A stretch of 64,000 nucleotides of DNA. Origin: Nemertoderma westbladi. Its lineage: Eukaryota > Animalia > Xenacoelomorpha. A program made the position numbers and the translations under genes. Where the stretch lies: assembly GCA_032718475.1 (NCBI GenBank), contig JAUCBJ010001376.1, forward strand, positions 46,139 through 110,138, given 5' to 3'. Under the pieces are notes generated by a model. That model saw only the letters and a list, made by a program, of their open reading frames with translations, was not told the origin of the DNA and did no database searches. Below, one piece after another: positions 1 to 64,000 of the stretch; the first letter of the stretch is position 1; each line of letters starts with the position of its first letter.

Positions 1-3000
1 TTCTTACGACAAAGCATTATCTGTCGAAGAAGAGAGAGCCAAGCAGAATCAGGAAACGACCACACGTTATCTGAAAGATGAAGGTCGTTATGAGATTGGT
101 CTGCCGTTCCGACGGAGAGAACCCAGCTTCGTGAATAACCGAACTTTAGCGGAAAAAAGAATCGCGCAACTTCATCAGCGTTTGACGGCTAACGATGGAG
201 CCAAAGAAATGTATAAAACTCAATTGAAGAAGTTTATAGACAAGGGATACGCGGAGCGGCACCCATAACGGAAAGAATGTATTATTTGACACATCATTAC
301 GTTCCCAAGCCCGGTAAACCAAATGAAGTCCGGGTAGTGTTTGACGGCTCCGCCCTTTATATGGGACAATCCCTAAATTCTGAACTGTTGCCGGGACCCA
401 ACTTACTCCAATCTTTGTTGGGAATATTACTACGACTGCGGCAATATTCGATCGCCTCCGCTTCGGATATTGAAGGCATGTTTCTACAAGTTAAAGCGTT
501 AGCTAGGGATCGAGACAGTCTACGATTTCTGTGGTGGCCTGAAGGAGACCTCAACCGAAAACCAGTAGAGTACTGGATGACAATCCAGGCTTTCGGGATC
601 ATTTCGAGCCCTCGAACGCTTGTTCGGTAGTGCGTACCACTGCCGATGACAACAGAGACGCCTTCTCTAAAGCGGTTATCAACAACATCAAACGGGATAT
701 TTACATGGACGACAATTTAAAGTCCCTCCCATCGGTGGAAGAAGCAATCGCTGTTGCCAAGGGAATGGTCGAGTGCTTACAATGAGGTGGATTTCGCCTA
801 ACCAAATTCACTAGTAACTCCCGTTAGTTCCTGGAATCGATCCCAGTAGAAGACCGAGGTGTTAAAGATCTTGACCTCATGAAGGACGATCTTCCAGAAA
901 CCAAAACTCTTGGATTAAAATGGGACACGGAGAGAGATATCCTATTCTTTCAATTGAAGCAACGAGACAATCCAGTTACAACTAAACGGATTTGTCTAAG
1001 TATCCTGAGCACTTATTTCGATCCATTGGGATTCATTAGCCCAGTCATACTAGTTGCTCGGAGCTTAGTACAACAATTGTGGCTCGAAAACCACTCGTGG
1101 GATGATCCACTCAAGGGAGAACTGCTAAAGAAGTGGATGAAATGGGAAGATTCTTTACCATCTATCGAGAACTTTAAGATTTCCCGCTCATATTTCGGTC
1201 ACATTCTCCCCACGTATTCCTATCAACTCCATGTTTTTGGAGACACCAGCGATATGGGAATAGGTATAGTAGCCTACCTGAGGGTTGAAACTCCTGATGG
1301 AATTAAGGTTTCATTAGTCGCCTCTAAGGCCCTAATAAACAACAAACTAGGAGTTCCCCGAGTGGAGTTAAAGGCGGCTCTATACGCTACAGCTATCGGC
1401 CGGAATGTAATGGAACAGATTGACTATCCACTAGAGAAAAATGTCTATTGGACTGATGATTTACTCATTCTGGAGTATATAACTAATGAAGTCTGTCAAT
1501 TCAGCGTCTTTGTTACCAACAGAGTAGCCATTATACTCAGTCGCTCTAATATAGATCAATGGAGACATTGCCCTGGGACAATAATTCCAGCTGACATAGC
1601 TTCCAGAGGAGCAACTCCTCAAGAATTGATAGATACTCCAGACTGGTTAGGTGGACCCAACTTCCTGAGTAAAGAAGAGGAGGAATGGCCCCCTCATCTC
1701 ACCACGGCAGAGATCAGACAAGCCATGGGAGCGGAGAAAGTCAAACCAAAAACCCAGACGAGTAAATCAAAGCTGTTTAAGCCAGCGCTAGATCTGTCTG
1801 TGCTACACACCGCCGGTGACGCCACTGTAGATCTAAACTCACCCGTGGATGATACCTGAGCTATAAATAAATCCGTTATGGAAATCAGGGAAAGAGACTG
1901 GAAATCTGGAACACCAGAAGTCTCGCAAGGACTCTCTCCTCTCCTACAAAGAGCGATAGATCATTATAGCTCCTGGAATCAGCTTTGAAAGGCCATTGTG
2001 TATCTGAAAAGATGTTTCCATCATCACTATTCCAGGACGAAGATCGCTAATGATACCGCTCCAGTAGTAGCTGAAAAGGTCCATGCCACTAAAGACCTTC
2101 CCACTTATAGAGTGTCTGATAGGTTTCTGACTGAGAAGATCAGTTACCCAGAACATGATGATACCAACAAGCAGTTACTGAGACTCCTGCAATGTTACGA
2201 GGATTCCGATAAGTATTTCCTGTTGTTGAGAATTCCACAGATGCGCTTAAGGGATCATTTCTCTAGCACATTGATAGATGGGTTAATACGTGTTGGAGGG
2301 AGATTAACCAATGCTCCATTGTCCTTTGACACTAAGTTTCCCATACTCATTAGAAATCTTGAAATACAAATCAAGATGATCGTAGATGTTCACAGTAAGC
2401 TTTACCATGCTGGTAGAGAATGAGTTCTTAACGAAATTCGAACTCGCTATTATTTCCATAAGCCCCGTAGAGCTCTAAACCAAGTTCTTAGGAACTGTAT
2501 ACCCTGTAGGAAAGCATTTAGTAGGCCTTTAACACAGCGAGAGGCAGAATTACCTAGGGAACAAGTAAGCTGTTATGAACCACCCTTTACTAATACTGGT
2601 GTGGATTTATTTGGCCCTATTGAAGTATATCGTGCTAGGACTATAGTCAAGCAATGGTGCGTCATCTTTGTCTGTATGACTTGTAGAGTGATCCATCTAG
2701 ATATGGTGAACGATCTATCTACCAACAGCTTCATACTGAGCTTACACCGACAAATCGCTCGTTTTGGGACTAGCAACACAATGAGATCTGACAAAGGAAC
2801 TAATTTCATTGGCGCCAATAACGAGATCAAAGCTTACGTAAAGGATTGGAACCAAAGACAGGTGGACGATCAGCTATGAATAACAGTATCTAGCTGGACC
2901 TTCAACGCCACCGACGCCCCTTGGTGGGGAGGAAGTTGGGAGAGACTCATACGTAGCGTAAAGACCGCATTTCACTTTATAGTGCCGTGTCGCGCATATC

Positions 3001-3569
3001 TCACCGACGAACTTTTGCGGATGTTAATGGAAGAAATCACCGCCTATCTCAACGAGAGACCGCTTATGCCAGTCTCATCTAGTCCCAACGGCCTAGAAGC
3101 GCTAACACCCGCGCATTTCCTACTAAAGAAACCTGTAGCCATGCTCCTGCAATCGAAAATAACAGACGGAGACGAATACTGCCGACAAACTTGGCAACTT
3201 ATGCAGTTATTATCCCATCGTTTCGCTAACCATTTCGAAAAACATTATCTTCCTACGCTACAACTTCGAACAAAGTGGTTTGCGCAGCAAGAAAACGTCA
3301 GCGCCGGAGACATGGTCCTTATCGTGGAATCAGATCTTCCCCGTAAGAGGTGGCAGACAGGTCGTATCATCGAGACTCATATATCTGATGATGGTTTAGT
3401 GCGATCGGTAGAACTCGTCGTCATGCGACGTAACTTTAAGAAACCTGGAATTGTGTTCGAAACGCAACAAATTAATCGCCGGTTGGTCGTTTATGTTTAC
3501 TGGAAAGAGACCGAGAGTTGTCCGGTAACTATGGAAGGCAAGAGACTCTTCCCACGACCACCTCCCTAA
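1..3569 (+). pseudogene. pol: BEL/Pao pol (RT, RNase H/Peptidase_A17 region, integrase), broken by stops and frameshifts
   Basis: RVVFDGSA, GPNLL..L.GILLR, SDIEGMFLQV, YMDD at 702-713, TLGLKWD, FDPLGFISP, LHVFGD, PRVELKAA, WRHCPG...PADIASRG, integrase H..H/C..C, DLFGP, SDKGTNF, GGSWERL, LN.RPL, LTPAHFLL, W..GRI. In-frame stops e.g. at 628, 783, 1857, 2421, 2877. Confidence 0.95.
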
Positions 3570-5112
3570 TCCAACAAACATCTAGGGACTCCGCAATGTA
3601 ACAGCGTTTAGAGTGGGTGTGTGACTACATTATTTTATTTTTTATTTTTATATTTATGTATGTATTATTATGTAATTTTATTATTATTATCGTTTTCTTT
3701 AATTTTATTTAGTAGAATAATATTTTAACGATTATTCAGTATATTAGTGCAATATATTCGTGTTTTATTACTTAATTACATAATATAATATATTTCGTTT
3801 AAAGGCGAGAAATAATTCATTTTCTCTTTCCTTACTGTCCGTATCATACTATAAATACATGACTACAGTAAGATGAAATGTCAGTACTTGTTAAAGTACA
3901 ATACCGCCCCTACTATACTTAAGTATTATTGGTAAGTAGAGTATTAGGAATGCAAAGTTCAGATCCTCGTGTCTCGGCTAAACCAAGCTCTGGGTAGACC
4001 TTGGAAACGACTTGCCTCTTCTCACTGACATTGCTTCTTGCAATATTGCTCTCATACCATATCTTAAATAATACATATAGTAGAATGATGTCCATTTAAC
4101 AGTAGCATTGAAGCGCAAAAATAAATCTGTTAAACCCTTTGACCATCTGAAATTCTAGTCGATTAAGATATCACGGCACCCATCCTCTAAAATTCTAGTC
4201 GATTAAGATATCGTAGTACTTACCGATACTCTTAAAAGGCAAAATTCTGGAATTAAGGATCCTAGTCCCCAGACATGTTCTGGAATAAAATTGTGTCTAT
4301 TTTAATATCAAATAATAAAATTCACGGGAATAAATTTTAAATTCATATCCTCTCATGAATTTAATAAATTGTCATTTTATACAATTTATAAACATTCTCA
4401 AAATTCCGTTAATTAATATATCATGGGAGCGGAGATTCACCCTATTAAAGTACATCAATGTGAGAGAATCTCCAGTGTACAGTCAATAGCCGATAAAATT
4501 CAAAAATTATGTATAAGGGGAATATTGACAATTAAACAGTCACTATTAAATAGCATCCCAGATCTGTATGCATGAGAAATACCCTAATTCTACCTCTAGC
4601 TTTGCATAATGTCACCATAGTAACAACCACGCTAGAATTAGAAGTGAGTTAAAAGAACAATAGAAAGCTTGCCCCATTGAATAGCATGCGGAATAAATAG
4701 CACCTTGCTAGTATCTAGGGATACATAATAATAACGTGGTATTCTGGAAGGCATTTGACTAATGGACAAATGGCCCTAATTTGTACAAATTGCGGCAGGA
4801 ATGTGGAATTTGTGTATTTATAGGTGAATGTTGCTACTAAAGTGTGTTTACAGTAGCGAGTCGCAGTTGTGAAAGTTACTCTGCATCTGTAGCAAGTACC
4901 TCCAGTATATCCAAGCCCTTGGGACGGACTGTGGAGTGACTCACGCTGGTTATTGTTGTCATTGTATAGTTACTACGTTGGCGAGAGGCACAGCGACGAC
5001 AGTACATCAGCGCTGGGGATCTCATGCTGTCTGGGATCATAGAGGGGGAGGCAGCGACGCCCGCTAGCCTTATTATTATTAACTATAATATCGATAAACT
5101 CATATAACAGCT

Positions 5113-7642
5113 ATGACTGAGTTGATAGAAGATGATCTTGGTATCAGGGAGCGATATACCCTACCACTGCAAGCGTTTGTTGATAGTTTGATAACTGGCG
5201 ACGCTAGTCAACACACGACGGAAGACGATGACCGTTATATCGAACCGCCAATGTCAAAAGAACAGCTCAAGCGTGAATTGGACTATCGGAAATTCACCGC
5301 TCGCTATACGCATCGTAATGGTACGTATATGGACTTCTTAACTACTGGTCATCCTATCGATTTACACAATACGGACGATGTAGACACTAAAAGGGAAATG
5401 ATTCTATTTAAATATCATGCCCAGCGGAGTTGGAATGATAAACTGAGAATTGAACAAGAAAATTATATTCGAAACCGACTCGAAAGAGAGAATGTGGAAG
5501 AATGTTTTTAAAAGACAAGTGGAGGGAAATCAGCTGGAGAAAAACCATACAGTAATGTCCAGGGTCCAAAATGTGAATAGTTTTCCCCGGGGCGCGGGTG
5601 CTCGCAGGCAGTCTCCTTCGGGAGGCCTCTTACCTCATCCTCTTCCTGCAATTATTGTGATCAGTGTCACAATAAAAGAGTAAGAATGAGTAATGACGTG
5701 AAAGGAAAACATGCCCATTGTGGTATCTTATAGATACTATCCCCAAATCCTTCCTCCTTCCTACCACTACTCTCCCTCTACCCATCGCTATCTATCGAGG
5801 ATATAAGACGTTGATAGAGAAACACTCTTCCCCCCATCTTTTCTACCCAAAGCGCTTGGAGCTTTCGGGAGAATATCGACCCATCATTGCTATATCGTGA
5901 TATTGATCATACCTCCTCCTACTAAACCTCCCCATCGTTTACTATTGATCTGGATGCTTATATTGGTATCCATACCTCCTGTTTGTGTACCATCGTGTTG
6001 GTATTTATAATATCAACCTCCACCCCTCTTGTTGTTGATTGGATAATCAACTATCAATAATTTCCTCAAGTCCATGGCCATTGATACAAGGACTGAAAGG
6101 ACACAATAATAGTCTGTGAACAACTGGTACCATTATGTGTCATAAATCTGGTTGTTCACCTTCCTTAGTGCTTGGGAATAAATTCAGTTTGAGATAGCCA
6201 TCGAATGTTGAATCCTCTTACTGAGATCGTATTTCTGCCTATTTCTGAATATATATGACATAGGCCTTCCCTGGCCCTATATCATCAATGGAAGACATAT
6301 TAAGTGAATACAATAAATTCATCAGATTCGAATGCTTTAGGCGCTTTCTGACTCCATTCCACAATGTTGATAGTCAGTTCAAGGACTGCGCTTTGACTAA
6401 GCTCAGCTTAAGAGACTCAGCTGCTGAGAAGTTGGACAGCGCTGGATTCGCCATTTTTAAGGACGTTTGTATACATAACCTACATTCATCTGTCATACAA
6501 AGATCCCGAATCTCCACTGGTTATTCTATTGTGGAAGTTCAAACAGTGGGTTCACTTGAGGAAACAGCTGCGCCTATCTCAGCTGTGCAAGTGGAAGAAG
6601 AACCAATTTGCTTGGAATCCGAAGAGATTCAACCCACAGCGCCTAGGAGTAGCGACAATGATTATGTGTTAGAATGGTATCAGGGTCCACAATGTCTCAC
6701 GGCATATGATTATCAGCATGCCAATTACATTTCTAGGAAACGTTGCCGATTATGTGCATCACGAGACCACTTTACCCCGGTGGACTCCAGCGAACCCTGC
6801 TCCTAATTTAAAGATCAACCTATTATGGAGATTTATTGTGCGTATTGTAGACTCAACAATCTACACATCTTCGCCGTCTGTCCTCAATTTATGACTCAAT
6901 GTCACCATTGTCAGTTCAAAGGACATGCAAGTTTCGATTGCCCTTTCAACCGGAGAGCGTAGACGAAACAGTTACCCTGCGCTACATCATAGCTTGGGAA
7001 GCTAACGCGGATCTCCATTGCGAATCACATAACCGATACTATCCAGCGTTTCACCCATAGCTCTTTGCATCCATCGAACAAAATTCTCGCATTCCTAGTT
7101 ACGAACTGATGAAGCATGTTGGCGAGAATATTTCAACTAAATATGTTCGCAAGTATCTTAGGAATATTAATCCCAATAACCTGAATTCCTATAACTTGAT
7201 CAACTTCATCCGTCAAGATCAGGAATACGGCGACTTGTTCATAAACTCGCATCCTGAATTACAAGAAATTCATAGACAACCATATGAATATAAAGCCAGA
7301 GAACGCAAATTAGAGAGAACAATCAAACCGCGGAAATTTCTCACTACACACGGTCAACCTAAAGCTGTCGTACAAACGACCCATCAAGGACCGGTAAGAG
7401 CTGCCGTCCTGAAACGAGCTCTAAAGGTTGTTCACCCTCGTTCCACCGATGTTGATATCGATCAACCAGGTACCTCGACCGGCGGATACACCGACCGTAA
7501 TCCAAAACCTTCTGATGCAATTGTATTGCACCCTTCCCCCAGGAGTTATAGCCCTCCTAGTAAAGTGGCTCGTCCCAAAGAGAAAAAGACTCTTACTAGT
7601 CTCAAAAAACTTCGTAAACGCCGTTCACGAAAGAAGGACTGA
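5113..7642 (+). pseudogene. Accessory (env-position) ORF of element A, with zinc-knuckle cluster; homologous to the accessory ORF of element B
   Basis: ORF pieces 5113-5511, 6288-6806 and 7109-7642. Reading through TAA at 6804 gives EPCS*FKDQPIMEIYCAYCRLNNLHIFAVCPQFMTQCHHCQFKGHASFDC. A frameshift near 6955 leads to IIAWEANADLH and, after one more stop, into the 7109 ORF, which has a basic C-terminal tail (KKLRKRRSRKKD). Confidence 0.75.
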
Positions 7643-9683
7643 TAGTTTAGAGTATTTTTGTATTTTAGAAACTGTGATTTTTTATATATTATAGACTTAA
7701 ATCCCATTTTCTGGGAGCGGTGTAAAAGCTTTTGCAGACATAACAAGTCATTTTTACGCAATGCGCAGAATACTCTAAAATAGCCCTAAAATTGTTCAAC
7801 TACGCGTCAGAAAGAAATTAGAACCAAGATGACGTAATCTGTCAGCTGATTCTTTGTGTACGTGGAGATCTCTTTGTTCCAGCTTATTTCAGCCAATCAG
7901 AGCAATCTTCCCAGTTATGCCAGTAGAGACCTACCTGAGGAAACTGACGCATGCGCAGTTATCGTTTTTCTGAGAATTAGATTCTTCTCAGAATTCTGTA
8001 CCAAGTACGGTCGTTTCAGACTTTAGCCCAAGAACATCTGATGAATGGAGTTATATGGACGTAAATCTATTAACTGAATCACCATTTCAATTCATACAAA
8101 CATAACATAACTACTCAATACGACGCATTGCACCAAACTGAACTTCATGAACACATACTGACTGATCACCGCACTGTTTTACTGCTGTTTTATATTGTGT
8201 TAATTGTTGTTTATATTAATGGATGTTATATTTAGAGAATACCGATAAATAATTGTAAACCCCTCAATCTTCTTGATTACTGAGGTAAGCGGAGAAAGAG
8301 TTTACCGGTAGCAACTGCGACTTAAATTATAGTGGTTTTTATGTGAATTAAATGCTATTTCATAATCCCTACGTGTATCAGTTGCAATCCTCCTTGCCTT
8401 ATATATGATCAAAATCAGTGATGGTCGGCAAATTAGTGTGAATCAGTGTAAATTAGTGTGAAGTCGTGTGAAGGTTAATAAAGCATCTCCTAAAGAATGC
8501 GCTATTTACGAAACTCTGTGGCCATCTAGTTGTGATTAGTATAAGTCATAACTCTGTTTTTATACTTAAAGCACCACTTCCTAAAGGAACTGTTAATATT
8601 TCCCCGAAAGTAAATATAGTTGTCAGAGATTATATAGTAGCGATCAATCGAATAATACAAAGTAGCTTACACCGCAATACTTCCTCCGGAACCCGTATCC
8701 AGTCTCCCACACCGTGGGTCATACGCCGCGCCCGGTCTGGCTTCGGCAGATGTAAATTCAGTAAACCAGGTAATTGGTACGGGCAAAGTCGATTCATAAA
8801 CAAAAGGACAATTAAAATTGGCAGGTTAAACTACTAAAGGTCTGAAAGCGCGAACAAACGTTGGGGTTATGAAATAGCATAAATATCATACAGACCACTG
8901 TAATTTGAGCCAAGCAATTGTTACTAATGTTCCCTTCTGCTTACCTCTTAATAATAAAGAAAGTTATTTGGGATTATCGATTATTCGTACGTATTCTCCA
9001 AATATAAACATCCATTAAATATGTTACCAAATAACAATGAATAACATTATAAGACAGTATCAAATATGCGGTCTCGGCAGTTAATCAGCAATCAGATGTT
9101 TGCTGGTACAACAGTCCGAGTTTTTAGATGTCAGGATATGCATGCAGTGCAGTGCAGAGAGTGGAGAGATAATTTACTTTGAGCTCTATAACTCTAGCCA
9201 CTGATGGTCTAGGGCAGAAGTCAGAATGAATGATTCTGTCGCATTGCGGCATATTCATATGTAAACAACAGGAGAGTATGGAGAGTGAGAGCAAAGGGGG
9301 TTGAGTATTGGGGAAGTATAGGAGGAGAGGTACGAAAGTTAGGGGGGAAAAGTGAAGTGTGCGAGATCCAAGTGAGGGGGCAAGCAGTAAGGATGAGTCC
9401 TATGGGACTAGTGTAAGAGGACATTGGAAGATAGAGTCCAGGATAAAGTTGCATGAGGAGAGGGGTTGATCATCTAAACAGAGACGCCAGATGCCTTGGT
9501 ACAGCTTAGCTCGCAGATGTACCAAGGATGGGTAGTGAAAACAGACCCATGGGGGCCGGCCAGGAAAGCTTACCCCGATAAGAAAATTCCACCCCACATC
9601 CAATATTAGATTGGATTCCAGCGGAATTGAAGCGCACTTAAGGTTGATGCTATCTTCTCACCGGGAAGATTGCCTGGGGGGAG

Positions 9684-10291
9684 TGTAAGCGGATGCAATT
9701 CCCTGCACTACCCACCGAAAATGGGCTTAGTGGCATTTTACCGATTATAGTTGGGAAGGTGACATTACCAATAATAATGTCACCTCATAACCAACTTAGG
9801 CGATACGCATCGCCAGCCACAAAGAGGTGGGGCTAGCAAGGCTAGCATGTGGGGATAGTGGCAACAGGGAGTGGCGAGGTGACAATTAATCATCCCAATG
9901 ATGGGTGGGGAAAACAGATTGGAAGTGATTAGAGCGCATCTATTGGACAGGCCACTCCGTAGTGTATCAGTGATTAATATGTGTTAATAATATAACCGTT
10001 GCACTTATTGATTCCGATTCAGTTGGTTTCTATACAGTTGTGAAACCGGAACGGTTTTTAACCGTTGTCGTCGTCGTCGTCATTACCATGCTATTATATT
10101 CTGACTGTGCTATTATTATGTTCTGTGATTACAATAACTGACAGTAAAAACTCAGTTATTTCAACGGCCTTCGGCCTATTATATATATCCAGACTACAGC
10201 TTTAGCAGCCTATGGACGCGGCGACGCATATAACACACAGACACCGGTCGGGATCCTTATTGCCAACTCCAAGATCCCGTCACATAATACA
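9684..10291 (+). repeat. Putative 3' LTR of element A
   Basis: Starts TGTAAG right after a G-rich PPT; TATA-like TATATAA near 9988, AGTAAA near 10143, CGGGATC/GATCCCG hairpin and terminal ACA. No partner LTR in the window, so the right end is uncertain (10235 is an alternative). Confidence 0.6.
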
Positions 10292-11423
10292 TTCTGGTAT
10301 ACGGAAATTTAAGTTATTTCCATGCCATTGATTACTTTGCAGCATTACGAGTAATTCACCAGAACGCTGTTAAGTTGATATAATGTAACTAAATTAAATT
10401 AATTTCGCAATTTTTCTAATTTGTTGTTTATTTTACATCGACGGCGAGATCAGAAACAACAGCATTTTACCTTATTGGTTAGATTAATTTAGTTTTGGAT
10501 TTATTTTAAGATTTATGATATTTTTAGCTAAATAGCTGATCAAGCGTACGATAACAGACCTAAAGAAACTATAGACCCCCCCCCCCCCCCCCCGCATATA
10601 AATGTTATACATAGTAGGCCTTCACTCTATAACATTGCAGCATTTTTTCGGATATTCTTCTAATAAAGTTTCATATCTGCCTAACTAATAATTTTCGCTG
10701 ACTTTCCACAGATGATGCTGGCGATAAATGACGGGTGATAATTCATTGTTGATAGAATCAAACTTATGTTGTGATATGGCGGTTTCACCATTTTATGTCA
10801 AACAAACTTGGTTTCTGTTTGTCCATCAATGTGCGGACTTCATCATTCTATCTCTTGACTTTTGAATCATTGTCTGTTATTCGTTACATTATGTCGCATT
10901 ATTAAATAGACTATGTTATGGGTACCCACTTTTTGACCAAATTTATTCATATGAAAATGGCTTTTATCATAAGTTTTTTGTTCTAGACTAATATTTAACC
11001 TTCTGCCAGTTAGATGGTAGCTAGTAATTTTGATTTGTGTTAGCTAGTATTTTTATGGGTTCAGTTCCGCCCCCGGCTACATTTTTGGATTTTTAACTGT
11101 ACTTTTATACTAGCTAGTGTTTTCACTTTTTGTAGTTTTAAATGTTCTAGAACATGTCAGTTATTGATTAAAATAAAAATTTATGTTCTAGAACAAATAT
11201 TTTTTGTTTAAATCTTTATACAATCTAGATTTTGAAACAAATTGTTGTCTTTTGTTTTTTTTTTTTTTTTTTTTAACTACTTGTTGTTTTAAAAGTTCTA
11301 GAACATGTAAGTTACCGGTATTGATTAAAATATAATGTTTTTCTATGATAGCTAGTATTTTTAATCTAGCTAGCTATATCTTTACTTTACTTATTAGCTA
11401 GCTATATCTTTAGCTATACTGGT

Positions 11424-11761
11424 TGTTGCCATTATTCCCGACACCAAGGGGGAAAACGCCGATGCTGGAGGCGGAATTTTCAGACCTCTTTATCCCGGCC
11501 AGTCACCGGATATTGTGAGTGGAGAAGGATGTTATCTGAGATGCAAGATTGCGGGTAGAGAAAAAGTTTCATTGGTTGGATATAATCTTTAATGTAACTT
11601 GAACTCTGATTGAATCCTGATTGAGAATACTTTGGGCTTCCCCAAACCAATATACCAAAATAATATTCACAATAATACACAAATATAAATTCCTACAGTA
11701 AATTATTTAATTACCCACTGTTCGCTTAACTTTCAGATTTTGACCTAACTAATGTTCACCA
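11424..11761 (-). repeat. Putative 3' LTR of element B (338 bp)
   Basis: On the - strand: PPT-like GCGGGAAAA, then TGGTG...CAACA (imperfect TGTTG/CAACA termini) with internal ATTAAA. No second copy in the window. Confidence 0.6.
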
Positions 11762-11817
11762 TTTTCCCGCGGTCCTAGTCCCGGTACCGTAGAGTCAGAG
11801 TTGGTCGATCCTTTGCT

Positions 11818-12160
11818 TGTCCGTCCCACCCTTCCCGAACCCTAAAGGGATCGGTCATCAGGAAAGCGGTATGGCTTAGCTAGGGGTCTGTCGGTTCATC
11901 GCAGGGTCCCAACCACCTAAGCTTTCCGAATCCTTTTCAGGCTCGTAATCGCGTCGGTAGCCGAGAATCTGCTCCGAATAGTCGGTAGGCCAGTAGAGTC
12001 CGGTCCTCTGTCTTTCGACTCTGTCGCATGTCCGTCCCACCCTTCCCGAACCCTAAAGGGATCGGTCATCAGGAAAGCGGTACGGCTTAGCTAGGGGTCT
12101 GTCGGCCCGTTGTGAGTCCCAACTGTCGGAGCTTTCCGAGTCCTTTTCAGGCTCGTACTA
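11818..12160 (-). repeat. Direct repeat with ~212-bp period in the 3' UTR of element B
   Basis: GTCCGTCCCACCCTTCCCGAACCCTAAAGGGATCGGTCATCAGGAAAGCGGTA(T/C)GGCTTAGCTAGGGGTCTGTCGG at ~11819 and ~12030, each followed by GCTTTCCGA(A/G)TCCTTTTCAGGCTCGTA. Confidence 0.9.
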
Positions 12161-12898
12161 ACACCAGTCATGGAACCCACGCCAGGAAGTCAGTCCTCGT
12201 CGAACCCTTCCTTTCCGTCCGGTCAGTCGATCCTTCGCAAGTCCACAATGCGAAGACTCCGCCCGAGTCCCTTTCAGGCTCAGTCATAGCCAACGCACCG
12301 GAAACCGCTTAGGATCTGTCAGTTCCCATCGCAAATCCCTGGCGCAACCAGCAACGCCCTAGTCCCTTTCAGGCTCAGTCGCCACTGATGGCCAGGGACA
12401 GCTAAGGGCAGTCCTTGTCCCCAGGCCTAGCGGGTTTCCAACTACCGAAATAGAAGGAGGTTGTCTAGGCCTCAGTAACTATCAGGCAACCCTTACAGCT
12501 GAGAGTATTGCTTGATTTTGCCTCCCACCCCTGGCCCTTAAATATCTGATATGATTCCTGCGCCCCGTAAGTCGTCCCAAGATTCGCCCATAACTCGCCC
12601 CCAGTCTATCGAATGTACCCAAATTTTGTGTTCCCGCACCCACCACTGATATTGGCACATTCATAAAAAATAAATCCAAAAAATATGTAACTCGCGTTAT
12701 GATAAATTGAAATACCGCAAAATCCCCCCAAATGACCTTTGTGAGGTCTATCGGTAGATCGAGTTTGCGTAAGGTCATTTCCCCATATAAAAACCCAATT
12801 TTTATTATTGCATAGTCTTGATTAATTTGTCCTAGAGTCAGTTTACATACATATAAAAATAAATGTTCAAATAAATGTCTATAAAATGTCCTGGTCTT

Positions 12899-15497
12899 CT
12901 ATCTCCTGCTTTGATATGCTTTCCTTTTCTTCGCCCGTCGACTTTCATCTATCACCAGTGCGGGTAGAGGAGCATCATTGGCCGACGTGAGCATCGCCGC
13001 GGCCTGCCTCCTGGCAGCCCTTCCTCGGGGAGGTATCGAGATGAGATCTGTTCTCCTCTCCAGCTCGGTGGTTCGAGCCGCCTGGAACCATTCTCCATCT
13101 CCAAACGCTTTTGTATACGAATATAGACGTCTAATCACTTCGAAGGGGCCGAATAGGTTGGCGCTAAGCAATAAATCCTCATAGTGGAAAGGCAAGGTCT
13201 TTACTGTATGGAGGCATTCGGGGAACGAAATATACCCGCACGCCATCTCCTGTGCGATGTTATGGGCGCTCAATCGTGCTCTGGTCTTTACGTGTACGTT
13301 GGCATACGTCTCGAACATAACCATGTTCCCGGTAGCCATAATGTCCTTGGTAGGACATTTAATGTTGCACCGAGGGCTCGCTGTATGCCCACGGAAGCCG
13401 TACGTTGTACAGACGTTATACAGTGTCGGGCAAACCGCTATGTCATGGCCCGGGGTAGTGCAATATGGACAATAGATTATCCCGAGGATTTGGAAGCACG
13501 GTTCGGTTATTCGTTGTTTCTTACCGCGAGGAAACTGATCCGAACCGCAGCTACTGCAAACATCGAGTTGCATTTCCCGACCGAAAAAGATCGGGATTTG
13601 TACGCCGGCGTAATATTCCAGTCATCTATCCTTTTTAGGGATAATCGTCGTAACCGGAAGCCCGTGGAACGCCGCGCTGTCGCGGAGTTGAGCCTAGCTT
13701 CGGTATCCCTCCTTATGGTCTGCAGGACGCATCTCGGGTGCCCGTTTCTGAATCCACTCCGTCTGTTCGGTGTACCATTGGGTGAGTCTCATCAGGTCCT
13801 GTGGAATGGTGGGAGCCGTCGCAACAGCCGGTCGGCGAAGGGGTGCCGGGATATTCGCCGAAGGAATCCCGAGGAGGTCTCCGGAGGTTGGTGGTATACT
13901 AGGGCCCTTCGTAACTTGGATAGCCGATTGGGTCCGCTGTGTACTGGTACTTGGGGTTTCTGTGGACCAATCCTCTCCTCCAGGAAACGGGTAAGGAGAT
14001 AACCTCGTGCATGCATTGTCGAAGTCACTAAGTGCGAGGGTGGTAACTAGTTCTCTTGCCGCACTACCAGAGCCAAGTGGAGTGGTTACGCCGGATTCCG
14101 TCGCTGGCTCAGTCGCGGCAATACGCTTAGCAGCTGATTCGTAGTCAACTTCCGGTGCGTGTTGACGTTTTGGTGTAGATAGCAGAATACCTTTGTGTTT
14201 CCATAACTCCTCTCCTTCCGACGACACTATAGCTCTATTACTCTGCGCCAAGGAGATCGGTAATCGTGGGGATATCGAATGGTCTGTGCAGATCCCAGGA
14301 TTCGATTACATCGAGCGTCTTGGTATCTCCCGGTGGGATATTCTGTACTGCCTTGAACGTGTGGTCGATCACCTCGTTCCATTCGTAATCTATGAAGGAC
14401 TTTGGGACCGCGCTAATAAGTTTATCGAGGGTTTTATAGATGAACTTAGCAACCGTGTACGATTTAATCGTGACGTAGATGTAGTTCCGTCGATCCGGAT
14501 CATCCCAGCGTTGGTGGATCGTCCACTTCCTATCTACATTCTTCCAATGGTTCTCCCGCTCATGAGGTATCGCTAAATCCGGATGCACGCCGTAGAATTT
14601 ATTGTAGTCTTGGAACTTCTGTGGTTTAAAATCTAAACCGCCATTTAGCACCGCTAGGTAGCCGATACCGGATTTAGTCTGTCTCACCTCTTTAAACCCG
14701 CCCATAAAGTCCGTGACCAGTAACCAGGCCAGCAGGGTTTGGGTGTCGATGAAGTGGCTAATCGCGCTAATGTCCTCTCTACGATTCATTCCGAATGGAG
14801 CGTTGATATAGTCGTTCCGGAGATCCGCTTTTATATCTGACCCGATTTTGATAATATCGAAGTCGAACAGGACCTGTTGGATCGCCGATGGTAGTAGCCA
14901 GATTACCCCGGCTGTCTGTATCTCTTGGCAGGATGTCGGGAAGATTCGGCACACTAACACCAACCCGTCCAGGGTTCCGAGGACTACTATTAGCGACCGA
15001 CCGTACTCCTTCGTCCCGTATTTCTCTTTATAGTCGTCTCGGTTTTGGATGACTGCCATTCGTTCCTCTCGCAGCGTCGCTGTATATTCCGCCAGGTTTC
15101 CCCAGTGTGTGAGGTATGTACTCTTGTCGTCAATGAAACTCTGGCATCGCACCATTGTAATCGCCTTTGGAGTCGGCATCGCATTGCCTTCGTTGTCATA
15201 TATTAGGCACCGGGATTTGTAAACGCTTTGCCGGAATGTATCCCAGAATGACAACTCTCCTCCTCCGGTTGCCTCAGCGTTCCGAGTCCTTTTCAGGCTC
15301 GTACTAGCGTCGGTGAACCGGAGCGGCTGCAGGTTACGGGAATCCGGGACCTCCCTCCCAGAGAAACGAATGACTCGCACATTCTCGCTCAACAGGATGT
15401 TCCATTTCGCATCAAAACTAGGAGATCCAGGCTGTGGGTAGTCCAATAAATCAATCGTATTACGTAATTCGCCAAGAATCTGGCGATTCGGGTCCAT
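12899..15497 (-). pseudogene. Accessory (env-position) ORF of element B: DEDD/WRN-like 3'-5' exonuclease-type domain, S/T/P-rich linker, CCHC zinc knuckles (~865 aa reconstructed)
   Basis: The 419-aa ORF joins the 185-aa ORF by one frameshift near 14250. The 185-aa and 224-aa ORFs are in the same frame, separated by two stops (TAG at 13694 and a TGA near 13623). Motifs: LLPSAIQQVLFDFDIIKIGSDIKADL, FIDTQTLL, SGIGYLA..NGGLDFKP, CPYCTTPGHDIAVC (CX2CX4HX4C). Confidence 0.75.
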
Positions 15498-15807
15498 ATT
15501 GTAAATTACATCCGTTACAAATTAATTCAGTTAATTATAAATCCAGAAAGTCTGATTCTATAGCGACTGCAGAATAGTTATTTTTAATATAGTTAATGTT
15601 ATTGATATATAGGCATCTATCATCTTATTGTTACTACATTCAGTATTTACAGTTGCTATAGCTATACATTATTATCCAACCAGTTTTTTTGACTTTTTAT
15701 GTCCGCTTCTTTTTTAAATTCCTTTTCCATTCTACATTTTATACTTTTTTTTTGTCTTTTTTCATTTCTATAGTTTATTCATTTCACATTTCCTTTTTTC
15801 TTTCACA

Positions 15808-15882
15808 TTTCATCATTTATTCCACCATTACATCATTTATTCCACCATTACATCATTTATTTCACCATTACATCATTTATTA
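15808..15882. repeat. Short 20-bp tandem repeat (CATCATTTATTCCACCATTA, ~3.5 copies)
   Basis: Visible directly, upstream of the element B accessory ORF. Confidence 0.85.
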
Positions 15883-16084
15883 CACATTTCATTGGGGTTA
15901 TAGCCCCCCGGCTATCATCATTGGTTATAAGCACAAAGCACCAGGGATGCGCATCATCACATTTTCATCATCATAATAGTACACGTCATCATTCAGTTTA
16001 TAGTTGAGTTATCTGTTCCTTTTCATCATTTCGTACTACATTCAACCATCTTCTTGGGAAATTTTTTGTTGTGGAAGGGGTGTT

Positions 16085-16425
16085 ACGCAGCAGTCTGGGA
16101 TCTACAGCTGGACTCATTACACCGCCTACCCCAAACTGCACACATAATGGACAATGAATAGAACGATGGAAGTGAAGTCACGCGGAATGCACCAGGGACC
16201 CACCAGAATAACACTCCCAGAAACATAAAGCTCAGCCGACGAAGACATGTGTAATGCACCAGGGACCCACCAGAATAACGTGGCTGAGGAACATAAAGTC
16301 TCTATCGACGAAGTCATGTGGAATGCACCATGGACCCACCAGAATAACGCGATAGGGGGTGTTGCGCGGCAGTCTGGGATCTACAGCTGGACTCGTTACA
16401 CTGCCTATGCCCCAAACTGCACATG
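16085..16425. repeat. Nested direct repeats in the pol / accessory-ORF spacer of element B
   Basis: ATGCACCA(G/T)GGACCCACCAGAATAAC x3 (~16188, ~16255, ~16323); GCAGTCTGGGATCTACAGCTGGACTC(A/G)TTACAC x2 (~16090, ~16369). Confidence 0.85.
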
Positions 16426-16704
16426 CAACAGACAACACAAGACAAACATAATGGATACAATGAATTCCATTTCGAAACTTTCCCATTTCCAATAATCCAA
16501 GGTAGTTGGTCCTGATGACCAAAATCAGGGTGAACAAAACATAAACTACCCTAAGTCAGTCGAAACATCTGCAGGGTGACGCTGGACTCCACATAACACA
16601 CGAGGAAACACAAATACCATGCGTGGTTACAGTTGGTTTAAGGGGGGTCCATAATCATTGTCGCTAAATCACATTTAAAGAGTTTGTCAACAGGATGGGA
16701 AGGG

Positions 16705-19700
16705 TTAAACGGGTTTGTTATTGTCACCAATGTCAGAAGCAGGATCCAGAGTAGGGAACTTATCACCTCTCGTGGTGTCACCATTGTCATTGCCTTCGAG
16801 AAGGCAAAGCCTCTGGATAGGGCATTGGTAGTGGCCCTTTGCCGTTCGTATCGTCACCGTTCTCGCAAGTCCATCTTTGCTAGGGGTTATCTCCATGACA
16901 CGCGCCACAGGCCAGTGGACGCGGTCTTTAAGGTCTTCCTTGACGAGCACCATGTTGCCAACTGCAACATTCCGGTACGTATCATTCCATTTCCTCCTTG
17001 TTCGAAGGGTTATAAGGTACTCCTGAGCCCAAATTCTCCAGCAATGCGCCATCAGCGCTTGGGCTTTCTTCCAGCTGGTGTGTTTCATGATGTCTTTGGG
17101 ATCCGGGAACATGGCCTCCGGAAGGATGTTGGTCTTAGGTCTACCAGGGAGATGGTTGGGTGTGAGGGGTTCCAGATCAGTTGGGTCGTCATGGATGGGA
17201 ACGATTGGCCAGTTGTTTAATGTAGCCGTAATATCGCAGAATGTGGTGCGCAACGTGTCATGAGTGACCCAGGTATCCCCTAATGCGATCTGCATGGATC
17301 GTTTCACTAAATCAATGAGTTTCTCCCATACCCCACTCGTATGGGGTGCTACTGGTGTTTGGAAGTGCCATTGGATGTGGTGTTCCTTCCAGACGTGTGA
17401 TGTGGTTTCGTCAGTAAACATCCTTCGATAGCCTCTCTTAGTTCCCTTTCTCTTCCCACAAAGTTCGTTCCGTTGTCTGAGTACATATGCCGGCATGAAC
17501 CATTGTTCGCCACGAACTGACACAGGGCGTTGATGAATGTGTGTTGCTTGAGGTTCACTACAAGGTCCAGGTAGATCACCCTCGACAGTAGGCAGGTAAA
17601 GATTGCTCCCCATCATTTAATGTTGGATCATCGCTCTATAACTGTAAATGGTCCGAAGCAGTCTACGCCAGTTACGTAGAATGGCGGTGAGTCGGACTGG
17701 AGTCGCGTGGCCGGCAGATCGGCCATTCTTTAGGTGAGTGGTGGCGCTAGATCTCTCCTGCAAGGGAAACACCGTTTCAATACTTTCCGAATTAGCGGCT
17801 GGATGTGGGTGATCCAGTATCGTTGCCGGATATTGGCCATGATCCAGTTTTGGCCTGCGTGATGGTTTTCCTCATGACATTGTTGGACTAGCAGCTTGGC
17901 TGGTGTAGACGTTCCTGGCAGAAGTGCCGGATACTTAATTTCGTACTCTACCGGGACCGGGGTGTTCGCCATCCGGGTATTAAGGTGGATCAATCTGTCC
18001 TCTCCCATCATGGGTCTCAACTGGTAGACTGGGCTATCAGGTTTCAGGATCCTGCCCGCATTGAGCTGCTCCCATTCGTCGGGGAAACTTCTTTTAACAT
18101 ATCTTACAATACATTTCTCTGCGATAAGGAGTTCTTGTACACTCCGCCAAAATATCGGTTTGTTTTCCTTCCACCACAGGAAATTACGGAGAGTCATAAC
18201 GTGGTGGATGAGACGTTTCATTGAGGAGGTCCGCTCTATGAGGAGTCGAAAGGATGCGGCTGGTTGCTCAGTGGTCGCAACGTTATAGTGCCTGCCAGAG
18301 TCCTTTACAGGCTCATTCAGACAGCTATAGATCTCCACGGTGGCACTCCCACGGACCATGCGGATCTCCTTATCGTCTTCCGAGTATTTCCCGCTATCTA
18401 ATCCGGGATCGGATCGGGTGCTCCAGATTCGTTGCGGTTGCTTTAGGGATTCCGCGCCCATAAGCCAGAGTTTACTCCTACCAAGCTGTCGCGGGGTGGC
18501 GCCTCGGCTCGATAGGTCCGCTGGGTTCTCTTTCCCGTTTACATGATGCCACTGTTCTCGGTTGGTGCACTATTTTATTTCCGTGGCCTGGTTCGCCATG
18601 AATGTTGTGTGTCGTCGTGATGGTGAATGGAGGTAGTATAGCACTATGCTGGAATCGACCCAGAAATGTTGAGATTCGATAGGGATTCTAAGGTTTCGCA
18701 TAATCATGCGGTTTTGTCTTAGGGCCCAGACTGCAGCTTGCAGCTCGAGCCTTGGGATAGTGGCCACAAATTCCCTGGATACCATCTTCGCTTTGGAGAA
18801 TATGAAACTAATATCGATGTTTCCATCTTGGCTTAATCTCTGGATATACGTAACCACACCAATTCCGGTATTCGAGGCATCCGAGAAGGTATGGAGCTGG
18901 AATATGTCGGTGGGCACTTTTTTGAGGAAGAACAGTCGAGGAATCCGCATAAGGTGGAGCTGTTCAAGTTGCTCCGTCTATTTCTTCCATTTGGCGCTAA
19001 TGTGTGGGGGGACTTCTTCATCCCATTGGTTTGGGTTGGGGGTTATGTTTGAAGATAAACTGGTCCAGTTTTATGTCCCATTCAATTCCAAGTACGCGGT
19101 GGTCTACACCCTCTGAGTACATTTTATCATTATCCAACTTGATCTCTTCCGGGAGCCTTTCCATAAGCTCTTTGCCGTGTGATCTAAACTTTACTAAGGG
19201 GAAACCTCCCCTCTTTAAGCATTCCACCATTCCAATTGCGAGCTGATATGCCTCGTCAACATTCTCGGCGCCAGCGCATCTGTGGTCTCGATGACAGCCG
19301 GAGGAAACTCATTTTCGCACATGGTCGCAGTTTTCTTCAGCATGTCGCTACATGCGACCGGCGAGTCCTTAGCACCAAAGATCCGGACGATCATCTTCAT
19401 TACATCCACATCCTCCAAGGTAAGTTGATTTATCCCTTGTGGGGTTAATGCTTTGTCTGTCCATAGAATACGAAGGCAGTCAGAATCTCGTGGTAGCATT
19501 CGAACCTGGTGGAACATTGCTTTGATGTCACACGTGAAGGCTACTTTATTCTCCTGGAATCGGATTAATACGCCGATCAGCGTGCTGTAGATGTTAGGTC
19601 CGGTGTATAGTTGGCTATTTAACTACTCATCTTGGTACATAGCCGCAGCATCATTCACCACCCGGATCTTTCCGCCCTTCCGGGCCTCTACCACATAGTG

Positions 19701-22700
19701 GCTTGGAAGATAGTAGGTTCGTTTTGTCCCATGCAGTTTGTCCAGGGGAACCATCTCCACTAATCCATCTTCCAGGTATCCCTTAATCACATTGTTATAT
19801 TTTTCCTTGTTCTCGGGTAGCTCGTGCAACCTGCGCAAGATTCCCATTAGCCTCCTCAGAGCCATACTAGCATTTTTAGCCATCGGTCTGTCCGGATCCT
19901 TCCATAACATTGGAGAGCACCCATGCCCGTCCTTAAACACTGCTTGGTCTAGAACGTCCACACAGTATTGGTCTTCCTCCGATGGGTTTTTGTCTTTTTC
20001 GTTGAATTCCTGGGTTTCCAGGTTAAAGTATTTCGTCATCTCTTGTTGTGTCTTCTCCGTTTCCAGGAATAGATCCTCATCCATATCGGTCGCTGAACAG
20101 TAACCCACGGATGTTGTATTTCCTTCAATCTGGCACTTTGGGAGGTATGTGTAGGTATCAGTGGTTTCTTCTTTAATCCCGCAGAGCGTCCATCCCATAA
20201 TGGTGCGCTCTGCGTAGAAACCGTCGTCCGGCTTTACGGAATGGGCGATATCTCCAGTTGGTATATGTAATTCTGGTGTATCGAGTCAGATAAGTAACGT
20301 AATTCTGTTAACGTCCAATGGTGGGCATCTTAGGTCCACATCCTCCCGATCTAGTTGTATAAGGGGTGCGTATTCAGAGGATTGTCGGAATTGCACTCTG
20401 AGATCGGTATGCACCAGGGTGTTTTTAATAGTTAATTTCACCCTTTCATTTCCTGCCATAACCCCTTCTACACTGAGTTGCACCTCTCCGGACTCCACTT
20501 CCTTATGGTCCGTTATAGTTTGTATGGGTCGCTTGCAGGGCTCATATTGCCCAGCTGTTCCAGAAAGGCCCTGTCAATTATGGTCCCGTCTGACCCATTA
20601 TCCAGGAAGGCAAGTGTGGTCAGGGATTTCCCAACACCTTGGATTCTCACCAGTATCACCTTGGCAAAAACCATATACCGTCGGTTGATCAGGTTGACCG
20701 TAGCCGATATACTGGTCACGTGTGCTACGTCAGCGGTAGTCTTGAACGGGTTTGTTTCTTTCCGCTGGATCATCCGGGAACCCTTCGAGATGTGGCTTGT
20801 TTCCCCTTTCCGCTTGGATTCAATACGGAATTGTAATGTAGTGAAGTCAAAGTTTGCAGGAATGTGGAGGAGCGTGTGATGTCGTAGATCGTTACAAACC
20901 GCACAACAGGACCTCTGTTCGCAATCCCTCACATAGTGGCCTGTGCCAAGACACCGGAAGCATCCCCGGTGTTTCATGATCGCTTCAAAGCGATGGGCTA
21001 GTTCTGCGAACTGGAACTTTTTGCAGAATTCTACTTTGTGCTTCTCTCCGCAGAAGAGACATAGAAGGGAGGTCATGGTGCCTTCCCTCTCGGGCGCCCA
21101 ATTTGCCAGATAGCACGCCCATTCTTCTGCTGACGTCGGTTCCTCATAATCCTCGTCATCCGAATCCTCGGCTATGGTGATGGCCATCGGACTTACCGGA
21201 GGAGGGCGGAATTTCGGTTTTGGAGTGGGTGCCCTGCTCCGAGAAGTGCTCTCTATCCCATCCAACTTGGAGAGACTCTGTTTAGAGAACGTGGAGTCGT
21301 TCATGGCCTCGGAGATATCATCTAGGAATGCCAACATTTCAAGAAAGCTAGGATCACGATCCGGGTGTCTTCGTCTGAGATCTACACATTTGTATGCCCA
21401 TTTACTTTGTAGCCATCCGGGAAATTTCCGGGCAATTTGTCGAAGGTTTAAGATATTATTCACCTGTTCTTCTTTGTTTAATGGTTTTAGAGTATAATAA
21501 GCATCCTTCATTGAGTCTGAGAACTCTTGAATATTCTGTGGATCTCCTAGAGATCCAGCATCTTGTATCAGTTTTTCAAGTATCTTATTAATTATGGTTC
21601 CAACATTGCCATATCTTTTATCGAGCATTTTCCACGCATCGTGGTTGCCTCGCGGGATCCTCCTTCGAAACATCTCACAATACGGCGTGGTTTGTCACCC
21701 AGATACTGAGATAAGTATACCAGCTTCTGCGCGTCGGTAATGTCTGTCGATCCGATTTGAGCGTAGAACCGTTTTTTAAACCCGAGGTAGTCGACGGGGT
21801 CACCCTCAAAGTTACGAATTTCCATCTTAGGCATAGCCAGACGGTTCTCTAAGGCTCGTATGATGCCGACGTCGTCTGAACTGGAATGACTAGGAGGTCC
21901 GTAATTACTAGCACTCTCTCCCATACATGATGGATCGACAAGAGAGGGAGTTTTAATAACAACGCGGTTACGGATTTTCGGAGTAGACGTAAATGGATTA
22001 GTGGATCGAGGGGTGGCGTCACGTTCCGAGTCCCTTTCAGGCTCGTACTTGTGGACTCTCGGTGCCGTAGGATTGGAGGGGAAATAAGGTTCCTCATTCT
22101 TAAGCGTAACTGGTTGGGGGTGGAAAACCAGTGCTTGCGCCGAGAGTGTGGTCTGTATGACCGGCGGGAACTCAATGTTTCGGAGGTTTTACTGCCGGTG
22201 GTGTAAACGACTTCTCTAATTCCGGAACCGGGATTGGTTCATAGTCCTGTTCTATACCGTTCTCCCAGTCCTCGTACAGTTGAAGGTCTCGTTCAATGAG
22301 TGCGGCCTCGTAGTCTGCGAGTTTAGCGATATCCGCATTCTTTTTGTGAATAAGAAGTGTGTGGGCCTCTGCATATTGTTTACCTATTTCGGCCTCCTGT
22401 TTACGTATTTTGGCCTGTTGTTCAGCCTCCTGTTTATGCATTTCGGCCTCCTGTTTACGTATTTCAGCCTGTTGTTTAACCTCTTGTTTACGCCTTTCGG
22501 CCTGTTGTTCGGCCTCCTGTTTACGTATCTCGGCCTCCTGTTTACACATTTCAGCCTCTTGTTTACGCATTTCGGCCTGTTGTTCGGCCTCCTGTTTATG
22601 TATTTCTTCCGCTAGTACATCCTGTTCAATTTGTAATTGAACGTATTCATCCTCCATCCGGGCTTTAAGGGCCCTTGCTCTTTGTTCCCGTAACTGGTCT

Positions 22701-22762
22701 CAGAGGGACTGACCCCCTTGGGAACTACGCGCTGAACCGGATACCTCGCTCCTGGCACTGGA
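16705..22762 (-). pseudogene. gag-pol: BEL/Pao gag-pol of element B (coiled-coil, DUF1759-like region, three Cys-His fingers, protease, RT, RNase H, integrase), multiply disrupted
   Basis: FEGDPVDY..F, CLFCGEKHKVEFC / CFRCLGTGHYVRDC / CAVCNDLRHHTLLH, protease AFLDNGSD, RVVNDAA, DIKAMFHQV, VLGIEWD, LHTFSDAS, TIPRLELQAA, SDNGTNFVG, GVWEKLI, LTPNHL, W..ARV. The RT YxDD motif is absent near 19280, apparently by a small deletion. Confidence 0.95.
22370..22612 (-). repeat. Coding tandem repeat in Gag (KQEAE units of 7 and 11 aa)
   Basis: About nine KQEAE/KQEVK units in ORF 22172-22657; the DNA repeats TCGGCCTCCTGTTTAC. Confidence 0.9.
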
Positions 22763-23275
22763 GTACTACTAGGATCGGCATGCTGCATTGCAGCTGCATT
22801 TTTAGGAATGCTGTGCCGGCTTGTCAACAAAATTACACCGTCACAACTCCCTATCACCAATGACATTTGCTAGATCATCCGCATCTTGAAGGCCAGTGTC
22901 CTTTAAGCTTCATCTCAAGAATGTCATGGGCTGTCCACCATGCTTATTCACTCCATGAGGCTGCCAAAGCCCAAAAAGATTATGCACTGGTGCAAGCAAT
23001 GTCCTGCAAAGCATAGGCGGCTTTGTTCTAGTGTCAAGCTTTTGGGAACCACTGAGAAACCTTCAATGTTATATTATGTCTGGTTGGAGATGTGTGCATT
23101 GTACTTGAAACAGTGAACTCCGCGTAGCATTCTAGCCATCCAGAGATTTGGTGTCCTCAGCAGTCCGAGCCCAGCATGGACTCCCATGGTAGAGTACTGG
23201 AACTTCTGCTGTTCTAAATAATGGGATCTTAATTTTCCGATTACTTCTACGTGACTTCCAAATCCTGAAAAGCAA
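22763..23275 (-). mobile_element. RTE-type LINE 3' fragment
   Basis: Reverse-complement similarity to the LINE 3' ends at 44060-44340 and 35480-35615 (GAAGATGCGGATGATCTAGCAAATGTCAT..GTGATAGGGAG); ends in a short TAGTAGTA tail against gag of element B. Confidence 0.8.
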
Positions 23276-23604
23276 CCTATTATGTTATACTAATATTATA
23301 ACAACCTGTTATGGACACAGGGAGTATGGGTACTTTAATTGGTGCAGATCTTGCACGGTCCTTGTTTGGAAAAGAACAGGACCATCTTATGAAACTAACA
23401 TTGTAACTGGAAATTAAGGCAGGCCATACCATGGATACTATAAAGATTATCATAATCAAAAATTTTGGTAGAATTATGGCTAACCCTATTAATCCCGGGG
23501 GGGGGGGGGTCAATATGACCCCCTCCCCCCCCCCCCCCCCCCCGTTGTTTTTTTATAATACTTGTAAATGTGCCATCTTGATGTGAATGTGCATTCTTGT
23601 AAAT

Positions 23605-24115
23605 GTGCCATCCAGAGATTTGGTGTCCTCAGCAGTTAGAGCCCAGCATGGACTCACGTAGAGGATACTGGAACTACTGCTGCTCTAAATAATCGGACTT
23701 TAAGTTTCCGATTAATTCTCAGTGACTTCCAAATCCTGGAAGGCCTATTCAAGGCTGCCCATGCCTTTCCCTTACGTATTCGAAGGTCCCCACCTGACTT
23801 CCGGATCCATGATCCCAGGTAACAGAAGTCGTCCACATGCTCAAGCATACCATCCTTTGAGCTTATGCTCATCCAATCAGAGACTTGCTGAGGACTTTCA
23901 AAGTTAACTGTCAGAATTTTGGTCTTTCTGGAGTTAATAAAAAGACCAACACTAGAAGCAGCATGTTCTAATGAGCTGAGGAGCCGTTGGGCTTCCTCTA
24001 ATGATTCTGAGAGTACTCCTAAGTCATCAGCAAAGTCTAGATCAGTTAGGTACTTGGCAGGATTTCCTCGACTTCTGGAGCCAGTAGGTGGAGTTATCAT
24101 CACCCCATCATCATT
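23605..24115 (-). mobile_element. RTE-type LINE RT fragment
   Basis: ORF 23654-24103 has LTDLDFADDL, GLFINSRKTK, VDDFCYLGS, KVRLFRAAV; it overlaps the preceding fragment by ~140 bp of diverged homology, so these are two separate copies. Confidence 0.9.
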
Positions 24116-24293
24116 ATGATGATCTAAGGCCTATCTACGTCCTAGCCTGCGTTTAAGAAATATATTTAAATACAAAACAGGACGAACGCAACGAGGCTTA
24201 TAATGAAAACGAGTACTGCGTTTATTATATTCCTATAAACCACCTGGCTTTGCATATTGAACGTGCGATTGGAAATAAGTTCGTGCTACCCTT

Positions 24294-27200
24294 CCATGGG
24301 TGGTAGATGTCGCGGTTATGTATTGGTGGGTGGGAAGGGTGGGGGGGGGGGTGCAGTTTAAAAAGGCTGAACACGTACTGTACCCTTTTCTTTAATTGAT
24401 TGGTGGTGTGGGTAAATTTCTCAAATACTGATTTTGTGATACAGTCGCTCAGTTTTAATTTGTATCTCATAACTGGGCCTCGTGCTGCGCGAAGGCCCCA
24501 CGAACGTGTTCTTACTGCAGTGCTCCCAGTTGCACCTTTTTTACCTTTTTTCTAGCCATTTACCATATATCAATATGTAAAGTCGTGTTATACAATCTTA
24601 ATGGTACAGGCGCGTTTCCAATTTATATTATTTATCCAAATATTACTAGTAGGACTACAGTTGTATGGCCAATAGGCCTACTCATTCTGTTTTTCTGTTT
24701 GGTACACAGTACTGCAGAACACACTCAGACTCAGTCTGTCAATACTCAATAGGCGTACAGAAACTGAAAGATATCAGTGAGTCTGTTCTGTAGGCTGTAT
24801 AATGTTTTGATTTGATTTGATGTATTCATACTGTATTAGGCAGCACTACCGTCTACTGTCACACTGTACAGTTGTACTGCATTCTGGCATTATCTGGCAT
24901 TATAATTATAACTTTATAATATTAAACTTATATCTTATAACTTTAAAATATTATTATACCATGCCATCCAACGCTTCCAAATGGCGAGTAGAGTGGGAGC
25001 ACGAAAAACTCAGGACATCCCCAGAGCTGACAGTTGGGAAAGTGTTTCGGCCGGTTCAGAATGATTCTGGATTGGCTCACTGCATTGCCTGCAATAAAAC
25101 CGTGTCGGTTAAAAGCAGTGGCCTTTCCGCTCTTCGCCTTCACCATGCCACACCTCTACACATCCGGAATGTACAATCTATCTGCCAAACACCGACATTA
25201 ACCCTTGGTCCACCTACAATCCCATCCCAATCGAGTATTAGTTCGAATATGGTTCCCTTGGAGGTGCAGGTCTCAACCTCTACGCAACCTTTAATTAGCC
25301 ATATCTTGTCTCCAAAACACCTATGCACAAAGGCTGAATGTGTGATAATTTTGAAAGCAACTGAGTCTGAATACAGCTTTGCCTCCCTAGATAGCATTGT
25401 TGATGTACTGAAGGTGGTTGATCCGTCGTCTAGTGTTATCAAAGGGATGCAGCTTAAACAAACTAAAGCGAGTTACATTGTTGGACACGGCCTTGGTCCT
25501 TATTTCGCCCAGAAGAAGGTGCAGCTGTTAGTTAACGCAATTTCTGATGGTTTTATCTTTGGTATTCACTTTGATGAGACCACAAACGCGAAGGTGGAGA
25601 AACAGTGTGATGTTTATGCACAATTTTTTTCACCACAGAAGGGGCGAGTTATAAACATGTTTCTGCAATCCATTTTCTTTGGTCATGCAACTTCGGACAT
25701 AATGGTGAAAAAATTTGAGGAACATCTGTTTTCGAAGTTTTCCAACATTGATTTGTCTTCCTGGCTCTATTTATCCATGGATGGTCCCAATGTAAACAAG
25801 GCTTTTTTCCGGAAAGTGAATATATACCTGGAGTCACATGGGTTTTCTCCATTGTTTGATTTTGGAACTTGTCCCCTGCATCCAGCACATTCAGGGTTTC
25901 GGACTTTCCTTACAGCGATTTCCAGTGCTGGTCTATTTGATTTTGATGGATTTGCCACTGATGTACATTTTGTATTCAAATATTCTTCTGCTTGGCGAGA
26001 AGACTTTAGGTTGGTCCAGATAGCAGAAGATGTGGAGCAGCATATAATTCTGCGCCATGTTGATTCACGCTGGTTAACGACAGGCCCAGTAGCAGCACGA
26101 CTACTCGAGCAGCTTCCTGCCCTACGAGTGTTCTTTGCAGGCTGTAAAACCAGTCGGGATGTATCAACTGCTAAATTTGTCAAGACAGCCCGGTTCAAAC
26201 AAATTGACAATGTTATATTTGACAAGCGTACTCCTCTCATGCTGCAAGTAGTCGTGAATATCTGTGCAATATTCCGCCCTTTTCTCCTCACCCTCCAGAA
26301 ATACACACCTCAAATCCATAGATTATATTCCCTTAGCAATGATTTGGTGTATGACCTTCTGTACACCTTTTGCACAAACCTGCGCCTCAATGGTAAGAAA
26401 CTTTCAGGGAAGAAACTTAAGGAGTTTGAAATCCAAAAGTCTGAGAATTGGCGCTCTGACTTTAAGCTTGGAACCATCGATGATCCCGACAATCTGCTGA
26501 AAACTCCAGAAGTGAAAATTGCCATTCGACATGCTCTTAAGAAGATGTCAGAATATTTGCTGGATCACCTTCCAATTAACGACAAGACTGTTCGTTCCCT
26601 ACAAGTTGTTGATCCTTATCTCGCCCAAACTGCTGAAGGTGGAGCTGCAGGTGTGCGCTACCTCACATATCTGACACAGCTGTTTCCAAAAGTGGCTGGG
26701 AGTGACTCCATAGATGGACAAACTGTAGTCAAGGAATATGAAGAATTTGCTTCTCAAGAACTTAGTGAAGACCAGTTGAATGTGTCGGATGAGGATGTGA
26801 GCGTATTTTGGGGTGACACAAAGAACCATCTGCGAGTCCATACTTCAGTTAAAGCATATCAAAATGTTAGTCGCTTCTTAGCCAATATGGCTGCTATAAC
26901 ACATGGAAACGCCGGGCCTGAACGAGGTTTTGCAGATAATCGAAGAATTATCTGTAAGTCGCGGTCATCCATGAAGAGGACAACAATCATTGGATTGCGA
27001 CACTGCCAAGAGGCAGTGAAATGGGTGGGGGGTGCACACAATGTCGCTTTCACCAGCGACCTTTTTGCTTCTGCCTCTAAGGCATGGGCTGCCTATAATG
27101 TTGAGCGTCTACAAGAAGCAGCGTATAAATTTGAAACTAAAAAAGCTGCCGAGACAAAGCGGCTTTTAGATGAAGAAAACGAGCGTGAACTGCAAGTAAG

Positions 27201-27748
27201 AGCGGAGCTTAAACTCCGCAAATCATCTCTGACAAAGAAGCATAATACTATCACGAACCTGTGTGTCTCTGTACAAACGATGATTAGAGTCGCCGATAGT
27301 CAACTGGCTTCTGCTCTGGCCAGTTGCGACTTGACCTCAGCTTCAATTGCGAATAAATCCCGTGCGTCAGCAGATACTCAACTCAAAGACCATCAAAATG
27401 TATTGTGCTCTATTGCAAAGGAACTTTCTGATATAGATGTGAAGCTGGCTACTTCGAGCAGCAGGAAAAGGCAACGAGTTGATAAGGATTAGTTTAGTTA
27501 GGTGCCCTAATAAACGAATATGTTAACATAATGAATGATTATATTGGATTTGTTAATATGATATATAACATCTATCTCAAAATGTAATATTTGTTTTCTG
27601 GATACGGTTTGGATATGGATACTGGGTATAGGTTTGATTTTTAACCACCTTTTTTTACCTTTTTTTATGACCCATGTTTACCTTTTCACCTTTTTTTTTG
27701 GTGGAAATTCTCCCTGGGAGGGCTGTTACTGTAGAGTACCACCCATGG
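24294..27748 (+). mobile_element. hAT-superfamily DNA transposon, apparently full length
   Basis: 12-bp TIR CCATGGGTGGTA (24294-24305) / TACCACCCATGG (27737-27748); ACCTTTT subterminal repeats near both ends; no clean 8-bp TSD (CTACCCTT vs CTATATTT). Confidence 0.75.
24961..27492 (+). CDS. hAT-family transposase (843 aa from the ATG at 24961)
   Basis: BED-like finger (AHCIACNK...H...H), IHFDETT, SMDGPNVN, CPLH (CxxH), SRW, HGNAGPERGF catalytic-E motif, C-terminal coiled-coil and RKRQR; no internal stops. Confidence 0.9.
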   Translation: MPSNASKWRVEWEHEKLRTSPELTVGKVFRPVQNDSGLAHCIACNKTVSVKSSGLSALRLHHATPLHIRNVQSICQTPTLTLGPPTIPSQSSISSNMVPLEVQVSTSTQPLISHILSPKHLCTKAECVIILKATESEYSFASLDSIVDVLKVVDPSSSVIKGMQLKQTKASYIVGHGLGPYFAQKKVQLLVNAISDGFIFGIHFDETTNAKVEKQCDVYAQFFSPQKGRVINMFLQSIFFGHATSDIMVKKFEEHLFSKFSNIDLSSWLYLSMDGPNVNKAFFRKVNIYLESHGFSPLFDFGTCPLHPAHSGFRTFLTAISSAGLFDFDGFATDVHFVFKYSSAWREDFRLVQIAEDVEQHIILRHVDSRWLTTGPVAARLLEQLPALRVFFAGCKTSRDVSTAKFVKTARFKQIDNVIFDKRTPLMLQVVVNICAIFRPFLLTLQKYTPQIHRLYSLSNDLVYDLLYTFCTNLRLNGKKLSGKKLKEFEIQKSENWRSDFKLGTIDDPDNLLKTPEVKIAIRHALKKMSEYLLDHLPINDKTVRSLQVVDPYLAQTAEGGAAGVRYLTYLTQLFPKVAGSDSIDGQTVVKEYEEFASQELSEDQLNVSDEDVSVFWGDTKNHLRVHTSVKAYQNVSRFLANMAAITHGNAGPERGFADNRRIICKSRSSMKRTTIIGLRHCQEAVKWVGGAHNVAFTSDLFASASKAWAAYNVERLQEAAYKFETKKAAETKRLLDEENERELQVRAELKLRKSSLTKKHNTITNLCVSVQTMIRVADSQLASALASCDLTSASIANKSRASADTQLKDHQNVLCSIAKELSDIDVKLATSSSRKRQRVDKD

Positions 27749-29995
27749 CTATATTTTCTACTTAGAGTTCCGCTTGAATCTATATTTTATTCTGTTCTGC
27801 ACGTGGCTCTGGCTACATTTTGATGAATTTTTAATGATATGTGATTCTAACTAACTATAATCCCATACCGATTTTGAATACAAAAATTTCCAACATGTGT
27901 GCAAATGTGTTAGCTATATTTTATGTACTTATTTGTTATTATTGCATGCACTGGTAATAAATACCCTGCTCATGGGCTAGTTAACATATTAGATAGCACG
28001 TATTAGTTAATAACACATGCGCAACGCACCATCGTTCGCACTTGCGCACCTCATTTTCTTGGCAAAACACGGTAAGTCAAATTTTACAAAAAAACCTCAA
28101 TATATTTCAATGGTGATTCTAAATCAAATTTAAAGTTTAGCTATATGAATTCTATATAATATTTAGTTGTCAAAAAACACAATAACAAGTAAATTGAGGC
28201 ATTAGGCTTAGGGGGTTCTGCCTTAAAGGTGACATTATGTAGGCAGATTATTAGATATGTATATATACAGTACGTATAGTATAATGATTTAGACATACAG
28301 ATATAATAAAATAGTTGTAAAAGTTCAGTTAGGAGGGTGGGTAGCACCCCCCTATTTTGGAAATTGTAAAAAAACTTTTTTTTCTTCTTACTTTTTAGGA
28401 ATTTTTTTCATATCTTTTTTTAAAATCAAGTTATCAGCCAAATCTGCAAGAGCTAGTCTGATTTTTGACAAGCCTACGAGCAGCATGAAAACATTTCGTA
28501 GAATTTCATTCATTTGGTTCATCAGGTTTTCTGGGGCGCTGATTCTAATGGAATACATTTCTAATTTTCCAGACCATTGCTAGTCATATTTGTCGGCGTA
28601 ATATGGAAAATTTTGCCTATTACCAAAAAGTCCGGAAACATTGAGATGTCCAGTGGTGTTTTTATTAATTCCATCGGATTCAGGACCCTCATAAACGCAA
28701 GAAACAAGATGATAATATCTCTAAAGATGTTCACCCACCACTGAAAAATACAAGTTTGATAACTCTTATGCAATTGTTACTTATTCAATTCAAGTCAGAA
28801 CCCTCACAAACCCGTATAACACCCCCCCCCCCCCCCCCCCCTACCCCCCACCCCATCCCTTAAATTTTAAATATTTTTTTATGACCCATAAAATTTATTT
28901 TTTATAATTATACTAGTAAATAACAAGGGTAAAGTAAAGTAATAAAATATAGGGGTGTTAAAAGAGTAAATAAAATTTATTAATAATAAATGAATCCCTA
29001 ATTATTAATTACAGGAAAGTAGAGGTAGGCCTACGTGAGGTGTAAAAATAACGGTTCACCAAAATCTATACATTTTGCCATAATATTGTTGCAGAATATT
29101 ACCCCATCCGCTCCCAAGTCAAGCTCATTGCAAAGCGTTCAAAAATACTTCCCAGGTTTTCAGCCATCCTCGGCCTATCATTAGACCAGTAGACTAGAGG
29201 GCCAGCCAGATTCAGTGAGGGAGGTTATATAGATAGGGAGGGTACCTACTCTATTATTCCATCATCTTTAAGGAGTATTTATATCATACCAGACGCCTAT
29301 TATGTTAATGACATTTGAAATCCAATTTTTGAAGTAAAGCATATTGGGTGCAGCTTCATCTTTTATTTACTAGGCTTATGTATTAATTGAGTTACCTAGA
29401 GATAGGTATCCGCATTTCCAAAGATCAAAAGAATAAAAACAGTTCCACTTAAACTTATTAACAATCAGCTTATATTTTACACCATATTAGGCCAATCCAA
29501 ACCACAGTGTCGACCAGCCTACGCGTGGTTACGCCCTCCACCAGCACCACACCATGAGACAATCTGGGCATGAGAAATGAGAGGGAGCAATTAATTACCC
29601 AAGCCATATCTTTGCTTCAAGAACCTTGAAGAGAGAAGTTGGATAAAGTAATTAATTAATAGTGAATGTGAATGAATGGCATGGGGTTTTCAAATTGGCA
29701 ATTCCAGTTCTAATAGATCGGATCCGGCATCCCAGCAACCACAGTGGAGGAGATGGCACCAAGGGGGCAAGGAGGAGGAGCACCAAGGGGGCCATATAAA
29801 CCCTAGCCTTCAGGTCCGAAGATAGTAAAGAAACTTGTGTTTATTTTATTAAGCCACGCAAGATGGTGTTGGATAATTGGAGCGTGCCATTGGTTGCTGG
29901 CTCTGGAGGCCCTATATCCATAGGCTGGTGCAAGGGGAATGATCTTGTGTTGGACTAGATAGCCATCCACAAACATGTGCTTTCCATCAGGGAGA

Positions 29996-30227
29996 GCTGT
30001 GTGCAATCACCATCCCTGCTTTCTCTTCCCTCTTCCCTGGCTCAGGCGGTTGGTTAGGCCTAGCGAATATTATTATGAAACGGGCAAGCCAAGAAGAGGA
30101 TGTGGTATTATTGTCAGAAAGTTGTGTGTATATGTGTGCATGTGTGTAGCTGTTACTCTGGGATATATATTGCTTTCAAGGAGTAGCATGTGAGAGTAGG
30201 TTAATGTACAAGTGATAGGATAACGGG
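29996..30227 (+). repeat. 232-bp segment duplicated at 35768-35999
   Basis: Near-identical (one visible mismatch, AATGTACA vs AATGCACA); explains the identical spurious ORFs in the track. Confidence 0.95.
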
Positions 30228-30949
30228 TGTACACCTGCACCAAAACTCCGCAGAGTAGTGCAACTCAGGGCTTGTATAATTGTCACTCACAGCTGTGTAG
30301 ATGTTGCCTGTCAGCCTGTAATGTCTACCCTAACATAGAGTACAGTAAAACTTACACACACTCATTGGAGGCATGCCTCGACAGGTATCATTACTCTCAT
30401 AAATAATTGAAAACGAAGGTATCTTTGGTAGATTAATCAATTTTCTTACACTTTGAGGAAATATTACTTTCCCATACTGTGGTTTTCAATATTGTTTCTT
30501 AAATTGTTTTTAACATAATATTCTATTTACAAACTATTATAATATTAATAATATAAATTGTTGTGGCTTTCTAACAAAAATAATCTAAATAAATGGTTAT
30601 ATGCATTGTATATCATAATTTGAACGATTACGGGGAGCCCCACCAAATTGTGAACTTTCTCAATTCTGCATTTAAAAAATTAAAAATATAGTTCCTTTCA
30701 TTTTTCACTATTGTTTTATATACAATGTTGTTTGTTGTGAATAGTCAATGATAAACAAATGCTTCGAGAATCTTAAATATTCGATATGATAAACAATGCC
30801 GTACTCCAATCGGTTGAGATAATCATTCATCAAATTAATTAATTATCTATTAATTACATACATACATAATAAGCAAGCAAACAAACGGACGAAACAGGAA
30901 GCGACCGCAAAGATTGCTGCTACGTAAAGGTGGAGGTGGGTGAGTGTCC

Positions 30950-31015
30950 TGAGTGGACCCTGGTAGGGCTCTAACCTACAACCAATAGATTGTAGGTCCG
31001 GCGCTCAACCATCTG
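30950..31015 (-). mobile_element. tRNA-derived fragment (SINE head or tRNA pseudogene)
   Basis: Minus strand AGATGGTTGAGCGCCGGACCTACAATC...GTAGGTTAGAGCCCTACC resembles degenerate D-arm and T-arm sequence. Confidence 0.45.
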
Positions 31016-31264
31016 TTTACAAACATACATAAATACATGTATAAGGGCCATATGACTCCAGATACATTGCCAGCCCCCTCTCCAATACAATACATCCACT
31101 GTTCGATCAGTAACTCATGTAAATGTCCTTTAGCAGATATTTAATGTAAATTGGCTGAACATCACATTTCCTCACACCAGCCATCTTCCTTAGAACAAGA
31201 CCTTGTGCGGGATCACCTATATGGTGCTGGTGCTGGTTTTTGCTAATAAGATGTTACAACATGT

Positions 31265-31456
31265 TAATAATAATATTAATAATTATATTTGTTATTTATA
31301 TAGCGCTTTTCTACGCTCAGCATACTCAAAGCGCTTTTATTATCATTACCCCAGCAAAGCCAGAATTTCTACAGCCTGTAGTCGGATTCGAACCTGCGCC
31401 ACCAAACATTATTGTGTAAGCAGTTCAGGCGCCGTATCCACTCGGACACTGCGACA
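31265..31456 (-). mobile_element. tRNA-derived SINE
   Basis: Box A-like GTGTCCGAGTGG, box B GGTTCGAATCC, 3' tail AAAGCGCTATATAAAT followed by (TAT)n-like repeats. Confidence 0.75.
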
Positions 31457-32006
31457 TGTTATCAGTAATTTCAGTAATCAGTAATTGAACTAATTACTGA
31501 TTGTATCTTATGCAATAAAACCTGTGTAGCTGCATCCTGGTGTATGAACCGTCAAGGACGAATGATCTCATGTCTTTTCGAGCATGAACCAAGCAGGGGC
31601 TATATAACTCTTCTTTTCTTTTCTTACTGGCTTTTTTCTTATTGGCTTTATTGATGTGTGTATATGTATTGAACACCTCTGTGAAGATAGATTTATAGCT
31701 TGCAGTTTTATTTTACTCTCATTTTATGTACAAGTGTACAAGTAACAAATTATTTAACAACATACATACCATAGTTTGGGTATGTATTTAATTTCATGGA
31801 GCCTTATTCGAAACACATTTCCATGTTATTTATTATTTATATTTGGTGTACCTCCTAAGGAATTCAATATCCATGAATTCTTACTATTAATTGTAGCTAA
31901 TATAATTTTGTTCAGAATTGATATTTTGATGAATTAATTAATTGATTTCAGAAATTCAGTTTATTCAGATAAGTTGGGCTGAGACAATTGTCACAATTAA
32001 AATACA

Positions 32007-32462
32007 CCCTCTTCAGGGGAAATTCGCACAAATAACAGTTGATTGATTACTTGCAAAATAAAATTGTAAGCTATTCTATTGACTTCCGATTACTGTTTTG
32101 GTTAGAATGACAAGCCACCTCAACTACTGGAATTTGTTGGCGTGCATGTATAGTCTAGAACAGGCAGCATCCAGTTTTGGGCTATTTTCTACAAATACCA
32201 AAACCCTGACTGCAAACTGAAAAATTTGTAAGGATTCCCTCCTTGTGAATAGAGACGGGGGGGGGGGGGGGCTCGACGCAAATCACATCCCGGCGAAGTA
32301 ATATTTCGCCTCAATGTTAAATTATTAATTTAGGGAAAGGAATAGATTATAGTAGCACGTTATTCTAACCAAAACAATAAACTATAGTCAATAGAACAGG
32401 TTAAAGTATTATTTTTGAGATTAAGCAGCTGTTATTTGCGTCGATTTTCCCCTGGAGAGGGA
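32007..32462. mobile_element. MITE-like element with inverted ends; related pieces at ~51510, ~52830 and ~62330-62480
   Basis: CCCTCTTCAGGGGAAATTCGCACAAATAACAG at the left and CTGTTATTTGCGTCGATTTTCCCCTGGAGAGGG at the right; the same end motif recurs at 51511. Confidence 0.65.
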
Positions 32463-34816
32463 TTAGATTTATTTGCGTCATCGCTACACATCATGGGCCT
32501 ATCCTAAAACACTTATTTGTCTATTTATTACACTATTATTTAATATGGTCTCAATAATTAAATATCAATGATGCAGCAGAAATACAATCATTTACATAGC
32601 TCTGGCAATGTTGCATTGCAGTAATATCAAACATTATGTAATTATGTCATTATGCATTATGCTATATCAATCATGGAAGATTTATTGAATATTCTACATA
32701 TTATTAATTTACTACAAAAGCAATTAATAAGTGGTCTTCATTGCATATGGACAAGCAGATGTTTCTTTGCTTGCGAATATGCAAATTGCAATATCGGATA
32801 TATTCGGGAGCAGCACATCCGAGTCCTGGCTGTTGGAAATTGAAAGCATCTGGTTGATTTCAACCCCAAATTAAATCAATGCTGGGTTGCTTAATGCAGC
32901 ACAATAGTTTTATTCCAAGGCAAATTGTATGGGAAAATAGTGGGGAATGCACCTCGCAGTTCAATAAAAGCGTAATTGTGTGTTGGGGAATTCCTCATGG
33001 ATCAATTGTTTGTATGCACTACAAAGTTTATTGCTAAACCTTGCATGCATAATGTGTAAACTCAATTGTAGTCATTAATTAACAGCCTTCAAAATCTTTG
33101 AAAATAATGTGCTATTCAAATTTGAATAGCCCTAAATAGCGAAGAGTTACTGGAAAATGAAACTTATTATTTAGCATTGCAGTACTTCGTTTTTGTACTA
33201 GTAACATTTTACATAGTTTTGGTTAATGTATTTTTGCATGTCATTTCAAGACACGTCACAACTCATCTTATTCCTTTCATGTTATAGGTTCATTTTTTTT
33301 CATTTCATGTTCATTCAATATATTTGCATATAAAGATGTATTTTATGGGAATTTAAAAAAGGAAGACAACTAATTAATTAATATGTGAAAAATTACTAGA
33401 ATTGGCTGCATATGCCTAATATAAAATTGGCTGTCTCTATAATCTATGACGTACTTATAATAATATTGCCGTTGATTCTGAACCAGTAACTAACAGTACG
33501 AGTATAGTACATACCTAGATGTAATTTTATTCCAAGTATGTTTCATGGCCAGCCAGGCAGTAGTGCAACACTCCACACCGCAGTTCAGTCATGTAAATAT
33601 CATAAAGTCGTCGGCATTATCAAGACCAGTGCCTTTTAGCAGATGTTTGAGTATTGTTAATAGTTGACCACCATATATCCTCCCACTCCCACTAGTCAAG
33701 AAGAAAGAAGAACTAAAGCTTCTTGTATATTTCTGCCCACAGCCGTATTGAAACATTATCGCACTGATAACTTAAAACAAACAACTCCTGTAAACATTAC
33801 CCAATTCTGCTATATATTGATCCAAGCAACTGCAGTTATAATGTTGGAATTAATTAGTATGTTACAGCCCATTCCTGTACTGTATGTACGTACAGGTGCA
33901 TAAAGATAAATATACTGCATGTTTTTCAGTGTTAGCTATGATACCTATCAGATATAGGTACTGATATGACTTAACTTGAAACGGAATACATCAAAATGTA
34001 AAATTGTATTATTGAGCTCCCTGCTCGGTCCCTTCCATGTGTAAGCCTCTGTACAGACTATTGGTATTTATTTTCTTCTGTAGATTAAATAGAGGTTGAA
34101 TAACGTTAACTGCAGACGTTTTATCACCTACTTATGAAAAGGGATTGAACTCTTCTTCGTCAACATTCACATGACACTACACAACAACTTATGTTTACCT
34201 TATTGCCTCTGAAATCTACTTTTCCCTTGTAATTCGTATGTAAAAATAATAACTATAAAAAAAAGTCAAATGTTTGTCATTCATATATATTATTATAAAT
34301 TGATAATATTACATAATACAATATATAGAAAAAGAGCAATTTGAAAGTGCACAGTTTGAACTTCTATGATTCATATGCTAAAAAAAATATATAAATTAAT
34401 AAGTATATTAAAAATAAATATAATAATAATTATATTAATAATTAAATTAAAAAATATATATATATAGAAATATAGAAATATATATTTATTTACTATAATC
34501 GCGTTAAACTATAATTGCGTTTTATTTCCTCGATGTATTCCAGCATGTAATATGCATTAAAAATTTATTATTAATGTCGAGTAGCAGCTATATGTTATGT
34601 ACTATGTTATATTAGGTAATTACACCAATTTAGTTACAGGTTTAATATTACTTTGAACTCCATTGTAACAAGTTCTCCCACAAACTATAATGCAATATAT
34701 TATAATTTATTTTTTTACATTTTTCTAAAGATAATATTAATATTGGAAAAATAATATTATTAGTGAATATGATTTGTTGTATTGGTGTTGTGTTGTAGCC
34801 TAAGAGACTGAACAGA

Positions 34817-35033
34817 ATGAAATGTCGAACCCGGAGATTGCTTTTTATCACGATGAGTGTCTGTGCAACGACTGCATTTAGTTTCCTGGCGGTTGCTATT
34901 GGAACTGATTACTGGACTAAGACTAATGACATAGAGAAGTCTTTCACACCGGATGGTGTCCCCAAAAACAAAACCTTGACTGATGTTCACAGTGGCTTGT
35001 GGAGACGTTGTGTTATCCTCACTGACACGGATG
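34817..35033 (+). CDS. CACNG2-like: TARP/stargazin-like (voltage-gated Ca channel gamma, claudin fold), coding exon 1
   Basis: AVAIGTDYW and HSGLWRRC signature; GT donor at 35034 (phase 1); an upstream AG at 34797-34798 suggests a further 5' UTR exon. Confidence 0.92.
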
Positions 35034-35299
35034 GTTAGTAATCTCATTTTATGTATATGTAGAACCGACACTCGTTAATGATGAGTATTAATTAGACTTG
35101 GAAAACAAAATTATTAATAACCATTATAATTATTGGCTGCTGCAACTCCCAAAATAGTGTTTCAGTTGGCCATTTTTTCTCCACTAATAATACAGTAATT
35201 TTTTTTAACATTTTTTACATTATAATACAGTAGCTTGTATTTCTTATGATGAATTTGTATGTATAGGGATATAAATAAAGGGCTGTTTAAAATCATACA

Positions 35300-35615
35300 A
35301 TGCCTTGGAATCTGTCATCCCCTTACTAACGAATACATACTGATCAAACGAGGTGTATTTAGGGTGGAACTAAAATCAAACAAGCGAGTCCTTGTTTCCA
35401 AGAATGGAAATCTCACACTCAACTCCTGCAAAGTTATTCCACCAAAAATCATGATAAATATCGTGGAGAAAATAAGCATTGTGAAACTCCGTCTGAATGA
35501 CACTGACCTTGAAGATGCGGATAATCTCGGGAAAGTCATGGGTTATAGGGAGTTATGGCGGTGTAATATTGTGTATACGCCGGCATAGCATGCCGCAAAG
35601 CAGCATGTCGATAAT
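35300..35615 (+). mobile_element. RTE-type LINE 3' fragment
   Basis: Shares GACCTTGAAGATGCGGAT..GTCATGGGT.ATAGGGAG and GCAGCATG.CGA with the copies at ~22800 and ~44280. Confidence 0.65.
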
Positions 35616-35716
35616 AGATAGTTAGATACCATTACAATTGGTGCTACCACCATATGAAGGGAATTAGGGCAAAACAGCGGTTTCCACCAGGATCGTAGCT
35701 CGTTGAAATCCATTAT

Positions 35717-36042
35717 TTAGCATTTCAGAGATTCATTCAGGAAATATAAAAAAAGACCCATCAGATTGCTGTGTGCAATCACCATCCCTGCTTTCTCTTC
35801 CCTCTTCCCTGGCTCAGGCGGTTGGTTAGGCCTAGCGAATATTATTATGAAACGGGCAAGCCAAGAAGAGGATGTGGTATTATTGTCAGAAAGTTGTGTG
35901 TATATGTGTGCATGTGTGTAGCTGTTACTCTGGGATATATATTGCTTTCAAGGAGTAGCATGTGAGAGTAGGTTAATGCACAAGTGATAGGATAACGGGC
36001 ATTAGCGTTTCAGAGATTCATTCAGGAAATATAAAAAAAGAC
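35717..36042 (+). repeat. Insertion of the 232-bp duplicated segment between 41-bp direct repeats
   Basis: TTAGC(A/G)TTTCAGAGATTCATTCAGGAAATATAAAAAAAGAC at 35717-35757 and 36002-36042. Confidence 0.9.
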
Positions 36043-37318
36043 AATTGTCTTGTCTATTATTATTGGATTTTGAATATTGGTTATTATTTTTGTACATTTC
36101 TTCAGTGTTATATACATAATTTCATCTATTTAATTTAATTTAACGTTTTTTAACTAATTTTTACTTTTTTTAACTAATTTTTCCTTTTTTTAAGTAATTG
36201 ATTACTTTTTTTAACTAATTTTTTTTTTTTACTAAACAATATAATCAAACTTTCCTATAATTGAGTCTTTCCTGGTGCATAATGATTATATAATGTAGAC
36301 CTAGGCTTGTCGGGTAGTTAACTGTACAGCTAGCTATATGTATTTATTTGAGATTCAATATTAAAATATAGTAATATTATACGTCATAAACATTGGTAAC
36401 GCTGGTGATATTTTTTTTCAAATAAAACAATATTTTCGACATAAAAACGTAACGGAAAACACTATTTTCCAATCATTTTCTTTAGCGAAATTCAGATATT
36501 CTGCCCTCGTGTATTGAGTTCTCCACTCGTTGGCACACTCCCTTCGCTCGTTGTAAAAACCTGCCAATTTTTGTAAAATTCAACCACTTGGACAGAATGG
36601 CTTAATTTCGCTAAATTGAAAACGAGTGAAAAAAGGAGGTGTTTTCCGCTTACTTTTTTTTTATCTAATAATAGTCCTTTATTTTCTATGTTATTTATTT
36701 TATATAAACACATTCAAAAAGTGTAATACACAACTTCTGACTACTTAACATATTTTTGTTCTTAGCAACACAAATATATAAATTATAAAGTGCATATGAA
36801 TAATCTTAATATTAAATAAATTTTAAGTAAATAAATATATACATTAATATAATAATAAAATATTTGAGCAAATTAAAAATTAAAAATTCCAAGCACAATC
36901 TGGACGCCGAGATACAGATAATAGTTGTTAATTTACGACAGGCATTGCAAATTCTATACATTCCATTGAATCACAGCTAAATTACCGTTTCGCTAGTCGT
37001 TTTTGACGCGTTTTTTACTGCCGGAAAAACTATCCTAAAAAGCGTGAATAAAAACGGCAGAATGTTATCATTTATCAAAATAAAATAAAACGATCCTAGA
37101 CGAGGAAAACCAAAAACTGTGCCAAAAACAGCAGGCGAAAACGATATTTACTGTACAATTAACTCAATTAACTCAATTCTACAACATAACTATTTTGATG
37201 CCTTATTCTTACAGTTTTTTTGAGTTCTATTTTGCCAATTTCACTTCGTAAGCTTCGTAACTTTATCATGTGCCAAATGTTGTTTTGATACAAAATGAAA
37301 TTTAAAACAAATAGCAAA

Positions 37319-37908
37319 AATTAAATATATAATGTAAATAGGACAATATGATAATGCTCTCCATAGCGAAAAATATCAACCGGCCCGATTGGGGCTCGAA
37401 CCCGGTTCCTAGGTTTCAAACTTCTGGTTATCATCAGCCGGGTGAGTGTACTGAGCTACCAGATTATCTATCATATTGTCCTATTTACATTATATATTTA
37501 ATTCACTGCGTCACTCGCCCCACAACAATTCACTTATTATTATTAATTAACAGCCTGGGCCAGGAGTACGGGGCTACAGTGGTTTCTACAACACTGTATA
37601 AAAGTTATTCTTTGAGGCATGGTTGCCATTTCTGGCAGAGCACGGGAATAACGAAAGTTGTACTTTACTTTGAGTGATTGTATGGCCTTAATATGATCTT
37701 CCACTCCATAACGAAATATTCATCCGGTCTGGTAGCTCAATACACTCACCCGGCTGATTATAACCAAAAGTTTGAAACCTAGGTACCGGGTTCGAGCCCC
37801 AATCGGGCCGGTTGATATTTTTCGCTATGGAGAGCATTATCATATTGTCCTATTTACATTATATATTTAATTCACCGCGTCACTTGCCCCACAACAGTTC
37901 ACTTATTA
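37319..37908. mobile_element. tRNA-derived SINE (+, ~37722-37908) with an inverted partial copy (37319-37463) and a duplicated tail (37468-37538)
   Basis: TGGTAGCTCAA box A-like, GGGTTCGAGCCC box B; ~145 bp of near-perfect inverted homology. Confidence 0.75.
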
Positions 37909-38372
37909 AATAGCAAAAATAACATAACTATGGTATTTGTCATAAGACACTCGATCACTCTATTTTGAGTGGGCTGTTAACAAATTATGCTTCTCTGTTA
38001 AATGAGTGTAAATTCAATGCCGAGAACCAAAAAAGACAAGGAACTGTAACTTGTGCTCTTGGCTCTCATTTCTAGTTTTGGTGAAAGTAGCTTCAAATGT
38101 AACCTGTACCTTTATCCTAATTGGAAATTAGCATAAATTGTCGTTAATTAATGTTGTCGGCTGTGGTTTTCAGTTGTCGACATAGAGTTTACACCCATTA
38201 CATAGTGGAGACGGGGTTGTGGTGTACTACGTGTTTTAATTAAATTTTTTTTTCAAAATTTCGTTAGTATTAAAATAAAACTAAAGAGAAACCCACCACA
38301 CAGCACAAATAGCAGTTAAAAATTAAAAAATTATAAAAGAGAGTTAATTACAGAAGAGGCGATGTAGATTAA

Positions 38373-38935
38373 TTACCTAGTTGCTGCATATGACGTTCCT
38401 ATCTCGTCTGGCCTTATGGCAGCCCAGCACCATCTTCCAGTCCAAAACCCACTTCTCCCTTTAATGCGTGACCCACGAACGCAATAGGATGCACCTCGGA
38501 TAAGGGCAAACTGAACTCGAGTGCGTACCCAGCCCATGACCACACTGTAGGGCCGCCCACAGATGCTAGGAAGCTTCTCGGCAAAAATTCGAAGTAGTTT
38601 GTTGGCCTGGGGCGCGAGTACCCCGTCAGAAGAGGCCACAAATGGGGCAAAGTCTGCGCGTCGTGTGTCTGCAGACTCGAGAACTGAGTTTGGAGGGCGG
38701 TTGGTGTATGACCTTCATCGTTGATCACCTTCATATCGAACAACGCCAGGGTCTGCCTGTTGAAGGCCCCCCGAACACCTAGATCTCAATGGAGGCCTGC
38801 CTCCCCATCGACCCCTTGACCCTCCCGTACTATGGGTTCTATCACAGTGTTTCGGGGGCCAAACGCCAATGCCGCAAGGTCCCCAACTACGTCCTGAAGT
38901 TCATTATGCCTTTGTATATCTAGCCCACCCACCCT
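38373..38935 (-). mobile_element. Non-LTR retrotransposon 3' fragment with restriction-like endonuclease domain (CRE-like)
   Basis: Across frameshifts: GGLDIQRHNELQD...IEP...DLGVRG...ALFD...FAPFVASSDG...WVRTRVQFALIRGASYCVRGSR. Confidence 0.75.
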
Positions 38936-40932
38936 TCTTACAATTCAGCCCATGATTAAGATCGAAGGGCGCCCCGCAACCATCACATCGGCCATCACTA
39001 CGTGTTTTAATTGGTTATGTAGGTCATTTAGCATTCGGAATTTTCCATATTTATTACGGCCTTCTGTTATATTTGGATTCATCCAAAATGCTAAACGTTG
39101 TGGGGACGTTGCGCCAACGAATTTAATGAGGTTGAAACATTGGACCAGACTGAGGGAAGGATCGGAGACAGTACCCTGCCAATTAGCAGTCTGCACAATG
39201 CAATATCATATAATATATTATGAGTTGAATTCCCAGCAAAGTTTCAAAAATCATTATATATACAGATTTCTTGGACTATTGCAGTATTACCTTTGTGGTG
39301 TAATCCTGCAGCATATGTCAATGTCACAAGGGAGAATGAGTCGAATGTTGAAGGCATTATCTAATGAGAGCAACACAGATTGGTAGTTCACTGTGAGTGG
39401 GTGGAATACATCCCAACCATCAATGTATCCCTTTGTAAGCTTCAGCCCATGAGACAGGCACTGGAACATGGTTGAAAACCATAGGCCTCAAATCACATTT
39501 CCATTAATGCAGGGAACCGTATGGACAAGCCTTCTGATTAAATAAAATCAGAGAAACAGGAAAGGCATTGGAGAATGCTGTACCGACCGTTAATTATATT
39601 TTGTGGTCAATATCAAACCAAGGGATGGAGTTTGTTTATCAGGCTACCCTAAGGAGTCCAAATAGGCCTTCCTTTTCAGACCAGTTGGCCAACTGAGCAA
39701 GCCAACATTAGCTCTTGAATATCAATGAGTGTCTGCAAGATGCTGCTACCATACAATAGATAAGGTATTGAAAATTGTTCACCCATGCTTCTCTTCATAC
39801 ACTGTTGTTCCATTGCATTATGCGTACTTAATAAAGTGTAGAAAGTACTGCCTACTTTTCGCAGTATACCACTTCTTGGCAGCAGCTTCCCAATAATATA
39901 TCTTTGTGGAAAAGGGGGTGGGGTGGGGTTCAAGCTGACACCACAATGTTTTGTTTCTCAGATAATGAATAACGCATAACGTATCCCTAAGCAGTTTAAC
40001 TACCCAATATCTTGAACAATTCACTAATAAAGTGTGAAGCGCAGATGTTTTTGAGTGGACATTACTTGGTTATTAGTTTAGATATCGAGAAGAATTACCA
40101 TTTTACCGAACTCATCATGCACGAAATGTATGCTATTCACATGACTCATGATGTTACATCAGACATTCCCGTAATAATATTCAACCAACAGGGTGGGAGG
40201 TGATAAAATAATAATGCGTAATACCCGATATACCAAGCTATTCACATAAATCAGGTAATAAAAGTTCAAGATAATAGCGTGACCCAAGCAGTTCGGCTGA
40301 ATTCATTATTACAGTTAAACCATAGGGCATCTATAAATTCGACCAGGATCAATACTAAAATGTAAAAACCAATAACTATCCGCCCACTATTATTTGACTA
40401 AAGCACCGACTAATATTTAAAATTTATTGCTAGTGAAACATTGAGAAATATGTTTTACTATACTCAAAATATTATTCAACTGGATAGTGGGAAAATATAT
40501 TATCATTGTATTATCGGTATACAGACAACTCATTTTGGGAATCAGGTCTGTAATTATATAACCTACGTACTTTAATTATAGTTTATTGTTTTGGTTAGAA
40601 ACTCCCGCCAGTGCCCATTTCCCTTAATTCGGTAATTAGTAAAGATTAGTAATTAGGTTTAACACGAGTTGGCTGGACATGAATTGTTGTGTTTTTGCTT
40701 TCATTAGTTAATTTGATTTTTTTATTTATATAACCAAGATAAAATGAATACAAAATCGGAATACAATACATGTCATCGATGGATCATGTTATATTATTTG
40801 AATAACAAATTTAACCTTCCATAATATCATAAATTATTACAAAATGTTGTGAAAAACTATGAAATTAAAAAGGTACAATCATTAAGCAAATAATAATGTA
40901 CAAAACTAACCTACCATATTTTCATTCCGCAG

Positions 40933-41007
40933 AACAAATTGGATGCAAAATGATCGATTTTGATGAAATGAGTGATATGATTGGGGACCAAAACAAAGTT
41001 CATTCAC
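40933..41007 (+). CDS. CACNG2-like: TARP/stargazin-like, coding exon 2
   Basis: TTCCGCAG acceptor and GTAAGT donor, phase 1/1; encodes EQIGCKMIDFDEMSDMIGDQNKVHS, supplying the second extracellular-loop Cys (cf. CKQID in stargazin). Confidence 0.85.
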
Positions 41008-42099
41008 GTAAGTTTTACTACTATAAGAATTATTGTATAGATTTAATTTACAACCACATTCTGTGATTGATCGTAGATGCAGTCAAGTGTACATAACAAG
41101 CTGTATGTAACACATTTGTTGCAACTTGTAAATGGCAGGGTAGACAAATTGTCAATGTAAGAATTTCAGAAATGTATTTTCTAGGTACAATTCGAATTGT
41201 TATGGTCTTTACTTAAGTTTTCTTAAGCATGGACTTCCTTCCTGAAGGTTGTGCGTTTGAGCAACAGATCAGTTCAATCGCTAAGCTGTTAACTTTATGG
41301 ATCTTCCTATGTACGATTCAACATCGGGAGTAAAAGTGGTGCCCTTGCTTCGGTATGTTAACTACTGATAGAGGGGAACCTTCACATTGCCTCCAGTGTC
41401 ATACTTGTTGCCTCCACTAAGAACCATGTCTGACAATTACATTGCCTTTCTAAGGGCAGGGATCTTTGGGCTCTAAACATATGGAATATCCCACCTTTTA
41501 TTCCCCTCCTCCGTATCCCAACCTTTTTTTACAAAATCTTCATGAATTAAGATAAAATATGATAAAGTCTGACAATATGGATATATTTAACCACGTTTTA
41601 TTTAACCATGTTTTAGATGAGTGATAGGCGTGATTGATGGCCATTTAGAAAGAAAGTCTTCTAAGAAACTGTCTGTCAGAATCAGTAACATCTGGTGGCT
41701 ATGAATAATAATTTTATGTTATGATGACATATGAGACCACCTCTTTTATTATTAAACAATTCGTACCAATATGCTAATATATTTAGGCCTACTAAACTTT
41801 TGGTACGATTTGTCTATTCTGGATCAAAATGATCAAAATATATACTCATTATTACACGTAAACTTTACTTGTAAAGTAATTTGCAACTTGATAACTTGAT
41901 GTTGAAAATCATCACATATTGAAAAATATTATTATTACACGTATGGATAAGATAAGCTGCCAGTTCATTATAAGACTTACCACAACTTCACGCAAAGTAT
42001 GACCAAAGCACCAAAGACCAATTTTGCCAGTGTAGTATATTCAGCAAATTCACCCCATCATCATAGACATGAATAAAACAAAGAGAGTTCCACAAGAAA

Positions 42100-44380
42100 T
42101 GATAACAGATAAGTTGGTCGCTGTCACCAAGAAGGGCAACGGTTTCCGATGTGGATAGTTGTGGATTATTCCCCTGAGGTCTTTAAAACCACATATGTTC
42201 AGCATGGATATAGGACACTTTCCCCCCGGACACTTCCCCCCCGGACACTTCCCCCCCGCCCAAGTAGGACACTTCCCCCCGGACACTTGCCCCCCGGACA
42301 CTCCCCCCCCCCCCCCCCCCCAGTTAAAGTGTTAAAATTAATCTGGGTGCATCAAAGCAATAAACAAAAGTTAAAGATGGTTACAGGACAAGTTGTATCT
42401 AGACAAGTTTTTTCAAAATTATAAAAGAAACATTTTTATAGTCAAATTTTGTTTGTTTTTATTTTAATTCCTTTAATTCTTTTAATTTCTTTTAATTGGG
42501 GGCTGCCGCCCCCAAACCCCCGCTTCTTTTCTTGGGGGCTACCGCCCCCAAACCCCCGCTTCTTTTCTTGGGGCTGCCGCCCCCAAACCCCCGCTTCTTT
42601 TCTTGGAGGTTATCGCCCCCAGACCCCGGCATTTCCCTGACTGCCCGTGGTGGAAGACTTAAGACCATTTTGAAATAATTAATTCATGTTTGTATCATCA
42701 GATAATAAATTGACTAAGCCTAAAGTAGGAGCTGTATTGAATGTTAACCAATTTAATATATAAATTACTACAATATTATATAATTCAACAAAATCCTATT
42801 AAAAATATTGCAAGTAACCAGGAAATTTAATATGTAGTGTGTATAATATCTATATAGTATGTATAGTAGTAATATGTATATCAATATGTAATGCTGAACA
42901 CAGAATACAGGTCGACGCATGTCGATTTTACCCTGGAGAGGTATAATTTTGATTGCAACAATAATATTCATCCCCATCTGCTACAATTTGAAGAAGACTA
43001 TTACATAATAATACCTATAATTAAAACAATTAATTATTATAATTCTATAGTTAATAAAAACAGTATATCATTCCGGGGATGGAATTTATAGGTCATCTAA
43101 TATAATTAATTGTTTAAAGATTAGCAAACAATACAATGTAATTGCATTGATAAAACCCATAAATAAAACTTGGATATAAAATGTAAAATCGGGATGCAAA
43201 AGATCACTTTCTGAGCTACGAAAGGAAAATTGGATATAACTTATCTGGATACATGCGGTCCGTGTACCTTACAAAATTAAAAATACGAATGTGCGAAGTT
43301 TAGAACAGTCGGGGGGGAAGTGTCCGCGGGGGGGAAGTGTCTGGGGGGGAAGTGTCCGGGGGGGAAGTGTCCTACTTGAGCGGGGGGGAACTGTCCGGGT
43401 GGGAATTGTCCGGGGGGGAAGTGTCCGAACACCGTTCAGCATACTTGCTGCATATGGGATTCCTGAAGAATTATTACAGTGTACTATTTGTGTCTACTGC
43501 TGATGGTGGTGACACATGTCCTCAGACCATCATAATAAAGATATGGTGATGGTAAAGGTAACACCCTCTAATGCTTACTTAGTAGAGGAAATCCAGTCAA
43601 GTACCTTACTGCTCTGACTTTGCTGATGATATAATAGTACTGTCAGAATCACGACAGAAAGACCAAAGGCTCATCTGCTCATTGGAGCAGGCTGCTTCTA
43701 GTGTTGGTCTTTTTGTAAATTCCACGAAGACCTGTTCCCAAGACCCAAGAAATGTTGATAGTGCACTTTGACAACCATCAGGAAATATCTGATCATATGA
43801 GCATAAGCTCCAAGGATGGCTTGGTGGGCGTATGAATGATGTCTTTTGCAAATTTGGATTATGGAAGTTAGGTAAAGACATTCGGATTCATAAGGTGCTG
43901 CATGAGCAGCATTGAATACTCTGTGCAGGATTTCGAAGTCCAAGCAGTAGAACCAGTACTCCAATATTGGGGTCTGTAATGCGCTCCAACTGCTGAGGAC
44001 ACCACATCTTTGGATGGCATTTATAAGAGAATTGTATGCCGGGTTTATTGTGTTAAGTACAATGAACACATCTCCAATCAGACACTATACAACATCGGAA
44101 GTGTCGCTTTAGTCCGCCAAGCTTGACACTTGAATGGAACCGCCTCCACTTCGCAGGACATTGCTTTCGCCGAGAGAACCAGGCAGTAAATAATCCAAGT
44201 GCTGCGGCCTCATGGAGTGAATAAGCATGCTGGACAGTCAATGACTTTCTTGAGACGCATCTTAAAGGACAATGACCTTGAAGATGCGGATGATCTAGCA
44301 AATGTCATGGGTGATAGGGAGTTTTGGTGGAGCAATGTAGCCAGCCATAATAGTATCTGGAAATCAGCTCAGTTATTCTT
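42100..44380 (+). mobile_element. Decayed RTE-type LINE, interrupted by the MITE at 42206-43433
   Basis: MFSILAAYGIPEEL is rejoined across the MITE TSD; GACTTTGCTGATGAT (DFADD) at ~43616; 3' end shared with the other RTE copies. Confidence 0.75.
42206..43433. mobile_element. Non-autonomous Mutator/MULE-type element (1228 bp) with 9-bp TSD
   Basis: TSD GTTCAGCAT at 42197-42205 and 43434-43442; imperfect TIRs GGATATAGGACAC / GTGTCCGAACACC; subterminal GGACACTTCCCCCC arrays in inverted orientation; internal ~36-bp repeats at 42497-42640. Confidence 0.85.
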
Positions 44381-44849
44381 ATAGACATGCTATTGTCTAT
44401 AAGGCATTATACAGGCATTATAGACATGGTGCTATACAATCATGATGGAACCTCCCTGGTAAAACCTGGAATAATAACATGAAATCCCACTGATTCAAAA
44501 TAGCCCTGATATTACTCATTGCTATGTCTAGACGAAATTGTGCTATGGCCACTTACTGTCTTAAATTGGCAGCAGAGCAGTGTGTCATTCAATAACTTCC
44601 CTCTGACGGGGAGGAAACTGAACCTGGAAAATGTGTGGTTGACTTGATGATAAAGTGTAGTTATTTATGGGTCTGATTGCATAGTACCATCATTGGGTAA
44701 GCCGATCATGTATTTATGTATTTACTTTCTCGCTTATAAGCTCATATTGAGAATAAAATAATGGCCCTGCAGTTTCGCCCTACTCACTTGGACTTCCTAC
44801 AGTTTGCAAACCATAGTTAATGAGACTCAAAATTGTATTAGTACTGGCA

Positions 44850-45250
44850 ACAACAATGAGTGCTCAACTATCGATCAATTTTCCACTACAGTCTATAGTA
44901 GAATTTTCGCAACCGCTGCATCTGTTTCCGACGGATCGAATATATGACTGACGGATTAACGCGATAATCAATGCCGACAAGGGAGGTGGAACCCTTGTTG
45001 AGATTAATTAACCTCTTTCTCATCCTGTATAGATCATCTGGCCAACAAATATTTAAATTCTTACGAAATTTATTTGTCTCCAAAAATAATAGGGTTTTTT
45101 TCAAAGTGAACGTTTAGATTCTAAAGTGTAACTTAGCCTTCTAATTCAATTTGAAACGTATCTGATGATACTCTATAACGGCCTCTTAATAAAGGCCCAT
45201 TCGGCTTTCACGGTTTGTGTTGGTTTTAGTTACCAACTGGTAAGGGTATT
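44850..45250 (-). mobile_element. Possible Penelope-like GIY-YIG remnant
   Basis: Minus strand VIYSI followed, after a frameshift, by CSGCENSTIDCSGK resembles VIYxIxCxxCxxxYIGxSG; very degraded. Confidence 0.35.
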
Positions 45251-45402
45251 TGCTTCTCGCTGATTAATATTATAAATAAATGAAATAATGTTTGCATTAG
45301 TGACCTTATAGTCTACAGTTATAGTCTATTTTACAATTCATCTAATAATAAGTATACTTCATTAAGTAATCCAGTCTTTACTAAATTTTACATTTATTTC
45401 AG

Positions 45403-45543
45403 TTGTATCTAAACTGTCTAACTCCTTGCCAATAATTTCGTTACTTCTGATTTTTCTTGGAGGACTTTCCTGTTTTATTGGAGTCGTTAGCGAAAAACGA
45501 AATCGTCTGGTGCTTGTAGCTTCCATATTCTTTGTTAGTGCAG
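45403..45543 (+). CDS. CACNG2-like: TARP/stargazin-like, coding exon 3
   Basis: TTTCAG acceptor, GTCAGT donor, phase 1/1; LPIISLLLIFLGGLSCF...LVASIFFVSA matches TARP TM2-TM3. Not in the ORF track. Confidence 0.92.
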
Positions 45544-45649
45544 GTCAGTTGATTTAACTATTTTATAATGGTGATTATTCAACCAGCCGGGGTAAATACT
45601 ATACATTATACATTAATACTAAACACAGGTTGAATTACACCTAACTGAT

Positions 45650-46260
45650 TGTGTACGGACAATTCCGACCCACAAAGATCTCGAATAAAATTTTCATTGA
45701 TCGGAATTTTCCGGATCCAGCATAGGACAATTCCGAACCAAAATAATTTAAAAATAATAATAATAATGAATAATAATTTTATTGTACATTACATTGTTTT
45801 ATTATTCAACAACATAACAGTGCTGTGTCCATGGGTATTTCTGTGTTCTAGACACGTTTGCTATGTAATTTTAGAGTTGCATAGTATTTTTAAAATTGCA
45901 TGTGTACGGTACAAGTGTCTTTTGGGCACATCCACATACTAGCTAGCTTTTGCTATTTGCTTTAAATGTTCTAAAACATACTGGCCATCAATTAAGAAAA
46001 TATTAGTGTTCTAGAACACAGAGTTTTGTTATTGATTACCGGTAATTTCTATTAATTATTTTTATTTATTTGTATCAGGACAATTCCGACTTGGACAATT
46101 CCGACCCATGAAAATTTCATTAGATCTTTGAATGGGTCGGAATTGTCCTGGTGGGAATTGTCCAGGTCGCAATTGTCCGGGTCGGAGTTGTCCGGTGCGG
46201 AATTGTCCGGTGCGGAATTGTCCGGGTCGGAATTGTCCGGTGCGGAATTGTCCTAACTTC
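45650..46260. mobile_element. Non-autonomous MULE-type element with 9-bp TSD
   Basis: CTAACTGAT at 45641-45649 and 46261-46269; GGACAATTCCGAC / GGAATTGTCC 15-bp subterminal arrays. Confidence 0.8.
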
Positions 46261-49200
46261 CTAACTGATACACCTCATTAACTACACCAAAACACTAAAA
46301 TAATTATGCTTATCACCCTGATTTATTTTTTATATTAATATATTGAACCTGGATAAACCTATTAAACCGTGCTAAGCACAATGAACTGTAGCACTGGAGC
46401 TCTGACAATTCTCCCGCTAGCGGCAGACAGAGGAACTATAAAAGTCTGTCTGTGTGTAGAATTTCTACTCAAGCAATGCTCGTAGGTTACTACTACCAAA
46501 TTTCAGATGAATGTGATAGTTGGTTCTATAATTTAATTACAGCTACTTTTACGTTTCTGTCAATAGAGAAACTATAGAAGTCTGTCTGTATGTAGAATTT
46601 TTAAACGTTACTTGTGTACCAAGTTTGGTTCCATTTCATCCACGATTGACATCTAATTCCATACTTTCGGATTCAACTGCAAGCCCCTACCAGCCCCTCC
46701 CCCTCCTACCCCCCCCCCCCCCCCCCCCCCCCCCCGCATCAAACACCCCACAGTGGGGCTGAACCAACCTTTTATAAAAGAAAAATAAATGCCCAGACAA
46801 AATGATTTCATAACTAATAATGACGTCGATGAATTTACTCAAATTTATATTTTTTATAGTAAATATATCCACTGCATCAAAAAAAAAGAAACAAATTGTT
46901 GGGCATTTATGTATTCTTATTTTATCATAGGTAGTAATAATAGTTATTTTATTTATCATTACAAATTAAAAAGGCTTCGGTATTTTTTTTAAACTAGATT
47001 CTAGTAATTATGGATAGTCTGGTTTGTAAGTTGAAAGTAAAAACAAAATACGGGTATTTATTTAATACATTTTAATTTATAATTAATTAACTAGTATTAA
47101 TAAATTATTTAGTTAAATAATTCAAAAAGACACCGACAAAATGATTTTAAAATTATCCAATAAGTTCTTAGGATGGGAAGTTGAATTTGAAAAATTAGAC
47201 GAAATATACCTGCGCATTTTTCTTTTATAAAAATTCGGTTATAAATAGTATTACTAATTTATTAAATACTATTTAAGAAAAAAGACACCGGCAGAGAATT
47301 TTGAAAATATCATTTTTGAAATCAGGGCGCTGAAATGTACCAACCCCCCCCCCCCCCCCCCCCCCCCCCCTCTCTCTCTCTCTCTCTCGCCTCCAACCCT
47401 CTGGTCTCCACACCCACCCCCTCAAACACTATCGATTGATCAACGTTACCACTATTAATTACCAGAGTAGCTAGATGTTGAATTATATTGTACACAGTGT
47501 TCTTTATAAGCTATAAACATTTTTTATAACTTAGAAAAATTAATTTTATTTTATTACATTGATTAGTATTAGTCATAATTACAACTTTACATTAACTTCA
47601 TAGACAGAACCAACTTTTAGTCTACGAAAAATGTCCGGCCAAACTAATTGCAGTTTTTTATTAAGTTCAAAGCGCAGATTCCAAAAAAGATAATTAAAAA
47701 TCTTATGCTGGTAATTTTTATGGTAAATGTAATCTATTATTGGCTTTTAAAACTAATTATCAAATTGGGAATAAACCTACCAATCTGCTGACTGTTTTCA
47801 ACTGATCACTTATTGCATACATGTCATGCCATGCACATACCTACCGATGCGGTTTTATACTACAATTATAGCAGCATGAAATAGAGGCAATGAAATAAAG
47901 TTGCTGAATCGACTGCTGATGAAAAAAACTGCACATGAAACTTTCTTTCTTAACAAAATTGAGGTACGCTTATGATCACTTCTTTAAATATATGCATCCC
48001 ATCTTCTACTTGCTTTTCTGTCAAAAAAATTTATGAGAAAATATTTAAGTAAAATGATCGGGTTATGTTGGTATTACATTTGATTATCAAATTTTCGTTA
48101 CAACGTTAAATTTATACAATAAAAATAATTAATTGATACCTTAATGTATTATAAAAAAATTATAAAATGTATTATATTTGCTTCAGTTCTCAAATTTTAT
48201 AATATGAATTGATAGCCAATCAAAGAATAAAGTAAAGGAGAATTTTCGTTATCAAGAAACGAGTGATGGGATCGATAGTATCCCATCACTTACCGATAGT
48301 ACCGATATTGAAAATAAACTTGAAAAAATACTAGATTTGGACCGATATTTTTAATATTTTCAGCTAAAGAAGGTAGTTTTATAACATTCAGTATTATAAC
48401 ATGATCTGCATTTTAACCACATTGTTTGTTTTAAACTTTAGACCAGTGTAGTCATGGCTACAAGTATTCTTGGAATTATGATGGGAACATTATTAATTTA
48501 AAAACGTTCTCGGCAAACTCTGATATTTTCCAGAGTTGTAAGTAAATATTCTTTGAATGAAATTCAACTATTATTTCACAAATATTTACTAAGATAAATT
48601 GTTGTTAATTCTTTACCATATTCTCACAATAAACCCAGAAAACAAATAGTTTCTAATCCATGATTGACTTAATAAACCAAACATAGATTTGTTGTTATTA
48701 TATTTTATTACATTTTTCTACAAAACCACATTTTGGTTTAATACTTTTTTTATAACTTTGACACTGTGAAGGTCTTTAAATGACAATTGTTTCAGTTTTA
48801 CTCGCTTTACTTAAATTATTTAATTATTCGTTTTTTTATTAATTTGTAAGAAATTATTTAAATAAACAGCGTTGGTGTGAATGAAAAAACATAAAGCATT
48901 TCAGGTTCTGCAGCAGGTGTAACGGGGTTGGGAGAAAAAACTCATAAGAAGGAAATTGAATTTATCCTTGGTGACAGGAGCGACTAAGGGCTCGTTCAAT
49001 CAATCCGACCTAGCCTTGGGGCCATCAGTAGTGCGGTTATTGGAGTCTCAACCATCCTATAATTATGGGATCTGACATGCAAAGTAATTGAGTCTCCAGT
49101 CAATTGTCATACATGAGACAGGGTGAGGGAAATAGTAATCCAAATTAATTACCCTTTTTTAATAATATATGATCGTTATCTCTGAACTTGGATTAATTAT

Positions 49201-49869
49201 TAAGCTGTAGTTTAAAGCTGAAATTGGAATGAACACATCCAGAAATTTATCATAGTCATCAAAATAATAATTTGTTTAAGCTCATAGTTCACTAATGTGA
49301 TGTAAACAAAATAAATCCCTTTACAACAACCCTATAATTAATTTCAAAGCAAATGCATTTTTAAGGCTTCAGATGGATAGGTATTTTCAAAGTAACTTAG
49401 TATTCATAACGCCTCGCCAGGGGCAATGGAGAGTAGCAAGGGAAACAGGTAGTCCTTGTTCATTACTCTCTGTCGAGATGTAATCAATGCTTGCTACTGA
49501 TGCAGAAGTGAAGCTGGGGTGGAGGATTGAGGAAGCATGTACCTACATTCTACATGCTAAAGTGGCTAAGGCCCTAGGCTTAACCCTGAGGCAGGCCTTT
49601 CCCTGTCCATCCCAAGACCTATGCACCACATGTCCAAGGAGATGGGATCACATTGTAATCGTGAAAGCGACATGCATAAATCCATGTACAGGCTGTGTAG
49701 GATTTGGCTTCGGTGGATGTCCTTGAATTAATTAACGCCGCAACTTCCGCAAGAAATTAAGGAAATGGCAAGGAGATAACAGATCTGATATACATCTTGG
49801 GCAATTATTACAGCAATCCAGCCGTAAGAAGGCTGTCAATGAATTACCTAACCACAAGTTTCAGCAAAA

Positions 49870-50480
49870 ATCGTGCAACATACCTACAGACAGTAGATGT
49901 ACCTACCAATAAGGCCAACGGATAGTACATGTATATGTACCTGCAGACAGTACTTGTTTCTACCAGATATTAGCCTACAAACAGTTTTATGTATGTGCCT
50001 GTCAGACAGTGGCCTACAGCCCTTGAGCCTACAGAAATACAGACAGCATATGTACCTATAGACATTGCATGCAGAAATAGGCAGTAGATGTACGGTACGT
50101 ACCTTCAGATAGATAGTAAAGTACCTATAGGTAGATCATGTACCAAGAGAAAGTACACATATAACTAGGGACAGTACGTGAACCTAGAGACTGTAGATGT
50201 ACCTGTACCTCGAGACTGGGTACCTATACACAGTATAGTATTAGAACATGGACCTGCAGTCAGTACTAATACAGGCAGTACTACAGGTTGTAGTACATAT
50301 GTACCTACCTACAGGGAGCACATGTGTACAGCCGGGTATAAATGGGCCTTTAGGGAATGTACCTTACACAGAGTAATAGTACATGTACCTATAGTCAGTG
50401 CATATTTACCGCTTACAGGCAGTATGAGGAGGTAAACGTTACGCGTAAACCTACACACGCCTAGTACACATACATGTACC
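49870..50480. repeat. Decayed minisatellite-like region rich in GTACCTACAG / ACAGTA motifs
   Basis: Recurrent (A/G)TGTACCT and ACAGTA at irregular spacing. Confidence 0.55.
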
Positions 50481-50816
50481 AGCCTGCCGGTAATCCAATA
50501 CATGTGACAGTTGATCCTCAAACTGTTGATTCTCAATTAAATTATTTTTCCAATCTCTCGTTTATTGATTTTGTTCCTTTCAACACGACTCTGTATAACC
50601 CGCTACTTTATTAACCTGCCTACAAGTAGGTATAGGGGTGTAAGTGTTGGCGTATCGTTTAACCCCAGTATGAGTATAAGTACCTATAGACAGTAAGCCA
50701 GACAGCAGTTTATTACAAATTCAATCGAAATCATAGGCTTTAATTACGGCGCCAATTGTACCACCCAGCACCCGTTCAAGTACTACTGAAAAAAACGGAC
50801 AGGGAAAAGGCATCTT

Positions 50817-51180
50817 CATGATTGCCACTCACCTGGAATACCTAGTATAGTCAGGGAATTTAATTTCTTCTTGAAATGTCGGGGAATTTGATATATACAG
50901 ACAAGTTTCAAATAATAATAGAAAATGTGTAAAATTGTCTCTGCTCGCTTCGCTCTCCAATCAATTTCCTCACATCACTAAATATATAGGTGCAGTCTAA
51001 TCACACTCTAACTCGTAAATTTGTTTGGAATATAATAAATCGGCTTATATTCTATGTTCAATAAAAATGTAGTGTACCTGCAGTCAGGTAATTTTTTCAA
51101 AATGCCAGGGATTTCCCTGGCAGGCATTTTCCTTGATATTTATCAAGGAAAATTGAAACTGAACTAGAGTGGCAACCCTG
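50817..51180. mobile_element. hAT-like MITE remnant
   Basis: Right end GTGGCAACCCTG (reverse complement CAGGGTTGCCAC), degenerate left end CATGATTGCCAC, internal CAGGGAATTT-type repeats; no TSD seen. Confidence 0.45.
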
Positions 51181-52534
51181 ATATTTGGTTCATTAATCCA
51201 AACAATTGAAACCAAACAGCCAACCAACTCTTTGAAATAACCAAGCCTTAGAGTTTCTAGTGAAACTATAAAAATGCAAAAGTTGCTAATGAATCTATAA
51301 ATCTGCAATGATGACTGGTTTGTTGGAGGTTGGGTTTTGCTTTTTTTTCCCATCCGAAGAAACCCTAAATCCGGTTTCTGTCTAGAGCCATAGGCGTGTG
51401 GCAGGTGTCCCTTACCCATTACCAACTCGTTACCATTGTCCGGTGGCGATATAATTGAATTTTTATCATTTTCGCAGATAGGGGGGGAAACTGGACGCAA
51501 TAAAAATTAATCCCTCTCCAGGGGAAATTCGACGCAAATAACAGATGATTACTCTCAAAAATAAAACTGTAACTGTAACCCCCCCCCCCCCCCCCCCCCC
51601 TGTCTCAATTTTCGTTATTTGAGTGAACCTTTACCGCGAAAACAATAAATGATTTTCCGTCCTGCCATGCCACAAAGCAATATAACAATAAAGTAAAAGT
51701 GGATGTGATATTATATTTGAACTTGATTGTAAAACTGTGACCAGGTGATTAGATAATAGTCTGGCGAAATTCTAAAGAGGTGTTGTTAGATTCAGGATCC
51801 AACAGACAGTCATCATGAACGTATCCCATCACATTTATGCGGCTAGTAAAATAATCTATATAATTATAATAATAATTATTATTATAATTATAGTTATCAT
51901 TAATTTATTGCGCCTATACTTGGTATATTCTCTGCCCTAATGCTAGTAGGGGCACATATTTTCCAACTTTATAACGCAGTGCGACATTATTTCTCAGTAT
52001 GTTCCTACGCCATATATTTTACTATGTATGTCTAGTATGTCACCGCGTCATTAATAGGTTGTTCTAGAAAATTTAAGTGCATAACTACAAATAATTCCCC
52101 ACAAATAAATAAAATTAGATTTGCCATTGTTCATAATTAGCATTTTAATGCTTTTACGGCCCGCGTTTTGTTATTTGTTACAAAATCACTCGTGCCGTAA
52201 CGCCGTAAAGTATTATTTTATGAACAATGACTTATATAGTTATTTTAACAATTAAATTCGCTGTATATGATAGAGCATTGGGAAGCCTTGAGAATAAATT
52301 ACCTTTGGTTTGCTTTTTATTTTGTGCAATTGTTATAAAAAAAACTAGTGTGAATGTAATTGATATGGGTTAATTTTACGATATGTAAAATGATACCATA
52401 TCGTCTTATCAAGACTGCCCAAGTACAGTAGTGGCTGTAGATGATATGATGATATTGACAGATGGGAGGCCATGAGAAGGTAAATTGCGGACATACAAGG
52501 TATCAGATAGAATTTCCAGGTCTATCTTTTACCT

Positions 52535-52690
52535 GAACCGCTAGCTGAATGGTTAGAGCGTCAGACTGCTATCCCGGAGGTCACCCGTTGGATTGAACCT
52601 AGACGTCATTGCCGACTTTGCAAAGCTGTGACCAACCAAAAGTATCTAGAGAGTGGGAAATCCATTCCCGTAGCAGAGCATCCTTTATTT
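52535..52690 (+). mobile_element. Degenerate tRNA-derived SINE
   Basis: TAGCTGAATGGTTAGAGCGTCAGACT box A/D-arm-like head; box B degraded. Confidence 0.45.
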
Positions 52691-54076
52691 ATATACCCAA
52701 TCGCCTTAATGCTTGTTAGAATTTGTCTCAAAAAATTGGTGAACAATAAAAACAGATTAAATAAGATTACCTCTAATATAATGGAAATTACTTAAATGAT
52801 ATTCTAATGTAACTAACGTGGAATTGCGAGGCAGGGGGTGGGACATTTGCGCAATTCCTTCTCCGTAAATTAATATCTCGTCTCGCGAATCAACTATCAA
52901 AGCACCCTTGACAGTTTAAATTTCGGTTATTGCCTTCTACAGTAGCTAAATGAAATCACACCATTTTGTTATTGCAAATCACGAAACATTTCAAATAAAT
53001 TAAATTAAATAAAAAATATATAATTTTCTGTGGACATCACGTATTCAGGTTAAAATGTAAACGTTCACGAAATATCATTGAATTGAATTGAAATTAATTA
53101 CTTAAATTAATTTTAATAAATTAATTGAATTGAATAATTAATTGAATATCATTGAAATTAACTATCACAATTATTGTCCCCCGGACAAGTACACGCCTTA
53201 TAATCGTACCGCATCGTATAATCTTATAATCTTATCATTTTTCATGAATTCAAGTTCTAATATTGCCTTGGCAACAACCACTTCTAAACTTTTAATTTTT
53301 ATGTCTTATTCATAATATTGACGATTCTTTCTAGAACAATTTGATTGACATTATTGGCAGGACATGATTGGCAAGCTAAGGCTTTTTAAAACAATTTAAT
53401 GGATTCAGTACGTTAACATTTTTATTCTTAAATTGTTACTTTTTCGCTCGAATATACCCCAAAATCGGGAGAAAATGTTTCACATAAGCATAAAGGCTCT
53501 CGACCCTTTATTAACCTCGCTGACGCTCGGTAAATAAAATGCCTCGAGAATAATGAAAAAAAGTTCTACTTTTTTTCCCATGTAATAAATAATTACATTT
53601 GTATTTTAATCGAAATTTTATTGCATATCGTAATTATTGAGCAAATAAATTATCAAACATGAAATATAATAATAAGTAAAAAATCAGCAAACAATTATTT
53701 TAAACAGGTTTTAGCTATATAAAATGTATTTAATGTTGTAACAAGCTAGAACAAACTTGAGAGCTAGTTAGTAACGAAATTTTTTATTTCGCAATTTTCA
53801 TTGGGGGTGGGGGGGTGCAATTTTCATCGGGGGTAAATTGTCCTTTCACGAATTAATTAGAGCAGACGATATTTAATGATATTATTAAGCACTGTGGCAT
53901 GCTATCACATGACATTTCTTTGCATTCACATAACATCGTATTGTATCATGCAAATATGATACTAATGTCACCTTCAATGAAATTTTACGACAACAGATCT
54001 ATAAAATTATGATCTGATGACAACAAACCATTTCCATGATGAGGAACTACTATGACTTACTATTTGTACGACTATC

Positions 54077-54129
54077 AGTCGGCCAGTTGTATTGGGTGAT
54101 AGTCTATCACCCAATACAACTGGCCGACT
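54077..54129. repeat. Perfect inverted repeat, 26-bp arms with 1-nt spacer
   Basis: AGTCGGCCAGTTGTATTGGGTGATAG-T-CTATCACCCAATACAACTGGCCGACT. Confidence 0.95.
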
Positions 54130-55299
54130 CACCAACTATTTATAGCTGAAGCACTTTAGGAAGCTTTTTGTTGCTAAGTAGTGTTAATGTTTGACAGGTG
54201 TACAATCTATTTTAGATAAGGTGGACAGCCATGCACAATTAAAAGAGGGACCATGTACCACGTCTAATATGTCCGATAAGGCGTAAACCAACGGCCTTCT
54301 TTGAGTCCGCTCAACCTGGGAATATACTGCACATAAAATTGTGTATCGAATCAAGCGAGAACAGGTTCCCTCCTCTCTCTCTCTCTCTCTGGCTATGACG
54401 CAATGATTGTTACTGTGGGAACAGGAGGGCTCAGCATTCCACTGGAGTGTCTTATCTTGTCATCAGCCAAAGATTGCCGGTATAGGCCATAGTGGTTACG
54501 GTCCTAATAATAACTGAAAGGGACCATCTGCTACCTTGATGCTGTTTTCGAGGAACATATTCACTCATCCATCAAAACGTTCACATTGTGTGGGTTGGCC
54601 ACGTCAAATGGGACACATTAATTTTGTTTGACTTCGGCTTTTGACCACCTGCAAAATTATTTGTAGGAAGGTTATAATTAGCTATGTACGAACAACAGAT
54701 CACAGCGATAGTCTCAATAATAGACTAGTTAACAGGCAAATGGTCAAATTAAATTAAGGCTATTTGAAGAGGAAAATATCTTGAAAAATTCCTGCAGTTT
54801 CCAAAATTTAAATGTGTGTTTATGAAATTAATAAGGTATACAAATCGACCCTTGTCTTACCTACCAGGTGTGTTCTAAATGGATCACATTATTTTATTTT
54901 AAATCGCTCGAATATTCCTCAAAATCAGGAGTAAAGATGTACTTTTTATTCTGAAGAGTACAATAATTGCAATCGCAGTAACTATGGAAGCAATATACTG
55001 TAGTACAATTCTACAGTTCAATTTATTTTGTAACACTATATCGCTCTATATTTTATTAAAGAACTAAAAGCAACAAAAAAGTAACAATTTAAGAATCAAA
55101 TTACGTATTATGTGGGAAAAAAATTAGAACATATTTTTTTCAATATTCTCTCCACCCTTTTTTATACTCGCTATCGCTCGGTTTGTCCGTGTTTCAATTA
55201 AACACACTACATAACATGTGAAAATTATGTTTAGTTAAAATCAATTCAATTCAATAGAGAAAAGGGAATAGCATCAGCTGTTACTGTTTTGTATCAAAA

Positions 55300-55880
55300 C
55301 TCAGGTTATTAATACACAAACAGAAATAACAGAGTATTTGAGCCGCCATTCTATGATCCCTTAGGACTGAGCGATAATCTTGGCATTGCTCCTAAATCAT
55401 CATATTGTCTTAAGTTTTGCCTAAAAATCAGCTTAGGGAGTTAAAGTCGAGGCAATGCGCATTGGCCAGTGTCACTAATGCTCGGATTATGATCCCTCCA
55501 TAGCTGGCCATCAGATCAGTCAGGTTTTCATTAATGAGTTTAATTCGTTGGATCAATGAGAGGTCCTCTGTAAACTAGATGAGAACAACAGCTCCTCCTT
55601 GTGGAATATTAGGCCCAGTGTTGGTGCATCTAGCAGACCACGGAGTGATTAGACCTTGCTTGTTGGGGTGGAAACTGATGTAATTTTTTTTGGATGTATC
55701 GAGATTTCATCGATCCATGGATCGTAGTGATTCAAGAAAGCCATCACACAGGCAGAAGTCAAATTGATTTTTTCCAATGCTGATGTACCTGCTACAATTG
55801 TTTAGTAATCCATCCCAGTACTGGGCAAAATCATTGGGATCTGAGTCACAAGGAAATATCACCTAGTTCAACCTGCAACC
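55300..55880 (-). mobile_element. Probable decayed LINE RT fragment
   Basis: Higher-GC block with residual RT-like reading (NQFDF...) on the - strand; clade not determinable. Confidence 0.35.
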
Positions 55881-56242
55881 AGTTGATGAGACAGAGAACT
55901 GGACTTAGTAAAAAGTTTGTAATTAGATATAAGTGCAGGACAATATACAGTGCAATATTTGGCTTATTTCAGCTTTATTTTTACTTACTTTATCCTATTT
56001 ATCCTTACTTTTATTTTCAGCAATATTCAGCTTTTGAAGGACCTTTTTATAAGTTTTTAACAATATATTATACATATACATTATACACATGTAATACAAT
56101 TAAATATTGTTAATTTATTTTGCAGCTTCTATAGTTATAGCTAATAGATATTAAAAATGTTACACATTTAGACTCTCGGCTGCGCGAAGGCCCCACAATG
56201 TGTAACTCAAAGATATATTATAAATTAGCAGACTGAATGAAG

Positions 56243-59200
56243 TGCTTCAATGTGTAATTCAATTGAACCACTTTTACTCTACTACTGTTACTCGTTTCAG
56301 TGTGTAATTCAATTGAACCACTTTTACTCTACTACTGTTACTCGCTTCAGTGTGTAATTCAATTGAACCACTTTTACTCTACTACCATTACTCGCTTCAG
56401 TTTGTAATTCAATTGAACCACTTTTACTCTACTACCGTTACTCGCTTCAGTGTGTAATTCAATTGAACCACTTTTACTCTACTACCATTACTCGCTTCAG
56501 TTTGTAATTCAATTGAACCACTTTTACTCTACTACCATTACTCGCTTCAGTTTGTAATTCAATTGAACCACTTTTACTCTACTACCGTTACTCGCTTCAG
56601 TGTGTAATTCAATTGAACCACTTTTACTCTACTACCATTACTCGCTTCAGTTTGTAATTCAATTGAACCACTTTTACTCTACTACCATTACTCGCTTCAG
56701 TAAATTCAATTGAACCACTTTTACTCTACTACCGTTACTCGCTTCAGTGTGTTATTCAATTGAACCACTTTTACTCTACTACCATTACTCGCTTCAGTTT
56801 GTAATTCAATTGAACCACTTTTACTCTACTACCGTTACTCGCTTCAGTGTGTAATTCAATTGAACCACTTTTACTCTACTACCATTACTCGCTTCAGTTT
56901 GTAATTCAATTGAACCACTTTTACTCTACTACCATTACTCGCTTCAGTTTGTAATTCAATTGAACCACTTTTACTCTACTACCGTTACTCGCTTCAGTGT
57001 GTAATTCAATTGAACCACTTTTACTCTACTACCATTACTCGCTTCAGTGTGTAATTCAATTGAACCACTTTTACTCTACTACCATTACTCGCTTCAGTTT
57101 GTAATTCAATTGAACCACTTTTACTCTACTACCGTTACTCGCTTCAGTGTGTAATTCAATTGAACCACTTTTACTCTACTACCATTACTCGCTTCAGTTT
57201 GTAATTCAATTGAACCACTTTTACTCTACTACCGTTACTCGCTTCAGTGTGTAATTCAATTGAACCACTTTTACTCTACTACCATTACTCGCTTCAGTGT
57301 GTAATTCAATTGAACCACTTTTACTCTACTACTGTTACTCGTTTCAGTGTGTAATTCAATTGAACCACTTTTACTCTACTACTGTTACTCGCTTCAGTGT
57401 GTAATTCAATTGAACCACTTTTACTCTACTACCATTACTCGCTTCAGTTTGTAATTCAATTGAACCACTTTTACTCTACTACCGTTACTCGCTTCAGTGT
57501 GTAATTCAATTGAACCACTTTTACTCTACTACCATTACTCGCTTCAGTTTGTAATTCAATTGAACCACTTTTACTCTACTACCATTACTCGCTTCAGTTT
57601 GTAATTCAATTGAACCACTTTTACTCTACTACCGTTACTCGCTTCAGTGTGTAATTCAATTGAACCACTTTTACTCTACTACCATTACTCGCTTCAGTTT
57701 GTAATTCAATTGAACCACTTTTACTCTACTACCATTACTCGCTTCAGTAAATTCAATTGAACCACTTTTACTCTACTACCGTTACTCGCTTCAGTGTGTT
57801 ATTCAATTGAACCACTTTTACTCTACTACCATTACTCGCTTCAGTTTGTAATTCAATTGAACCACTTTTACTCTACTACCGTTACTCGCTTCAGTGTGTA
57901 ATTCAATTGAACCACTTTTACTCTACTACCATTACTCGCTTCAGTGTGTAATTCAATTGAACCACTTTTACTCTACTACTGTTACTCGTTTCAGTGTGTA
58001 ATTCAATTGAACCACTTTTACTCTACTACTGTTACTCGCTTCAGTGTGTAATTCAATTGAACCACTTTTACTCTACTACCATTACTCGCTTCAGTTTGTA
58101 ATTCAATTGAACCACTTTTACTCTACTACCGTTACTCGCTTCAGTGTGTAATTCAATTGAACCACTTTTACTCTACTACCATTACTCGCTTCAGTTTGTA
58201 ATTCAATTGAACCACTTTTACTCTACTACCATTACTCGCTTCAGTTTGTAATTCAATTGAACCACTTTTACTCTACTACCGTTACTCGCTTCAGTGTGTA
58301 ATTCAATTGAACCACTTTTACTCTACTACCATTACTCGCTTCAGTTTGTAATTCAATTGAACCACTTTTACTCTACTACCATTACTCGCTTCAGTAAATT
58401 CAATTGAACCACTTTTACTCTACTACCGTTACTCGCTTCAGTGTGTTATTCAATTGAACCACTTTTACTCTACTACCATTACTCGCTTCAGTTTGTAATT
58501 CAATTGAACCACTTTTACTCTACTACCGTTACTCGCTTCAGTGTGTAATTCAATTGAACCACTTTTACTCTACTACCATTACTCGCTTCAGTTTGTAATT
58601 CAATTGAACCACTTTTACTCTACTACCATTACTCGCTTCAGTTTGTAATTCAATTGAACCACTTTTACTCTACTACCGTTACTCGCTTCAGTGTGTAATT
58701 CAATTGAACCACTTTTACTCTACTACCATTACTCGCTTCAGTGTGTAATTCAATTGAACCACTTTTACTCTACTACCATTACTCGCTTCAGTTTGTAATT
58801 CAATTGAACCACTTTTACTCTACTACCGTTACTCGCTTCAGTGTGTAATTCAATTGAACCACTTTTACTCTACTACCATTACTCGCTTCAGTTTGTAATT
58901 CAATTGAACCACTTTTACTCTACTACCGTTACTCGCTTCAGTGTGTAATTCAATTGAACCACTTTTACTCTACTACCATTACTCGCTTCAGTGTGTAATT
59001 CAATTGAACCACTTTTACTCTACTACCATTACTCGCTTCAGTTTGTAATTCAATTGAACCACTTTTACTCTACTACCGTTACTCGCTTCAGTGTGTAATT
59101 CAATTGAACCACTTTTACTCTACTACCATTACTCGCTTCAGTTTGTAATTCAATTGAACCACTTTTACTCTACTACCATTACTCGCTTCAGTTTGTAATT

Positions 59201-59532
59201 CAATTGAACCACTTTTACTCTACTACCGTTACTCGCTTCAGTGTGTAATTCAATTGAACCACTTTTACTCTACTACCATTACTCGCTTCAGTTTGTAATT
59301 CAATTGAACCACTTTTACTCTACTACCATTACTCGCTTCAGTAAATTCAATTGAACCACTTTTACTCTACTACCGTTACTCGCTTCAGTGTGTAATTCAA
59401 TTGAACCACTTTTACTCTACTACCGTTACTCGCTTCAGTGTGTTATTCAATTGAACCACTTTTACTCTACTACCGTTACTCGCTTCAGTGTGTAATTCAA
59501 TTGAACCACTTTTACTCAACCACCATTACTCG
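56243..59532. repeat. 50-bp tandem satellite, ~66 copies, in TARP intron 3
   Basis: Unit GTAATTCAATTGAACCACTTTTACTCTACTACC(A/G)TTACTCGCTTCAGT(G/T)T; no unique spacers. Confidence 0.98.
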
Positions 59533-59913
59533 GTGCTTGCTATTTACATGACGCCCAGCAACATCATTACCATCAGAATCACCATTACTTTTTCCCGTGC
59601 TTTATTTATATAGTTGATATTGAGATGGCCAAAAAATTAATTAAAGTATATATAGTTAAGTTGACGTTCTCAGCATCCATCGGTTGATAAGTTGAATTTT
59701 TTGTGTCTATTATTTAATAAACACATTGAATTTATATTATTCTCTATGATATTGAGATCATTTTAAGAAGTGAGTAACATTTAAGTAAAAATACCACTTA
59801 CAACAAACTATAATAATATTGGCAAGACACATATTTGTAATTCATCACCCCGTAAATACCACCTATATGATCTACGCAATAAGACAACAATATATTGCAT
59901 ATTTAATTTGCAG

Positions 59914-60770
59914 GACTTCTAGCTGTGCTGGGTCTGATCCTGTACATTACGCGAACCCATGATATAATTGAGAGAATCTCAGCCAAGGCATCTGGTCAAA
60001 AGGATTCAACGAAAAGGGAAACATCCTACGAGTATGGGTGGAGCTTCTTCCTGGCTGTCCTCGCTTTCGGAGCAACCGAGATTGCAGGCGTCGCTGCCAT
60101 CAACCTGTACATCGACAAGAGGAAAAGTCTGGAAGCCGCCAAGATTGGTTACACACGAAGCCCAGGATCAATTCCCGCAGCACCGCACCAACCAACAACC
60201 GCACCGCTGTACAAGCACTGCAACAGTAGAGACTCATTGGCCCCTTCAGCTTATCAGTCATCCACTGGGTGCACAACCTTGCCAAACTGTCAGCGAGGAC
60301 CAGAGCGAGCACTGCAAATACGAGGAGGAACCGCAGAATACGATGGGTTTAATAGGTTAGGAGGAGGCTATACAGTTGATCCATCATACACGGCTCACGA
60401 CGGTCCGTCCCACTCCAATAAAGTACCATTGACACGGAGTGCCTCTTGCGAGGCTGTTCAGCAGCATTACCACTATCCAGCACCGCATTTCGCTCCAGTA
60501 ATTGATGCTCTTGTTCATTACCCGCCACCTCCGAATCGACAACTGTCGCGCGCCTCCCAGCGAGCAGGTTCAATGGTGCGCAGCGGGTCTCATCACTACG
60601 CCCCGTTCGTTGTTCCCTCGGAGACTGGGCATATCAACCCCGAGAGATACTCTGTACTCCAAAGGGACGTGGTTACCATGTCTGGGTATGATTTTGCCAA
60701 GTGGTACCAAATTGGCGGTGGAGGTGGAACCACAGCTGGTGGTATTATGAAAAGAACTACACCAGTTTAA
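59914..60770 (+). CDS. CACNG2-like: TARP/stargazin-like, coding exon 4 (end of TM3, TM4, cytoplasmic tail ending RTTPV)
   Basis: TTTGCAG acceptor; GLLAVLGLILYI, YEYGWSFFLA..AF...EIAGV.AINLYI, terminal KRTTPV*. The four exons total 1290 nt (429 aa) in frame. Confidence 0.95.
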
Positions 60771-61204
60771 GTTTAATGCATACACACACAGTAATCCAAT
60801 AGTTTATAAAGTCTTTTATAATTTATTATTATTGATATCATAGGATATATTATGCTTTGATTTGAATAGGATACTAAAGAACTTTCTTCCACTTGATATA
60901 TAACAGTTTGCTTTATTGGATATTTATGGCATACTTTTGGATTTCTAATCCAAATGCATTTCATCTCAGCTGATTAAAGATGAAAAGCAATCTTCTTAAC
61001 AAAGAAAAGGTTAATTTTTCGATCAAAAGGAATTGACTACTGTTTCATCAATGAAAAATTGTCAGTTCTCTAGACGATAATAAATAAGAAAAATATCGTC
61101 GAGAAAGTAATACTTATGTTCGTGATTAATTACAAAATTAAAAATAATTCGTAATCATTTTAGGGAAAACTATGTAAACTATATAAAGAAATGGATGAGC
61201 AAAC

Positions 61205-61440
61205 TATTCTAATATTTTAGCTTCATTTTCTTATTAGCTAACAGATTGGGGATCTATGAATACATAAACTATGAAATTCCATAATGAATTAAGAATTGTA
61301 CGACTACTGCTGTAAAATTTCGTTAGGTTTGGCTTTACCGGTCGGTACCCGTACAATTTTTAAATAATTATGTAATTTCTAATTTTGTGTCTTAAATCCT
61401 ATATTTGTTAGCTAATAAGAAAATGAAGCTGAAAACAGTT
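61205..61440. repeat. Inverted repeat (MITE-like) downstream of the TARP stop codon
   Basis: AGCTTCATTTTCTTATTAGCTAACA (~61219) vs TGTTAGCTAATAAGAAAATGAAGCT (~61406). Confidence 0.65.
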
Positions 61441-63704
61441 GCAACGTTGTTTGCATATCAATTTGAAATAAAATAATTCACAGTCTTTATATAATAATTA
61501 ATATGCGCACTGTGCAGCCATGTTTATATTAAATACTATACCGGTTATAAATTGGAATTCCTTTTTTTATGAAATCCACATCCATCATATTTTTGTTTGT
61601 ATAAACTACTTTAAAACAATCTCGAATATAACGACCATCTTGTCGTTCTTAATTGTATTTTTTAATAGTGGCTGTGGGTTTCATTTTATAAATTTATTAC
61701 AAATACAAAAGTATGCTTCTGCTTTAGAGCAAAAAATAATCTGGACACCCGAATTCGTTACTGTACGTTTATTACTCTTATTCGGCAGTTTGTTTATCGA
61801 TTTTGTACCGGCTCCGGCATATTATTTTCAATCAAATGAACTGGAATATCATATAAAGCAATCGTATAGAGTACAATATGCCATGTTAAAGAATATTAAT
61901 AATATTATTAACATATAACTATTTACATCATTGTGTGAAAAGTAGCATTTATCACCGTTACTTAAATATACGAGTCATAATCGCTGAATATTGAGTGCCC
62001 TTTTCACACAATGGTTTACGTAACTTTGTTACATTATTGCATTCTGATTGCATAATTATTACATAAATGAACAATCAAGACTAGAATTTTATTATTACTA
62101 ATTAATTGAATTCCTTTAATTGCACCTTTAGGTATCAATAAATTAATTCATTTTATTCTGGAACATCATATTGTTCATCCAGTTGCAACTTAATGAACAG
62201 AAAATAAGTAATAAAGGATAGAAAATAAGTAAATTAAATGTTTCACTTATTTTTAAACGAAACAGATAAATTGGTGTTAATAAATTTGAAATTCATTCTT
62301 ATCATTTTGATGAATAAAGTGGCCGGAGGGGGTGGGGTGGGGACTTGACGCGAATCCAGTTTCGGCGAATTAATATCTCTTCGAATGTTAAATCAGGTTA
62401 CAATAGCACGTTATTTTAACGAAATAACCAAACCAATAAACTAAAGTCAATCCGGTATTATTTGCGTCGATTTTTCCTTTGATTGTGTCAAGAGACCACC
62501 CCCCCCCCCCCCCCCCCCCCCCCCCCCTATTAGTTATTAGCTATGTTTTGTAACAGATTGGTATAAAAATTAATCTATCTCTACTGCTTTTAATTCAAAA
62601 GCAAATTCGAAAAGGAGAACAAATATGCCAACTTTTCACATTTGTAGTATTCGGGTGTCGATATTATTAGTAAAATTATTAGTTATTGATTCAAATAGAT
62701 AACCTATTTAATTGAATACGTTAAATTTGTAGATTATTATTTATTATAAATTCTGCAAACACTAAATGCGACAGTGTTATATATATTTACTCATAGTGTC
62801 AATAGAATTGCAATGACATTACGTGTTGAAGAATTGACTGTCATACATTGAACATACTTTAGGATATTACTATACAGTTTGCGTGCCAATATCGAGTAGT
62901 CAAGTGAGTTTTTAGATGTTTTCTTTAGCAATTTTTTTTTCATAAATATATGTGTCAGTAATTATTAACAGTAACAAAATTCAATCATTCAATGGGGGTG
63001 TGGAGAGCAGTCCAGATACATCGGCGAGCTAATAGATTTAGCAACCATCTATCACCTTGGAGAAACATTTAACCAAAGTTGATCTTCGCCTGTTAATCTA
63101 GGGAAAGGGAAACATCAATTAAGGGAAAGGAGCAGGTTACAGTGGTATGTACATAAATGGTGGTAAACAGTACAGGTTAAATTTCATAATCAGCTCACAA
63201 TAAATTAATTAAGTTGTAATTATTTATCGAGCCTTCGCCCACAAGGAACAGAAAGAATTTATCTAAAATAATTTGTCAATTATTTTCATCTATAGGTTAT
63301 TCAAAACATTGAGCTGCTCCTTTGTGCGAATTTCGGATCAACAATCGAGCGTGAACTGCTCTATGGCAGTCATTGATGACGGCTTACTGCTGAGGACTAC
63401 AGATCTCTGTAGTGTAAATAGACCAGAAAGTTACTTAGGGCGCGCAATGTTATATATGCCTCACATAAATAATGAATCCCATCAACAATTATGGTAGCAT
63501 ATTATGTCTCGAAGCATTATCTGATTTATATTAATGATAGTAACAAGAGTTGGAAGGCTGTGTGTTCGTGGTGTTTGTTATTATATATTAATTATATGAA
63601 CTGATCTAGGGTCTCAACCTCGAATGATAAGCATATTTTACCGAAATGACTTGTTTTTATTGACGGAATTGTAGGACTAATCCCATCACATCGTTACTAT
63701 CTTT

Positions 63705-64000
63705 GAAGCAGGCAATCATCCCAGGCATGGAGATCGATCAACTTGCTTGCTGGTCGAAAAAGCCAACCAACCACCAAGGTTAAGGCTGAATTACCAGCCG
63801 ATCGCCTCAATGGTTGGAAGGCCCACTTTGAAAAGCTCCTCAATAATGACAGGGTATTGCCTGATAACTTTATAGAAGTAAAAGTGTCTGAGTCTGTACT
63901 CCCAGATATTCCCATTGGTGATATCTCCTTTGCAGAAGTGAAGGCTGCTGCAAAGAGCATTAAGACCAATCGTGCCAGTGGAGTAGATGGTGTTCCCCCT
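63705..64000 (+). mobile_element. LINE ORF2 fragment upstream of the RT domain (continues beyond the window)
   Basis: AWRSINLLAG...WKAHFEKLLN...ISFAEVKAAAKSIKTNRASGVDGVP. Confidence 0.85.

Follow-up and report, generated by a model that had tools for sequence, protein, structure and literature searches.

The BEL/Pao element and its borders

The window, i.e. the whole 64-kb stretch of Nemertoderma westbladi DNA analysed here, carries on its minus strand a decayed, 5'-truncated BEL/Pao retrotransposon, a dead copy that hosts the gene studied in this work (ORF3; Table 1). The Pfam scan found the domains DUF1759, zf-CCHC, Peptidase_A17, Integrase_H2C2 and DUF5641 in the Gag-PR-RT-RH-IN order of BEL/Pao elements, with E values in the upstream gag-pol of 6.2e-05 for DUF1759, 6.5e-22 for Peptidase_A17 and 6.6e-28 for DUF5641. 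This confirms the BEL/Pao context proposed in an earlier note, which had been made from the sequence alone. Both gag and pol are riddled with breaks, and the surviving part of the element amounts to 11.3 kb.

Downstream of ORF3, a 3' UTR of about 1.1 kb is followed by a purine tract and then by a candidate LTR. The earlier note had placed the PPT and LTR at 11771-11424: the end at 11424 holds, while the LTR start is shifted to the TG at 11761, after the purine tract, and the LTR remains a candidate without a partner. Indeed, the 64-kb window contains no second copy of it, and no 5' LTR. On the opposite side the element is cut off by a LINE-type fragment, and 204-240 contigs per sequencing run terminate at 22764, beside a short-triplet tail. 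None of the contigs of the sequencing runs spans the whole element; two contig joints (12162-15279 and 15308-22023), running from hairpin copy to hairpin copy with sides shorter than 30 nt, were rejected as repeat artefacts. In the spacer that separates integrase from ORF3, a promoter scan remained at chance level, with a bacterial model that is not applicable here.

Other features of the window were also annotated. The LINE-type repeat is present as two oppositely oriented fragments (22764-24130 and 43520-44336). An uninterrupted frame of 893 codons (24811-27492, plus strand) has no Pfam match at E 0.01; judged by eye, it bears some resemblance to a hAT-like DNA transposase. A tandem array with a 50-bp unit and more than 60 near-identical units covers approximately 56100-59900, and the first 60 codons of the ORF at 59907-60770 (plus strand), perhaps a host exon, weakly match the PMP22/claudin families (E 1e-04).

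Table 1. Features of the BEL/Pao element and of ORF3 (window coordinates)
Feature	Position	Strand	Evidence or remarks
Candidate 3' LTR, 338 bp, TG (11761)...CAACA (11424)	11424..11761	-	
Purine-rich tract, candidate PPT, immediately 5' of TG	11762..11775	-	
3' UTR	11762..12898	-	four 17-nt hairpin copies and internal duplication
ORF3 piece C, 240 aa: Cys/His knuckle module, conserved downstream segment, basic C-terminus	12899..13621	-	BLASTP to P0001 aa 498-614
Three-part Cys/His module: one perfect CX2CX4HX4C, two degenerate units	13367..13558	-	in piece C
23 codons with in-frame stops on either side (13696-13694 and 13624-13622)	13622..13696	-	breaks
ORF3 piece B, 203 aa, Pro/Ser/Thr-rich linker	13694..14305	-	frame differs from piece A
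ORF3 piece A, 419 aa, exonuclease-type domain	14238..15497	-	ATG 15497, stop 14238
DEDDy/PF01612-type domain, aa 130-365	14403..15110	-	Atlas, profiles, seeded model
17-nt GNRA hairpin copy within ORF3	15284..15300	-	reading phase differs from gag/pol copies
Non-coding spacer, integrase to ORF3, with short tandem repeats	15498..16704	-	
BEL/Pao pol in several pieces	16705..20512	-	ORFs, Pfam; hairpin copy 18298-18314
BEL/Pao gag, broken and 5'-truncated	20513..22699	-	ORFs, Pfam; hairpin copy 22028-22044
LINE-type fragment cutting off the element's 5' end	22764..24130	-	RVT_1 E 1.1e-06

ORF3 joins two domains in one design

ORF3 extends on the pol strand from 15497 to 12899 (2599 nt, about 865 codons), with one frame change and two stops. 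The earlier note had rejoined three pieces into a protein of approximately 865 aa, and its frames and coordinates proved correct. We infer that pieces A, B and C were once a single frame, a reconstruction that includes the change of frame from A to B. Piece B, a low-complexity linker, lacks an ATG near its start.

No Pfam match was obtained for any of the three pieces, glycoprotein families included, and hydropathy revealed neither a TM anchor nor a signal-like N-terminus in ORF3. The sole hydrophobic window (KD19 2.09, aa 168-186) corresponds to two beta strands in the seeded structural model described below. Thus the signal peptide, fusion glycoprotein ectodomain and C-terminal TM anchor of an env gene are all missing from ORF3, and an exonuclease-type domain is present instead, in agreement with the earlier note that the gene is not env.

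The search of piece A against 1.84 billion representatives retrieved two proteins, P0001 (648 aa, E 2.5e-06) and P0002 (472 aa, E 8.6e-05), both single-member clusters, from contigs of 9.4 kb and 2.2 kb, respectively. P0001 matches piece A at 32% over 160 columns (E 4e-16) and, independently, piece C at 27% over 139 (BLASTP, E 1e-08). This distant relative is intact and has the two domains in the order of ORF3, separated by a low-complexity linker, while P0002 has the first, exonuclease-type domain only. P0001 was found with piece A alone and matches both pieces, which makes it the strongest indication that A and C share a single design: judged from these protein alignments, the combination of exonuclease-type domain and knuckles is real. 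Further relatives were not recovered: the homologous-protein search with piece A gave 0/3173 candidates, those with P0001 and with alignment A1 returned only the query members, back-translated scans of metagenome, viral and prokaryote collections yielded no locus, and tblastn of P0001 and P0002 against plasmids produced no match.

Homology and fold of the exonuclease-type domain

The ESM Atlas search with aa 120-400 of the window protein, a partial query for which the thresholds are not calibrated, returned PF01612 in 26 of 30 matches (score 0.92), the other four being fungal clusters. For P0001 the top cluster combined PF01612 and zf-CCHC (0.86), which we treat as a lead only.

As reference we used bacterial stand-alone exonucleases: 73 of 120 loci were kept on the basis of motif, completeness and length, and the three checked all pass PF01612. 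Against the profile of these 73 proteins, P0002 scored 14.8 bits, P0001 8.2 and piece A 5.2, compared to maxima of 0.5, -1.3 and 1.5, respectively, among 200 shuffles each. The hhalign comparison between the three-sequence family and 50 bacterial PF01612 proteins gave 94.8% (E 5.4e-08), and single sequences reached 13% (piece A) and 66% (P0001). No exonuclease was retrieved from the PDB by sequence, whether the query was piece A, alignment A2 or P0002. Overall, these results support the DEDDy/PF01612-type homology of the piece A domain, on which the direct Pfam scan is negative, and are coherent with the DEDD-exonuclease-like domain read in the earlier note.

As to the fold, the unseeded AlphaFold model, built on three sequences, had a pLDDT of 35.8 and no fold match. 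When seeded with 30 bacterial exonucleases, and so partly circular, the model reached a pLDDT of 70.7 and a pTM of 0.70; it matched EXD2 (Foldseek E 2.1e-04) as well as Nibbler, EXD1, diDNase, PolI and WRN (Z 11.7-12.7, at 10-16% identity), with rmsd of 3.1-3.9 and 155-178 aligned positions for Nibbler, EXD1, diDNase and WRN. The seeded model suggests compatibility with an exonuclease fold, which is not independent proof of it, and the model does not allow the subfamily to be named. Indeed, EXD2, Nibbler, EXD1, WRN, RNase D and diDNase were tied in the fold searches, and a capture specifically from piRNA-pathway genes finds no support in these results.

Catalytic motifs and copies of the gene

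Three residues do not vary across the joint alignment: D225 (ExoII), which is present in 33/33 sequences, W331 and Y341. The ExoI column of the window copy reads N152-R-D154 or Q151-N-R153, depending on the alignment; neither is D-x-E, and none or one of the two required acidic residues stands in register. At ExoIII the window copy has Y341-V-T-I-K345, with K345 in the acidic column. The four motif peptides quoted in the earlier note are present as written, and some were misaligned. For ExoI, read there as D-D-K, the absence of D-x-E stands while the register does not, the true column falling on Q151-D154; the ExoIII reading, YIYVT without Asp, was two residues out of register (the Tyr is Y341 and not Y339, and the acidic column is 345). 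Thus, of the argument for a pseudo-nuclease, the part on ExoI survives, for the window copy only, and the part on ExoIII, drawn from the wrong register, may not hold for the family. The corresponding motifs are D-V-E, D and Y..E in P0001, and D-T-E, D and Y..D in P0002, so that by their residues both distant relatives look active.

In three runs from two samples, 249-291 contigs per run map to 14225-15125, and most of them are less than 95% alike. The number and divergence of these contigs, and not contig depth, indicate that the gene is multi-copy and old. Among the 40 listed majority differences, a non-random subset of 103, third codon positions account for 20 (p 0.021 versus one third), a modest sign of coding constraint.

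At codon 345 most contigs of the runs X1-X3 differ from the window, the listed difference being the first base of the codon; the ExoIII damage may therefore be restricted to the window copy, and degeneration may have gone further in this copy than in the family. No majority difference touches ExoI (aa 147-162) among the 40 of 103 that are listed, from which it follows that the ExoI loss is probably lineage-wide. For this lineage the term "pseudo-nuclease" is likely appropriate.

Zinc knuckles and a second BEL/Pao element

The zinc knuckles announced in the earlier note are present, with one perfect unit. Three modules, from piece C, from P0001 and from a broken frame at 6702-6959, have nine invariant Cys/His positions in common. 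A profile built on these three sequences finds retroviral nucleocapsids (best E 2.8e-04), but the Gag of the element itself is not matched by the ORF3 knuckles (E 3.2), which leaves a recent gag duplication unsupported as their source.

The broken frame belongs to a second BEL/Pao element of the window, only distantly related to the first (1-7645, plus strand; 32% integrase identity), where it follows the integrase. There, a related triple Cys/His knuckle module lies at approximately 6744-6950, among broken post-integrase ORFs. Neither an exonuclease domain nor the 17-nt hairpin described below was found in this second element, and its ORF pieces 5098-5511, 6264-6806 and 7061-7642 have no Pfam match.

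A hairpin repeated along the element

A 17-nt motif has seven matches in the 64 kb, compared to 0.22 expected and none in 100 shuffles. On the minus strand, in the sense of the RNA, they are located at 11928, 12138, 12265, 12360, 15284, 18298 and 22028; all of them fall between 11928 and 22044, with one copy in gag, one in pol, one in ORF3 and four in the 3' UTR. Because the coding copies lie in two different reading phases, and others in the UTR, a peptide motif is not the explanation. In five of the seven copies the sequence folds into a hairpin that has a GNRA loop and a bulged A (z -1.7 to -3.2), and the remaining two do not fold in this way in isolation; one copy has GUAA in place of GAAA. 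We consider the hairpin a candidate packaging or localisation signal.

Since gag, pol, ORF3 and the 3' UTR have the hairpin in common, ORF3 and the 3' end are tied to gag-pol. Together with the knuckle module of the second BEL/Pao element, this makes a nested foreign insertion of ORF3 unlikely. The 3' UTR also contains a duplication (11815-11947 / 12026-12157) of 80-133 nt, 89% alike and with a second conserved stem-loop. Its reading as a hammerhead is unsupported by Rfam and folding; the Rfam scan gave no match inside the element.

Comparison with known systems

DEDDy-type ORF3s have been described in the Juno, Vesta and Athena/Terminon elements of bdelloid rotifers by Rodriguez, Kenefick and Arkhipova in 2017, who, in the available part of the paper, already raise 3'-end processing, Mut-7-like silencing and EXD1/Maelstrom-like RNA binding as possible roles (PMC5408684); excerpts of two reviews recount the same genes (PMC5718144, PMC6431247). 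As far as the available text of the 2017 paper goes, the ORF3s of the Juno/Vesta type resemble the one studied here in being a third ORF after pol, with a DEDDy-type domain and without TM or coiled-coil anchor, and their function is predicted only (PMC5408684). The same text assigns them to retrovirus-like elements with GPY/F-type integrases, whereas the host in the window is BEL/Pao, and reports intact catalytic residues (DEED), with no description in that part of fused CCHC knuckles (PMC5408684). In contrast, the window ORF3 is about 865 aa long, has an ExoI without D-x-E and carries fused knuckles. Judging from this portion of the rotifer work, exonuclease cargo in the env position is already known from other LTR retrotransposons (PMC5408684). 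What sets the present case apart is its occurrence in BEL/Pao, together with the fusion to knuckles and the repeated hairpin.

For the proteins with PF01612 of the WRN, EXD2, Nibbler and EXD1 type, the likeness lies in the fold, as seen in the seeded model, and in the motif order. The window domain differs from them by its 10-17% identity, by some 35 aa inserted ahead of the conserved Trp and by a score below the Pfam cut-off; moreover, ORF3 has no HRDC, LOTUS or Lsm partner domain, with knuckles in their place. In 2001, Frame et al. reportedly remarked that CCHC and Exo domains are associated in BEL elements of C. elegans.

The ICTV profile of the Belpaoviridae gives gag, pol and env-like genes only, and a length of 4.2-10 kb (PMC8742986). 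Elements with an env-like third gene include, according to the profile and to the available parts of two further papers, roo, Tas, Cer7/Cer13 and the mosquito elements with chuvirus glycoproteins (PMC8742986; PMC13524379, PMC554778). The window element shares with them the gag-pol order, the Pfam markers and an extra ORF between integrase and PPT. It differs in that this ORF is not a glycoprotein and that 11.3 kb survive, versus 4.2-10 kb (PMC8742986). In the papers covered by our literature searches we found no description of a BEL/Pao exonuclease, and the word "exonuclease" occurs 0 times in PMC3118150, PMC554778, PMC2996953, PMC13524379, PMC2774666 and PMC3013669.

Two other systems offer precedents for an RNA-adaptor role. 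According to the available part of one study, the exonuclease-homology domain of Egalitarian binds RNA stem-loops without catalysis, the putative catalytic residues being about 15 A away (PMC13186709). In C. elegans, CERV is, in the portion available of its description, an accessory exporter of Cer1 genomic RNA (PMC10309623). It resembles our proposal as an accessory protein of an LTR retrotransposon that acts on its own genomic RNA, and thus serves as a functional model only; on the same partial basis, it has neither an exonuclease domain nor a CCHC knuckle, and its host is Gypsy/Ty3 (PMC10309623).

Possible function of ORF3

In our best explanation, which we regard as about evenly balanced between right and wrong, ORF3 is the broken third gene of a decayed BEL/Pao element, consisting of DEDDy-type domain, linker and knuckles, whose product bound the element's own RNA and did not degrade it. 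The ancestor of ORF3 would be a retroelement accessory gene of exonuclease-knuckle type, still active; with ExoI lost in this lineage, the fold and the knuckles would act as an RNA-binding adaptor. The accessory protein, made from a subgenomic RNA, would serve genomic RNA export, localisation or packaging, and the 17-nt hairpins would be its candidate sites, although Gag could be the binder instead. A more specific version seems unlikely to us: here, an Egalitarian-like self-encoded adaptor, with dead exonuclease fold and nucleocapsid-like knuckles, would read the bulged GNRA hairpin, in seven copies including some in coding frames, to route or package the RNA. If true, it would be an address-and-reader system self-contained within one retrotransposon.

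It is rather unlikely, in our view, that the family's ORF3 encodes a 3'-5' exonuclease that is still active, carries RNA-binding knuckles and trims or degrades RNA or cDNA ends (element RNA, primers and small RNAs being possible substrates), residues having been lost only in this old copy. The acidic residues at ExoI, II and III of P0001 and P0002, the D225 retained in the window copy and the difference of most contigs at codon 345 agree with this, as do the heavy breakage of gag and pol in the window copy and the catalytic residues kept, according to the available text, in the rotifer DEDDy ORF3s (PMC5408684). However, ExoI requires two acidic residues in register and the window copy has none or one, a site which the majority differences listed (40 of 103) leave untouched. 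The presence of Nibbler and EXD1 among the top fold matches could instead point to a counter-defence protein, i.e. a catalytically weak Nibbler/Mut-7/EXD1 mimic that binds RNAs or partners of the piRNA pathway and dampens silencing, in line with the anti-silencing decoy among the hypotheses of the earlier note. We find this quite improbable: diDNase, PolI and WRN lie within 1 Z unit at 10-16% identity in a model that was seeded, a pathway-specific domain was not found, and the nucleocapsid-like knuckles suit binding of the element's own RNA equally well.

Lastly, cargo and terminal repeat could come from a different element, fused to or nested in the BEL/Pao copy, as would be compatible with the 5' LTR missing from the window and with a stretch spanned by no contig. 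This is very improbable in our judgement, given a 17-nt motif restricted, within the 64 kb, to gag, pol, ORF3 and 3' UTR, the identical strand and similar GC (0.51 versus 0.48-0.49), the related knuckle module at the same position in the second BEL/Pao element, and the run from 16705 to 11424 without a second pol or an inner terminal repeat.

The repeated hairpin provides a concrete candidate RNA target, which makes the function of ORF3 testable by binding assay. Beyond this element, the occurrence in BEL/Pao of an exonuclease-knuckle ORF3, whose distant relatives look active and whose local lineage is degenerate, suggests that a broadly distributed set of accessory genes is common to LTR superfamilies.
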